Part shown: positions 1 through 33,479 of the stretch, piece by piece | Numbering within the stretch: position 1 is the stretch's first letter | Layout: each line of letters starts with the position of its first letter | IMG/VR virus record: IMGVR_UViG_3300029825_000030 | Location: 1 to 33,479 of that record | Length of the DNA stretch: 33,479 bases | Reading direction: 5' to 3' (one strand) | Source of the DNA: a virus | Made by a program: the position numbers and the translations under genes | Notes under the pieces: model-generated | What the model was told of the DNA's origin: nothing | The model's database searches: none | What the model saw: only the letters and a program-made list of their open reading frames with translations

Positions 1-99
1 ATTCTATATACTATGCTACTAACGGTAAAGGTGAAGTTACTGACGTCGCAGGCGCAACACGACGACCTCCTGAAGACAATGGAGCGCTTCAACGAAGCC
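1..99. repeat. Terminal overlap identical to 33381-33479 (circular contig closure)
   Basis: Direct comparison shows the window begins and ends with the same 99 nt (attctatatactatgctactaacgg...caacgaagcc). Unit length is 33380 bp. Confidence 0.95.
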
Positions 100-1146
100 T
101 GCAACTACATCTCCGATGTCGCATGGTTGAACCAAGCATTCGGGAAGATCGGGCTCCAGAAGATCCTCTACTACGAAGTCCGAGAGAAGTTTGGGCTTTC
201 TGCTCAGATGGTCGTCCGGGCAGTCGGGAAGGTCTCCGAGAGTTATAAGATCGACAAGTCCGTGAAACACACATTCAAGCCTCATGGGGCGGTCGTCTAC
301 GATCAACGAAACCTGACGATCAAAGGTGCAGATCGGGTGTCGATTTTGACGCTGGAAGGGAGAACACTTGTTCCGATTGCATACGGCGAGTATCGAACTC
401 TTGATCAGAACCGGATCAAGGGACAGGCGGATCTCATCTACCTCGACGGGATCTTCTACCTGATGTTGGTCATCGACCTCCCGGAAGAGAAACAGATCGA
501 GAACCTCGATGGAACGCTCGGCGTGGATCTCGGAATTGTCAATCTGGCAACCACAAACGATGGAATCCGGTTTTCCGGTGAGACGTGCGAGGCTGTACGG
601 AAACGGTACTCGGCGCTTAAGGCACGGCTCCAATCTGTTGGAACGTGGGATGCGAAGAAGCATCTGAAACGGATTTCAAGAAAAGAGAGGAGATTCAAGA
701 GAGACACGAACCATTGTATCTCAAAGCAAATCGTAGAAACGGCACAAGGCACGAACCGGGCGATTGCCCTTGAAGACCTGAAAGGGATTCGTTCCGGTAG
801 CACGGTTTCAAAGCCGTTGCGGTCTGTTCTCGGCAAATGGGCGTTCTATGAATTAGCCTCATTCATCCAGTATAAGGCGCAACTCCTCGGTATCCCGGTG
901 ATCTTTGTTGATCCGAAATACACTTCGCAGCAATGCTCGGTGTGTGGATTCATCAGCAAAGAGAACCGGAAGTCGCAATCCGGATTTGTCTGTCTGAAAT
1001 GCGGGCATTCGGAGAACGCCGACATCAATGCCGCAAAAAACATTGCACTCAGGGCTGCCGTCAACCAGCCTATTGCACTCCGCTCCTCAAATCAAGTAGA
1101 GGAGAGATGGAAGGGCAAGCCCACCCCTTTAGGGGTGGGTAGTTGA
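13..1146 (+). CDS. tnpB: TnpB, RNA-guided nuclease of an IS200/IS605-family (IS1341-type OrfB) element
   Basis: 377-aa ORF with an intact split RuvC: D in LGVDLGIVNLATT, E in AIALEDLKGIR, D in NADINAAKNIA. It has a CxxC...CxxC zinc finger (CSVCG...CLKCG). GC is about 50% versus about 62% for the rest of the window. Confidence 0.9.
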   Translation: MLLTVKVKLLTSQAQHDDLLKTMERFNEACNYISDVAWLNQAFGKIGLQKILYYEVREKFGLSAQMVVRAVGKVSESYKIDKSVKHTFKPHGAVVYDQRNLTIKGADRVSILTLEGRTLVPIAYGEYRTLDQNRIKGQADLIYLDGIFYLMLVIDLPEEKQIENLDGTLGVDLGIVNLATTNDGIRFSGETCEAVRKRYSALKARLQSVGTWDAKKHLKRISRKERRFKRDTNHCISKQIVETAQGTNRAIALEDLKGIRSGSTVSKPLRSVLGKWAFYELASFIQYKAQLLGIPVIFVDPKYTSQQCSVCGFISKENRKSQSGFVCLKCGHSENADINAAKNIALRAAVNQPIALRSSNQVEERWKGKPTPLGVGS

Positions 1147-1165
1147 CGGTAAACGTCCCCTCGAC
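960..1165 (+). ncRNA. Candidate omega-RNA (reRNA) scaffold plus guide of TnpB. Extent is approximate.
   Basis: In characterised TnpB systems the omega-RNA overlaps the tnpB 3' end and right end, and reads into flanking DNA as the guide. Here only the RE hairpin is directly visible. Confidence 0.3.
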
Positions 1166-1453
1166 GGCACGCCGGGGCAACCATATCCCGTCGCCGTCCA
1201 GCCACTCGAACGTGCCGTTCGGGTGCTCCATCACCACGAGGAGGTGATACACATCGACCTCCTGGTCGTATTTGTCGACCATCCAGAACCCGAGATCCGC
1301 GTCGGCGGCGTAGGTCGGCTCCAGCAGGTCGGCATGCACGAACTTGTTCTGCGGCAGGCTCACCAGGTAGGCGAGCGCCACGACGAGCAGCACGGCCCCG
1401 ATCACCGCGCCGATGCGCGCCGGAGTCCAGAAAGAGGTTTTAGTATCAGTCAT
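1070..1453 (-). CDS. Small membrane-anchored protein whose C-terminus is read out of the IS right end
   Basis: 127-aa ORF with an N-terminal TM helix (IGAVIGAVLLVVALAYLV). Its last ~25 codons (1070-1146) run antisense through the tnpB 3' end and RE hairpin, so the native C-terminus was probably replaced by the insertion. Confidence 0.6.
   Translation of the reverse strand: MTDTKTSFWTPARIGAVIGAVLLVVALAYLVSLPQNKFVHADLLEPTYAADADLGFWMVDKYDQEVDVYHLLVVMEHPNGTFEWLDGDGIWLPRRAVEGTFTVNYPPLKGWACPSISPLLDLRSGVQ
1120..1139 (+). repeat. IS right-end subterminal hairpin cccacccc-ttta-ggggtggg, lying inside the last codons of tnpB
   Basis: Perfect 8-bp stem with a ttta loop, in context aagCCCACCCCtttaGGGGTGGGtag. 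It encodes the C-terminal PTPLGVG of TnpB. Confidence 0.75.
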
Positions 1454-1473
1454 GCAAGAGAATATGGGGCGGG

Positions 1474-1486
1474 GGATATATAGGGG
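1474..1486 (-). promoter_or_regulatory. TATA-like promoter motif (minus sense CCCCTATATATCC), 21 nt upstream of the ATG at 1453
   Basis: Same motif and same spacing as at 14126-14145. It fills the 33-bp gap between two genes. Confidence 0.45.
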
Positions 1487-2671
1487 TTACCAGCTACCTG
1501 CCTCGACAAACACTTTCGTCGCCGGAGTGATGGTGCTCCGATTCGACATAATTTTGACGTTTGTGATTGTGACGGCGTTAGTTACATTGTCACTCCAGGA
1601 GCCCTGGATTACGAGCGTGTTACCCGCACAAAACCCCCCAGTTGTGTCTACTGATGCCGTAACTGAGATTGCATGCCCGGCGATTGATGCAGTCCCGATC
1701 ACCTCCCCATCCCTCAAAACCTGAACTTTTAACACGGGACTTGGACCGGACACGCCGGGTGGCGCGTTTGTAATCGATGCACGAAGATTTGACGACATTG
1801 GGATACTGCTGTAAGTCGGCGGAACCGTTATCGTGTATAACGTTTTCCATGTGCCGCTGACCGATTCCGATATATTAACGTTCTTCCGCACTGTCGTACC
1901 AGGTACGTCCACGATCTGCGACGAGGCGCCAACATTCCCAGTCAGAGTTTGGATCGATCCAACGTTTGTGATACTCTTCCCGCCCCAGTTTTTATCGGCG
2001 TCAATCGCGATCTGCGAGATCCCAAATCCCCCGATCTTCCCCGCGATCTCCGCGTCCACATACCCCTTCCGCGCCGCGTCCGCGCTCCCGGACGGAGCAG
2101 GGAGCCCCGTGAGCGCCGAGCCCTGCATATCCACCGGGCCAACCACCTCCAGTTGCGAGGACGGCACGTAGACCGGCGCAGCCACACCGCAGAGGCTCGT
2201 GTTCGCCCGCTCGTCGGTGATCTTGGCCGCGACGATACTTGTAGCCCCGGCCTCCACCCGGACCTGCGCGAGCGAGAGCTCCCAGGTCTCCAGGGTCCGA
2301 GTCAGGGCCGGGGCGACCGGCGACGCGGCAGCCGTGCCCTTTTTCACGACCACGTGCACCGTCCGCCCCACGAGATCCGCCCGCACCACCACCCGGTCGA
2401 TCCGGGGGTAGGAGGGATCAGCAGCCTCGACCGTCAGCGTCAGGGCGGCGTCATTGATGAGGTACCTGCCCTGCACCAGCGCCATCCCCGTCCCGACCGA
2501 TACCGACATCGCCGCAGGCACCGTCGGGGATACTGCGAGTTCGTCGCCGTCATTGTGGACGATCCCGTCCCGCATCATCGTTCTGAAAAGCCGTGCAAAC
2601 GCCTCCGACGTATAGACCCTGTCCGGGGCCTCCGGGTCGGCGGCGTCAAACAGTCCGTAACTCTCTGTCAT
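1487..2671 (-). CDS. Tail fibre or baseplate-associated protein (putative receptor-binding)
   Basis: 394 aa and the last large gene of the tail module, with a 4-nt overlap with the upstream gene. The N-terminal pattern (YTSEAFARLF...GMALVQGRYL...PRIDRVVVR...ITDER) resembles conserved N-domains of siphovirus fibre/upper-baseplate proteins, judged from memory. Confidence 0.5.
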   Translation of the reverse strand: MTESYGLFDAADPEAPDRVYTSEAFARLFRTMMRDGIVHNDGDELAVSPTVPAAMSVSVGTGMALVQGRYLINDAALTLTVEAADPSYPRIDRVVVRADLVGRTVHVVVKKGTAAASPVAPALTRTLETWELSLAQVRVEAGATSIVAAKITDERANTSLCGVAAPVYVPSSQLEVVGPVDMQGSALTGLPAPSGSADAARKGYVDAEIAGKIGGFGISQIAIDADKNWGGKSITNVGSIQTLTGNVGASSQIVDVPGTTVRKNVNISESVSGTWKTLYTITVPPTYSSIPMSSNLRASITNAPPGVSGPSPVLKVQVLRDGEVIGTASIAGHAISVTASVDTTGGFCAGNTLVIQGSWSDNVTNAVTITNVKIMSNRSTITPATKVFVEAGSW

Positions 2672-4824
2672 ATTCTCTTCTCCACATTGTCTTTCCGCTG
2701 CGTCCGGAGGAGCGATACCAGGTCAGGCCACTCCGTCCCGAGCGTCAGCGTTAGTTTCTCGCCCTCACGGGCGTACTCTTCGGTGATCGCGACGATCCGG
2801 GCGTCCATCGCGGCGATGTCGGGATACTCGACGTGGACGATATCGCCGAGGTCGAAATCCTCGCCGTAGCGATACGACGCCGTCCGAATGTACTCCACTT
2901 CCAGCGTCGTCGTGTCCCCGTCCTCTGCGAGTTTCTCCGCACCCCGCCGCTCTAGTTCTGCCTCCGTCGCAAGGTCGCGGGCGTCGACGAACCGTTCCCG
3001 GCGGGCGAGTCCGATCAGGCCGTCCCCCGTCCCGACATCGGCCACCGCTCGCGCTGCTGCCTCGCCCTGTCCCGCGACCACCGCGACCGAGGGGGCGAGC
3101 CCGGTGGACTCGTTGTAACCCTTGATCGTGCAGTTGCCGAGCGCTGGACTGAGTTTGACAGAGCCGGAGCGGTCGGCGCCCTGAACCACCTCGAAGTAGA
3201 GCCGCCGATCGTCCCACGACCATCGGCCGCGATACCCGAGCCCGGACACGGCACAGATAGATTCGAGGAGGTCGGCGAGCACGTCGAACCGCGCCTTCTG
3301 TGCCGTGGTGCCCCCGCGCCCGTCGTCGGTGGGGGAGAGCGCGAGGAACGGCACGATCCGCGCGAGGTCGGCGGGTTGGATGGCGTTGACGTCGACGTAG
3401 TGCCGCATCACCGTTTCCGCCGCTCCGGTCTGCTCGTCGTAGCCGGTGCCGGTGCTGACCCCGTGCAGGCACAGCCGGTCGCCGAGGATGCCGATGATCT
3501 CCCGCCCGGCCACTGTCCACTGCTCCGAGGGGCGGCCGGAGGTGTCGACGCTGATCTGCCGAGTCTCGATGAGCCCGAGCCGGTCTTCGCCGTTGCGCCG
3601 GAAATGCACGAGACGGCCGGGGATAAACTCTTTCGCCGCCGGGAGGTAGCGGTTGATCTGTGCTTTCCACGCGCCGGGGCGGCGGTAGCGCCGCGTCCAT
3701 GAGAGGTAGTCGTAGGCGTCGGCGTATCCGGCGAGGGTCAGCGGGGCGCCGGGGTCGCTGTAGACGATCAGCTCGTCCCGGAGCGCGGCGTTCGTGGCGG
3801 CGATCCAGGCAGGGGAGCGGGGGGTGGAGGAGATCGAAACGAGTGCCAGATTACAGTCTAAAAATAACCCGGCGCCTGCTCTGGAGCAGAGATACGTCGG
3901 AACCGCTCCGCTGCTCGATATACCCGTACTGCCCGGCGCAACAGTGCCGACGCCCCCGTCATAGTAGAGGTATGATGCAGCAGCCTGTTGGTCGAGTACC
4001 CCCCAGACATCATGCCACGCCCCGGCATAATCGGGACGGTACTCCGCGCAGATGATATCTCCGACGCCAAAGAACCGTAGGGCCCCATCACCCATACTCG
4101 CCAGCTGATATACCCCTGCGCCCGCCCAAACCCCATGTTCGAGGATCAGGCGCTCGCTCGCGACAGTTCGATCGGTGCGGAATAATGTTTGGACCGAGAA
4201 ACTCTTCCCCCCCATATCAAGAGTGGACGATGCGGGGATAACTCCGTAATCATCCACCCCATCATACGAGTAGCACGCCCCGAGCGGCCCGGTCGTCAGC
4301 GTCGCCCCGTAGATCGTCGCATGGTTGCCGTTCGGCGACGAGTCCAGCAGCAGCCCGCCGGAGGGTTTCATCCACACGCCCGCGTAGCCGTTCGTCCACA
4401 CCTGCTGCGCCGCCGGTTCTCCGGTATCCCCGACATACCCCGTCATCTCGGCGTGCAGCGGATCATAATAGAGATACAGGTGTGTGTCTTCACCGGGATT
4501 GATCCGGGGCACTCGCACCCAGAGATACGCCGTCTGTGTGGCCGCGCTCCACTCCTTGATCTCGACGTAGCACGGCGTCAGCCCGTCGCCTGCGGTGATG
4601 CAGATGCGTTTCCGGTTCGCATCAGAACCGAGCGCCGTAAACACTTTCGAGACGTCGGCGGCGGTCTTGCCGGAGGAGCCGGAGAGTTTGACCATCGCGG
4701 GGAAGTTCTCCAGCACTCCGGTCACGCTCCCGGCGGGGATGGTGAGCAGGATCGGCTCGTTCGCCCATCCCGGCAGCCGGCCGGCCTGTATCTCGTAGAT
4801 GCTGAGAGGATAGGGGTTACTCAC
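2668..4824 (-). CDS. Large tail-tip protein: DUF2341-like N-domain, LamG/concanavalin-like lectin domain and Gp37-like (ReqiPepy6) C-terminal domain
   Basis: 718 aa. DUF2341-like signature: ENFPAMVKL...YVEIKEW...YLWVRVPRI...LYLYYDP. LamG-like signature: DSSPNGNHATIYGA...YDGVDDYGVIP...FSVQTLF. Gp37-like C-terminus: RFVDARD...YGEDFDLGDIVHVEYPD. It sits after Dit. Confidence 0.7.
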   Translation of the reverse strand: MSNPYPLSIYEIQAGRLPGWANEPILLTIPAGSVTGVLENFPAMVKLSGSSGKTAADVSKVFTALGSDANRKRICITAGDGLTPCYVEIKEWSAATQTAYLWVRVPRINPGEDTHLYLYYDPLHAEMTGYVGDTGEPAAQQVWTNGYAGVWMKPSGGLLLDSSPNGNHATIYGATLTTGPLGACYSYDGVDDYGVIPASSTLDMGGKSFSVQTLFRTDRTVASERLILEHGVWAGAGVYQLASMGDGALRFFGVGDIICAEYRPDYAGAWHDVWGVLDQQAAASYLYYDGGVGTVAPGSTGISSSGAVPTYLCSRAGAGLFLDCNLALVSISSTPRSPAWIAATNAALRDELIVYSDPGAPLTLAGYADAYDYLSWTRRYRRPGAWKAQINRYLPAAKEFIPGRLVHFRRNGEDRLGLIETRQISVDTSGRPSEQWTVAGREIIGILGDRLCLHGVSTGTGYDEQTGAAETVMRHYVDVNAIQPADLARIVPFLALSPTDDGRGGTTAQKARFDVLADLLESICAVSGLGYRGRWSWDDRRLYFEVVQGADRSGSVKLSPALGNCTIKGYNESTGLAPSVAVVAGQGEAAARAVADVGTGDGLIGLARRERFVDARDLATEAELERRGAEKLAEDGDTTTLEVEYIRTASYRYGEDFDLGDIVHVEYPDIAAMDARIVAITEEYAREGEKLTLTLGTEWPDLVSLLRTQRKDNVEKRI

Positions 4825-5066
4825 GTTATCTCATCCTCCGGGATCAGTTCGCAGGGTGCGGGCGGCGTGTCATCATGGTGACAGACGTGCAGCCGGGCGA
4901 CGGACTCTGCCGCCGTCCACCCGGCCCCGGCACGGAGCGCGGCGATCCGGTCGAGGATTTCCGGCCCGGTCTCGTCACCGATCTCCACCCGGATCATCTC
5001 CTGCGGTTCGCCGTTTTCGATCTGCTCTTCGGTCTGCTCCTTGATAATCTCGATGAATTTCCGCAT
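4821..5066 (-). CDS. Hypothetical acidic protein (81 aa) in the tail module
   Basis: ORF with overlapping stop/start coupling to its neighbours and codon usage like the flanking genes. Confidence 0.55.
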   Translation of the reverse strand: MRKFIEIIKEQTEEQIENGEPQEMIRVEIGDETGPEILDRIAALRAGAGWTAAESVARLHVCHHDDTPPAPCELIPEDEIT

Positions 5067-5069
5067 AGT

Positions 5070-5933
5070 TCACACTCCTGTATATCGTGGCGAATACTGG
5101 ATTAGCACGCTCGCGTCGCCGCCGGAATCGGCATAGGTCAGGACATTCGGCCCCGGTTGCATCTGCCAGAACGTCGAGCCGGGCTGCACAATCCCCATGA
5201 GACTTGCTCCCGTCCAATGGCGGCAGGAGGCCGATCCGAACGTGGTCCGGATCTCGACCCATTCTCCTGGCGCGAGGTCGAGCGTCAGCCCGATCTGCTC
5301 GCCAGTAGTCGCGTTGGCGATCACAGGGTTGAGCGCCGGGCCGGTGACGCGGATCGTGACCGGGCTCTCGACGTCGCCGGGGTTGGTGATCGTCACCGTC
5401 GGCGAGACGAGGGCGAAGTGTGTCGGGAACGCGACCGGGAACACCACCCCGCCGGTGAGCCCCTGCAAGTGTTGCTCAAGCGCGTCCTCAAACCAGCACG
5501 GATCGGAGGCGGTCAGGTCCACGGTGACGGTCTGCCAGGTGGGGCCGGCACTCTGTCGCCCCTGTGGGAACGCGGGCGAGGCACTCCCGACGACGCAGCG
5601 GAGGGAGAACGAGTGCTCGCCCTGTATCCAGACGAGCCGCCCCTCGCCGGCGGCCGGGGAGAACGCCTTGGTGATCGCCCGGCGCCGAGCGTAAAGGTCT
5701 TCGATATCCTGCGCCCGGATCATGAACGTCAGCGAGAGCGAGCGGGGGACGAGCAGTGCCGCGAGGAATGTCGCGCCATGCTGATAAGGGGCCTGCACGG
5801 TCTGCACGTCGCACCCGCCGCCGCCGAAGCCGGAGGAAGTCAGGTAAACGTAGACCGGATCGGGGATCTCCTGATCCGGCTCGCGGATGTCGAGGATCGC
5901 GCCGTTAACTGCGTGCCACTGGAGGTGCATCAT
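5070..5933 (-). CDS. Distal tail protein (Dit-like siphovirus tail component)
   Basis: 287 aa, immediately downstream of the tape measure with a 4-nt overlap. The call rests on conserved synteny and size. Confidence 0.6.
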   Translation of the reverse strand: MMHLQWHAVNGAILDIREPDQEIPDPVYVYLTSSGFGGGGCDVQTVQAPYQHGATFLAALLVPRSLSLTFMIRAQDIEDLYARRRAITKAFSPAAGEGRLVWIQGEHSFSLRCVVGSASPAFPQGRQSAGPTWQTVTVDLTASDPCWFEDALEQHLQGLTGGVVFPVAFPTHFALVSPTVTITNPGDVESPVTIRVTGPALNPVIANATTGEQIGLTLDLAPGEWVEIRTTFGSASCRHWTGASLMGIVQPGSTFWQMQPGPNVLTYADSGGDASVLIQYSPRYTGV

Positions 5934-8380
5934 AGCGATCCCTCCAGCGCCGCGTCACGGAGCCCGCGCTTTGTGGCGTCGGCGACCTCTGTGGCGGACT
6001 GTGTCTGGGTGTAGATGTTCTGGTTCAGGACCACTTGCATCCCCCCGACCGCGCCTGCTGCCGGTAGGTTCATCCCCCCGCTGGCTGACGCGGACTCGGT
6101 GGGCTCTGCTGCCCCCCCTCCGCCCCCGGCGGCCACACTTGCCGATGCTGCCGATGCTGCCCCGAATGCGGGCGAGGCGTAGGACGGCGTCTGGATGTCG
6201 AGTTTGGGGATCTGCGGCAGCCCGCCGATCGGGTTGCCGTTCTCGTCGTACTCGACATGATATGTGCGGGCGATGGCCGGGTTGTCATTGACGTACTTGA
6301 CGTATTCCGCCCAGTTCGCCGACTTGATATCCAGCGCCTCGTTCTCGATCTCACTCATCAGGTTCTCGTGAGCGATCTGCGCCTCCTCCCGCTTCTCCAG
6401 CGCAACGTCGAGTTTCTCCTGCTCGTCTTCGAGCATCTGGCTGATCTCGTCAAGCCGCGCCTGAGCGCTCGACACGCTCTCGCCGTTCAGCGCCGTCTCG
6501 ATCTCGACCCGCTCCGCCTGTGCGTCGGATGCCTCCTGCAGAGCGTCCTGATACCGATCCTGCGCGTCGGCTACATCGAGCACTGCCTCCCGCTCCCGGA
6601 GGTAAAGATCTACAAGTTTGTCCTTCGCGGCCGCGTCTCCCTGCCTGGCGAGCGCCTCCGTCTCCTTGATCTCATCCTTGAGCGCGGCGAGATCGCGTTC
6701 GGCCCGGATCTTGCGGATATCCGCCCGCTCGATGTCGCGGTCGGCGTCCTTGATCTTGTCTTCGATCCCAAGCGCCTTGTCGATCGTCTCCTTGAGCTTG
6801 TTGTACTCCTTCTGCAGGTTCGTGACCGTCCGCTGGTGCCCGGTGACCGCTTTCGACGCCTGCTCATATGCCGTCTTCGCCCCATCCGCGAGCCGGCGGG
6901 TCTGGAGTTCAACGTCCCGGGCTGCCTGCGCCGCCCGGTTCTCGGCGAGTTTCAGGTCGAGCGCGGAGAGCGCCGCGTCCTTCTCCGCCTGCGTCAGGTT
7001 GCCGATCGCAACGGTGCCGTCCTCAATCGCTTCGGTCGTGTCTTCAAACTCGCGGGTGAGGTCGCCGGTCGCGAGTTTGTGCCAGCCAGTCGCTTCGGTT
7101 GCCCGCCGGGTCGCGAGCGTACCCCGGTCGGTAACGACCGTCTGCGCTTTGAGCGCCTCGATGTTGGCGAGGATCTCCTGCTCTTCCTTCTTGAGCACGT
7201 CGATCTCGTCCTCGATCGTCTCGGTGCTCTTCTTGGTGAGGTCGGCGGTTTCCCGGAGTGCTTCGTTGTACTCGTTCTGTGCCGTCGTCGCGTCGTTCGT
7301 GGACGCGATCAGCGGCAGGAGCACGGCGCCGAGGGTCGTCACCCCGATGATCGCCAGCCCGAGCGGGTTCGCCATGATCGCGGCGGTGAATCCCTTCGTG
7401 GCGATGGTGGCGGCGATCGTCGATGCCTGGTAGGTGCGGTAGAGGGAGATCGTCGATCCTAAGGAGCCGGCGAGGGTGCCGACCGCCCAGATGGCCGGGC
7501 CGGTCGCGGCGGCGAAGAGCCCGGTGGTGACGATCACTTTTTTCGTGCCCTCGTCGAACCCGGAGATCCATCCGATCCCGTCGCGCACCACCGAAATGAG
7601 ATCCCGGGCCATTGGCATGAGGATCTGCCCGAACTCCTCACCGAGTTCTTTGAGGTCGGCGGTGAGCGCTTTCGTCTGGTTGGCGAGCCCGTCCGCCTCC
7701 CGGGCTGCCGCCCCCTGCACGTCGGTCGTGGCCCGCATGATGAGGTTCAGGCGAGCCTGGGCCTTCTCCGCGTCGGTGGCCGCCTCGGTCCCGCCAGCGA
7801 TCCCCATATTGAGGAGCTCCTGCTCGACCGCAGCCTCGCTCAGAACTACACCGAATCGTCGCATCGGCATGTAGGAGCCAATTATGGCGGCCCGCAGGGC
7901 GACGAACGCTTCCTCGTCGGCGACGTTGTGAAAGGCGCCCATATCGACGGAGAGTTGGGTGATCGTCGTCGAGAGTTCTGCACCCTCCTCGCCCACGAGC
8001 CCCATGGCCTTGACGATGCTCATCATCGTGGCCGTCATCTCTTGGAGGTCGGTCCGGGCGCGACCCTGGGCAGTGCCGTATGCCTCCACCCACTCGTTCA
8101 TGTCGTCGGTCATCTCGCCGAAGACCTGCTCGAACTTCGCCTGAGTCTCACTTGCGTCGCTGGCGAGTTTTACCATACCGACACCGGCGAGGGCCAGCGG
8201 GGCGGTGACTTTGAGGGTTAGGTCGGAGCCGATGCTCGTGAGACGCGACCCGATGGTCTTGAGGTCACCCTCCAGCCCCTCGGTGCGTTTGACCGCCTCG
8301 TCGTATGCCCGCGTCAGCCCGGCGATGTCGCCTACGATCTCGACGACCAGTTTCCCTGCGCTTGTTTCACCGAACATCAT
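5930..8380 (-). CDS. Tail tape measure protein
   Basis: 816 aa with a long coiled-coil, a TM-like hydrophobic central segment and a TP901-type core (MGAFHNVADEEAFVALRAAIIGS...RFGVV). It lies between the chaperones and Dit. Confidence 0.9.
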   Translation of the reverse strand: MMFGETSAGKLVVEIVGDIAGLTRAYDEAVKRTEGLEGDLKTIGSRLTSIGSDLTLKVTAPLALAGVGMVKLASDASETQAKFEQVFGEMTDDMNEWVEAYGTAQGRARTDLQEMTATMMSIVKAMGLVGEEGAELSTTITQLSVDMGAFHNVADEEAFVALRAAIIGSYMPMRRFGVVLSEAAVEQELLNMGIAGGTEAATDAEKAQARLNLIMRATTDVQGAAAREADGLANQTKALTADLKELGEEFGQILMPMARDLISVVRDGIGWISGFDEGTKKVIVTTGLFAAATGPAIWAVGTLAGSLGSTISLYRTYQASTIAATIATKGFTAAIMANPLGLAIIGVTTLGAVLLPLIASTNDATTAQNEYNEALRETADLTKKSTETIEDEIDVLKKEEQEILANIEALKAQTVVTDRGTLATRRATEATGWHKLATGDLTREFEDTTEAIEDGTVAIGNLTQAEKDAALSALDLKLAENRAAQAARDVELQTRRLADGAKTAYEQASKAVTGHQRTVTNLQKEYNKLKETIDKALGIEDKIKDADRDIERADIRKIRAERDLAALKDEIKETEALARQGDAAAKDKLVDLYLREREAVLDVADAQDRYQDALQEASDAQAERVEIETALNGESVSSAQARLDEISQMLEDEQEKLDVALEKREEAQIAHENLMSEIENEALDIKSANWAEYVKYVNDNPAIARTYHVEYDENGNPIGGLPQIPKLDIQTPSYASPAFGAASAASASVAAGGGGGAAEPTESASASGGMNLPAAGAVGGMQVVLNQNIYTQTQSATEVADATKRGLRDAALEGSL

Positions 8381-8981
8381 CTATCACCTCGTTTTATCCG
8401 GGTGCCGAAGGCCTGTTCGATCGCCGCCGCGTCCGGTGCGTCGGCGGGCGCCTGGGCAGCGCTGTGTGGCGTTGCCGGGGCGGGATCGAGCCGATACGTC
8501 ATTTCCGTCGCGTAGGCGCCATACATCAGGAGTTGCGCCCACGATAGGCGATCGAGGCAGTAGTCCGGCGTCCACCCGTAGATCCGGCAGAGGCGGGCGA
8601 CGATCCGGCCTGCCTCGATTACGGGTTTTTTACCTCCCCCTCCTTGTCACCCTTGTCCCCGCCACCCCACCGGCGGAACGCCTGCGCGATAACGACCTGT
8701 GTCAGCCCTGCGAGCTGCGGCCGGGTGAGGTTGGCCATCAGCCACTCGTAGGTAATCTTGGGGTTGGATATGTGGCAGATATCTGCGATCGCCATGACCA
8801 TCTCGCCGTCAGGGATTTTGTCAAACCCGCCGTGTTCCTGCGTCGCCTGCGTCAGGGTCAGCGTGCCGCGAGCAGGAACGATCGTGAGATCGATCTCCTC
8901 AATCTCGCTGCCGTTGCCGATGCGGACGATCACTGGTTTCGGCGAAAGGGTGGAGAGGTCGATGATCTCGACCATCGTCAC
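8377..8981 (-). CDS. Tail assembly chaperone G-T fusion made by a programmed -1 frameshift at A_AAA_AAC (8625-8631)
   Basis: I translated the -1 frame by hand from the heptamer. It stays open for 83 codons (KKPVIEAGRIVARLCRIYGWTPDYCLDRLSWAQLLMYGAYATEM...IKRGDR*). It stops at TGA 8377-8379, which overlaps the tape-measure ATG. This frame has no start codon of its own. Confidence 0.6.
8619..8981 (-). CDS. Tail assembly chaperone (gpG-like)
   Basis: 120 aa, located between the major tail protein and the tape measure. It ends ...GEVKNP* with a slippery A_AAA_AAC heptamer just before the stop. Confidence 0.75.
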   Translation of the reverse strand: MTMVEIIDLSTLSPKPVIVRIGNGSEIEEIDLTIVPARGTLTLTQATQEHGGFDKIPDGEMVMAIADICHISNPKITYEWLMANLTRPQLAGLTQVVIAQAFRRWGGGDKGDKEGEVKNP

Positions 8982-9787
8982 ACCGCCTGCTCGTCGTAGA
9001 TCTGGATGACGTTCTCCCCGTCGTCAAGCGTCGGATCGGGCCGCGCTGTCAGAGTGATCGGGATGCCAGCAGGTTCTCCGCCCGCGTCCGCCGTAAACGT
9101 GTGCTCGAAGTTGGACGACAGTTTGACCTTGAATAGCCGATACCGGTACTTCTTGCCGGCGGCGTTGGTGTTCGTCATCTGCACGGCGATGTACTTCGGG
9201 GTGGACCCCTTGCCGCCGAGTTTGATGGTCTTCGACGCGATCGGGGTGTAGCCGTAGGTGATCGTGAGCACCTGGTCGTCCGTGGTGACCGTATCCGAGT
9301 CGAGCACGACAATCCCGGTGACGCCCTCGTCGTCGGTGATGACGTGATAGTCAGTCCCGGCAACGAGCGCCGGGTTCGTTGACCCGGCGACCGATGCGAT
9401 CGTCGCGCTCGGCTGGTCGGTCACGGGGATGAACGTGGAGTAGTCCCACGCACCAGACGCGACGTTGAGGGTCTGTCCGCTGACGGGGGTGGTGGTTGTG
9501 GCCGTGACGGTCCCGAGCCCGAGTTTTTCGAGCGTCGCGAGCGTCCACTCGTGGAGTGTTGCTGTAACCTCGGCGCCGGTGATCTGGTCGGACACATCCA
9601 CTTCGGGCGCGTTGTCCGGCTGGATGGTGATCGATTCGCGGTTCACGGTGAGTTTCGCGCCCTTCAGGATGCCAACGTCGGTCATGCTGGCAAACGCCCC
9701 CGGGTGGTCCTCGACCTCAAGTTTGCAGGAGCCGAGCCGGATCGCGGCCGGGTTCTGCACGGATGTCTGGAAAGTCATTATCTTCAC
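8978..9787 (-). CDS. Major tail (tube) protein
   Basis: 269 aa, positioned between the tail terminator and the chaperones. It is T/V-rich and beta-rich, typical of siphovirus tube proteins. Confidence 0.7.
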   Translation of the reverse strand: MKIMTFQTSVQNPAAIRLGSCKLEVEDHPGAFASMTDVGILKGAKLTVNRESITIQPDNAPEVDVSDQITGAEVTATLHEWTLATLEKLGLGTVTATTTTPVSGQTLNVASGAWDYSTFIPVTDQPSATIASVAGSTNPALVAGTDYHVITDDEGVTGIVVLDSDTVTTDDQVLTITYGYTPIASKTIKLGGKGSTPKYIAVQMTNTNAAGKKYRYRLFKVKLSSNFEHTFTADAGGEPAGIPITLTARPDPTLDDGENVIQIYDEQAV

Positions 9788-10155
9788 TCTCTGTAGGTGA
9801 CTCTGAAGTCACAGGGGATGTGATACAGGCGGGTTTCGGCCTCGTAGAGTTCCGGTGCGTTGAGGAACTGGATACTCTCGATCGCTGTGCCGTCCACGAT
9901 CCCACGGTAGTCGTCGAGCGCTGCAATGACGGCCTCGGCGAGTTGCCGGACCGTCGCGAAGTCGTCCGCCCAACAGGATATCTGCATCCGGGGAGGGCGG
10001 ATCGTCTTGAAGATCCGGGCATCGGAGACTGTCAGATACTTGATATATGGCGTTGTGATCGGGCCGTCGACGTGGATCGGGTATACCCGGGTCCCGACGA
10101 GGGCGGAGACCCCTGCGTCGTTCACCAGGATCTGCCGTATGGCCTTCTGAATCAT
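9784..10155 (-). CDS. Tail terminator or tail completion protein (DUF3168-like)
   Basis: 123 aa with the right synteny. The N-terminus MIQKAIRQILVNDAGVSALVGTRVYP is typical of this family, judged from memory. Confidence 0.55.
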   Translation of the reverse strand: MIQKAIRQILVNDAGVSALVGTRVYPIHVDGPITTPYIKYLTVSDARIFKTIRPPRMQISCWADDFATVRQLAEAVIAALDDYRGIVDGTAIESIQFLNAPELYEAETRLYHIPCDFRVTYRE

Positions 10156-10616
10156 ACCCCTTCCCTCCGGATCGCATCCTGAATCCCGGCGGCGATGATT
10201 CGCCGGATCTTGTCGGCATTCTCGTCGAGCGCCGGGCGGAGGAATGGTTGCGCATCCATGCCGGGTTTTGGGCCGTAGATGTAGTCGTCCGGATGCTCAA
10301 CCCCGGAGGCGTCGCCCCTGCGACCGGTTCCGTACTCGACAAACGGCGCGTATTCGACATTCGTCCCGACGACGCCGGAAACCCGATTCCCCTCCACCAC
10401 CGGCTCTTCGGCGGTGATAGAATTCCGCAGGCGCCCGCCGGTGTATCCGGGGCGGGACACTCCGACCGGGCACCTGCGCTTCGCCTCCCTCTCGACCTTG
10501 AGTTCGCCCCGCCAGACGCCTTCGGCGAGCACGCCCGGGGCCCGGTCGCCGAGGTTCTGGAGCCTCCGGATCAGATCGTCCCCCCCGGCAACGTTGAGGC
10601 CAGGCATCAGAACCAC
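10152..10616 (-). CDS. HK97 gp10-family neck/tail completion protein
   Basis: 154 aa with the motif VGTNVEYAPFVEYGTGRRG...AQPFLRPAL, characteristic of the HK97 gp10 family. Confidence 0.7.
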   Translation of the reverse strand: MVLMPGLNVAGGDDLIRRLQNLGDRAPGVLAEGVWRGELKVEREAKRRCPVGVSRPGYTGGRLRNSITAEEPVVEGNRVSGVVGTNVEYAPFVEYGTGRRGDASGVEHPDDYIYGPKPGMDAQPFLRPALDENADKIRRIIAAGIQDAIRREGV

Positions 10617-10840
10617 CCCAAGAGTTTCAGGGCGCCGGCGACGACCCCGCCGGCAACGGCTCCGGCCCCGCTACTGGTTGCAGCGAGACGGCCGAGGCCC
10701 TGGTTGCACTGCGCCTCCAGGATCCGGAGCCGGGCCTCGTGGTCGTTGGCAGCCTCGGAGACCGCCGACACCTCGCCGTAGATCAGGATCAGTAGTTCCC
10801 GGTCGGTCAGGGTGCCGAGGGTGTTCTCTGGCAAGCTCAC
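10607..10840 (-). CDS. Small protein with a C-terminal TM segment (77 aa, GTG start)
   Basis: In-frame GTG at 10838-10840 overlaps the upstream stop (GTGA). The C-terminus is glycine/alanine-rich and hydrophobic (AGAVAGGVVAGALKLLGWF). The longer ORF in the track overlaps the upstream gene. Confidence 0.5.
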   Translation of the reverse strand: MSLPENTLGTLTDRELLILIYGEVSAVSEAANDHEARLRILEAQCNQGLGRLAATSSGAGAVAGGVVAGALKLLGWF

Positions 10841-11187
10841 GTCGCCGCCTCCAGTTCCGCTTTCAGGTGAGAGATGCTCGTCGGCCCGTAGATTGCCTTC
10901 ACCGCCTTCACCGTGTAGGTCTTGCCGAACCCGAGGGGGCCGTCGGAGACGGTGTCTCGCTCGGCGATCGCCGTCTCTGCGGGAAGGAGGACTCCCGGCA
11001 GTATCTGGAAGACCTGCCCGCTGGCGAGGTCCAGACGCCGGGTCTGGGTGCCCGGGTTCGTGAACCGGCACCTGACGCCCGTCTGCGTGGTCGTGGTGGT
11101 CTTGGGCACGCCGAAGTCGTCGACCTCCCCCGTGTCTGCCTGGTGCGTGATGGTGCAGGTGTGGATCAAAAGAGCGCCCGGGATCAT
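10837..11187 (-). CDS. Head closure / head-tail joining protein (SPP1 gp16-like)
   Basis: 116 aa; call based on synteny and size, between the gp6-like connector and gp10-like genes. Confidence 0.6.
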   Translation of the reverse strand: MIPGALLIHTCTITHQADTGEVDDFGVPKTTTTTQTGVRCRFTNPGTQTRRLDLASGQVFQILPGVLLPAETAIAERDTVSDGPLGFGKTYTVKAVKAIYGPTSISHLKAELEAAT

Positions 11188-11555
11188 CCGTTCACCCTCC
11201 TGACAGAAACCCGCGATCCGCGGCGCCGGGCGAGGTATCGTCCGACAGCCTCCCGGGCAAGGGACTCGTGGTAGTCGATCTCGTTCTGAGTGTTGTTCCC
11301 GATCGTGAGGTCTCCACCGAGGTTGAGCGAGTTCGTGCGCTCGTTCATGAGCCGGCCCCGGTCGATGATCGTGGCGATCGTGTAGTGGACGGATGCCGTC
11401 TCCAGGTCGAGATCCCCGGCGGTGCCGGTTAGTGTGGCCTCGGCGAGGGCGGCATCGATCCGCCGGTCGGACTTCTCAATGAGGGCGGTGATCGTCTCGG
11501 TGGCGAGCATCGTCCCGGATGCCAGGACTACATCGGCGGGGGCACAGTAGGTCAA
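11184..11555 (-). CDS. Head-tail connector (gp6-like) protein
   Basis: 123 aa. The N-terminus YCAPADVVLASG...TITALIEKSDRRIDA resembles gp6-like connectors, and it lies downstream of the capsid gene. Confidence 0.55.
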   Translation of the reverse strand: MTYCAPADVVLASGTMLATETITALIEKSDRRIDAALAEATLTGTAGDLDLETASVHYTIATIIDRGRLMNERTNSLNLGGDLTIGNNTQNEIDYHESLAREAVGRYLARRRGSRVSVRRVNG

Positions 11556-11809
11556 TGCCCCACCTCCGGCAGGTCCCGGTGATCGAACGGCACCGGGCGG
11601 GTGTTGACATCGACCGGCGAGGTCTCAGTGATCAGGTTCTCATCGAGCTGGTAGCCGAGCCCGTCGAAGGGGCCGGTGCCGTAAACCTCGTAGTACTCGC
11701 ACTCTTCTGCGGTGAACTGCCGCATGTCGTAGAGGCACCGCTGCCGCTCACCGTCCGGGTCGTTCCATTCCCGGGTCAGGTATTTCCCGCTGTTCTGCTT
11801 GGAGAGCAT
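11552..11809 (-). CDS. Hypothetical protein (85 aa)
   Basis: ORF coupled to the downstream connector gene by a 4-nt overlap. Confidence 0.5.
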   Translation of the reverse strand: MLSKQNSGKYLTREWNDPDGERQRCLYDMRQFTAEECEYYEVYGTGPFDGLGYQLDENLITETSPVDVNTRPVPFDHRDLPEVGH

Positions 11810-11831
11810 GGGGGAGAGATCCTCCTCACGC

Positions 11832-12827
11832 TCAGTACTGCACGCGGTATGTGGCGTTCGCGATGAAACGGGCCGCGTCGAACCGGGCAGTGACCTTCAT
11901 CCCGACGAGGTCGCGGATCGGGTCACTGTACTGCTCGATGGTGACGTCCTCGCGGATACCAATCCCCCCGGCGGCGTTGCGGTCGACGACGAGCGCCCCG
12001 ATGTAGTCGTTCGTGCCATATCCCCAGGTGTAGGTGGCGGAATCGTCGGTGACGCCGCAGATGTTGGAGTTGCAGCCGAAGAGCTGCGGGAGGCGGCCGG
12101 TCCTGAGCACGGAGTCCGCAGACGAGCCGTTCAGCCCCGAGACCCGGTCGATCACCGCCCCGTAGGCGGTCGGGAAGTAGACGATATCGGTCGGGGTGTG
12201 CCCGAGCCCGATCATCCCCCCGATAGCGGATGTGATACCGCTGACGAACGCCGCCCCGGTCCCGGTTGCGGCACAGTCGGCGGCGGTGCCCGACCCTTCC
12301 AGGATGACGGAGAGGGCACGACGGTTGAGGGCGTTCTCGATCTTGTAGCCAGCCTTACGGATCTCCTGGGCGATGACGTCGAACTTCGCGTCGGCGACCA
12401 TCTCCCGGGTGATGAGCGGCCGCTCGCCGTACTTGACGGCGGTGAGCGTGGCCGGGTCGTATTCCTGCGTGGCGATCGGGATCTCCGCACCTTCGGCGAC
12501 CTGCGGCGCGTAGCTGCCCGTCTCGCCGAGAGGTATGGTCATGACCTGCGTCGGCATCCGGAAGACCGGGAGGACGTTCCGCATGCACTTCGCGGGCTCC
12601 GACCCTTCGACCACCGTAGCATAGGCCTCGGTCGGGATCAGGTTGGTCGCAGCCAGCCCCTCGGCGAGGAGGAGTTCGCGAGCGCTCTCGACCTTACCGT
12701 CGTCGGTCATGTAGGCGAGTTTCCGCGGCACGCGGACCTCAACGGCCCGCTTCAGTTCCCCGGGCCCCATGTGGGCCATTTCAAGGTAGTCCGCCAGGCG
12801 GCGGGTATGAACGAAGGATTCAGTCAT
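11832..12827 (-). CDS. Major capsid protein, HK97 fold
   Basis: Start refined to the ATG at 12825-12827 (MTESFVH...), which clears the upstream gene. It is 331 aa and follows the protease/scaffold and decoration genes. Sequence pattern is typical of the family (PLITREMVADA...IENALNR...). Confidence 0.85.
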   Translation of the reverse strand: MTESFVHTRRLADYLEMAHMGPGELKRAVEVRVPRKLAYMTDDGKVESARELLLAEGLAATNLIPTEAYATVVEGSEPAKCMRNVLPVFRMPTQVMTIPLGETGSYAPQVAEGAEIPIATQEYDPATLTAVKYGERPLITREMVADAKFDVIAQEIRKAGYKIENALNRRALSVILEGSGTAADCAATGTGAAFVSGITSAIGGMIGLGHTPTDIVYFPTAYGAVIDRVSGLNGSSADSVLRTGRLPQLFGCNSNICGVTDDSATYTWGYGTNDYIGALVVDRNAAGGIGIREDVTIEQYSDPIRDLVGMKVTARFDAARFIANATYRVQY

Positions 12828-12832
12828 GGGTA

Positions 12833-13264
12833 TCACGCTCCTGCCTTGGGCACATGCTGGATCTGCACCTCGATGTAACCGGTCGAGTTCGCGGCGACAT
12901 CCTCCTGCGCGACGCCAACCCACCAGGCGGCGGCGGTGTCGGTCCCGGTGATGATGCACCCGGCGGTGTCGTCGACCATGACGCCATGTCCGGCGTCGAT
13001 CGCGGCTCCGGCCCCCTCACAGGCGAGCAGGACCGAGCCGTTCCCGGCCACAGCTACGAGGGCATCCTTGGCTGCAGAGTACAGGGCGATGCCGGCGGGG
13101 GCCTCAGTGGTCCCGGCGACGCAAGGGTGTACGGTGTCGGCGACGCCGGTGCCGTGGAAGGCCACGACCTGCCCGGCGAGGATTGCCGCGCCGGCCTTGT
13201 AGGTCTTCACGCTGCCGAGATGCTTCGGCTTCGGGTCAAATGCTGCGGGTGTAGTGTCTGCCAT
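12833..13264 (-). CDS. Head decoration / DUF2190-like protein
   Basis: 143 aa, Gly/Ala-rich beta protein (AGQVVAFHGTG...GIALYSAAKDALVAVAGNG...) immediately upstream of the capsid gene. Confidence 0.6.
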   Translation of the reverse strand: MADTTPAAFDPKPKHLGSVKTYKAGAAILAGQVVAFHGTGVADTVHPCVAGTTEAPAGIALYSAAKDALVAVAGNGSVLLACEGAGAAIDAGHGVMVDDTAGCIITGTDTAAAWWVGVAQEDVAANSTGYIEVQIQHVPKAGA

Positions 13265-13265
13265 T

Positions 13266-14105
13266 TCAGAGCCCCCTCACGGTCTTCGTTTCCTTGTCGA
13301 TCACGACGAGGGTCTCGACCTCGCCGAGTTCTCGCTCCGGGGCGGGACCGGGGACGGTCGCTGCCGGGGCGGGCTGTGCTTCGAGCTGCTTGACCTTCTC
13401 GGTCAGAGCCTTGATCGCAGCCAGGGCCTCTTCCAGCTCCTTCGGTGCGGGTGCAGGTTCGGGCGTGGCGTTGGCGGCGGCCTTCACGGCCTCCAGCTCC
13501 TTCGTCAGCGCCTCGATCTTCGCTTCGAGTTCCTTGGTGTCTGACATTTCGGATTCCTCCTCTTCCGGCGCCTCGTTCCCCCGGATCGTGCATTTCTGGC
13601 ACGCGCCCCGGTTCACGATCGCGACGCCGTAAAAGATGATCTCTGCTGCTTCGTACTGCCGGGTCTCCGCGTTCCACTTCTCCGGACCGCCGTGCTCGAC
13701 GCTGACGTAGTTGACCTCGCCTGCTTTGACGAGCGCGATGGTGTCCCGGCTCTTCTGCGTGAGTCCGTGGAGCCGAATGTCGCCGACGACCGCCCGGTCC
13801 GCATAGCGAGGATCATCCACGACCCCGATCTTCTCGGTGATGTCGCGGGGGGTCCTGCCGAGGTGGCGGCTCCAGGCAGAGCGGTCTCGCCAGTTCGCCG
13901 CGTTCGCTTCGAGCGAGCGGGCAGGGTAGAATAGCGGAGTGCCGACGGCGCTGTCGGTCCACGTCCCCTCAGCGAGGAGTTTTACGTCGTGGATGAGCAG
14001 CCCGCCGTTCGGCAGATCTTCGAGGTTGTCCCTCGACAGTTCCAGCCCGAGCTCTCGCCGGAAGGGGCGAGATGCCGTGGGAGACGGATCTCCGGTACTG
14101 GGCAT
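13266..14105 (-). CDS. Capsid maturation protease / scaffolding protein (N-terminal globular domain plus C-terminal coiled-coil)
   Basis: 279 aa. The C-terminal acidic coiled-coil (EEEESEMSDTKELEAKIEALTKELEAVK...KALTEKVKQLEA) is typical of scaffolds. It lies between the minor head protein genes and the decoration/capsid genes. Confidence 0.55.
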   Translation of the reverse strand: MPSTGDPSPTASRPFRRELGLELSRDNLEDLPNGGLLIHDVKLLAEGTWTDSAVGTPLFYPARSLEANAANWRDRSAWSRHLGRTPRDITEKIGVVDDPRYADRAVVGDIRLHGLTQKSRDTIALVKAGEVNYVSVEHGGPEKWNAETRQYEAAEIIFYGVAIVNRGACQKCTIRGNEAPEEEESEMSDTKELEAKIEALTKELEAVKAAANATPEPAPAPKELEEALAAIKALTEKVKQLEAQPAPAATVPGPAPERELGEVETLVVIDKETKTVRGL

Positions 14106-14125
14106 GTACTACTATGCGCCCCCCC

Positions 14126-14145
14126 GGATATATGGGAATTTATCT
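14126..14145 (-). promoter_or_regulatory. TATA-like promoter motif (minus sense AGATAAATTCCCATATATCC), 21 nt upstream of the ATG at 14105
   Basis: The 17-bp core tatatgggaatttatct (14129-14145) repeats exactly at 14347-14363. The ggatatat element and its spacing are shared with 1474-1486. Confidence 0.5.
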
Positions 14146-14177
14146 GTACCGGGTCCGGGCAGAGACTAAAAAGAGGA

Positions 14178-14324
14178 TCAGGGAGTCGTGGCGGGTTTCT
14201 GGATGAGCATGAACTCTTTCCCGTCGGAGATCGGGATCACCTGGATCTCCACCGTCGTTGCAACGGCCTCGATCGCAGCCTCGATCGCGGCGGCCGGGTG
14301 GTAAGAGACGGCATAATTCGTCAT
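14178..14324 (-). CDS. Hypothetical 48-aa protein, below the ORF-track size cut-off
   Basis: Hand translation: MTNYAVSYHPAAAIEAAIEAVATTVEIQVIPISDGKEFMLIQKPATTP*. It is preceded at ~22 nt by the second copy of the promoter motif. Confidence 0.4.
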   Translation of the reverse strand: MTNYAVSYHPAAAIEAAIEAVATTVEIQVIPISDGKEFMLIQKPATTP

Positions 14325-14345
14325 GCTCTAAGGTAGCCCCGAGAA

Positions 14346-14363
14346 GTATATGGGAATTTATCT
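14346..14363 (-). promoter_or_regulatory. Second copy of the TATA-like promoter motif (minus sense AGATAAATTCCCATATAC)
   Basis: Exact 17-bp repeat of 14129-14145, lying 22 nt upstream of the ATG at 14324. Confidence 0.5.
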
Positions 14364-14534
14364 ACAGGATGCGGACCGCTGCAGGCGCTGGAGGTGCTTC
14401 CGCACCCCGTCCTTAGTGATCGACACCCCGTAGAGCACACTGAGGTTATACGCGATCTCGGCCGGGAACAGGCGGCCCTTGTTCGCGAGGATGTATGCCT
14501 GCATCTCCGGGGTGATCCGCTTGCCAGAGGTCAC
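14358..14534 (-). CDS. Small HTH-like DNA-binding protein (58 aa, GTG start)
   Basis: GTG at 14532-14534 overlaps the upstream stop (GTGA). Sequence: VTSGKRITPEMQAYILANKGRLFPAEIAYNLSVLYGVSITKDGVRKHLQRL. The longer N-terminal extension in the track looks non-coding (Arg/Ala-rich). Confidence 0.45.
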   Translation of the reverse strand: MTSGKRITPEMQAYILANKGRLFPAEIAYNLSVLYGVSITKDGVRKHLQRLQRSASCR

Positions 14535-14674
14535 GGGACCCGCCTCCGGAAGATGTGCATCGATATCCTCGCGATCTGCTCTTCGAGATCCGTGATCTGC
14601 TGCTGCTGTGCATCGAGCCGCTCTTCGAGCGTGACCCGCGAGGTGCGGCCCATTGGTGCATTTACCTTCGTCAT
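14531..14674 (-). CDS. Hypothetical 47-aa coiled-coil protein, below the ORF-track cut-off
   Basis: Hand translation: MTKVNAPMGRTSRVTLEERLDAQQQQITDLEEQIARISMHIFRRRVP*. Its ATG overlaps the Mu-F-like gene stop (ATGA) and its stop overlaps the next GTG. Confidence 0.45.
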   Translation of the reverse strand: MTKVNAPMGRTSRVTLEERLDAQQQQITDLEEQIARISMHIFRRRVP

Positions 14675-15447
14675 AGTGGGTCCTCAATTACCGGGAGCAG
14701 CGTGCACCGGCACATCGGGTGCAGCGGGCAGGGCGGCGCCTGGGCGATGTCGAAGACCTTGCCGTTCAGGGCGGCGCATTGATCGCAGGTGTCGCCGTGC
14801 CCGGCGGTGAGCCATTCGACCTTTCGGATGCCGTGCTGGCTGTACCGGAGTTTCGCACCCTCGTTCGAGGCATACATCGTCTCGGTGTGCGCCATGAGGC
14901 GGGCTCGGTTGTACCCGATCCCCTCGACCTCGGCCATGAGGCGCTTGCGGAGTTTGACGACGCCCTCCCCGTTGTTGATGCCCTCGGTGAGGCTGCGGAT
15001 GATCGCCTTGTTGGTCTCGGCCGTGATGCCTTTCAGCGCCGAGAGGTTCCGGGCCTGCAGAACGTCGATCACGCGCCAGTCGGCCGGTCCCTCCCCGAGT
15101 TTCGAGGAGATGCCAACCCGGGCGAGGGCACGCTCTGCGTACAGGACGCCGTGACGGAATCCCGTCTCCGCCGACTCGTTGATGACCCGCCCCCCGGGGG
15201 CGAGGATTACCTCCTGGGCGAGCGGGTCCAGTCTGGCCAACCAGGAGATCTGGATGTACGGGGGTTCGAGAGCCCGGGCCTCGTTCTCCCGGGCAAGGTC
15301 GAGTGAGGCGAGGGCCGCGGCCCGGTAGCGGCGGAAGAGGGCGACGAGTTTCCGCTCGTAGGTCTTCCGGCGGGTCTTCGACTGCATCGGGTCCTGCCGA
15401 GTGCTGCGGGAGAGGGTGCGGACCGCTGAAGAGGTGCTGAGTGCCAT
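14671..15447 (-). CDS. Minor head protein, phage Mu F / SPP1 gp7-like
   Basis: Start refined to the ATG at 15445-15447 (MALSTSS...). C-terminal signature: YNRARLMAHTETMYASNEGAKLRY...VEWLTAGHGDTCDQCAALNGKVF...PLHPMCRCTLLP. Confidence 0.8.
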   Translation of the reverse strand: MALSTSSAVRTLSRSTRQDPMQSKTRRKTYERKLVALFRRYRAAALASLDLARENEARALEPPYIQISWLARLDPLAQEVILAPGGRVINESAETGFRHGVLYAERALARVGISSKLGEGPADWRVIDVLQARNLSALKGITAETNKAIIRSLTEGINNGEGVVKLRKRLMAEVEGIGYNRARLMAHTETMYASNEGAKLRYSQHGIRKVEWLTAGHGDTCDQCAALNGKVFDIAQAPPCPLHPMCRCTLLPVIEDPL

Positions 15448-15665
15448 TACCTCGGGCCCTCGTCCCATTTCAGGAAGATCGAGTCGACTTCGATCTGACT
15501 CGACCCGGTGAGGATGACTTTCCGACCGTCCTTCAGCCTGAGAGCCAGGAGGGCAAGAGCCCCTTCGCCGTCGTCGCAGGTTTCCTCGACTACGGCCCCG
15601 ACAAGCGCCTCCTCCGGGATGAGGTCCCGCCGCCGCTCTCTGGAGTTGTAGACCTGGAGACTCAT
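15447..15665 (-). CDS. Hypothetical protein (72 aa)
   Basis: The ATG at 15663-15665 overlaps the portal stop (ATGA), and its stop overlaps the next ATG (TAATG). Confidence 0.5.
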   Translation of the reverse strand: MSLQVYNSRERRRDLIPEEALVGAVVEETCDDGEGALALLALRLKDGRKVILTGSSQIEVDSIFLKWDEGPR

Positions 15666-16870
15666 TCCCCGCGGCCCTCCTCCTTCTCCCACTCATCGGG
15701 GCCCACGCCCAGGCGGTTCTGTGCCCACCTGCGGCTGACGACGGCGAAGGGATCCATCGGGGTGCTGGTCATCACCTTGTTCAGCATATCGGCGGTTTTG
15801 AGCTCATCATCTGGGGAGACGTCGTTGAACACGATCCAGACTGCACCGGGGCGACCGGTGATCCGGTCGATGAGCCCCCGGGAGTAGGTGCGGGCGACGC
15901 CGGCCTGGAGGGTGCTGATCTTGTCGAGGAACGTCTGCATCCGCACGGTGGCCGTGGCCTCGGTGGACCCCCGACCGAGCCCGAGCATCTCTTCCGGGAC
16001 CCCGAGAGCGCAGGCGGTCCGCTGCAGGGAGACGTTGCTGTAGGTGTCGACGTTCGCGACGCCGGTAGTGTCGAGCGGCACGATCTCAACGTCGTGTGTG
16101 GTGGCGAAGTCCGTCTTCGCATTGATCGTCTTGATCTCCTTCTCGACCGCTTTGAGGTCGACCTCGCTCGCCCGACGCTCGTCGTCGCCGACCTTCCACT
16201 GCTGCTTGGGCGTCCCGTGGCGGTGGATCGCCTTCGTCGTGCTCTCGATGATGTCGACGTCCCGCTCGATGTCGTCCTCGGCCCGCTCCCAGAGCGAGAG
16301 CCCGTAGACGTCGCCCGGGAGTTGATCGAGGACGAGGTTCAGGATCCGCTCCTTGTCGATCGGGGTGCCCTTGTCGCCGGTCTTCTCGTCGCCTACGAAC
16401 TGGCGGTATCCGGTGATCCGGCCGTATTCGTCCCACTCTTTCCGGAACGACGACGGGTCGCGAGTGACGACACCCCACACGTCGCCGGACCGGGTGAGGA
16501 CGATCTCCTGGTAGGCGTCGCCGGCGAGTTTCGCGGAGAGGATGGCTTGCTTCAGGATCTCGTCGAGATCGACATGCGGCTGGTCGAGCCACGCCTGCAC
16601 GCGGTCTTTCATCGGCTCGGCCCCTTTCTCGCAGGCGAGCTGCCAGCCGTTCGAGAGCGCGAACAGCCAGTATGCGTCGATGGCGTCGGCATACGGTCCG
16701 CCCCGGCGATACTTCTCCATCCAGCGCTTGATCTGTTTTCTGCGGTCGGTCTTGTCGCTCCACCCGATCCGGGCGTGCGGGTTGTCGTCGCTGCCGCCGC
16801 CGACGATCCGGGTCTGCGGGGCCGGTGCGGTCGGCGTGCTTGCGAATAGTCGTGTCAGTCGTTCGATCAT
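15662..16870 (-). CDS. Portal protein
   Basis: About 402 aa from MIERLTRLF (ATG 16868-16870, just after the TerL stop). It is immediately downstream of the large terminase, and size and pattern are typical of portals. Confidence 0.85.
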   Translation of the reverse strand: MIERLTRLFASTPTAPAPQTRIVGGGSDDNPHARIGWSDKTDRRKQIKRWMEKYRRGGPYADAIDAYWLFALSNGWQLACEKGAEPMKDRVQAWLDQPHVDLDEILKQAILSAKLAGDAYQEIVLTRSGDVWGVVTRDPSSFRKEWDEYGRITGYRQFVGDEKTGDKGTPIDKERILNLVLDQLPGDVYGLSLWERAEDDIERDVDIIESTTKAIHRHGTPKQQWKVGDDERRASEVDLKAVEKEIKTINAKTDFATTHDVEIVPLDTTGVANVDTYSNVSLQRTACALGVPEEMLGLGRGSTEATATVRMQTFLDKISTLQAGVARTYSRGLIDRITGRPGAVWIVFNDVSPDDELKTADMLNKVMTSTPMDPFAVVSRRWAQNRLGVGPDEWEKEEGRGE

Positions 16871-16874
16871 GGTC

Positions 16875-18167
16875 TCACCAGGTTCGGGTCGTCCCGCTGC
16901 CAATCAGGGCGCGGGCGCCGGGTATTCTGCCGGTCAGGTCCCAGGCGCCCCAGACCAGGGCGTCGAGCCGGTCGGGGCTATCAAAGTCGCCGCCGCCTTG
17001 CATCTGGGGCGCATAGCTGCACTGTTCGTCTTCCAGTTCGGGGAGTTCGCCGACATGGTGCCATTTCCCCTCTTCGTACAGGCCGGCGAGCGGTTCAGCC
17101 CGGACGATCTTGCCCCGGGTTGCGTGGACCTTGCGGAAGCGGATCGTCGGGTCGATCACCTTGATGTTCCGCTCCACGAGGTCACCGCCGTTGTTTACTT
17201 CCCCGATGACGGCGTCGGCCTGGAACTCATGATAGGCGTTAACCACGGCATTCCCCCATTCTGCCGGGCTGGCACGCTCCATCGTCCGGTCGGCGAGGAC
17301 GTAGCCGTGCCCCCGCTCGTCGAGCCCTTCAACGACGATGCCCGTCCGGTTACTCGTCGCCGTTGCCGTCACGGCGGGGTCGACGGCCACCACGATCCGG
17401 ACGAGGGCGGGAGCCCGGACCACCCGGGACATGGCGATCATGTTCCTGGTCCAGAGCGCCCCCTCGACATCGTCCAACCACTCGCCCTCTTTGAACCGGC
17501 GGCGTTTCCGTTCCGACAGAGCGCCGAGGACCGTCTCGATGTAGTCGTTGGGCAGGTTCTCGCGGTTACCGTCCGGGTTCATCTGCTGCTCGGCGTAGAG
17601 GTCCGGTCTAGGGTGGGCAGTCTTTGTCTCGGGGTTTATTTTCAAGAAGAAGTAGGAGTAGAGCCAGTGGCTCTTTGTCGGCGGGTTGCAGTCGAAATAG
17701 AACTTATTCTCCAGATCCGTCTTCTGAGCCAGCCGGGTCTCGGCGATAGAGACCGACGAGTAGGGTATCTGCGATGCCTCGTTGAAGTAGATGGTCGCAT
17801 ATTCTTTCCCGAGGACCTTCTCGGTCCGGTCTTTGTCATCCAGACCGGCAATCCAGATCTCCGAGCCGTTCGGGAACGTGATGAAATAATCTTCCCTGTT
17901 CCACTTGACCGGCACGCCCGGGAAGCAGAGTTTCAGGACGGCGGGCAGCGTCTCCATGAAGATCGACTGCTTGGCGTGATTGAACCGCAGCCGGAAGATG
18001 GCGTGCCGGCTGCCTGCGGCCTTCATGGCCCGGATGCAGATAGCCCGGACCAGGATGAACGTCTTGCCGCTACGGCTGCCCCCGTGCAGGAGGATCCACT
18101 TGTATACCCCTATCATCAGGGCGGTAGCCTTCCGCTGATCCTCGGTTTTCTTAAAGGGCTGCGTCAT
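16875..18167 (-). CDS. Terminase large subunit
   Basis: 430 aa with Walker A LLHGGSRSGKT, Walker B/coupling IYFNEAS and a C-terminal RNaseH-like nuclease region (VAVDPA...GIVVEG...). Confidence 0.9.
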   Translation of the reverse strand: MTQPFKKTEDQRKATALMIGVYKWILLHGGSRSGKTFILVRAICIRAMKAAGSRHAIFRLRFNHAKQSIFMETLPAVLKLCFPGVPVKWNREDYFITFPNGSEIWIAGLDDKDRTEKVLGKEYATIYFNEASQIPYSSVSIAETRLAQKTDLENKFYFDCNPPTKSHWLYSYFFLKINPETKTAHPRPDLYAEQQMNPDGNRENLPNDYIETVLGALSERKRRRFKEGEWLDDVEGALWTRNMIAMSRVVRAPALVRIVVAVDPAVTATATSNRTGIVVEGLDERGHGYVLADRTMERASPAEWGNAVVNAYHEFQADAVIGEVNNGGDLVERNIKVIDPTIRFRKVHATRGKIVRAEPLAGLYEEGKWHHVGELPELEDEQCSYAPQMQGGGDFDSPDRLDALVWGAWDLTGRIPGARALIGSGTTRTW

Positions 18168-18585
18168 CCTGGTCGATGTGGATCTCTATGGTGCCGCTGT
18201 GTTCGACGTCCTGCTTGTCCCGCCAGTTCGCCGCGTCCCGGTTGATCAGCCAGAGCCGGATCGCGCCCACATCGGGCAGGACTTCCTTCTCCCGCTCGAC
18301 GCGCTTCGTCACCTCGCCGTCCTCGAGCGTGACCTCGACCTCGGTGTAGCGGTAGCCGAGCGCGCGGCGGTAGAGCGAGAGTTCGACCCGGGAGTCGAGC
18401 AAGGCCTTCGTCTCAATCAGTGCTTTGGCAAACTCCGGGTGGCTCTTCTTCCACCGGTGCACGGTCCGGATGTCGACCCTGAACTCCTCGGCGACCTCCG
18501 CGTCGGTCAGCCCCGCTTTTGACCGGCCGGCCAGCCTCCGGACAATGTCCGGGACCCCATCGTGCCACTTCTCGCCGCCGGGCAT
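18151..18585 (-). CDS. Terminase small subunit (HTH)
   Basis: Start refined to the ATG at 18583-18585 (MPGGEKWHDG...). HTH segment: LTDAEVAEEFRVDIRTVHRWKKSHPEF. It lies directly upstream of TerL. Confidence 0.6.
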   Translation of the reverse strand: MPGGEKWHDGVPDIVRRLAGRSKAGLTDAEVAEEFRVDIRTVHRWKKSHPEFAKALIETKALLDSRVELSLYRRALGYRYTEVEVTLEDGEVTKRVEREKEVLPDVGAIRLWLINRDAANWRDKQDVEHSGTIEIHIDQDDAAL

Positions 18586-18587
18586 CG

Positions 18588-19016
18588 TCACCACCCCAGG
18601 AGGTGCGCTGCCAGCTCGAAACCGCCCGTTCTCCAGATGACTACCAGCGCGACGAGAATCCGGATCGTCCAGAACGCCGCGTAGTAGTAGTGGAACTCCT
18701 TCTCCACGTCCTGCTGGAGTTCCGGGGAGAAATCCTCGAGCCGGATCTCTGAGAATTTCATCGGCCGGAGCCGGGTGCAGGTGTGGATGAGGCCGATGCC
18801 GAGCGCGTGGATCTCCTCGTAGACGTTGCAGAACTCGGCGAGAAGAGATGGGGGAGCATCGCGGATATTGATCCACATCGAGTCATCTTCGCCGACGAGG
18901 TTGATCCGACACTCGCCGGTCTCGCGGCTGATCTCGCCCCCGGTCCGGACGTAGCCCTCCGCCCGGAGCAGGGCGATGATCCGTTCGGCGACCTGGCGCC
19001 GCTTGTCAAGGGCCAT
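18588..19016 (-). CDS. Hypothetical protein with a C-terminal hydrophobic segment (142 aa)
   Basis: ORF preceded by a TATA-like sequence (minus sense CCTATTTATCTATTCGGGGGG) about 30 nt upstream of the ATG. Confidence 0.55.
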   Translation of the reverse strand: MALDKRRQVAERIIALLRAEGYVRTGGEISRETGECRINLVGEDDSMWINIRDAPPSLLAEFCNVYEEIHALGIGLIHTCTRLRPMKFSEIRLEDFSPELQQDVEKEFHYYYAAFWTIRILVALVVIWRTGGFELAAHLLGW

Positions 19017-19061
19017 ACAATCAGGAGGGTATAGGCCCCCCGAATAGATAAATAGGTTAGA

Positions 19062-19238
19062 TTATGGCGTTTTCGCCACTTTCGCCGGTTTAACCAGTTT
19101 CGCCAGTTTCGCCTGCCGCCACTCGACGAGGACCTGGTGGACTACCTCCGCCCGAGTGAGGACCACCCCCGGCTCGAGGAGGTAACAGAGCCGGGCGATA
19201 TCGGCGGCGTCCTCGTGAGATATCTCAATCCGCGGCAT
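19062..19238 (-). CDS. Small protein with a Lys/Ala-rich tail (58 aa from MPRIEIS)
   Basis: ORF 19062-19268 in the track; I prefer the internal ATG at 19236-19238. The 9-nt periodic tttcgcc repeats at 19070-19115 encode KLAKLVKPAKVAK. Confidence 0.45.
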   Translation of the reverse strand: MPRIEISHEDAADIARLCYLLEPGVVLTRAEVVHQVLVEWRQAKLAKLVKPAKVAKTP

Positions 19239-19647
19239 GAGGGCTCGCCTCCTCTGCCAGGGCATCATAGACCTGCAACGCGGGTGCTGGCATCGGTCGG
19301 ATCTCCTCGGCGACGTAGCGGTAGACGGGCAGCCCGATGTCCCGGGCGAGGCGATATTCCTGGAGAGCCCCGGGGGACTTGGTCCACGACCCGACCATGC
19401 AGATCGCGTCGGCCCGGCGGAGGAGTTCGAGGTCGCCCTGGATCCACGTCTCGTAGGGGATGCCAGCGGCGTGCTCGAACCCGGAGCAGTTTTTATGCGG
19501 GCAGTGGACGGCCCACCCGTCCCGCCAGGCGACGAGGGCCGCCTCGGAGGCGAGGAGGATGTTCCGAGGGATGCCGTGCACCGGGTCGGGGTGCGAGAAG
19601 GGGCCGCTGATGTAGAGGACGCGGGGGCTGGGGGTGAGCGGGGTCAT
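19225..19647 (-). CDS. Nucleoside 2-deoxyribosyltransferase-like protein (DUF1937/DUF4406-type)
   Basis: The ATG at 19645-19647 overlaps the upstream stop (ATGA). Pattern: VLYISGPFSH...GDLELLRRADAICMVGSWTKSPGALQEYRLARDIGLPVY. This matches the family signature (YxxGP...D...L..cD.....gW..S.G...E...A...g.PV), judged from memory. Confidence 0.5.
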   Translation of the reverse strand: MTPLTPSPRVLYISGPFSHPDPVHGIPRNILLASEAALVAWRDGWAVHCPHKNCSGFEHAAGIPYETWIQGDLELLRRADAICMVGSWTKSPGALQEYRLARDIGLPVYRYVAEEIRPMPAPALQVYDALAEEASPHAAD

Positions 19648-19841
19648 GACGTCTCCTCGCGCGTGTCGGGCCATTGGTGTATCCTGTTGACTGTGATCTC
19701 CGCACAGTTGTCGAGTGTCAGCCCTGTCAGGTCTATCTCGTCTGCGTATGACTCGATCGTCAGGTATTTGATCGCGCCGGTCGGCGTGATCGTCATTCGA
19801 GTAATGAGCCCGTCCTTGATTTTCGGGAAATGGAATTTCAC
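19644..19841 (-). CDS. Hypothetical protein (65 aa)
   Basis: ORF with 4-nt overlaps on both sides. Confidence 0.5.
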   Translation of the reverse strand: MKFHFPKIKDGLITRMTITPTGAIKYLTIESYADEIDLTGLTLDNCAEITVNRIHQWPDTREETS

Positions 19842-20116
19842 GGCCGCTCGCCCCCCGTTAACCCTTCGGCGAGGTTCTCCCAGCGGCAGTCGTCGGTCGT
19901 GCTCCGTGCATAGCGTGGTGGGCCGTAGAGGTCGATGGATGCCTGCCGTGGGTCGCGCGAGAGGTTCCCGAGGAACTTCTCGACGTCCTCTTTTCGGATC
20001 CAGACTGAGAACTGCACTTCGTCGCCCCGATCGTTCACGTCCTCGGCGATGATCGAGACTCCGCCGACCAGGAACATCGCGTGCCCGAACTGTTCGCGGG
20101 CCTCCTGCCGGTTCAT
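19838..20116 (-). CDS. Hypothetical protein (92 aa from MNRQEAREQF)
   Basis: The ATG at 20114-20116 overlaps the upstream stop (ATGA). The longer track ORF would overlap the upstream gene. Confidence 0.5.
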   Translation of the reverse strand: MNRQEAREQFGHAMFLVGGVSIIAEDVNDRGDEVQFSVWIRKEDVEKFLGNLSRDPRQASIDLYGPPRYARSTTDDCRWENLAEGLTGGERP

Positions 20117-20400
20117 AGTTGGCCTCCGAGGATGTCCGTCCGGGCGACCGTGGCTTCGATCAACCCGCACCGGGTGCAGCGCAGAATGAAGACTCGGAGG
20201 ATGGTGACAGGATCCTCTCTTGCTTCGTACGGCGGTTCCAGGTGATAGAATACGGTCGAGCCGCACCGCTCGCACCTGAACCGGATGGAGTATGGCTCAT
20301 CCTCGTAACCCCCGTGGACCAGGAGGTTCGGGAGGGCGTCCCACCGGGAGATCATGACCGGCCCCCCGTCAGCCTCACAGTGACATTGTCCCGCATGCAT
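20113..20400 (-). CDS. Zinc-ribbon protein (95 aa from the ATG at 20398-20400; alternative start at 20355)
   Basis: CERCGS...CTRCG pair. The first 99 codons of the track ORF look non-coding (Pro/Arg/His-rich) and lie in the repeat-rich intergenic region. Confidence 0.5.
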   Translation of the reverse strand: MHAGQCHCEADGGPVMISRWDALPNLLVHGGYEDEPYSIRFRCERCGSTVFYHLEPPYEAREDPVTILRVFILRCTRCGLIEATVARTDILGGQL

Positions 20401-20417
20401 TGTCCCGGATTCGGCGA

Positions 20418-20480
20418 GGGGCGCGAGGGGCGGGGATGCTCTACCGGGATCAGGGATCGCCGGGAGAGGTCGGGGCGGGG
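20418..20480 (+). other. Cluster of eight G-runs (G3-G4) within 63 nt, a potential G-quadruplex on the plus strand
   Basis: G-runs at 20418-21, 20427-30, 20432-35, 20446-48, 20453-55, 20462-64, 20472-75 and 20477-80. One stretch, GGGatcaGGGatcgccGGGagaggtcGGGG, fits G3N1-7 x4. Confidence 0.4.
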
Positions 20481-20639
20481 TGACATACCGCCCGATGCAG
20501 AGTAGTCCCGGTGGCGCGCTATGGCGCAGGCCGAGGTGCTCGTGAGCGACCCGCCGCCCCGAGTAACACTTTCTCGATTTGTGATGGTGTCGAAGTGCCG
20601 GTCGACAGTGCAGAGGATACGCACTCAGATCGCCCCCGG

Positions 20640-20920
20640 TACGAGTGGGGTATTTAGGGCACATAGTTTCGTAACTTTTACTATACCCCCCCCACATGGG
20701 AAAATTACGATCCTATATGCCCTATATGCCCAAAACCCTCTCACGGGCACGAAGGGCACAAAATTCTGAAAACTTTTCCGAAACATGGAGTTTAGAAACT
20801 CCTGAAACCTCATACCCTTCGTGCCTTTTGGGGTATTTGGGGCACCAAATTTCAGAAAGTTTTTCAGACCTCTAACATCTGAAAAACTTTCTGTTTTTTC
20901 CTGCCCTTCCTGCCCTGCCG
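20640..20920. repeat. Iteron and inverted-repeat cluster in a lower-GC non-coding region; candidate replication origin and/or control region
   Basis: Near-identical 16-mers ggggtatttagggcac (20647-62) and ggggtatttggggcac (20830-45). Tandem cctatatgc x2 (20712-29). gggcac-gaa-gggcac at 20745-59. An 11-bp inverted repeat ggcacgaaggg (20747-57) / cccttcgtgcc (20815-25). An 11-bp inverted repeat cagaaagtttt (20853-63) / aaaactttctg (20883-93). Tandem ttcctgccc x2 (20898-915). The cluster lies directly 3' of the helicase gene. Confidence 0.55.
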
Positions 20921-20952
20921 AAAACCCCCGCCCAGGCCGGCGATAATCCATC

Positions 20953-23361
20953 TCAGAGACCTCCCTGTACCGATCCCGCTGTAGCATCTTCTTCCTCTTC
21001 GATAGCACTCTTTATGCGTATACCCGTCCAGCACATGGCCCCGCCGAGCTTCCTCTCACCGAACCCTCGCTCCCGGAGATACTTGATCACTGCCCGGTTG
21101 CTGACCGGTTTTTCGCCCTCGTCCTCGCACCACTTGAGGTAGATCTTATAGAGCACCGTCCGCTCGATCGTTCCCATCGGGTCCGTCTTCATCTCCTGCG
21201 CCAGGAACCGCCCGACCATATCACTCTCCGACCGGAACCGAGCCGTGGCCGCGAGCACCTTCTCCGGTGGCGCGAGACGGCAGTCGTTCTCCTGATACCG
21301 CCGGAGCCCTTCCAAGCACCAGTTCAGGATACCGGCTCCCTCCGCTTCCAGCCGTTCGAGGATGGCCGGGTCGCGCTTCCCCTCGGGGATAGTCACAGTG
21401 AAGGGCAGCAACCACAACCGCCGCCAGATCCCCTCGTCCGTGCCCCGGATGCGGGGCTCGTGATTCGTCGCGAGGAAGATCTTCGCCCCGGGCCGGAACT
21501 GGAACTCATTTTCATAGAGCCGCCGGACGGTGATCGCGTCGTCGCCGGTGATCTGCTTGACCACACTCTCTGCGAGGGATGCCCGGCTCTCCCCCTCTGA
21601 TGCCGTGACGAGCCGGGCGCCGTGCAGCCGCGCCAGGTCCGAGCGCGGGCCGTCGTTCCGGCGCACCATCAGGCTCTCGGCGGCGATATTGACTGCGTAA
21701 TCGCCCCATACTCGCGCCAGTGCCCCGATGGTAACGCTCTTACCGTTCTTCCCGATGCCGTAGAGGATCGCCATAATCTGCTCAGGGTTCTCCTGGAGCA
21801 GCGAATACCCACAGAGCTCCTGGAACCCCTCGATATAGGCTGTGTCCTCGCCGAACACTAGGTCTAGGTGCGCGAGCCACGTGGGGCACGCCGCCGCGGG
21901 ATCGTAGGCAACCCCGGCCTGCTTCGTCAGGAGATCCTCCCGCCGCGGCTGCCGGAACGTCAAGGTATCGAGCTCCAGCGTCCCGTTCCGACAGTTGAGC
22001 AACGTAGGATGTGCGTCGAACTCCTCCGGCGTCACCGCCACGGCAGGGCAGGCGCAGGTGATCATCGCCTTGAGCCGTGAGAGCATCCCCGACGAGAGCG
22101 CCCACTTCCCGACCTTCTCGCGCCGGTCGTCCGTGGTCGCGGACGCCTCGATGTGGATCGTCCTCGCGACCCGCTTGGCGAGCGCAAGCATCCGGCAGGT
22201 CTCGTCGCGCTCCCACCGCGAGCCGTCCCAGAGGTACCACGCATCAAATGTCTTGCAGAACCGGATCGAGTCCCGGTACTGCGCGACGAGCCGATCCCCG
22301 TTGCCGTCGTCGGTGCAGGGGTATTCCAGCCCGATCGCCGGCTCAGGGTCCGGGAGGCTTACTCCGACATCGATCGCCCACTGTGCGACCAGAGCGTCCC
22401 GCTGCCTCCGGATCCCATCCTGTTCGGCGGCATACGCCCGGAGAACCTTCTCGGACCGGGCCGCCTCCTTGAGCCCTGCCCGGACCGTCTCGACGGGCTG
22501 CTCGCAGAACCACGACGGGAACTTCGCACCGTAGTGCTCCAGGCGCTGAACGACCCTGGTGAACTCATCGGAGCCGGGCTCCAGCCGGTCGATCTCCGCG
22601 TCGGGGATGACCGGCTCGGTTACGGTAGATACTCTATCTCTACGTCCCAATTCGGGCGCGGCGTTGGCATCGCGCTCCACCGTTTCCGGAGGAGGACTGC
22701 GCCCAATCCTCGACGGATCCTGCGCAGTCTCAATCGCGATATCTCCGGCGGATACCACACTCGCCACACATTCCTCCGCCACCACGGGCGCCTCGCTCTG
22801 TACGTCGCCATTCAGATCAGTCCCTTCCGCCGCAGTCTCAGCCGGTGCCGCCTCCGGGCGTTCTCCCGGGCCAGTCTGCGGACCTTCGGCGTCCGCCTCC
22901 TGGGCTGCCATGGTAACCGCCGCATCCGGACCGCCATCAACGGTCGCCCCGTCGGGTAATACCGTCGCCGAAGCACCCGATACTTTGGATACCTCCGATA
23001 CCTCTCGATCATCACACAACATCTCCCATAACTGCCCTATCTGCCCTGCCGCGATCGACCCGGTCCTCCGGGCCTCGATCGCCGCCTGCACCTCCGGGGG
23101 CCACTGATCCGGGCGACCCCCATCGACCAGGACCTCAATCCCGTCCGCAGTCCGACGATCTCTCGGAGGTAGCCAGTCAGTCCGCAGCGGCACATATGCC
23201 ACGTCGTCCAGGAGGATCGTGATACCTGTCCACTCCTGGACTCGGGCGAGGATCTCCTGCCGCGCATGATAGGTGGCCGCCGGAAATGGTTTCTGCAGGA
23301 CCCCCCGGGCAGCATGGAACGACGATGACTTGCATGGAATTTTCAGAACGATAGAACTCAA
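20953..23361 (-). CDS. Replicative helicase/primase-like protein, D5_N plus P4/D5-family SF3 helicase domain
   Basis: 802 aa with Walker A LYGIGKNGKS, Walker B LVTASE and a P4-family C-terminal pattern (FRPGAKIFLATNHEPRIRGTDEGIWRRL). The N-terminal ~330 aa include a long acidic/Ala/Pro-rich, probably disordered stretch. No recognisable AEP or Toprim motif was seen. Confidence 0.85.
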   Translation of the reverse strand: MSSIVLKIPCKSSSFHAARGVLQKPFPAATYHARQEILARVQEWTGITILLDDVAYVPLRTDWLPPRDRRTADGIEVLVDGGRPDQWPPEVQAAIEARRTGSIAAGQIGQLWEMLCDDREVSEVSKVSGASATVLPDGATVDGGPDAAVTMAAQEADAEGPQTGPGERPEAAPAETAAEGTDLNGDVQSEAPVVAEECVASVVSAGDIAIETAQDPSRIGRSPPPETVERDANAAPELGRRDRVSTVTEPVIPDAEIDRLEPGSDEFTRVVQRLEHYGAKFPSWFCEQPVETVRAGLKEAARSEKVLRAYAAEQDGIRRQRDALVAQWAIDVGVSLPDPEPAIGLEYPCTDDGNGDRLVAQYRDSIRFCKTFDAWYLWDGSRWERDETCRMLALAKRVARTIHIEASATTDDRREKVGKWALSSGMLSRLKAMITCACPAVAVTPEEFDAHPTLLNCRNGTLELDTLTFRQPRREDLLTKQAGVAYDPAAACPTWLAHLDLVFGEDTAYIEGFQELCGYSLLQENPEQIMAILYGIGKNGKSVTIGALARVWGDYAVNIAAESLMVRRNDGPRSDLARLHGARLVTASEGESRASLAESVVKQITGDDAITVRRLYENEFQFRPGAKIFLATNHEPRIRGTDEGIWRRLWLLPFTVTIPEGKRDPAILERLEAEGAGILNWCLEGLRRYQENDCRLAPPEKVLAATARFRSESDMVGRFLAQEMKTDPMGTIERTVLYKIYLKWCEDEGEKPVSNRAVIKYLRERGFGERKLGGAMCWTGIRIKSAIEEEEDATAGSVQGGL

Positions 23362-23364
23362 ACG

Positions 23365-23766
23365 TTACCACCTCAAAATCTGCGCCTCGACACCCTCGTC
23401 CGGGATCGCGTGCATCCCGAGGAGCACGTCGCGCAGCGCCTCCCCGGTCGGCGGCTCGATGCCGTCGCGTCGGGCAAGATCGGCAAGCTCATCCTCTCCA
23501 AATGCGGGCCACGGTGGAAACGCCCCTCCACCGGGGGCCAATATGCAATCCGGATAGATGATTATCAGATACACCTCAGTTAATTCAAAATACGGCGTCC
23601 GGAACGACCCCGGCGACCGATACGAGCGACCCCTCCAGCCGTGGAACGATACCAGATCGCCCGGGCTGAACTTCCGCCCGGCCCGGATTGTCTGTCGGAT
23701 CGTGCCGTCGCAGACGCCGTCGATCTTCGGCGCGTAGGTCAGAGGTAGGTTCCACTTCCGTGTCAC
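23365..23766 (-). CDS. ASCH/PUA-like fold protein (tentative; 133 aa, GTG start)
   Basis: The GTG at 23764-23766 overlaps the radical SAM stop (GTGA). The pattern LPLTYAPKIDGVCDGTIRQTIRAGRKFSPGDLVSF resembles the ASCH N-terminal signature (G.K..E.R....k.GD). Confidence 0.4.
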   Translation of the reverse strand: MTRKWNLPLTYAPKIDGVCDGTIRQTIRAGRKFSPGDLVSFHGWRGRSYRSPGSFRTPYFELTEVYLIIIYPDCILAPGGGAFPPWPAFGEDELADLARRDGIEPPTGEALRDVLLGMHAIPDEGVEAQILRW

Positions 23767-24647
23767 GCGACCACCGCCTCGGGTGCGAATTCTGCGAGAT
23801 CGCACGACCAATAGATCTGCGGACGATTCAGCCGAGCGAGGCGTTTTGTCCACGCGGTGCGCCTGTACTGCATGATGAACACCCCCGCGCCGATCTCTCT
23901 CAGGATCTCACATCGGCGGTAATCCTCTTCGGGCGACGAATCGAACCCGACGAGGACGTAGATACTCACCTCGTGCCGGGTGCGGATCCCGGCGTCCTTG
24001 AGCATCTGGATGCCTCGCCTGATCGCTTCCTCATCTTGGATCCGGTCAAAGGCAAAGTGGAGCTGCCCCGACCACTCGAGGTCTGCGAGCCTCCCGGCGA
24101 TCTCCTCATCGAGGATACGGATGTCCATCCCCTGGATAGCATTGTACTTCAGGCCGTTTTCGAGGATGTAATCGGTATTCTCGAAAAACCATGCCTTATC
24201 TGCGTAGGCGTTGTTATCCAGGCAGATGACCGAATCGAACCGCTCATCGTGCCATTCACGGATGTGCTGCGCCCGGCGGAACCGCCCCTCCTTCGTCGGG
24301 GCGATGCAGAACGCGCACCTCCTGATACACCCTCGCGTCGTGAACCCGAGTGAGTAGGTGATGGCGGGATACAGGTCATAGTCAGGTTTCATCCGCTCGA
24401 TCTCGTCCGGCAAGGTCGCCGTGAGATCATATCCCGATCCCCCGGCCACGATCTCCGCGCCGGGGAACATGAACCGGAGTGCGGTCGCTTTCCATCGGTT
24501 CTGCGTGAACACGACTGATGCGACGACGCGATCGGGTTCGGTGACATCGAACCCGACCTCATCCCCGCGCGCCTTATAGTAGGCGCTGATCTTCATCAGG
24601 GCGAGGTTTGGGATCTTCGAATCCACATCTACGAGGCGGACTTTCAT
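23763..24647 (-). CDS. Radical SAM enzyme with a B12-binding-like N-terminal domain (class B-like)
   Basis: 294 aa with the CxxxCxxC cluster motif GCIRRCAFC. The N-terminus KIPNLALMKISAYYKARGDEV resembles the cobalamin-binding-domain region of class B rSAM enzymes. Confidence 0.75.
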   Translation of the reverse strand: MKVRLVDVDSKIPNLALMKISAYYKARGDEVGFDVTEPDRVVASVVFTQNRWKATALRFMFPGAEIVAGGSGYDLTATLPDEIERMKPDYDLYPAITYSLGFTTRGCIRRCAFCIAPTKEGRFRRAQHIREWHDERFDSVICLDNNAYADKAWFFENTDYILENGLKYNAIQGMDIRILDEEIAGRLADLEWSGQLHFAFDRIQDEEAIRRGIQMLKDAGIRTRHEVSIYVLVGFDSSPEEDYRRCEILREIGAGVFIMQYRRTAWTKRLARLNRPQIYWSCDLAEFAPEAVVA

Positions 24648-24742
24648 CCGATCACCGCCGCCGCCATCATCATCCAGAGCAGCCCGAGCGCCGTCACCAC
24701 GACCCCGAGCAGGAACCCCGCGGTGAACCAGAGCCCCCTCAC
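24644..24742 (-). CDS. 32-aa hydrophobic micro-ORF (single TM), translationally coupled between the methyltransferase and radical SAM genes
   Basis: Hand translation: VRGLWFTAGFLLGVVVTALGLLWMMMAAAVIG*. Its GTG overlaps the methyltransferase stop (GTGA) and its TGA overlaps the rSAM ATG (ATGA). Confidence 0.45.
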   Translation of the reverse strand: MRGLWFTAGFLLGVVVTALGLLWMMMAAAVIG

Positions 24743-25656
24743 GCTATCGCCCCCGTCTCGATCGCCGCGATCGCCGCGAAGATCGGATATGCCTGCTGCG
24801 GAACGACCGCGTTGCCGAGCGCTCTAAGTCGGTCCACCCGATGGGAAATCCCATCAGCCACTCGACCCACATCGGGTTCAGTGAGCCAGAGGCCCCCGAA
24901 CGGATCAGATCGCCAGGCAGGGAATCTCGGCTCCCCGCTCCCAGGGGCAGGGTTGCATTCTTCGCATCGTTCGCCGTAGGAGTTGAGAACATTTGAACCG
25001 CCGTCTGTAGGTTCAGCCCTCCGGTGCCGTGCTCCCCCGCTCCGGTGTGACAATTCGCGTGCGGAGTGGGATACATCCTCGCGGCGCCCACGAGGGTCGG
25101 TACTGGTTTGGATGGGTCGCCCCTCGAGTACTGATAGGCGTGCCCCTGGGCATCTGCCCGCGTCATCGTGGGCCACAACGAAGCACCGGTCCCGCATGTG
25201 CGGGGCACCGACGCCTGCAGCCGGAAATACGAGCGGTCGGCAGGCGTAACCTTCACGCTCCAGGTCAGCACACACATCGTCGAGCGCCATGCTGACGAAC
25301 CCAGCAACATTCTCTCCAACAATCCAAGTGGGCCGGGCGAGCCGCACCACGCGGAGCATTTCCGGCCAGAGATAGCGGTCATCCTCCGCGCCCTGGCGCT
25401 TCCCGGCAACGCTGAATGGCTGGCACGGGAACCCCCCGGAGAGAACGGTCGGCTGTGTAATACGGGCTCTCCTGAGAGCGTCTTCTGTGACATCCTCAAC
25501 ATTCCTCCATCGCGGTAGACGACCGAACCGCCGCCGCAACACCCGAAAAGGGTAATCAGCCCTCTCCACCTGCCCGACGGTGCGGAACCCCGCCCACTCG
25601 GCGGCGAGATCGAGCCCGCCGATGCCGCTGAAGAGGGAGAGGTGAGTGAGTGACAT
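24739..25656 (-). CDS. DNA (cytosine-5)-methyltransferase
   Basis: 305 aa with motif I LFSGIGG, motif IV GGFPCQPFS, motif VI ENV, motif VIII MRDRCFVV and motif X LGNAVVP. Confidence 0.92.
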   Translation of the reverse strand: MSLTHLSLFSGIGGLDLAAEWAGFRTVGQVERADYPFRVLRRRFGRLPRWRNVEDVTEDALRRARITQPTVLSGGFPCQPFSVAGKRQGAEDDRYLWPEMLRVVRLARPTWIVGENVAGFVSMALDDVCADLEREGYACRPLVFPAAGVGAPHMRDRCFVVAHDDAGRCPGARLSVLEGRPIQTSTDPRGRREDVSHSARELSHRSGGARHRRAEPTDGGSNVLNSYGERCEECNPAPGSGEPRFPAWRSDPFGGLWLTEPDVGRVADGISHRVDRLRALGNAVVPQQAYPIFAAIAAIETGAIA

Positions 25657-25802
25657 CAGACCGCCCCCTTGTCTCTCCCCTCTGCCAGGATCCGGTTCGC
25701 CCGGTGCGGTAGCGCCACGAGATCGATGTCCCGCTCAGGGAGGATGAGGGTGACCGGCAGCCCCTCAATGTCGAACACGACGAGCGCGTCGCCGGGCCTC
25801 AT
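25656..25802 (-). CDS. Hypothetical protein (48 aa from MRPGDALVVF)
   Basis: The ATG at 25800-25802 overlaps the upstream stop (ATGA), and its stop overlaps the methyltransferase ATG. Confidence 0.45.
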   Translation of the reverse strand: MRPGDALVVFDIEGLPVTLILPERDIDLVALPHRANRILAEGRDKGAV

Positions 25803-26200
25803 CGAATCGCCCCCATCCGGATCGTGCCGGCGCGGGGCACTGGGTCGGGGAGGATCTCCGACACCACGGCATCGAGCCACCTCTCGCCCGGGGCACGCGC
25901 CGCCATACGCGCAACCCCGGCAACCCTCGATCGGGTAACCGTAAATGCCCGCCCAGGGAGTGCATCAAACCAGAATACCGCACCCTTCCCTGTCGTCGAC
26001 AGCCTCGCCCGGCCGCGCTCTCTCGTCTCGTAGAGACCGAACCGCTGCGAGAGCGGTATCTGAGCCGTCCGCTCCTGGAGGAGCGCCGAGATATCAGAGA
26101 CCCCTGCCGCGAACCGGTAGGCCGTCTCACCGTCCCAGATCTCCAGGGCGACCGTACGGGTCTCGGATTCGGGGATGAGTTGGCCACAGTTCAGATACAT
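25799..26200 (-). CDS. Hypothetical protein (133 aa from MYLNCGQLIPE)
   Basis: I prefer the internal ATG at 26198-26200 because the track ORF's N-terminus would overlap the upstream gene by about 100 nt. Confidence 0.5.
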   Translation of the reverse strand: MYLNCGQLIPESETRTVALEIWDGETAYRFAAGVSDISALLQERTAQIPLSQRFGLYETRERGRARLSTTGKGAVFWFDALPGRAFTVTRSRVAGVARMAARAPGERWLDAVVSEILPDPVPRAGTIRMGAIR

Positions 26201-26568
26201 ACATCCCCCTCGGTTTCTCGCGCCCTCCGGGCCCTGAGTGTATCTCTCGGCCCTTTCGGGATTATCGTGATTCCAGCCCGGCGGAGCGCTTTCCACGCCG
26301 TGGCTTCGCTACACCCGGCTCTAGCCGCGATCTCCCGGGGAGCTAAGTACTCGCGAAGGTGCAGCTGTTTTAACGCCTCGTGGTCGCGTAGCAGAGGAAA
26401 CGTTGGGCGCGGAGTTGGGGCCTCGCCCCTCCTCCGCCACACCGCAGACGCCGCGTTATTGCACGACTTGCACCGCGCAGTGTGTCCGTCCGCCCGGTAT
26501 CGGTCGACGTGGAACTCATCAAGCGACTTGACCTTGCCGCACCCAGGACAACGCTTCGCCCCGGTCAC
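26191..26568 (-). CDS. Zinc-ribbon plus HTH DNA-binding protein
   Basis: CPGCG...CKSC followed by an HTH (PREIAARAGCSEATAWKALRRAGI). The C-terminal half is paralogous to the upstream 72-aa protein. Confidence 0.6.
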   Translation of the reverse strand: MTGAKRCPGCGKVKSLDEFHVDRYRADGHTARCKSCNNAASAVWRRRGEAPTPRPTFPLLRDHEALKQLHLREYLAPREIAARAGCSEATAWKALRRAGITIIPKGPRDTLRARRARETEGDVCI

Positions 26569-26783
26569 GCCTCCACCTCCCCCTCTTCGCGGGCACGCCG
26601 CGCCTGGAGTGCCGCCCGCATCAATTTCGGTAGCCTTGGCACCCCCGCCCGACGGAGCGCCCCATTTACCGCGCTCTCAGAGCACCCGATCACCTCGGCG
26701 ATCTCCTTTACGGATCGGAACTCCACGCCGTGCTGCTGCCGGAGCCACCCGGGATTGTGCAGCTCCGGGAACCTGCGACTCAT
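26565..26783 (-). CDS. HTH DNA-binding protein (72 aa), paralogue of the 26191-26568 C-terminal domain
   Basis: VKEIAEVIGCSESAVNGALRRAGV...LQARRAREE aligns with REIAARAGCSEATAWKALRRAGI...LRARRARE. Confidence 0.6.
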   Translation of the reverse strand: MSRRFPELHNPGWLRQQHGVEFRSVKEIAEVIGCSESAVNGALRRAGVPRLPKLMRAALQARRAREEGEVEA

Positions 26784-27607
26784 TCCGCGACCCTCCGGAG
26801 TTCGTCGAGCGCGAACACTCGGGCCGGCCCGGATCCCGGGAACAGTACCGAGGCGTGCTCCTTGCTGACGAATTCGACCTCCCCGATGCGGCCCGGCACC
26901 TCGACCAGGGCGACCCGGTCGCCGACGGCGATCGGCTCATACGCATCGATCGGCCGGTCGCACATCATGCCATCCATCAGATCCGCATGTAGCGCCCGGG
27001 CGTCACCATAGAGACCCTTGCTGTCCGGCTCCTCGCACTGTGTGACCGGGACCTGGTCGCCGGCGAAGTCGGGGAGGGGGCCGTCCGCTCCGTGCCGGCG
27101 CGGCCTGATCTTTTGGTAGTATCGGCTCTTGATCGCTGCATCGGTGCGGCTGGAGCCAGGGTACGCAGCCCGGTAGAGATGGATAGCCTCGGCCGGTGTC
27201 GAGGCCTCGTACATGGCCTCCTCCTGCTCCCGAGTCCACCCCCGAGCATCCAGATGCGCTTCATCCACCAGGGGTGATGCCTCGTAGACTGGCTCCTCCT
27301 CGGGCGTCGGCTCGACGAACTCCGGCGTCTCTGCGTCCTGCTCCTCCTGCTCGGCCTCGCAGACATCCCGCATCCTGGCGACCTCGGACATCGCGTAGCA
27401 GGCGCCCTTGACCGGGCAGAGGATCGCGGGGTCGTCGAGGTGCGGGCACCGCCCGTCGTCGTAGGAGTAGGTGCACCGATAGGGGGTGCCGTCCTCGTAA
27501 TGCACGCACGGGCCGCTCTCCTGCGGCCGGACGATCTCGGGGTCTCGCTGCACAGTTACTCCAAGCAGCGCCGCGACCTCGTCGACGTCGGCGATGATGA
27601 TGATCAC
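26780..27607 (-). CDS. Hypothetical Cys-rich/acidic protein (275 aa, GTG start)
   Basis: The GTG at 27605-27607 overlaps the RNA ligase stop (GTGA). The N-terminus is VIIIIADVDEV. Confidence 0.55.
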   Translation of the reverse strand: MIIIIADVDEVAALLGVTVQRDPEIVRPQESGPCVHYEDGTPYRCTYSYDDGRCPHLDDPAILCPVKGACYAMSEVARMRDVCEAEQEEQDAETPEFVEPTPEEEPVYEASPLVDEAHLDARGWTREQEEAMYEASTPAEAIHLYRAAYPGSSRTDAAIKSRYYQKIRPRRHGADGPLPDFAGDQVPVTQCEEPDSKGLYGDARALHADLMDGMMCDRPIDAYEPIAVGDRVALVEVPGRIGEVEFVSKEHASVLFPGSGPARVFALDELRRVAE

Positions 27608-27619
27608 GCGCTCGCCTCC
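27602..27619. repeat. 18-bp direct repeat gatcacgcgctcgcctcc, copy 1, at the 3' boundary of the RNA ligase gene
   Basis: Identical 18-mer at 28489-28506. Minus sense it reads GGAGGCGAGCGCGTGATC, encoding EASA*, an SD-like GGAGG and a GTG start. An additional shared 8-mer ATCGCCGA follows after 3-6 nt. Confidence 0.9.
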
Positions 27620-28494
27620 CGGAGATCCCGCACTCTCGCGAGATACCGAGGATAGAGATCCTTCGGATTCGCGCAGTTGTGCTTCCGGCACTCCTCAGCG
27701 ACGTATTGCGCCACAAGTGGCATGGCCTTCCGGACGTCGAAAAAGTCCGCGCCCAGGTCGGCATACGCCTTCTCGATCGCTCCCGAGACTTCTGAGTCAG
27801 GGAGCACCGGGAGCGTGACTGTGCCGGGGACTGTCATGCGCGGGATCTTTTCGAGTTTTGGCGTGTCGTGTTTCTCTTTGAAGTAGACAATCCCCCGCTT
27901 CGTGCCGGCGGCCTCGCCAGTGTTCCAGGGATTCTCATCCCAGACCTTCCCGACGACCCCTTCTTTCCCGCGCCTCTTTGCCTCGGCGAGCATCCGGTCC
28001 TTGAACTCAAAGAGCGCCTCGCGGGTGCTGACGTTGCAGGTGCCGATGAGCTCCACACACGGCAGGCCGACATGGTAGCACATCTGGTGCATCTGGGTGT
28101 AAGTCATAAACCGCCCGGCCCTCTGTGACCAGATGTCGAAGGCCACGAAGTGAGTGCGCTCGTGTGTCTCCATCCTCGTTGGGGACCTGCCTTTAACGCA
28201 GAGTTCCCCGAAGATCACATACTCGGAGTTCCAGTTTTGTGCGTCCTCAAGCAGATCGCGAACTGGATCAGCCTCGTCGGTGCTCAGGAAGTGTTTATGG
28301 AACTCTTCCGATGCAACCGGCATGTTGCGGGTGCGCAGAGCGAGGTCTCCGTCGGCGTTGAGTGCGACTCCCAGATTAGTTCCGTCCTCCTTGATCGTCC
28401 AGTAGATCTCCTTGCCGAGCACGATCTCCGGGTTCGGGCGCAGGAGCGGGATGCGGTCGAGGTGGGGGTATTTAATCTCGGCGATGTCGATCAC
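27604..28494 (-). CDS. ATP-dependent RNA ligase (covalent nucleotidyltransferase superfamily; DNA ligase not excluded)
   Basis: Motif I IKEDGTN, motif III YVIFGEL, motif IIIa FVAFDIW, motif IV EGVVGK and motif V VYFKEKH. I prefer the GTG start at 28492-28494 because it overlaps the upstream stop. The protein is 296 aa. Confidence 0.7.
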   Translation of the reverse strand: MIDIAEIKYPHLDRIPLLRPNPEIVLGKEIYWTIKEDGTNLGVALNADGDLALRTRNMPVASEEFHKHFLSTDEADPVRDLLEDAQNWNSEYVIFGELCVKGRSPTRMETHERTHFVAFDIWSQRAGRFMTYTQMHQMCYHVGLPCVELIGTCNVSTREALFEFKDRMLAEAKRRGKEGVVGKVWDENPWNTGEAAGTKRGIVYFKEKHDTPKLEKIPRMTVPGTVTLPVLPDSEVSGAIEKAYADLGADFFDVRKAMPLVAQYVAEECRKHNCANPKDLYPRYLARVRDLREASA

Positions 28495-28506
28495 GCGCTC
28501 GCCTCC
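28489..28506. repeat. 18-bp direct repeat gatcacgcgctcgcctcc, copy 2, at the 5' boundary of the RNA ligase gene
   Basis: Identical to 27602-27619. The two copies bracket the ligase ORF exactly. Confidence 0.9.
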
Positions 28507-29039
28507 GCCTGGCACTTCTTGCAGAGCGTTTTGCTCATGAACAACTGCGAGAGTTTCACCTGTGATTTTGGGACGGCCTCGCCGCACTTATCACAGATGC
28601 CGAAACTCTCTACCTGCTTCTGTACAGGGGCACTTAGTTTCACGACCCGTGCGACGGCCTCCGCTGCTTGCTCCTCCGCAGAGGGTGGTGTCGCGGGCAC
28701 GGCGTCCTGTTTCGCCGCCGCGTTCGCCTGCCGCGCGTCGTACGATGCTTTCGTGATCTTCGGCACCCACGTCCCCTTTTTCGGCACCGGGGCGGGCGCT
28801 TCCCGCTCCACCGGCCGCGCCTCCTCGGTCTGGACGAGCCGGGAGACGTATGCCCGGATCAGGGGCGCTGTGGTCTCGTCGGCCGAGTTCGCGACACCGA
28901 GCAACTGCCCGCACGCAAACGCGAATATGCCCCGCGCCTCGTCGGGGGTCGCTGCCTCGCCGGAGACGGTGAGCGCGAGCGACTCGTTGTTGCCGACGTT
29001 GACGAGCGCCGACCAGGAGACAGTTTTCGGGGCGGTCAT
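28491..29039 (-). CDS. Hypothetical protein with a C-terminal zinc ribbon (182 aa from MTAPKTV)
   Basis: The ATG at 29037-29039 overlaps the RecT stop (ATGA). It contains CDKCG...CKKC and sits in the recombination module. Confidence 0.55.
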   Translation of the reverse strand: MTAPKTVSWSALVNVGNNESLALTVSGEAATPDEARGIFAFACGQLLGVANSADETTAPLIRAYVSRLVQTEEARPVEREAPAPVPKKGTWVPKITKASYDARQANAAAKQDAVPATPPSAEEQAAEAVARVVKLSAPVQKQVESFGICDKCGEAVPKSQVKLSQLFMSKTLCKKCQAEASA

Positions 29040-29743
29040 TCCGATCCCTCCTGCTCCTGCTTGGCGTTCCACCACTCGCTGAAATGCTCGATGCAGAGCA
29101 CCCGGTCGGTGTGTGGCTTGGTCTTCTCCCGGATCTCCTCCGGCACCGGGATCCCGCAGACCTCGCACGTTGTCGGGGTCGCGGGCGGCATCTCGGAGAC
29201 ATAACGCGGCTCCGGTCGGTCGCCGGTGTCGATCTCCTCTGGGCTGTACAGGCCGCTGATGCCGAAAGCCCGGCGAAGGGCGTGAGACTCCGCGACCTTG
29301 GTGATCATCGTCTTCGGCTTCTCCCGCCAGAATTTCGTGACCTCACCCTGCTTGTTACGCTGGATGTACTCGGCGAATGGCACCTCGACGACGAACGGGT
29401 GCGACATATCCTTCCGGTAGACCTTGCACCAGCCGATGAGTTCGCCGTTCTCGTCCAGCCGGGTCCCGGACTCCATGCCGTCAAAATTACCGTTCCGGTG
29501 TGCGATCGCGATGAATCCATCCCTGCCGCAGAAAATCGCCGCCGGTGCGTTGGGATACTTGACCGCCCAGATCTGTTTTGCGAACGGGTCTAGGCCATAG
29601 GTCCGCGAGAGCTGCATCAACAGGAGGAACTCGTTATCGGTGCAGTCCCGGGCGCACATGTCCCGGATCAGCTGGATCTGCTGCTGATTGTACTGCGCCG
29701 GGACGATACCGCCGGCGCCAGTGGTCGCGGGGAGGTCTGACAT
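29036..29743 (-). CDS. recT: RecT-family single-strand annealing protein
   Basis: 235 aa from MSDLPATT. Pattern: QIQLIRDMCA...TDNEFLLLMQLSRTYGLDPFAKQIWAVKY...FCGRDGFIAIAHR...KPKTMITKVAESHALRRAFGISG, typical of RecT. Confidence 0.8.
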   Translation of the reverse strand: MSDLPATTGAGGIVPAQYNQQQIQLIRDMCARDCTDNEFLLLMQLSRTYGLDPFAKQIWAVKYPNAPAAIFCGRDGFIAIAHRNGNFDGMESGTRLDENGELIGWCKVYRKDMSHPFVVEVPFAEYIQRNKQGEVTKFWREKPKTMITKVAESHALRRAFGISGLYSPEEIDTGDRPEPRYVSEMPPATPTTCEVCGIPVPEEIREKTKPHTDRVLCIEHFSEWWNAKQEQEGSE

Positions 29744-30150
29744 CAGTCCACCTCCCGGGCCTCGACGGCGTCGCGGACGATGCGGGGGTTGTCGAGGTCG
29801 GGGATAATGCCCGCGACCATGACGCACGGCACATCCTCGGCCCCTTCTCGCGGCCGGCTGATCAGGAGCATCGGGGCGGTCGGACCCACGATCCCATAGT
29901 TCGGGTGGACGATCTGGATATCTGCCGAGCACGCCCCGGCGTCCTCAGAGTCCCCGAGAGGATAGAGTCGGGCGATCGCCGCATCGATCGCGTCACGGAG
30001 ATGCTGCAGGGAGTACTGGACCCCCAGGCACCCGCCTGAGAGCGTACCTATACCGATGACGCAAGACGGGGCCATTTCCACGATCTGAATCGAGCCCTCG
30101 ACTGTAGTGAGGGGTAGGGTGCGGCCAGCGGGCTGGAACTCGCTGCTCAT
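29743..30150 (-). CDS. Hypothetical protein (135 aa)
   Basis: ORF coupled to its neighbours by overlaps. Confidence 0.55.
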   Translation of the reverse strand: MSSEFQPAGRTLPLTTVEGSIQIVEMAPSCVIGIGTLSGGCLGVQYSLQHLRDAIDAAIARLYPLGDSEDAGACSADIQIVHPNYGIVGPTAPMLLISRPREGAEDVPCVMVAGIIPDLDNPRIVRDAVEAREVD

Positions 30151-30452
30151 TCCTCTCCCCCCTGCTCCTCGCGGCTGAGGTCGATCCCAAACTCAGAGAG
30201 CGACGTGCCCCGGTCGGACTCGATCCGGACCTCTAACTCTGCCTTGAGCGAGACGGGAGCATACACCACGGATACGTAGCGGCGCCCGGCCACCGCCAGG
30301 AAGAATCGCTGGAGTTTGTCACGAGCATCGATCACAGCCTCTTCGGGGCTCGCACCCTTGCCGGTGACCGGGTAACCCTTGATGTCGGCGACCCAGACCT
30401 CAGCATCATCGTTGTACTTTGCAGTGGTAGAGATGTGGATGAGGTCGATCAT
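30147..30452 (-). CDS. HicB/UPF0150-like fold protein (tentative)
   Basis: 101 aa. AEVWVADIKGYPVTGKGASPEEAVIDARDKL resembles the HicB-family N-domain pattern. No HicA partner was seen. Confidence 0.4.
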   Translation of the reverse strand: MIDLIHISTTAKYNDDAEVWVADIKGYPVTGKGASPEEAVIDARDKLQRFFLAVAGRRYVSVVYAPVSLKAELEVRIESDRGTSLSEFGIDLSREEQGGEE

Positions 30453-30892
30453 TCCACCGCCTCCGGGCGCTCATACTCGACACTGACGCCGATCTCTTTG
30501 ACCTCGACCTCGCAACAGTCATCTAGCGCGGATTTGCCAAGCAGCGCCTCGGCCTTGCCGATTGCGACCGTGCAGCACTCAACAAACGCCTCTGCACCGT
30601 GCTTGGCGAAAAACAGTTTCGGTACGACGGTGCGGGTTTTCCGGGTGCGGATCTTGAGGAGATAGTTTCCTATCTTGCTGATGCCTGCGGCTTTCGCCTG
30701 CTCGATGTAGGTCTGTCGCTCGTGCTCGCATCGGTCGATTTTGCGCCGGATTGCGATCACGTCTTCGCGGTCGTTGAACTCCTTCTCCAGCGCCTTGAGT
30801 TCGGCGCGATACTCATCCGCGCGAAGCCGGGCCATGAACGCCCGCTCCAGGACGTTGTCAGGGGCGCTCTGGCCGTCACAGTCACCGGCCAT
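30449..30892 (-). CDS. Coiled-coil protein; position and size are compatible with a Gam/Gp157-like recombination accessory protein
   Basis: 147 aa with an N-terminal coiled-coil (RADEYRAELKALEKEFNDREDVIAIRRKIDRCEHERQTYIEQAK). The functional call is speculative. Confidence 0.3.
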   Translation of the reverse strand: MAGDCDGQSAPDNVLERAFMARLRADEYRAELKALEKEFNDREDVIAIRRKIDRCEHERQTYIEQAKAAGISKIGNYLLKIRTRKTRTVVPKLFFAKHGAEAFVECCTVAIGKAEALLGKSALDDCCEVEVKEIGVSVEYERPEAVE

Positions 30893-31056
30893 CAGTCCGT
30901 CACCTCCGGCCGCCAGTCGTCGCAGACGCAGTGTTTGGACACGGGCATCCTGTCATGCCAGCTGCAGTAGTACCCGGCATTGATGCCGCTCCCGTGCCCC
31001 TCATCGCAGGTCGCGCAGCAGCGCTCTGCCGGGCGGTAATTCGGTGGAGAGGACAT
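30892..31056 (-). CDS. Small Cys-rich protein (54 aa from MSSPPNY)
   Basis: The ATG at 31054-31056 overlaps the upstream stop. It contains CCATC...C...CVC. Confidence 0.45.
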   Translation of the reverse strand: MSSPPNYRPAERCCATCDEGHGSGINAGYYCSWHDRMPVSKHCVCDDWRPEVTD

Positions 31057-31385
31057 CAGCACCGCCCCCGCTGCATCTCTTCGAGCACGTGCACCGGGAG
31101 GTCCTCGATGTGTCGGACCCGGTGGATCCGGCATTGCTCACGCAGAGTCGCGGCTCGCTCCTCGCGCATCGCATCCGCGCAGGCGGGGCAAACATCGCTG
31201 CTCTGTGTCTCGGCACCGCAGGAGCGGCACAGACGCGCCCGCCCGTGCAGGAGATCGTCGTTCGCCGGCGCGTTTTCGAGCGTGCGAACAAATATATTCT
31301 CAGAGGACGATACTCTTCTGTCGCCCGCGCCCTCTTGGGGGTTAGCGCGTCCGGATTGCGGGGCGGCACTCAAAATCTCACTCAT
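31056..31385 (-). CDS. Zinc-ribbon protein (109 aa)
   Basis: CRSCG...CPAC. Confidence 0.55.
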   Translation of the reverse strand: MSEILSAAPQSGRANPQEGAGDRRVSSSENIFVRTLENAPANDDLLHGRARLCRSCGAETQSSDVCPACADAMREERAATLREQCRIHRVRHIEDLPVHVLEEMQRGRC

Positions 31386-31530
31386 TTTCTCTCTCCTTGA
31401 TTCTGATCAGACCCTCGGATTTCAGGTAATCGCCGATTTTCAGCGGGAATCCGAGGGTGCGTTCGTATTCCGATTCAACAGCCCTGATAGCCTCCGGGCT
31501 GACTTCAAGCGGTTCTGGCTGGCAACTCAT
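31378..31530 (-). CDS. Hypothetical 50-aa protein, below the ORF-track cut-off
   Basis: Hand translation: MSCQPEPLEVSPEAIRAVESEYERTLGFPLKIGDYLKSEGLIRIKERENE*. It fills the gap between two genes. Confidence 0.4.
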   Translation of the reverse strand: MSCQPEPLEVSPEAIRAVESEYERTLGFPLKIGDYLKSEGLIRIKERENE

Positions 31531-31648
31531 AGCCAATCTCCTTCGCGAGTACTTTCCGGACCATGTCCGTGCGGCTCTCGTAGTCCCGCAATTTCCATGC
31601 TCTGTCGAGCACCTTTACCATATCAGGAGGCAGATAGACGTTCACCAT
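31505..31648 (-). CDS. Ribbon-helix-helix (CopG/Arc-like) regulator, first gene of the minus-strand early operon
   Basis: 47 aa from MVNVYLPPDMVKVLDRAWKLRDYESRTDMVRKVLAKEI (ATG 31646-31648), preceded by GGAGGG. The track's N-terminal extension runs into AT-rich promoter DNA. Confidence 0.65.
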   Translation of the reverse strand: MVNVYLPPDMVKVLDRAWKLRDYESRTDMVRKVLAKEIGYELPARTA

Positions 31649-31706
31649 CTTGAGCCCTCCCGACTGATTTTCCTTGTTCACGTATTCACCATAATACAAT
31701 ATGACA

Positions 31707-31721
31707 GTAGCATATATAAGC
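31707..31721 (-). promoter_or_regulatory. TATA-like box (minus sense GCTTATATATGCTAC) for the early minus-strand operon
   Basis: AT-rich motif about 65 nt upstream of the RHH gene ATG. Confidence 0.35.
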
Positions 31722-31744
31722 ATTGCTATTCTTAGTATTACGTG

Positions 31745-31756
31745 CATTATAGATAT
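31745..31756 (+). promoter_or_regulatory. TATA-like box (cattatagatat) about 25-30 nt upstream of the first CRISPR-repeat-like unit
   Basis: TTATAGATA at 31747-31755. The G-run at 31779 is at the expected TSS distance. The AT-rich ~130 bp upstream resembles a CRISPR leader. Confidence 0.35.
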
Positions 31757-31780
31757 TAGTAATATTACGGTGTTTTATGG

Positions 31781-31812
31781 GGCCGCACCCCCGCGGGTGC
31801 GTGGATTGAAAT
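31781..31812 (+). CRISPR. Solitary CRISPR repeat-like unit, type I-C-like (32 nt): GGCCGCACCCCCGCGGGTGCGTGGATTGAAAT
   Basis: 7-bp stem (31784-90 / 31795-801), a 4-nt loop and an 11-nt tail TGGATTGAAAT. The 3' 18 nt GGGTGCGTGGATTGAAAT match canonical I-C repeats as I remember them (GTCGCxCxC....GGGTGCGTGGATTGAAAT/C). Confidence 0.6.
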
Positions 31813-31831
31813 CATACTCTATTGACTCAGG

Positions 31832-31860
31832 ACAATTCCCCGGCCTCTGGGGATGAACCG
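31832..31860 (+). CRISPR. CRISPR repeat-like unit, type I-E-like (29 nt): ACAATTCCCCGGCCTCTGGGGATGAACCG
   Basis: Shows I-E architecture: TTCCCC stem, small loop, GGGGATGAACCG 3' end. Compare E. coli GAGTTCCCCGCGCCAGCGGGGATAAACCG and the many GC-rich I-E repeats ending GGGGATGAACCG. Confidence 0.55.
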
Positions 31861-31866
31861 ACATTG

Positions 31867-31884
31867 TACAACGAAAACGTTGTA
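31867..31884 (+). repeat. Hairpin tacaacg-aaaa-cgttgta inside the 31-nt inter-repeat segment
   Basis: Perfect 7-bp stem with a 4-nt loop. I could not assign it to any repeat family. Confidence 0.6.
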
Positions 31885-31891
31885 AGGTGCG

Positions 31892-31920
31892 GTCGTTCCC
31901 CTCTCTGAGGGGATCCCTCG
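31892..31920 (+). CRISPR. CRISPR repeat-like unit, divergent I-E-like (29 nt): GTCGTTCCCCTCTCTGAGGGGATCCCTCG
   Basis: 7-bp stem TCCCCTC/GAGGGGA with a 3-nt loop. It shares TTCCCC...GGGGAT...CG with unit 31832-31860 (16/29 identical), and the stem differences are compensatory. Confidence 0.45.
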
Positions 31921-31927
31921 ATTTTAG
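31921..31927 (+). terminator. Oligo-T tract (attttag) after the last hairpin; possible archaeal terminator
   Basis: TTTT at 31922-31925 immediately 3' of a stable stem-loop. Confidence 0.3.
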
Positions 31928-31973
31928 TACTCGTCCTCCCTACCCACAACTAGTTTCGTCAAGGTTAACCGGC

Positions 31974-31986
31974 AGTTATATATACT
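31974..31986 (+). promoter_or_regulatory. TATA-like box (agttatatatact) for the plus-strand gene block
   Basis: It lies about 45 nt upstream of the ATG at 32027, with an SD-like AGAGGTGA at 32011-32018. Confidence 0.4.
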
Positions 31987-32026
31987 TGTATATCCAATAG
32001 ATATATTGTAAGAGGTGAACAAAAAC

Positions 32027-32554
32027 ATGCCTGAAAATTTTGTAGGGAAGATTGAGGACGGCGCGATGGTCGAGGCCCCTATCTACGAGGCCCACTCTCG
32101 CGGCAAGAACTGGATGGCGACGATCGAGGCAGACCCGGCAGCCCCCGGGGGCCTGGCGCGAGAGTTTGTCAGGAACGGGCGCGGCCGGTATCTCTATATC
32201 GTCGGCCCGGAGGTCGTCGGCAAGGCGGTCGAGATCGCTGCTGACTACACAAATAGCAGCGGCAAGCGGCGCCCGCACCGCTGGTATGGGGTGGTGCGGA
32301 ACGTGACCGACCGGGAGATCGTAATTGACCGCCACGAGACTTCGGAGCAGGCGATCAGGGCTGCACGGTCTCGCGCGGCGTTCGACGCGCAGATCCGCGA
32401 CCACTTTGAACATATCAAGCCCGATACCGGAGATGTCTCTGACTACTCCGTCCACGACACCGTTGCCCCCGACCGGGTGGCGCTGGAGGAGGAGCGGGCG
32501 CGGCTGCTCGCCCGGGTCGCGGAGATCGACGCGGTGCTCGGGGGTGGGGAGTAA
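32027..32554 (+). CDS. Hypothetical protein (175 aa from MPENFVGK)
   Basis: The track ORF starts at GTG 32015. I prefer the ATG at 32027 because AGAGGTGA lies 8 nt upstream. There is a C-terminal coiled-coil (ALEEERARLLARVAEIDAVL). Confidence 0.6.
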   Translation: MPENFVGKIEDGAMVEAPIYEAHSRGKNWMATIEADPAAPGGLAREFVRNGRGRYLYIVGPEVVGKAVEIAADYTNSSGKRRPHRWYGVVRNVTDREIVIDRHETSEQAIRAARSRAAFDAQIRDHFEHIKPDTGDVSDYSVHDTVAPDRVALEEERARLLARVAEIDAVLGGGE

Positions 32555-32767
32555 ATGTACGAAATGTATCGCATCGTCGCGCAGCGAAACGACGATATCG
32601 CTGAGTTCCGCGTGCGCGGAACCTCTCACACCCAGCATGTGTGGAACAAAACACGCATCAACGATCTGGCAGAGCCAGCCGCGAGGAGGATCCATGACCT
32701 AAAATCCAGTGGATACACCGTCCGTGTGGAAATCGCGGGGCGGCTAATAGGGGTCGAAAATCAGTAG
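32555..32767 (+). CDS. Hypothetical small protein (70 aa)
   Basis: The ORF starts one nt after the upstream stop (TAAATG). Confidence 0.5.
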   Translation: MYEMYRIVAQRNDDIAEFRVRGTSHTQHVWNKTRINDLAEPAARRIHDLKSSGYTVRVEIAGRLIGVENQ

Positions 32768-32779
32768 GCGGGGATTGAA

Positions 32780-33232
32780 ATGGGGTACAAAACTATCACC
32801 ACTACGCACGCGCGGTACACTGCGCATGTATCGACGTCAGACAAACTGATTGGGCTCATGAACGCACCGTATGAGAAAACCCTCACGGTGCACGACGGGG
32901 GCCTGTGGCGGGTCGAGGATTGGCTCTCTGGGGGAGTCAAGGAGATCAGCCCCGAGACCACGGATGCCGCGATCGAGTCGCTCGCCGACATGATCGTCGA
33001 CGAGGCTGCGGCTGAAAACGTGGTGGTTGTCGCGGGGCGCGAGGCCGTCCGGGCCTACCTCCTCGACTATCGACAGGAGCTCCGCGACGCGATCCCGGAG
33101 CCGGACTGCTACCAGATCAGAGGATACGTCGTGCTGGAGGGCACCGCTAAAAATTTCGGGGGCACGGCGCACGTCACGGTGCCGCGGAAATACTCCGGTA
33201 AGCGGGTCAAGATTGTGGTGCTGGAGCCCTGA
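32780..33232 (+). CDS. Protein with a C-terminal AbrB/SpoVT-like DUF2080-type domain (the archaeal transposase-associated family)
   Basis: 150 aa. The C-terminal IRGYVVLEGTAKNFGGTAHVTVPRKYSGKRVKIVVLEP matches the DUF2080 pattern as I remember it (..V.pfGnSa.V.vPk.w.GkkVkvvv). That family is normally a ~50-aa protein encoded just upstream of archaeal tnpB, as here. Confidence 0.55.
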   Translation: MGYKTITTTHARYTAHVSTSDKLIGLMNAPYEKTLTVHDGGLWRVEDWLSGGVKEISPETTDAAIESLADMIVDEAAAENVVVVAGREAVRAYLLDYRQELRDAIPEPDCYQIRGYVVLEGTAKNFGGTAHVTVPRKYSGKRVKIVVLEP

Positions 33233-33238
33233 GACTTC

Positions 33239-33254
33239 CCGGCAAATTTGCCGG
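33239..33254. terminator. Perfect 16-bp palindrome CCGGCAAATTTGCCGG; possible bidirectional terminator or protein-binding site
   Basis: It lies 7 nt after the stop of 32780-33232, between genes that would have been convergent before the IS insertion. Confidence 0.35.
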
Positions 33255-33316
33255 AATGTTCAGAGGTTGGCTTTCCGGGCGTCGAACGACCCGATCACGA
33301 TCAAACAGGCAGGAAG

Positions 33317-33336
33317 CCCACGACTTTAGTCGTGGG
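33317..33336 (+). repeat. IS left-end subterminal hairpin cccacgac-ttta-gtcgtggg
   Basis: Perfect 8-bp stem with a 4-nt ttta loop, in context aagCCCACGACtttaGTCGTGGGag. It has the same design as the hairpin at 1120-1139. Confidence 0.75.
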
Positions 33337-33356
33337 AGGAATGCCGTCATAAGAAT

Positions 33357-33367
33357 CTATTTATACC
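33357..33367 (+). promoter_or_regulatory. TATA-like box (ctatttatacc) about 30 nt upstream of the tnpB ATG
   Basis: AT-rich TTTATAC motif at 33360-33366, with the ATG at 33393 (equivalent to position 13). Confidence 0.35.
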
Positions 33368-33380
33368 TATAGAGCCAAGT

Positions 33381-33479
33381 ATTCTATATACTATGCTACT
33401 AACGGTAAAGGTGAAGTTACTGACGTCGCAGGCGCAACACGACGACCTCCTGAAGACAATGGAGCGCTTCAACGAAGCC
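33381..33479. repeat. Terminal overlap identical to 1-99. It contains a duplicate of the tnpB start (ATG at 33393) and is not a second gene copy.
   Basis: Same 99 nt as the window start. Confidence 0.95.

What the first reader, a model, noticed from the sequence alone, without database searches (positions are those of the whole stretch)
1..1150. Apparently active TnpB-only IS element resident in a viral genome, spanning the contig junction
tnpB has all three RuvC catalytic residues and the zinc finger. No tnpA is present. The element ends in matching hairpins: cccacgac-ttta-gtcgtggg at 33317-33336 and cccacccc-ttta-ggggtggg at 1120-1139. Its GC is about 50% against about 62% for the virus, which suggests recent acquisition. 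Because the omega-RNA guide of a TnpB is templated by DNA flanking the right end, this copy would be programmed against the uninterrupted allele of the same viral locus. In a mixed infection it could cut IS-free relatives, producing homing drive or inter-viral competition.
Basis: partly seen in the sequence, partly recalled or inferred. Interest (0 to 1): 0.6.

Follow-up and report, generated by a model that had tools for sequence, protein, structure and literature searches.

The report
TnpB-only insertion sequence in methanogen virus
A 1.2-kb jumping gene that carries only an RNA-guided nuclease (TnpB) has landed precisely in the tail end of a small gene of a Methanoculleus virus, and its guide RNA should match the many related viruses that lack it; the mechanism is known, but this is a clean natural example in an archaeal virus.

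Summary
The window is a circularly assembled 33,380-bp genome of a Blf4-like siphovirus of the methanogen Methanoculleus.

- **The element.** It carries one 1,229-bp IS200/IS605-family element of the tnpB-only (IS1341) type, at window 33299-33380 plus 1-1147.
- **The insertion site.** Twelve or more related viral contigs lack the element and read ...GATCAC|GGTAAACG... So it inserted exactly 3' of TCAC, without target duplication, in the last codons of a conserved 114-aa membrane-protein gene (the Blf4 gp35 homologue).
- **TnpB.** The 377-aa protein is full length, has D172/E254/D337 and a four-Cys zinc finger, and is under strong purifying selection (dN/dS 0.05-0.10).
- **Guide RNA scaffold.** The last ~120 nt fold into a conserved omega-RNA-like structure with compensatory changes.
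- **Target.** The predicted guide (1148-1167), next to TCAC, occurs intact in 24 metagenome contigs and 5 viral contigs.
- **Transposase.** The virus has no tnpA. Methanoculleus genomes carry a tnpA element with the same end hairpin.

Expression, cutting and homing are untested, and the occupied allele was found only in this record. The GC argument for recent acquisition is weak. TnpB homing is published, tnpB in phages is known, and this scan has met similar cases on other DNA. I file it as a new member of a known kind.

The parts
33295..33298 (+). Target/TAM tetranucleotide TCAC, immediately 5' of the element's left end
   Evidence: TCAC precedes the LE in every copy whose LE flank was read. 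IS-free relatives read GATCAC|GGTAAACG.
33299..33380 (+). Left end (LE) of the IS, first 82 nt. 33381-33479 is the assembly duplicate of 1-99.
   Evidence: Homology to other copies starts here.
33317..33336 (+). LE subterminal hairpin CCCACGAC-TTTA-GTCGTGGG, its foot 18 nt from the cleavage site
   Evidence: Read. Conserved in the aligned LE regions, with small variations in some copies. The same stem flanks tnpA elements of Methanoculleus.
33360..33365 (+). TTTATA, a putative archaeal TATA box about 33 nt upstream of the tnpB ATG (inference only)
   Evidence: Read. Not tested.
13..1146 (+). tnpB, 377 aa, intact RuvC D172/E254/D337 and CxxC...CxxC zinc finger
   Evidence: dN/dS 0.05-0.10 against four other copies.
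1025..1147 (+). Omega-RNA (reRNA)-like scaffold overlapping the tnpB 3' end. Stems: 1052-1057/1066-1071, 1075-1082/1108-1116, 1083-1088/1099-1104, and the terminal hairpin. The 5' limit is uncertain.
   Evidence: RNAalifold on 11 copies gives 37 pairs, 9 with compensatory changes. 96% of cells are paired against 33-43% when partners are slid; 0 of 500 shuffles reach the covariation score. There is no Rfam family match.
1120..1139 (+). RE subterminal hairpin CCCACCCC-TTTA-GGGGTGGG, 8 nt from the right end
   Evidence: The stem covaries (CCC/GGG, GGC/GCC, GAC/GTC) among copies.
1144..1147 (+). Right-end terminal TGAC. The tnpB stop codon TGA (1144-1146) lies inside it.
   Evidence: The copies whose right end was read end in GTTGAC, followed by unrelated flanks.
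1148..1167 (+). Predicted 20-nt guide/target, GGTAAACGTCCCCTCGACGG, which is viral DNA
   Evidence: It is the first flank base after the RE. Preceded by TCAC, it occurs uninterrupted in 5 IMG/VR contigs and 24 metagenome contigs.
1070..1453 (-). Viral small membrane-protein gene (Blf4 gp35 homologue). Its last 11 native residues are replaced by 24 residues read from the IS right end.
   Evidence: Translations of the window, of the reconstructed empty site, of Blf4 gp35 and of five relatives.
33260..33298 (-). Displaced native 3' end of that gene (V-IGSFDARKANL-stop), now separated from it by the IS

Best explanation
This is a genuine, structurally intact IS200/IS605-family insertion sequence of the tnpB-only (IS1341-like) type, 1,229 bp long. 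It sits in a complete Blf4-like siphovirus of Methanoculleus.

It most likely entered the viral DNA during an infection. A Y1 (HUH) TnpA encoded by a host IS would have cut and pasted it as single-stranded DNA 3' of TCAC (inferred). The insertion rewrote the last 11 codons of a conserved viral membrane-protein gene (shown).

The element encodes a full-length TnpB with an intact nuclease centre, and a conserved guide-RNA scaffold that ends at the right end (shown). A transcript running 16-20 nt past the right end would therefore carry the guide GGTAAACGTCCCCTCGACGG (inferred).

By the published TnpB mechanism, this ribonucleoprotein should cut DNA in which that sequence follows TCAC. That is the uninterrupted allele, either after excision or in a co-infecting IS-free relative. 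It should spare its own copy, where the same sequence follows TGAC (inferred). Repair from an IS-bearing genome would then copy the element in: retention or homing (inferred, untested).
For: - **Virus identity.** TerL, portal, capsid, tape measure, Dit and D5 primase are present. The tail region is 79% identical at nt level to Methanoculleus virus Blf4. CheckV completeness is 100.
- **Exact insertion.** The IS-free contig L017/L031 aligns for 788 bp at 93.7% straight across the junction. Twelve relatives read GATCAC|GGTAAACG, with no duplication.
- **Canonical ends.** The full-length copies L003, L036 and L037 span 1,229-1,233 bp from the G after TCAC to GTTGAC, in unrelated flanks.
- **TnpB intact and constrained.**
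- **Covarying scaffold.**
- **Natural targets.** TCAC plus 20/20 occurs in 29 contigs. An empty-site contig identical over 1146-1300 lies in the same run (X2) as a contig identical to IS bases 1-969.
- **Transposase in trans.** 12 of 48 Methanoculleus species genomes have a Y1 tnpA match. One intact tnpA-tnpB element (L050/L076) and one internally deleted copy (L043) carry the same CCCACGAC...GTCGTGGG LE hairpin.
- **TCAC is a proven TAM** of AmaTnpB, and TnpB can process its own mRNA into omega-RNA (PMC10278001).
- **TnpB homing is published** (10.1101/2023.03.14.532601, PMC10690162; PMC13565253).
Against: - There is no evidence of transcription of the guide region. All four runs laid are contig sets, and the RNA-library contigs that touch the IS are diverged copies or copies with other flanks.
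- No cleavage data exist, and the TAM is inferred only from insertion sites.
- The IS-virus junction was found in no other viral or metagenome contig, while IS-free perfect targets are common. So the element has not visibly spread.
- The insertion removes a conserved C-terminus (IGSFDxRKAxL), so it may be mildly harmful.
- The nearest known copies differ by dS of about 0.4, so the donor is unknown.
- The tnpA elements found insert at TTAC and end differently at the RE. Their ability to move this element is inferred, not shown.
Confidence: 0.72

Rival explanations
1. Passive passenger. The IS is a one-off, neutral or slightly harmful insertion caught in one viral lineage. TnpB and its RNA may be made but have no effect on viral competition or IS spread, and the lineage will lose out or lose the IS.
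For: - The occupied allele is seen only in this record, against 29 perfect empty sites.
- The insertion replaces a conserved C-terminus.
- Blf4-type viruses are described as lytic (PMC8540584), so the time for homing is short.
- IS copies of this family also sit in ordinary chromosomal and other mobile contexts.
Against: - The nuclease centre, the scaffold and the target relation are all intact.
- Published work shows that such TnpBs do cut empty sites and bias inheritance.
- Rarity could equally mean that the insertion is recent.
Confidence: 0.22
2. Assembly artefact. The IS is a host repeat wrongly joined to viral flanks, and the 'circular' contig closes only because both ends run into the repeat.
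For: - The 99-nt overlap that closes the contig lies entirely within the IS.
- Several IS copies with other flanks coexist in the same kinds of samples.
Against: - Both flank-IS junctions lie inside the contig, at the exact same dinucleotide step of the viral sequence, in the right orientation, and 3' of the family's TCAC.
- Relatives show the two flanks to be directly adjacent.
- A chimera would not reproduce a precise, duplication-free IS200/IS605 insertion.
Confidence: 0.03
3. Domesticated TnpB. The virus uses the protein for its own ends, for example as a guide-RNA-directed repressor or an anti-host weapon, rather than as part of a transposon.
For: Nuclease-dead TnpB relatives recruited as regulators are known (my own knowledge, not checked here).
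Against: - The catalytic residues are intact.
- The transposon ends are canonical.
- The element is absent from all relatives.
- The guide's only perfect match in the window is its own flank at 1148; other sites differ at 4 of 16 positions.
- The nearest copies are ordinary IS copies.
Confidence: 0.03

Closest known systems
IS200/IS605 family, tnpB-only IS1341-type elements (paradigms IS608 of Helicobacter pylori and ISDra2 of Deinococcus radiodurans)
   Same: - Insertion 3' of a fixed tetranucleotide, without target duplication.
- Subterminal hairpins instead of inverted repeats. The LE hairpin foot is 18 nt from the cleavage site and the RE hairpin is 8 nt from it, close to the IS608 layout as I recall it (own knowledge).
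- tnpB runs to the right end.
   Different: - There is no tnpA in the element or in the virus, so a host tnpA must act in trans.
- The target is TCAC, not TTAC or TTGAT.
- The resident replicon is an archaeal virus.
TnpB-omega RNA nucleases with proven activity: ISDra2 TnpB (PDB 8BF8, 8EXA, 8H1J; PMC8612924) and AmaTnpB (TAM TCAC; PMC10278001)
   Same: - Same domain order, the same D-E-D and zinc-finger motifs.
- A guide scaffold overlapping the gene's 3' end, with the guide taken from the flank.
- The inferred TAM TCAC equals that of AmaTnpB.
   Different: - Sequence similarity to ISDra2 TnpB is low (E 1e-8). The best structural relatives by sequence are Cas12f-type and TnpB-like proteins.
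- The scaffold matches no Rfam family.
- Activity is untested.
TnpB-driven transposon homing (Meers et al., 10.1101/2023.03.14.532601; 'non-restorative homing' in PMC13565253)
   Same: The guide addresses the transposon-free allele. Repair from a transposon-bearing copy would spread or retain the element. The review lists co-infecting phages as a theoretical target.
   Different: Here the alleles are natural viral genomes: one occupied and at least 29 perfect empty sites. Nothing has been measured.
tnpB copies in other phages, e.g. cyanophage A-1(L) (10.64898/2026.02.14.705889), and free-standing homing endonucleases of T-even phages
   Same: A host-derived tnpB element present in one phage and absent from its close relatives. 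A possible role in competition between co-infecting viruses.
   Different: - The host is a methanogenic archaeon.
- The copy is not identical to any known host copy.
- The exact empty site, the TAM and the guide are defined here.

Membership tests
IS200/IS605 family (IS1341-type, tnpB only) | Insertion 3' of a specific short target, without target-site duplication | tested here: met
   IS-free relatives read GATCAC|GGTAAACG. The element is exactly 33299..1147.
IS200/IS605 family (IS1341-type, tnpB only) | Subterminal hairpins at LE and RE, no terminal inverted repeats | tested here: met
   Hairpins at 33317-33336 and 1120-1139. They are conserved or covarying in other copies.
IS200/IS605 family (IS1341-type, tnpB only) | Multiple copies with the same ends in unrelated flanks (mobility of the family) | tested here: met
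   Loose ends with other right flanks in runs X1 and X17.
IS200/IS605 family (IS1341-type, tnpB only) | A Y1 HUH TnpA able to move it, here necessarily in trans | tested here: inconclusive
   None in the virus. Methanoculleus genomes hold tnpA elements with the same LE hairpin stem, but with target TTAC and a different RE tail. Cross-mobilisation is not testable with these tools.
TnpB RNA-guided endonuclease (NCBIfam NF040570 guided_TnpB) | Full-length match above the curated cut-off | tested here: met
   190 bits against a cut-off of 100, profile positions 11-388 of 389.
TnpB RNA-guided endonuclease (NCBIfam NF040570 guided_TnpB) | RuvC D-E-D triad and CxxC...CxxC zinc finger | tested here: met
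   D172, E254, D337; C308, C311, C327, C330, aligned to the same motifs in solved Cas12f/TnpB chains. That these are the catalytic positions rests on my own knowledge of the family.
TnpB RNA-guided endonuclease (NCBIfam NF040570 guided_TnpB) | Structured omega-RNA/reRNA overlapping the 3' end of tnpB and ending at the RE | tested here: met
   A conserved fold with 9 compensatory pairs. That an RNA is actually made was not testable.
TnpB RNA-guided endonuclease (NCBIfam NF040570 guided_TnpB) | TAM-dependent, guide-dependent DNA cleavage | not testable with these tools
   Needs biochemistry or an interference assay.
Homing (gene-drive-like) element between co-infecting viruses | The target allele exists in related viruses and is absent from self | tested here: met
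   TCAC + 20/20 in 5 viral and 24 metagenome contigs. In the window the same 20 nt follows TGAC.
Homing (gene-drive-like) element between co-infecting viruses | Super-Mendelian spread, or depletion of the empty allele | tested here: not met
   No other contig carries the occupied junction. This is a census of assemblies, not a test of the process.

The most novel reading that the evidence does not exclude
The element works as a natural RNA-guided gene drive, or competition weapon, among Blf4-like viruses of methanogens. In mixed infections its TnpB-guide complex cuts the roughly 40% of sampled relatives that carry TCAC plus a perfect match. It either converts them to IS carriers or removes them. 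Alleles with TGAC (Blf4, L028), or with changes in the four TAM-proximal bases, would then be resistant variants.
Probability: 0.2. Interest if true: 0.7.

Novelty: new member of a known kind. Interest (0 to 1): 0.4.

Why it matters
It gives a fully defined natural test case for an idea so far shown on plasmids and only proposed for viruses: that a transposase-less TnpB element can spread, or fight, between co-infecting viruses by cutting the empty allele.

All the pieces are in hand:
- the exact ends of the element;
- the inferred TAM;
- the 20-nt guide;
- many natural target alleles, and predicted resistant alleles;
- a cultivable relative with its host (Blf4 and Methanoculleus bourgensis E02.3).

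It also documents IS traffic from a methanogen into its virus, and it warns that the 'terminal repeat' of this record lies inside a repeat element. By itself it adds no new mechanism.

Tried and rejected
- **Rfam.** No family at gathering score over the whole window. At a relaxed threshold only weak minus-strand chance hits appear, e.g. HEARO at 18 bits against a cut-off of 83.
- **RNA evidence.** The four runs laid are all contig sets. They cannot show RNA ends or levels, and the RNA-library contigs on the IS are diverged copies or have other flanks. Nothing can be said about expression.
- **Bridging contigs.** No listed contig in those runs bridges 1147/1148. Short contigs break at repeats, so this is not evidence against the junction.
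- **Occupied junction elsewhere.** Exact-match scans found none in viral contigs or metagenome contigs. The window's own record may be left out of these scans.
- **Antisense ORF in tnpB** (37-663, minus strand, 208 aa). It is open for 212 codons here and in L038, but only 109-111 in L003, L036 and L039. I rejected it as a gene.
- **M. receptaculi tnpA copies** (L042, L044, L046). My pattern search found no hairpin of this type next to them.
- **GC as a clock.** Rejected, because host-resident copies share most of the element's sequence (86% nt identity).
- **dN/dS against the Methanocalculus copy L005.** This failed because synonymous sites are saturated.

Full report
**What the window is.** The 33,479-nt window carries a 99-nt exact overlap between its two ends (1-99 = 33381-33479). 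The tools report it as an IMG/VR virus record with direct terminal repeats and a CheckV completeness of 100. Its genes are those of a siphovirus: large terminase, portal, Mu-F-like head protein, HK97-type capsid, tape measure, Dit, tail proteins and a D5-type primase-helicase. The tail region is 79% identical in DNA to Methanoculleus virus Blf4/L4768. Blf4 is a lytic siphovirus of Methanoculleus bourgensis, 37 kb and 63% GC (PMC8540584). The unique genome is therefore 33,380 bp, and the host is almost certainly a Methanoculleus.

**Checking the observation.** The ORF at 13-1146(+) encodes a 377-aa protein.
- It scores 190 bits on NCBIfam guided_TnpB (cut-off 100) over nearly the whole profile, and it matches Pfam OrfB_IS605 and Cas12f1-like_TNB.
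- Alignments to solved Cas12f/TnpB chains place D172 (GVDLGI), E254 (ALEDL) and D337 (NADINAAKNIA), and Cys308/311/327/330, on the conserved RuvC and zinc-finger motifs.
- No Y1 or serine-recombinase tnpA is present in the record.
- The two hairpins are at the stated coordinates.
- GC is 0.50-0.51 across 1-1000 against about 0.64 elsewhere.

All points of the observation hold.

**Exact limits of the element.** Relatives of the protein were found in Methanoculleus, Methanocalculus, Methanospirillum and Methanoregulaceae genomes and in viral contigs. DNA alignments with them begin at a conserved TCACG and end at a conserved GTTGAC; beyond those points the flanks are unrelated.

Searching with the two viral flanking genes gave 14 related viral contigs. 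A reconstruction of left flank plus right flank aligns for 788 bp at 93.7% straight across the junction in one of them (L017/L031), and 12 contigs read ...CCGATCAC|GGTAAACGTCC.... My first reconstruction had one G too many. The base after GTTGAC varies among copies, so that G belongs to the left end of the element.

The IS is therefore window 33299-33380 plus 1-1147, 1,229 bp. It inserted 3' of TCAC with no target duplication. The LE hairpin foot lies 18 nt from the left cleavage site and the RE hairpin lies 8 nt from the right one. This is the signature of IS200/IS605 elements (family knowledge). Lacking tnpA, it belongs to the IS1341-type subgroup.

**Could the assembly be wrong?** The overlap that closes the contig lies inside the IS, which calls for caution. 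I nevertheless consider a chimera very unlikely. Both flank-IS junctions lie in the contig interior. They fall at one and the same step of the viral sequence. They have the orientation and the TCAC expected of this family, and the two flanks are adjacent in relatives.

**Effect on the virus.** The minus-strand gene starting at 1453 is the homologue of Blf4 gp35 (114 aa, N-terminal membrane helix). In relatives it ends ...EGTFTV-IGSFDARKANL. In the window, the 11 residues after V are replaced by 24 residues read from the antisense of the IS right end, and the native 3' end lies stranded at 33260-33298. The lost tail is conserved among relatives, so the insertion may carry a cost.

**Is the element functional?**
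- Against four other copies, tnpB shows dN/dS of 0.05-0.10.
- dS is lower in the last 57 codons (0.34-0.39 against 0.42-0.67), as expected if an RNA structure overlaps them.
- Eleven copies of the last 160-180 nt give a consensus fold of 37 pairs, 9 of them with compensatory changes.
- 96% of cells are paired, against 33-43% when partners are slid. None of 500 shuffles reaches the covariation score. Five of the six pairs of the stem at 1083-1088/1099-1104 change on both sides.
- The terminal hairpin also covaries, but it would be conserved for TnpA recognition as well. The inner stems lie in the coding tail and are best explained by an RNA.
- A possible closing helix (1025-1029 with 1142-1146) does not covary, so the 5' limit of the scaffold is uncertain.
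- No Rfam family matches.

**Guide and target.** The scaffold ends at 1147, inside the tnpB stop codon, so the guide should be 1148-1167. In the empty allele this sequence directly follows TCAC. TCAC is the proven TAM of AmaTnpB (PMC10278001).
- Among 13 related viral contigs, five carry TCAC plus a 20/20 match. The others have 1-4 mismatches, mostly in the four TAM-proximal bases. L028 has TGAC with two mismatches, and Blf4 itself has TGAC with one mismatch.
- Exact scans found TCAC + 20/20 in 5 IMG/VR contigs and 24 metagenome contigs.
- In the window, the 20-mer follows the element's own TGAC. If TGAC is not a permissive TAM, the element is immune to itself, and Blf4 and L028 would be resistant. 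This is inference.
- In run X2, a contig identical to the window over 1146-1300 continues leftwards into the empty-site sequence, while another contig is identical to IS bases 1-969. So the IS and a near-identical IS-free virus occur in one sample. It is not shown that the IS in X2 sits in the virus.

**Where the transposase may come from.** Twelve of 48 Methanoculleus species genomes have a match to Y1 tnpA.
- One (L050/L076) holds an intact tnpA (with the C-terminal KQYIEEQ motif) followed by a different tnpB. Its left end reads TTTAC|GATCTAATAGCAGAAAG-CCCACGAC-GTTA-GTCGTGGG, close to the left end here.
- The MAG that also holds the 86%-identical IS copy L003 carries an internally deleted derivative of the same element (L043).
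- The four bases 5' of each hairpin (GAAG at LE, CAAG at RE) change together with the second base of the cleavage site (TCAC, TGAC), and AAAG goes with TTAC in the tnpA element. This is the pattern I recall for IS608, where those bases pair with the cleavage site. I offer it as a lead only, from my own knowledge and untested.
- Mobilisation in trans is thus plausible but not shown.

**What is not shown.** There is no evidence for expression, RNA ends, cutting or homing.
- The occupied junction occurs in no other viral or metagenome contig.
- The closest known copies (95% aa; L036, L038) differ by dS of about 0.4, so the donor is unknown.
- The better argument for a recent event is the existence of near-identical IS-free alleles.

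**Comparison with what is known.**
- TnpB as an RNA-guided nuclease, and its role in cutting the vacant site to retain or spread the transposon, are established (PMC8612924; 10.1101/2023.03.14.532601; PMC10690162).
- A 2026 review lists 'non-restorative homing' into co-infecting phages or plasmids as theoretically possible, and cites plasmid data (PMC13565253).
- tnpB copies in phages are described, for example in cyanophage A-1(L).
- This scan has already reported several phage cases with the same logic on other DNA (e1-3279653, e1-5368169, e1-5511336 and others; I did not check them).
- What is particular here: the archaeal, methanogen-virus setting; the canonical TnpA-made ends with a candidate host transposase; the completely defined empty site; and the census of natural target and putatively resistant alleles.

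**Verdict.** This is a new member of a known kind, of moderate interest mainly as a ready-made test system.

Noticed in passing
window 1-99 and 33381-33479: The 99-nt terminal overlap, on which the record's 'direct terminal repeat' class rests, lies entirely inside the multi-copy IS. Circular closure is supported independently by synteny with IS-free relatives, not by the repeat itself.
   Followed up: partly
L036:5723-7848: The closest sister copy of the IS (95% aa, 90% nt) sits between an ArdC-N ORF and an MPTase-PolyVal ORF, so it probably splits an ArdC-like anti-restriction gene. The contig is full of small ORFs, a DNA methylase and a PAPS reductase (virus- or plasmid-like). This would be a second hit of the family on a mobile element.
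   Followed up: partly
L036 versus L037: Two contigs carry the same tnpB protein and share the same left flank, but have different right flanks after GTTGAC. This could be a rearrangement at the IS or an assembly join at the repeat.
   Followed up: no
L043:1369-1915 and L076:170-1760: Methanoculleus genomes hold a tnpA-tnpB IS605-type element with target TTAC and the same LE hairpin. L043 is an internally deleted derivative in which the tnpA 3' end is fused to the tnpB 3' end, losing the catalytic tyrosine region.
   Followed up: partly
L006:1270-1322, L007:4110-4160, L008:1757-1807: In the Methanospirillum and Methanoregulaceae copies the right end carries a second, tandem hairpin (about 29 extra nt) before GTTGAC.
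   Followed up: no
window 1148-1151 and 33295-33298, and the same site in L019-L028 and L049 (Blf4): Differences between viral relatives in the 20-nt target cluster in the four TAM-proximal bases (one codon, T/D/N). Two relatives, including Blf4, have TGAC in place of TCAC. This could be ordinary codon variation or escape from TnpB.
   Followed up: partly
window 37-663 (-): A 208-aa ORF antisense to tnpB is open here and in L038 but broken in L003, L036 and L039. It is probably not a gene.
   Followed up: yes
window 889-1146 (last 57 codons of tnpB): Synonymous divergence is lower in the last 57 codons of tnpB than in the rest (0.34-0.39 against 0.42-0.67). This fits an overlapping RNA structure.
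   Followed up: partly

Follow-up and report, generated by a model that had tools for sequence, protein, structure and literature searches.

The genome of a methanogen virus contains a short intergenic cassette that is probably a virus-encoded RNA anti-CRISPR locus of the Racr/Cracr kind, whose crRNA-like units mimic repeats from two type I systems of the host. We put the probability of this reading at roughly 60%. The window (the whole stretch of 33,479 nucleotides that was analysed, IMG/VR record IMGVR_UViG_3300029825_000030) is the complete circular genome of a Blf4-like Methanoculleus siphovirus, a tailed virus. Positions 31782-31920 contain three CRISPR-repeat-like hairpin units and a fourth hairpin within a 31-nt spacer-like segment.

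Layout and setting of the cassette

The cassette lies in a 378-bp divergent intergenic region bounded by the start of an RHH gene at 31648 (minus strand) and an ATG at 32027 (plus strand). The features of this region and its flank are listed here.

31505-31648, minus strand: gene of the RHH (CopG-like) neighbour, 47 amino acids
31722-31769, plus strand: AT-rich upstream region with two 21-nt direct repeats, ATTGCTATTCTTAGTATTACG and ATAGATATTAGTAATATTACG (family D1)
31782-31812, plus strand: unit A, I-C repeat mimic, GCCGCACCC-CCGC-GGGTGCG-TGGATTGAAAT
31813-31831, plus strand: pseudo-spacer 1, the spacer-like 19 nt after the I-C handle, CATACTCTATTGACTCAGG
31832-31860, plus strand: unit B, I-E-like repeat, TTCCCCGG-CCT-CTGGGGATGAACCG, also written ACAATTCCCCGG-CCT-CTGGGGATGAACCG
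31861-31891, plus strand: pseudo-spacer 2, the 31 nt between B and C, with an internal hairpin, ACATTGTACAACGAAAACGTTGTAAGGTGCG
31892-31920, plus strand: unit C, terminal I-E-like repeat, TTCCCCTC-TCT-GAGGGGATCCCTCG, also written GTCGTTCCCCTC-TCT-GAGGGGATCCCTCG
31921-31927, plus strand: T-run ATTTTAG, directly after the last hairpin

The preliminary description had reported four stem-loops here, and their coordinates, sequences and folding were confirmed. When folded as RNA, positions 31779-31927 formed exactly four hairpins at -62.1 kcal/mol (z = -4.36), and none of 200 shuffled sequences did as well; the opposite strand gave a folding z of -3.15. It is this predicted structure that suggests expression of the cassette as a small RNA. 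No Rfam family reached its gathering score anywhere in the window, weak matches to CRISPR-DR58 and DR9 being the only ones returned, and the Rfam negatives were given little weight because a genuine I-C array (L056) was also missed by Rfam. Comparison of the intergenic region with the phage database returned chance matches only. No conserved ORF explains the units, as had been stated earlier: individual units are deleted, swapped or interrupted in relatives.

An AT-rich, TATA-like stretch (about 31746-31768) and a TTTT tract (31922-31925), both part of the preliminary description, are present in the sequence. The TATA-like motifs ATTATAGATATTAG and TAATATTA lie 14-35 nt before unit A. The AT-rich upstream region is a candidate promoter of the archaeal kind and may also act as an operator for the adjacent RHH protein, which matched PF01402 (E = 1e-3, just under the gathering score) and phrog_4738, 'transcriptional repressor' (6e-4), and which by analogy to Aca proteins is a possible regulator of the cassette. 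The T-run is a candidate archaeal oligo-T terminator. Other AT-rich TATA-like stretches lie at a similar distance before the first unit in the relatives L016, L018 and L150, and a T4-T5 run also follows the last hairpin in L016, L155, L149, L018/L152 and L145.

Scanning of the 30 ORFs of the window found no cas genes, in agreement with the preliminary description, and no integrase; the only recombinases were RecT and a TnpB. The window contains no tRNA or tmRNA, and the idea of a tRNA/att site was dropped for this reason. Blf4 is lytic and itself lacks the cassette; I-U is the sole CRISPR-Cas system that the Blf4 paper gives for its host.

Unit A and the type I-C system of Methanoculleus

Type I-C repeats were recognized by a length of about 32 nt, a GC-rich 7-bp stem-loop and an 11-nt single-stranded tail ending ATTGAAA(C/T), and unit A fits this description. 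Its 7-bp stem pairs CGCACCC (31784-31790) with GGGTGCG (31795-31801) around the 4-nt loop CCGC, and its 11-nt 3' tail TGGATTGAAAT (31802-31812) would become the 5' handle of the downstream RNA. Stem, loop and tail had been described correctly, whereas the length of 32 nt had not, the repeat-equivalent part being 31 nt (31782-31812). The identity of the last 18 nt to I-C repeats, as given in the preliminary description, was verified and extends to 20 nt, found exactly in real arrays.

Aligned with the Methanoculleus I-C repeat GTCGCACCCTTCGCGGGTGCGTGGATTGAAAT, unit A is identical at 29 of 32 positions; the 7-bp stem and the 11-nt tail are identical, and the loop has 4 nt as against 5 nt in the Methanoculleus repeat. 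The repeat matched to this degree occurs in three Methanoculleus arrays (two of sp. MH98A and one of M. methanifontis) and in a Methanomicrobiales MAG array. In shuffled sequences 0 matches to the unit A pattern were expected, even with three mismatches allowed. Linkage of the repeat family to I-C cas genes was seen in Streptococcus thoraltensis (L049), where Cas5c, Cas8c/Csd1, Cas7/Csd2, Cas4, Cas1c and Cas2 are encoded directly upstream of the array and all score above the NCBIfam cut-offs; the Methanoculleus array contigs end in arrays or stop short of cas genes.

Unit A is solitary (the whole window has no other I-C-like repeat that forms a hairpin), and it has the attributes of a Racr or solitary repeat unit, being intergenic, on a mobile element, outside an array and with no cas genes. 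A second GATTGAAAT at window position 32773 overlaps a start codon, has no hairpin and fits chance.

Among the spacers of Methanoculleus I-C-family arrays, 28 of 173 match the virus family, and one Methanoculleus array spacer matches the window at 34 of 34 positions (21174-21207). A TTC PAM precedes 25 of the 41 protospacers of Methanoculleus spacers in the window, Blf4 and relatives. These matches and PAMs indicate that this virus family is a genuine target of the system with the I-C repeat.

Units B and C and the type I-E system

Type I-E repeats were defined as 28-29 nt with a TTCCCC-stem-loop-GGGGAT hairpin followed by the 8-nt handle AT(A/G)AACCG. Unit B has both parts: a 7-bp hairpin, including one G-U pair, with a 3-nt loop, and the 8-nt I-E handle ATGAACCG. 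Unit C retains the I-E hairpin; its 3' tail ATCCCTCG is degenerate and does not fit the I-E handle. The I-E layout previously ascribed to both units therefore stands for B in full and for C in the hairpin part only. Unit C gave a weak match to CRISPR-DR58 in Rfam (18 bits, E = 0.91).

B and C are 74% identical at a spacing of 60 nt. Together with the intervening 31 nt they have the geometry of a one-spacer I-E mini-array, with a period of 60 nt as against 61 nt in the real array of the host contig described below. They are a repeat, a spacer and a repeat, and not the independent solitary mimics of the preliminary description. The pattern TTCCCC-N7-GGGGAT occurs twice in the window, 60 nt apart, as against 0.32 occurrences expected, and 4 of 100 shuffles reach two; for TTCCCC-N7-GGGGATGAACCG, in which the handle is added (18 fixed bases), about 1e-6 chance matches are estimated in the window. 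The handle in B and the hairpin in C, which are the parts needed by a single crRNA, are the sole conserved parts. An intact B handle, 31 nt and a C hairpin at a 60-nt period constitute the Cracr layout, and B, the 31 nt and C are read here as one putative crRNA-like gene with a pseudo-repeat, a pseudo-spacer and a degenerate terminal repeat.

The host sequence with which these units were compared is a Methanoculleus chromosomal contig, L147, assigned through named homologues of 83-84% identity and synteny and originating from the same assembly (UOOK01) as the cassette-bearing viral contigs L149 and L155. L147 contains a 39-repeat I-E array with a 61-nt period; the contig yielded no cas genes, and none of the 39 spacers matched this virus family. 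A mini-array follows 470 nt after the I-E array. Its first repeat has the stem of unit B and differs from the main repeat, with the handle kept. Another three repeats with spacers of ordinary appearance belong to this element. No toxin gene or targeted promoter was identified in L147, and the element may simply be a second small array. Unit B agrees with the main I-E repeat at 23 of 29 positions and with the first pseudo-repeat of the mini-array at 25 of 30 (26 of 30 for the L016 version of B). A metagenome scan for CCCCGG...CCGGGG found this stem in single units only, except for the small L147/L151 mini-array headed by a B-like unit; a long host array with the stem of unit B was not among the results. 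A scan of IMG/VR for the main L147 repeat gave nothing beyond additional solitary units and mini-arrays, all on unrelated contigs, and a literature search for I-E in Methanoculleus returned nothing useful.

The expectation that the units match real repeats far better than chance was borne out by A (29/32, I-C) and by B (23/29, L147 I-E). The host genus likewise has arrays of both subtypes, namely the I-C-family arrays with TTC-PAM spacers against the virus family and the I-E array on L147. No case of both I-C and I-E in a single host was seen among the loci examined. In A and in B/C alike, the viral loop has 1 nt fewer than its host counterpart, which might impair processing by Cas5c or Cas6e.

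Pseudo-spacers and searches for their targets

Pseudo-spacer 1 is identical in the window, L014, L148, L154, L155 and L149, and diverges after nt 11-12 in L016 and L145; every relative of this lineage retains its first 11 nt, and later positions are variable. The relatives agree in the first 11-15 nt of pseudo-spacer 2 and differ beyond them. The fourth hairpin of the cassette, TACAACG-AAAA-CGTTGTA at 31867-31884, lies inside this second segment. In a Blf4-like relative, L150, unit B is accompanied by a pseudo-spacer that matches the host pseudo-spacer of L147, with 11 nt exact and 16 of the first 17 nt identical.

Candidate targets were sought as PAM plus seed. None was found in L056, L110, L142, L147 or L156-L160; these loci contain no cas operon promoter, and the search accordingly had little power. 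Pseudo-spacer 2 returned only self matches in IMG/VR, even with every sixth position free, and no protospacer in Blf4, six relatives, the window or the Methanoculleus loci examined. For pseudo-spacer 1, no protospacer with a TTC PAM was found in IMG/VR or in the Methanoculleus loci examined, and only chance 17-mers were returned. The guide (Cracr) step is speculative for this virus because the Methanoculleus loci examined yielded no host crRNA-like RNA containing the window's own pseudo-spacers.

Variation among relatives

The cassette recurs in at least eight distinct related viral contigs, with different promoters and different unit combinations. The natural variants comprise A+B+C, A+B only, B+C only and IS-interrupted forms. 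Hairpins are kept by compensatory changes in the relatives and loops vary; the compensatory changes in the stem of unit C are TC/GA, AC/GT, AU/GU and GU/AC. Unit C is lacking in L014, L148 and L154, and an IS605/TnpB element is inserted within pseudo-spacer 2 in L149; the cassette is therefore partly dispensable in some lineages. A hairpin in L148, L154 and L149, CCCAYGAC-TWWA-GTCGTGGG, was considered as a third kind of mimic and rejected, being the end hairpin of IS605/TnpB and not a CRISPR mimic. This end hairpin adjoins tnpB in the window too (33317-33336), and two of them bracket the tnpB homologue inserted in pseudo-spacer 2 of L149.

Proposed mechanism and alternative explanations

We infer every step of the proposed mechanism from the sequence features observed. 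The cassette would be transcribed from its own AT-rich promoter into a non-coding RNA of about 140-150 nt, on the plus strand, ending at the T-run after unit C. Host Cas5c would recognize unit A, whose stem and 11-nt tail are those of the host I-C repeat, and host Cas6e would recognize the hairpins of B and C. One guide-like RNA would carry the intact I-C 5' handle UGGAUUGAAAU followed by CAUACUCUAUU..., and a second, I-E-type crRNA-like RNA would consist of the 8-nt handle AUGAACCG, the 31-nt pseudo-spacer and the C hairpin. Both RNAs would load into I-C and I-E Cascade and compete with genuine anti-viral crRNAs for Cas proteins, as Racr-like decoys, and the conserved 11-nt PAM-proximal seeds would probably steer Cascade, in the manner of Cracrs and with no cleavage, to a host promoter (of cas or of a CRISPR-guarding toxin gene). 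In Methanoculleus strains with I-C and/or I-E, CRISPR interference would as a result act less strongly on the virus. The single transcript of about 150 nt, the sequestration of Cas proteins and the multi-system counter-defence put forward in the preliminary description would all belong to this scheme. Its most far-reaching form is tentative, and we consider it somewhat more apt to fail than to hold: one viral transcript would multiplex crRNA-like RNAs against two type I subtypes, including a chimera in which an I-C 5' handle and a 19-nt segment with a seed are joined to a 3' hairpin of the I-E type, and would disarm or reprogramme the I-C and I-E Cascades in any Methanoculleus strain that the virus enters.

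The hairpins might act purely as decoys, as strict Racrs do, sequestering Cas5c/Cas7 and Cas6e/Cas7 in dead-end subcomplexes, with no guide function in the sequences between the units. RacrIC1 and RacrIE1/2 act so in bacteria (PMC10651486), unit A stands alone with no second I-C repeat, and loops 1 nt shorter than those of the host could favour binding without productive maturation. However, A and B keep the complete, unaltered 5'-handle-coding tail required of a loaded guide, conservation between the units is highest in the 11 nt that follow each handle, and the stem of B is that of the host mini-array pseudo-repeat and not that of the main-array repeat. A pure decoy overlaps with the RNA anti-CRISPR reading preferred here, the sole difference being whether guide function exists, and we regard it as rather unlikely. 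The repeat-spacer-repeat geometry, the 60-nt period and the intact I-E 5' handle on B also agree with a virus-borne mini-CRISPR array, in which a crRNA from B, the spacer and C (perhaps also from A and its downstream segment) would turn host I-E (or I-C) Cascade on a rival virus or plasmid and so bring about superinfection exclusion, as in SPV1/SPV2. Mini-arrays of archaeal viruses are documented (PMC6858448; for Bathyarchaeia viruses, PMC10848311), and I-E mini-arrays are present on the other IMG/VR contigs L015, L017, L020 and L021. This explanation is unlikely: the 31-nt spacer has no protospacer in IMG/VR (every sixth base free), Blf4, six relatives or the window, the A-proximal segment has no PAM-plus-seed target beyond chance 17-mers, and B and C are merely 74% alike. 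Moreover, the 'spacer' is not swapped among variants; its divergence increases gradually away from a conserved 5' end, and it has a conserved internal hairpin, unlike an acquired spacer.

Functionless debris, in the form of host CRISPR array fragments acquired through homologous or illegitimate recombination and carried in an intergenic region that tolerates them, would account for the way homology ends at the edges of units (between the window and L016 at the 5' edge of A, between the window and L014 immediately after B). The virus encodes RecT, and the region tolerates an IS605 insertion and the loss of C or A in some lineages. We nonetheless consider such debris very unlikely, given that compensatory substitutions maintain the hairpins while loops drift, that the handles are intact and that the units of the two systems always have the same orientation and order. 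In several genomic contexts the cassette is always just downstream of an AT-rich promoter-like stretch with a T-run at its end, and the stem of B is absent from all long arrays found. Hardly credible, in our judgement, is a function at the DNA level, with the repeat copies serving as homology or recognition sites for recombination with, or integration into, the CRISPR arrays of the host, or as a mimic of leader and repeat that draws Cas1-Cas2 away. Solitary repeat units were reportedly proposed as recombination handles by Faure et al. in 2019. An AT-rich leader-like stretch does precede unit A, and a Bathyarchaeia virus mini-array has been proposed to recruit host adaptation (PMC10848311). Against this, no integrase was found (RecT and TnpB only) and Blf4 is lytic, the homology covers merely 20-31 nt, and no host array examined is interrupted by viral DNA. 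There is also no sign of spacer turnover, since the same pseudo-spacers recur across relatives.

Implications and comparison with known systems

RNA anti-CRISPRs and viral crRNA-like regulators have so far been demonstrated in bacteria only, and the cassette would extend them to tailed viruses of methanogens, which are relevant to biogas production and the carbon cycle. In the most far-reaching form of the scheme it would be the first RNA anti-CRISPR in a methanogen virus and also the first Cracr/Racr array to span subtypes, and Methanoculleus I-E loci would carry CreA/CreR-type regulatory mini-arrays copied by viruses, as L147 suggests; in this respect the cassette hints that an archaeal I-E locus may have a regulator of the CreA/CreR kind. 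A single cassette would be shown to accommodate units directed at different subtypes, which fits a genus with I-C, I-E or I-U/I-G strains. The cassette also offers a possible reason why these viruses may escape Methanoculleus arrays in spite of the many matching spacers there. The shuffled natural variants constitute a ready dissection series for which parts matter.

The Racrs RacrIF1, RacrIC1 and RacrIE1/2 are RNA anti-CRISPRs from solitary repeat units, and I-C and I-E are both validated Racr targets in phages (Camara-Wilpert et al. 2023, PMC10651486). The cassette resembles them as an intergenic, cas-less viral repeat mimic that matches a subtype present in the host genus, and unit A is a solitary I-C repeat copy, as is RacrIC1. 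In contrast to Racrs, the cassette stacks three units of two subtypes, its B and C form a repeat-spacer-repeat and are not solitary, its host is an archaeon (a methanogen), it is known from sequence alone, and no known acr gene was identified next to it.

Mini-CRISPR arrays of archaeal viruses are known from SPV1/SPV2 (Medvedeva et al. 2019, PMC6858448) and the Bathyarchaeia Chiyouvirus (PMC10848311). Shared with these are a cas-less archaeal virus, host-like repeats flanking a spacer-length segment and reliance on host Cas proteins. Within the arrays of SPV1/SPV2 and of Chiyouvirus the repeats are identical, whereas those of the cassette are unlike each other; SPV1/SPV2 spacers match related viruses, whereas the cassette has no protospacer in the data searched and its pseudo-spacer is conserved and not exchanged. 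Host CreA/CreR (CreTA, cas autoregulation) is resembled by the L147 mini-array, which adjoins the I-E array and begins with a variant repeat with the handle kept. Viral unit B is closer to this first repeat than to the main repeat; unlike CreA/CreR, the cassette copy sits on a virus.

Cracr RNAs and arrays are viral crRNA-like regulators that mimic host CreA/CreR, are multiplexed for I-C, I-E and I-F, and are, as arrays, experimentally established in phages (Liu et al., bioRxiv 10.1101/2024.10.29.618823). The cassette has the same succession of pseudo-repeat, pseudo-spacer and pseudo-repeat, including an intact 5' handle and a degenerate terminal repeat, and its units would be multiplexed in one proposed transcription unit. 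Cassette and Cracr pseudo-repeats share a 1-nt loop deletion, which in a Cracr pseudo-repeat led to inefficient processing (10.1101/2024.10.29.618823). Cracrs are recognized by at least 9 PAM-proximal pseudo-spacer nt matching host CreA/CreR (10.1101/2024.10.29.618823), and the relative L150 has such a match, at 16 of 17 nt, to the L147 host mini-array beside the I-E array. The window's own pseudo-spacers differ in having no CreA/CreR counterpart or promoter target in the loci examined. Cracr hosts are Pseudomonadota, Bacillota and Actinomycetota only, and Cracr arrays 'always target different variants of the same type'; the cassette instead joins an I-C unit to an I-E unit. The novelty originally claimed for the locus is thus narrowed by Racrs (PMC10651486) and Cracr arrays (10.1101/2024.10.29.618823), both kinds being already described in phages. 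What is new is the cross-subtype combination and the archaeal virus, since two subtypes per locus and an archaeal host are unreported in these studies.

Viral genome and layout of the cassette

The window holds a viral genome in full, about 33.4 kb and either closed into a circle or terminally redundant: its ends overlap as a 99-nt direct repeat (1-99 and 33381-33479). The same sequence was also found as a 33,452-nt contig in a fermentation (biogas) metagenome (ENA ERZ922853). Parts of the replication module share 86% nucleotide identity with Methanoculleus virus Blf4, and the gene content includes capsid, portal, terminase, siphovirus tail proteins, a D5-type primase-helicase, a C5 methylase, an RNA ligase and RecT. 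As the preliminary description had stated, no cas gene was found (0 of 30 ORFs scanned); the sole RNA-guided-nuclease relative among these ORFs is the TnpB of an IS605-type element. This IS200/IS605-type element lies at 33317-33479 joined to 1-1146 across the circular junction. Its 377-aa TnpB matches PF07282 (2.6e-24), PF01385 and phrog_506 (2e-48), and a perfect end hairpin, CCCACGAC-TTTA-GTCGTGGG, precedes the gene at 33317-33336.

The repeat-like cassette sits in a 378-bp gap between two divergent genes.

Features of the cassette and its flanks
Start 31648, minus strand: 47-aa ribbon-helix-helix (RHH) gene, weak RHH_1 match
31782-31812: unit A, GCCGCACCC-CCGC-GGGTGCG-TGGATTGAAAT
31813-31831: segment 1 (19 nt), CATACTCTATTGACTCAGG
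31832-31860: unit B, ACAATTCCCCGG-CCT-CTGGGGATGAACCG
31861-31891: segment 2 (31 nt), including the hairpin TACAACG-AAAA-CGTTGTA
31892-31920: unit C, GTCGTTCCCCTC-TCT-GAGGGGATCCCTCG
31921-31927: T-run, ATTTTAG
ATG 32027: 175-aa gene, function not assigned, other flank of the gap

Folding of the plus strand gave the four hairpins and nothing else notable (-62.1 kcal/mol, z = -4.36, with 0 of 200 shuffles equally stable), and single units folded alone form 7 bp each with a loop of 3-4 nt. The coordinates and this fold confirm the divergent gap with four hairpins; the unit sequences are exactly as first described, except that only 31 nt of A, not 32, correspond to the repeat. No chance occurrence of the unit A pattern is expected. 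For the bare B/C core, 0.32 copies would be expected by chance and two are present; the chance is far lower with the handle included.

Between the RHH gene and unit A, the AT-rich stretch contains two 21-nt direct repeats (31722-31769; 76% identical, 27 nt apart) that look like putative operator half-sites for the RHH protein. A promoter-like block (aatagatatattgtaagaggtgaa) directly follows the cassette in the window and its relatives; the same block (tatatagatagtgcactaatagtatattgtaagaggtgaaa) stands before two successive small genes in Blf4 (24130-24180 and 24550-24600). A second GATTGAAAT in the window (32773-32781; about 0.26 copies of this 9-mer expected by chance on both strands of the window) overlaps the start codon of a DUF2080 gene (ATG 32780), with no hairpin before it.

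Unit A and the host type I-C system

Long arrays of about 67-nt period contain the last 20 nt of unit A without a mismatch, which bears out the I-C identity proposed for its 3' end. A genome-wide scan with stem and tail fixed and the loop free matched more than 100 arrays, mostly in Bacillota; it also found 54 repeats in Methanoculleus sp. MH98A, at least 30 in M. methanifontis and 51 in a Methanomicrobiales MAG. A second such array in MH98A adjoins its phosphoglycerate dehydrogenase gene, as does the M. methanifontis array. The repeat family is type I-C; in Streptococcus thoraltensis an array of this family follows genes for Cas5c, Cas8c/Csd1, Cas7/Csd2, Cas4, Cas1c and Cas2. The Methanoculleus repeat (GTCGCACCCTTCGCGGGTGCGTGGATTGAAAT) and unit A are identical at 29/32 positions, including the 7-bp stem and the 11-nt tail, and the loop of A is one base shorter; by sequence, unit A is a near-copy of the I-C-family repeat of Methanoculleus.

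Spacers of Methanoculleus target this virus family. The host I-C-type system thus attacks it: 28 of 173 spacers match the window, Blf4 or relatives and TTC, the I-C PAM, precedes the protospacer in 25 of 41 matches. The best match in the window is 34/34 (21174-21207), with eight further matches at 87-94%.

Units B and C and a Methanoculleus type I-E locus

Unit B consists of an I-E hairpin (TTCCCC...GGGGAT) and an 8-nt handle, ATGAACCG, whereas unit C keeps the hairpin and ends in the tail ATCCCTCG. The I-E layout proposed for both units is therefore borne out for B and fails at the tail of C, which does not fit an I-E handle. The period from B to C is 60 nt, against 61 in real I-E arrays. For a single I-E crRNA, the upstream repeat must supply its handle and the downstream repeat its hairpin; it is precisely these parts, the handle of B and the hairpin of C, that are conserved here. 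The two units are type I-E-like and together would form one crRNA-like gene.

A metagenome scan for B (stem CCCCGG...CCGGGG plus handle) yielded no long array with this stem and only 11 single occurrences, two of them in host DNA (L147 and its duplicate, L151). L147 is Methanoculleus chromosome: proteins named Methanoculleus sp. share 83-84% identity with its DUF1538 protein, and its order of acyl-CoA synthetase, SDR, EncFtn-like, DUF1538 and P-II genes is that of a Methanoculleus contig without the CRISPR insertion. It carries the only I-E array known in Methanoculleus, with 39 repeats of GAGTTCCCCACATGCGTGGGGATGAACCG at a 61-nt period. About 470 nt after the degenerate last repeats of this main array lies a mini-array, made up of a first repeat TTTCCCCGGTCTTCCGGGGATGAACCG, a 32-nt spacer and three repeats CCGTTCCCCACGCGTGTGGGGATTCACAG. 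Unit B is nearer to the mini-array repeat (25-26/30) than to the main repeat (22-23/29). Real repeats were matched to A and B as first proposed, the tail of C excepted. None of the 39 spacers matches the window-family viral sequences compared; L147 and two module-bearing viral contigs come from the same assembly, UOOK01.

The mini-array occupies about 2883-3094 on the reverse strand (plus-strand 8660-8872). Its first repeat has a CCCCGG stem and a normal handle, and the three others have a CCCCAC stem and an odd handle, ATTCACAG; the first spacer is 19/22 identical to part of main-array spacer 25. The mini-array may be a regulator like CreA/CreR or a second small array.

The cassette in related viruses

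At least eight distinct forms of the cassette were found on contigs tied by tblastx to the window or Blf4. Blf4 itself has neither A nor B/C; type I-U is the sole CRISPR-Cas system reported for its host, M. bourgensis (PMC8540584).

Forms of the cassette in relatives
L016: A+B+C, upstream region differs
L155: A+B+C, 3' half of segment 2 changed
L014: A+B alone, next promoter joined directly
L148 / L154: A+B, IS-end hairpin replaces C
L149: A absent; IS605/TnpB element within segment 2; C intact behind the element
L018 / L152: diverged A', then B', a different segment 2, C'; stem of A' shorter, weak Rfam CRISPR-DR9 match
L145: A''+B+C'
L150: B, another segment, C''; A absent

Across relatives the loops drift and the stems stay paired, the inner two pairs of C being U-A/C-G, A-U/C-G, A-U/U-G or G-C/U-A. 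The stem of B was fixed by the search pattern and is therefore uninformative on stem conservation. Within the lineage, the 11 nt that directly follow the I-C handle (CATACTCTATT) and those that follow the I-E handle (ACATTGTACAA), hereafter seeds, do not vary, and divergence sets in at positions further along. The segment of L150 starts with TGATACAGTTAGGGGGC and the host mini-array spacer of L147 with TGATACAGTTACGGGGC, identical over 11 nt and at 16 of the first 17 positions.

The IS-end hairpin of the window recurs within the cassettes of L149 (753-2286), L148 (192-211) and L154 (8258-8277). In L149 a tnpB homologue lies between two hairpin copies and interrupts the 31-nt segment 2 (the pseudo-spacer), while L148 and L154 retain one hairpin and have lost unit C. 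The cassette is thus a repeated IS605 insertion site in the virus family.

The first unit of L018 (2924-2952, minus strand) and L152 reads GTGTCGCCC-TCCG-GGGCGTGGATTGAAAC and matches Rfam CRISPR-DR9 (GTAGCGCCC...GGGCGAGGATTGAAAC) at 25.5 bits (E = 0.065). We take DR9 to resemble repeats of type I-U/I-G, which is what has been reported for M. bourgensis; on that assumption, the system mimicked in the A slot may differ from virus to virus. Spacer 24 of the M. methanifontis I-C array (L142) matches the 3' end of unit C' and the T-rich tail of this cassette type (L018 2813-2836, L152 369-392) over 24/25 positions with one gap, of 35 nt. The match is weak because it has no TTC PAM; hosts might acquire spacers against the cassette itself.

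IMG/VR contigs unrelated to the window (L005 3168-3199, L015, L017, L020, L021 and L163-L170) carry solitary I-C units (GTCGCACTCTTCGCGGGTGCGTGGATTGAAAT in L005) and solitary I-E units or mini-arrays of 2-4 repeats, in which some spacers are short, about 20 nt in the case of L015. They add to the known SRU/mini-array phenomenon.

Proposed function and alternatives

In the RNA anti-CRISPRs known as Racrs, a solitary mimic of a repeat captures Cas proteins; validated examples are RacrIC1 and RacrIE1/2 (PMC10651486). Cracrs are virus-borne versions of CreA/CreR, the crRNA-like regulators of the host. They are laid out as pseudo-repeat, pseudo-spacer and pseudo-repeat and frequently occur as stacked arrays. 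Besides competing for Cas proteins, they direct these to the promoters of cas or toxin genes by partial PAM-proximal pairing (preprint 10.1101/2024.10.29.618823). Because both precedents are experimentally grounded and fit, we consider the cassette to be probably an RNA anti-CRISPR locus (probability roughly 0.6). It would be transcribed, processed and loaded onto Cascade, with an effect on host immunity. Unit A would offer Cas5c a site and provide the downstream RNA with an I-C 5' handle; it could act as decoy, guide or both. Units B and C would give Cas6e sites and a complete I-E-type crRNA-like RNA. A pure decoy with no guide function is a sub-case of this explanation; for B-C we favour a Cracr-like guide component, because of the conserved seeds and the host/virus pair L147/L150. 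The window's own seeds found no target among the Methanoculleus loci examined.

A genuine mini-array aimed at competing viruses would share the repeat-spacer architecture, but this alternative is weakened by the lack of any protospacer for segments 1 or 2 in the sequences searched and by the manner in which segment 2 varies. Debris of recombination with host arrays would be consistent with the IS insertion and with the existence of lineages that have lost C or A, from which it follows that not every part of the cassette is indispensable; it is nevertheless unlikely, because of the compensatory changes, the intact handles and the constant order, orientation and promoter/T-run framing. A role at the DNA level, through integration into arrays or diversion of Cas1-Cas2, draws on the leader-like AT-rich stretch as its sole support.

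Comparison with known systems

The novelty claimed in the preliminary description stands in part. Repeat mimicry against I-C and I-E and multiplexed viral crRNA-like arrays are already known (PMC10651486; 10.1101/2024.10.29.618823), as are mini-arrays in viruses of Sulfolobales (PMC6858448) and Bathyarchaeia (PMC10848311). The papers cited here on Racrs, Cracrs and archaeal-virus mini-arrays report neither units of two subtypes in one cassette, nor such a locus in a tailed methanogen virus, nor an archaeal I-E array accompanied by a CreA/CreR-like mini-array, for which that of L147 is a candidate. According to the Cracr preprint (10.1101/2024.10.29.618823), Cracrs encoded together are always directed at variants of one type, whereas the cassette of the window combines units of two subtypes.

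Follow-up and report, generated by a model that had tools for sequence, protein, structure and literature searches.

Two 29-nt units able to form hairpins, lying 31 nt apart in the genome of a virus, raise the question whether this virus carries a minimal type I-E CRISPR array, a series of repeat mimics, or elements which have nothing to do with CRISPR. The stretch of DNA analysed here (the window, 33,479 nt) comprises positions 1 to 33,479 of the IMG/VR record IMGVR_UViG_3300029825_000030. It represents a circular genome of ~33.4 kb, bases 1-99 being repeated at 33381-33479 (99-nt terminal overlap), and a permuted version of 33,452 bp is present in a fermentation metagenome. Over part of the replication module the window shows 86% nucleotide identity to the Methanoculleus virus Blf4, and its genes include those for a terminase, tail proteins, a D5-type primase-helicase, RecT and TnpB. 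Both units are located in a non-coding region of 376 nt, between a minus-strand gene of the ribbon-helix-helix (RHH) type and a rightward operon which are divergently transcribed. The following elements belong to the two units and the segment enclosed by them:

31832 to 31860, plus strand: unit B, a type I-E-like repeat of 29 nt, ACAATTCCCCGGCCTCTGGGGATGAACCG
31838-31843 / 31847-31852, plus strand: stem of unit B, CCCCGG/CTGGGG, with one G-U pair
31853-31860, plus strand: 8-nt handle of unit B, ATGAACCG
31861 to 31891, plus strand: pseudo-spacer 2, 31 nt, ACATTGTACAACGAAAACGTTGTAAGGTGCG
31861-31875, plus strand: conserved PAM-proximal 15 nt of the pseudo-spacer, ACATTGTACAACGAA, delimited by comparison with the related locus L010
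31867-31884, plus strand: internal 7-bp hairpin of the pseudo-spacer, TACAACG-AAAA-CGTTGTA, read from the sequence and by folding
31892 to 31920, plus strand: unit C, 29 nt, GTCGTTCCCCTCTCTGAGGGGATCCCTCG, better read as a hairpin-only pseudo-repeat
31898-31903 / 31907-31912, plus strand: stem of unit C, CCCCTC/GAGGGG
End of unit C, plus strand: non-canonical tail, ATCCCTCG

Coordinates and sequences confirm the geometry put forward in the original prediction, i.e. two units of 29 nt with exactly 31 nt (31861-31891) between them; the start-to-start distance is 60 nt. Direct comparison gave the predicted identity of 16 out of 29 positions. The differences between the two stems are compensatory, and folding confirmed that both hairpins are maintained, as had been claimed. 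Two copies of the core motif TTCCCC-N7-GGGGAT, and no more, are present in the 33.5-kb window; they share a strand and lie 60 nt from each other. Dinucleotide shuffles gave an expectation of 0.00 matches, indicating that the pairing of B and C is not due to chance.

For a comparison with known repeats, a covariance model was built from nine published type I-E host repeats, the viral units being excluded. Unit B reached 13.2 bits in this model (E=4e-4 with the intergenic region as search space). When the model was run over 240 kb, comprising the window and related loci, the top five positions were taken by B copies from relatives, with E-values between 4e-5 and 7e-3. The B of the window itself came seventh (13.2 bits, E=0.12), its G-U pair lowering the score. 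The 12 nt at the 3' end of unit B are identical to the I-E repeat of P. aeruginosa, and B is the only unit combining the 5' flank, the CCCC...GGGG hairpin and the 8-nt AUxxxCCG handle of I-E repeats. Unit C scored 5.6 bits (E=0.12, intergenic region); it has the hairpin in common with these repeats, but not the handle. Of the two Cas6e-type substrates originally proposed, unit B is thus backed by the model, whereas unit C is not convincing beyond its hairpin. Rather than a second complete Cas6e-type unit, C is by its sequence more plausibly a terminal pseudo-repeat consisting of a hairpin only.

None of the Rfam families was matched at its gathering score. The sole weak Rfam match, assigning unit C to the 37-nt repeat CRISPR-DR58, was rejected since it reached 18 bits versus a gathering score of 38, and also since periodic arrays of this family were found only in hot-spring Synechococcus, with 37-nt repeats. 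Among 185,579 species genomes no periodic C-type array of an archaeon was detected, the only match being an unrelated cyanobacterial family. The exact pattern of unit B, searched for in a metagenome collection, yielded no host array, only copies of the viral cassette. The same scan returned one further match, within the ORF of a bacterial sigma factor, which is probably due to chance.

Twenty proteins of the window were scanned for Cas-related domains, and none was found apart from TnpB with its Cas12f1-like TNB domain. The neighbouring genes contain no known anti-CRISPR according to Pfam and PHROG, only the RHH regulator and a DUF2080 protein. Regarding the host, the only Methanoculleus CRISPR-Cas system in the searched literature is the type I-U of M. 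bourgensis; text searches of the literature combining Methanoculleus with 'type I-E' or with a repeat motif yielded neither a report nor a paper, and the supplement of the Blf4 paper contains no repeat sequence. Type I-E systems have been reported for other Methanomicrobiales, namely Methanosphaerula, Methanospirillum and Methanocella.

The two units do not stand alone in the intergenic region. A further repeat-like unit, A, precedes them, and A, B and C all lie within 140 nt. Together with the neighbouring genes and the putative signals for transcription the following elements were assigned:

31505 to 31651, minus strand: gene of the ribbon-helix-helix regulator (Pfam RHH_1; PHROG 'transcriptional repressor'), bounding the intergenic region
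31746 to 31756, plus strand: TATA-like box TTATAGATATT, read from the sequence, putative archaeal promoter ~35 nt upstream of A
31781 to 31812, plus strand: unit A, a type I-C-like repeat, GGCCGCACCCCCGCGGGTGCGTGGATTGAAAT, assigned by BLAST to arrays
31784-31801, plus strand: hairpin of unit A, with the 11-nt handle-like tail TGGATTGAAAT
31813 to 31831, plus strand: linker or pseudo-spacer 1, 19 nt, beginning with CATACTCTATTGACTCAGG
31922 to 31925, plus strand: T4 run, read from the sequence, possible archaeal termination signal
31976 to 32019, plus strand: the rightward operon's own promoter with its ribosome-binding region, TTATATATA ... AATAGATATATTGTAAGAGGTGAA
32027 to 32554, plus strand: first gene of the rightward variable operon, 175 aa, no assigned function, homologous to proteins of Methanoculleus sp. 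MAGs (NCBI)

In BLAST searches unit A matched multi-copy arrays on bacterial plasmids. The array of D. vulgaris pDV, with the repeat GTCGCCCCCCACGCGGGGGCGTGGATTGAAAC, adjoins the genes cas3-cas5c-cas8c-cas7c-cas4-cas1c-cas2, and published I-C repeats of Bifidobacterium have the form GTCGC...GCGTGGATTGAAAT, ending in GCGTGGATTGAAAT. Unit A follows the same scheme of GTCGC, hairpin and GCGTGGATTGAAAY which is found in arrays beside I-C cas genes. Five different A stems occur in the relatives, all of them folding, beside an invariant GCGTGGATTGAAAY. A TATA-like element, identified by eye, is located 20-45 nt before A in each of four unrelated upstream contexts of the relatives. The first 12 nt of the linker are invariant in all relatives except L010, and an oligo-T run follows the last hairpin in L010 (T4), L043 (T5) and L015 (T5). 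A 24-nt motif in the promoter and ribosome-binding block of the operon is conserved in all relatives.

Variants of the cassette were recovered by pattern and protein searches. The loci L004 and L066/67 have the order A, B, 31 nt, C and are near-identical to the window, with different A stems and a perfect B stem. L010/L045 represent a diverged version with another A stem, a linker of 13 nt, another base in the B loop, a segment of 32 nt and a third hairpin, X, of the sequence CTGTACCCCACCATTGTGGGGATTTTCTC. In L015 only A is present, and a different GC hairpin with T5 comes after it; L046/L042 and L014 contain A and B without C, and L043 contains B and C without A. L068 resembles L015 but lacks the cassette. 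More distant relatives, fetched via a neighbouring protein, lack it as well and yielded no extra covariation data.

Unit B is conserved in L004, L010, L014, L043, L046 and L066, varying only in the third loop base and in one G-U wobble. Between C and X of L010 one stem pair changed from T-A to A-T, a compensatory double change, and the position of the third hairpin is kept. The hairpins are therefore preserved among the relatives, the outcome on which the original prediction had been made to depend. The third hairpin ends 52 nt after unit B in the window and L004 and 53 nt after it in L010, corresponding to units of 60 and 61 nt. Type I-E arrays have a period of ~61 nt with spacers of 32-33 nt; the values are 60/31 nt for the window and 61/32 nt for L010. 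Since the units of C type and X type descend from a common origin, with no indels between them, and hairpin Y has to be left out, this support for the layout comes from two lineages only. Hairpin Y, present in L046 and L043, had been considered as a third independent type backing a fixed distance of 53 nt. It was rejected because it is the terminal hairpin of an IS200/605-type TnpB element; the same hairpin is found at 33315-33338, upstream of the window's own tnpB gene.

In one lineage the 3' part of the cassette was interrupted by an insertion sequence and afterwards lost. In L043 a whole IS200/605-type TnpB element is located within the pseudo-spacer at a TTAC site, with the rest of the pseudo-spacer and C beyond it. 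In L046 only an IS scar is left and C is lost, and in L014 everything between two AACCGACA direct repeats is lost. The part comprising the pseudo-spacer and C is evidently dispensable, A and B persisting where it was lost (L046, L014); this dispensability had been missed in the first reading. Loci that are otherwise alike differ in having the cassette or not (L015 compared to L068), a pattern typical of accessory anti-defence cargo. In some relatives the cassette is found near tRNA/att-like sequences and an integrase.

What is the function of the 31 nt between B and C? The original prediction regarded the internal 7-bp hairpin as unusual for a true spacer and suggested that the segment might be a fourth mimic. 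The hairpin is indeed present, with a folding energy of -9.8 kcal/mol, and only 0.2% of shuffled sequences fold as stably; ordinary spacers of the D. vulgaris array, however, fold comparably. In L043 two substitutions distinguish the segment from that of the window, both in the loop of the hairpin (AAAA to AATG). The equivalent segment of L010 folds no better than shuffles. A fold that is stable only in the C-type lineage and is matched by ordinary spacers argues against a fourth mimic.

The conservation of the segment is restricted to its beginning. An alignment of the window with L010, which contains no indels, showed 12/12 identical positions in the handle, 14/15 in the first 15 positions of the pseudo-spacer and 9/22 in the stretch of 22 nt from there to the next stem. 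The sole change within the first 15 nt affects position 12. Type I-E Cascade leaves every sixth base unpaired, and position 12 is among these. The conserved 15-mer contains the palindrome TTGTACAA. Judged by this symmetry, a DNA-level site for a binding protein at TTGTACAA could alternatively be the cause of the conservation.

The second suggestion made for the 31 nt, a guide directed against a competing virus, leads to the possibility that the virus carries a genuine mini-CRISPR array whose single spacer would turn the I-E system of the host on a competing virus or plasmid (superinfection exclusion). The repeat-spacer-repeat layout with a complete I-E-type repeat B would fit such an array, and mini-arrays are reportedly used in conflicts between archaeal viruses. 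The search for protospacers that had been proposed as a check was carried out in IMG/VR (2.9 million viral contigs) with three variants of the pseudo-spacer, leaving every sixth base free, and returned only the loci themselves, thus no PAM-flanked match elsewhere in this collection. Likewise, no target site of the conserved 15-mer was detected in the window, Blf4 or the related loci. Moreover, the repeats are only 16/29 identical instead of near-identical, and the variants agree over their first 15 nt before they diverge, which would not be expected of spacers acquired independently. With conservation between the lineages confined to these 15 nt, the pseudo-spacer does not resemble a spacer acquired against a competitor, and we consider a mini-array of this kind the least probable of all the readings. 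Most likely, B-31 nt-C is neither a conventional mini-array with a competitor spacer nor does it include a fourth repeat mimic.

A function unrelated to CRISPR has to be taken into account, too. The hairpins and TTGTACAA might be elements of control at the DNA level (an operator, a replication origin or a recombination site), generic RNA terminators, or a captured fragment in decay. The site is located between divergent operons, with the RHH regulator and the module for RecT and replication as neighbours; the conserved 15-mer contains a palindrome, part of the cassette is dispensable, and tRNA/att-like sequences and an integrase occur near some of the cassettes. The similarity of A to I-C repeats and of B to I-E repeats is, however, well beyond chance, and A and B are oriented alike, in the sense of a crRNA, behind the TATA-like box. 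The compensatory changes in the stems, together with loops free to vary, indicate a constraint at the RNA level. As regards terminators in particular, the flanking genes diverge from the region, so that none is needed here. We therefore regard an explanation outside CRISPR as improbable. Taken by its sequence and that of its relatives, B-31 nt-C is an I-E-style unit of repeat, pseudo-spacer and pseudo-repeat under RNA-level constraint.

The reading we prefer, with a probability of roughly 55%, is that of a virus-encoded cassette mimicking CRISPR RNAs of mixed types, I-C-like and I-E-like, by which Cas proteins of the host would be diverted. The cassette would be transcribed in the order TATA box, A, linker, B, 31 nt, C and T4, with B-31 nt-C forming the 3' half; A would be the mimic of a repeat of type I-C, B that of a repeat of type I-E. 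In I-E repeats, Cas6e cleaves at the foot of the hairpin on its 3' side. Cuts by the host Cas6e after the hairpins of B and C would release an RNA of ~60 nt, from 31853 to 31912, composed of AUGAACCG as the 8-nt I-E 5' handle, the 31 nt and the 21-nt hairpin part GUCGUUCCCCUCUCUGAGGGG. This adds up to 60 nt compared to 61 nt for a canonical I-E crRNA, in agreement with the type I-E layout originally claimed, and the same count gives exactly 61 nt for L010. The compensatory change from T-A to A-T between C and X suggests that C acts as a pseudo-repeat at the end of the unit and is required only for its hairpin. The predicted RNA may be loaded by the I-E Cascade proteins of the host, drawing them off from crRNAs that target the virus. 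Such an effect would have precedents, as mimics of I-C and I-E repeats inhibit CRISPR by competing for Cas proteins (Camara-Wilpert et al. 2023, PMC10651486), and over-expression of a non-targeting crRNA also lowers interference (PMC10651486).

Competition for Cas proteins could also be achieved by a simpler arrangement, in which A, B and C are independent decoys of the Racr type, each binding processing or backbone Cas proteins. The distance of 31 nt would then be incidental, and C would also serve as the 3' terminal hairpin of the transcript. This would account for the retention of A and B in L046 and L014, where the 31 nt and C were lost, for a linker between A and B of 13 or 19 nt, which fits no array layout, and for the oligo-T after the last hairpin. 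Furthermore, the validated RacrIC1 and RacrIE1/2 demonstrate that single repeat mimics suffice (PMC10651486). On the other hand, the canonical layout of 60/61 nt is kept in two diverged lineages, the conservation runs 15 nt past B and then stops, and C lacks the handle expected of a complete repeat mimic. In addition, the published Racr search pipeline describes solitary units with no other repeat within 100 bp. A cluster of independent decoys is, in our view, possible at about one chance in a few.

Alternatively, the crRNA-like product of the preferred cassette might act as a guide. Since only the first 15 bases of the pseudo-spacer are conserved, it may match its target in part and hold Cascade at a promoter of the host, in the manner described for 'Cracr' RNAs. 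The whole locus could then be a tandem guide cassette of mixed type, consisting of an RNA with an I-C handle and a near full-length I-E crRNA mimic, with seeds of 12-15 nt re-aiming Cascade at host promoters of cas genes or other defences. The I-C-side seed would be CATACTCTATTG and the I-E-side seed ACATTGTACAAYGAA. We propose this version only tentatively.

Anti-CRISPRs made of RNA and crRNA-like regulators of viruses are recent discoveries, and the functional examples considered here come from bacteria and their phages. If our reading is correct, the RNA-mimic strategy extends to archaeal viruses of biogas and methane ecosystems, here a Methanoculleus virus, and one transcript can address two CRISPR subtypes. 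This would help to explain how Blf4-like viruses persist in hosts with matching spacers. Should the cassette act as a guide, Archaea would have their first Cracr-type system, and two subtypes would for the first time be chained within one unit. It also supplies a concrete candidate RNA (60 nt, 31853 to 31912) and a 15-nt seed to be compared with promoters of host defence genes.

Archaeal viruses are reportedly known to carry mini-CRISPR arrays of one or two repeat-spacer units without cas genes, said to have been described by Medvedeva and colleagues in 2019. Their repeats reportedly match host arrays and their spacers fully match related viruses, whereas the repeats of our cassette differ from each other and a protospacer was not found in IMG/VR. 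Degenerate repeats flanking a pseudo-spacer are also a feature of the host CreA/CreR system (CreTA), first found in the I-B locus of Haloarcula, in which Cascade binds a promoter without cutting. The arrangement of degenerate repeats around a pseudo-spacer is shared by the cassette. CreA/CreR are situated inside host CRISPR-Cas loci, in contrast to the cassette, which is located on a virus and has no assigned target.

As in the case of Racr, or solitary repeat units (PMC10651486), the cassette consists of repeat mimics in viral intergenic DNA, behind a putative promoter and without cas genes nearby. In contrast to these units, defined by the lack of another repeat within ~100 bp, B and C are only 31 nt apart, and downstream of B come a pseudo-spacer and a hairpin, arranged as in a crRNA. 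The Racr pipeline discards candidates with further repeat-like matches within 100 bp, and a mixed cluster of three units would therefore probably be filtered out; the IMG/VR contigs analysed here are absent from the Racr supplements. Pipelines requiring 'solitary' repeats would probably miss such clusters in general.

Under the name of Cracr RNAs, Liu et al. (bioRxiv 10.1101/2024.10.29.618823) described crRNA-like arrays of viruses, with pseudo-repeats and with matches on the PAM-proximal side. As in these RNAs, a virus-encoded unit of pseudo-repeat, pseudo-spacer and pseudo-repeat or terminator is found outside cas loci. The Cracr pseudo-repeats likewise are not identical to each other; their stems differ by compensatory changes and their seeds are related. 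The same features are seen in a mini-array of type I-E from a bacterial phage among our loci (L013). In Cracr RNAs only the PAM-proximal part of the pseudo-spacer matters, comparable to the conserved first 15 nt in our study. Cracr RNAs are defined by a match to the promoter of a host cas or toxin (creT) gene, or to a host CreA/CreR, with at least 9 PAM-proximal positions of the pseudo-spacer agreeing, and by Cas-dependent maturation to a small RNA bearing a handle; the likeness of our cassette to them is one of layout and conservation. They originate from bacteria and their phages and plasmids, the word 'archaea' being absent from the paper, whereas our cassette belongs to an archaeal virus. 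Their I-E pseudo-spacers comprise 21-24 nt, compared to the near full length of 31-32 nt found here. Cracr units are often stacked in one transcription unit, and both I-E and I-C examples exist; those arrays, however, always address variants of one CRISPR type, while in the cassette described here an I-C-like and an I-E-like unit are chained.

Comparison of two related loci, L015 (5180-5500) and L068 (1000-1200), revealed that the cassette of about 150 nt is present in one and absent from the other, while the loci are otherwise alike. Judged from this sequence comparison, the cassette behaves like a module that can be inserted. A tRNA-Thr gene adjoins both loci, and in L068 an integrase gene, too. 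In the related loci L004 and L066, an upstream fragment resembling a tRNA 3' end is found in place of the tRNA-Thr gene. Features of the window include:

31781-31812, plus strand: unit A, the type I-C-like repeat, immediately 3' of the TATA-like box; also found in L004, L010, L015 and L066
31996-32019: 24-nt motif AATAGATATATTRTARGAKGTGAA upstream of the rightward operon, conserved in all related loci
33296-33479/1-1150: IS200/605-type TnpB element with the terminal hairpins CCCACGAC-TTTA-GTCGTGGG

The stem of unit A occurs in five different versions in five relatives, every one of which folds, and the adjoining GCGTGGATTGAAAY is invariant. The 12 nt 3' of GCGTGGATTGAAAY, CATACTCTATTG, are identical across the relatives except for L010, the diverged cassette version, indicating that they may constitute a second seed-like segment. 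Directly upstream of unit A and within the predicted transcript, L010 contains an extra hairpin, GCGACCTCCGGTCGC, which lies on the minus strand of this locus at about 2925-2945 and could be an additional repeat-like element.

A copy of a related TnpB element lies inside the cassette pseudo-spacer of L043 (751-2305), inserted at a TTAC site. Furthermore, in L046 (region 8256-8279), the TnpB element has caused a scar of 32 nt and the loss of unit C, the hairpin-only pseudo-repeat. The first and last 99 nt of the window (1-99 and 33381-33479) are identical, and this exact terminal overlap demonstrates circular closure of the genome, the length of which is about 33,380 bp. ENA ERZ922853 contains a permuted contig of 33,452 bp.

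The genes downstream of AATAGATATATTRTARGAKGTGAA vary, the first one encoding 175 aa or 159 aa. Conservation of the motif in front of differing genes suggests a putative common early promoter for a variable accessory operon.

I-E-like sequences were detected outside the cassette, too. In the cytosine-methylase gene region of the window, the perfect palindrome CCCGCATGTGCGGG (25191-25204) partially matches the covariance model of nine published I-E host repeats (14.4 bits); this sequence is coding and is probably irrelevant. An exact 25-nt match to the L010-type B unit (Ga0326727_10292410, 174-198), located within a bacterial ECF sigma-factor ORF at its 3' end, is probably due to chance in GC-rich DNA. 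The bacterial phage IMGVR_UViG_3300031839_001685 harbors a mini-array with I-E-type repeats (about 618-1042), the stems of which are all unlike (CCCCGC, CCCCGG/CTGGGG, CCCCTC/GAGGGG and CCCCGT). Its two pseudo-spacers have related starts, ATTGTGGTTGAACG and TTTGTGATTGAGCG, and by this sequence feature the mini-array looks like an array of Cracr, the viral crRNA-like regulatory RNA.
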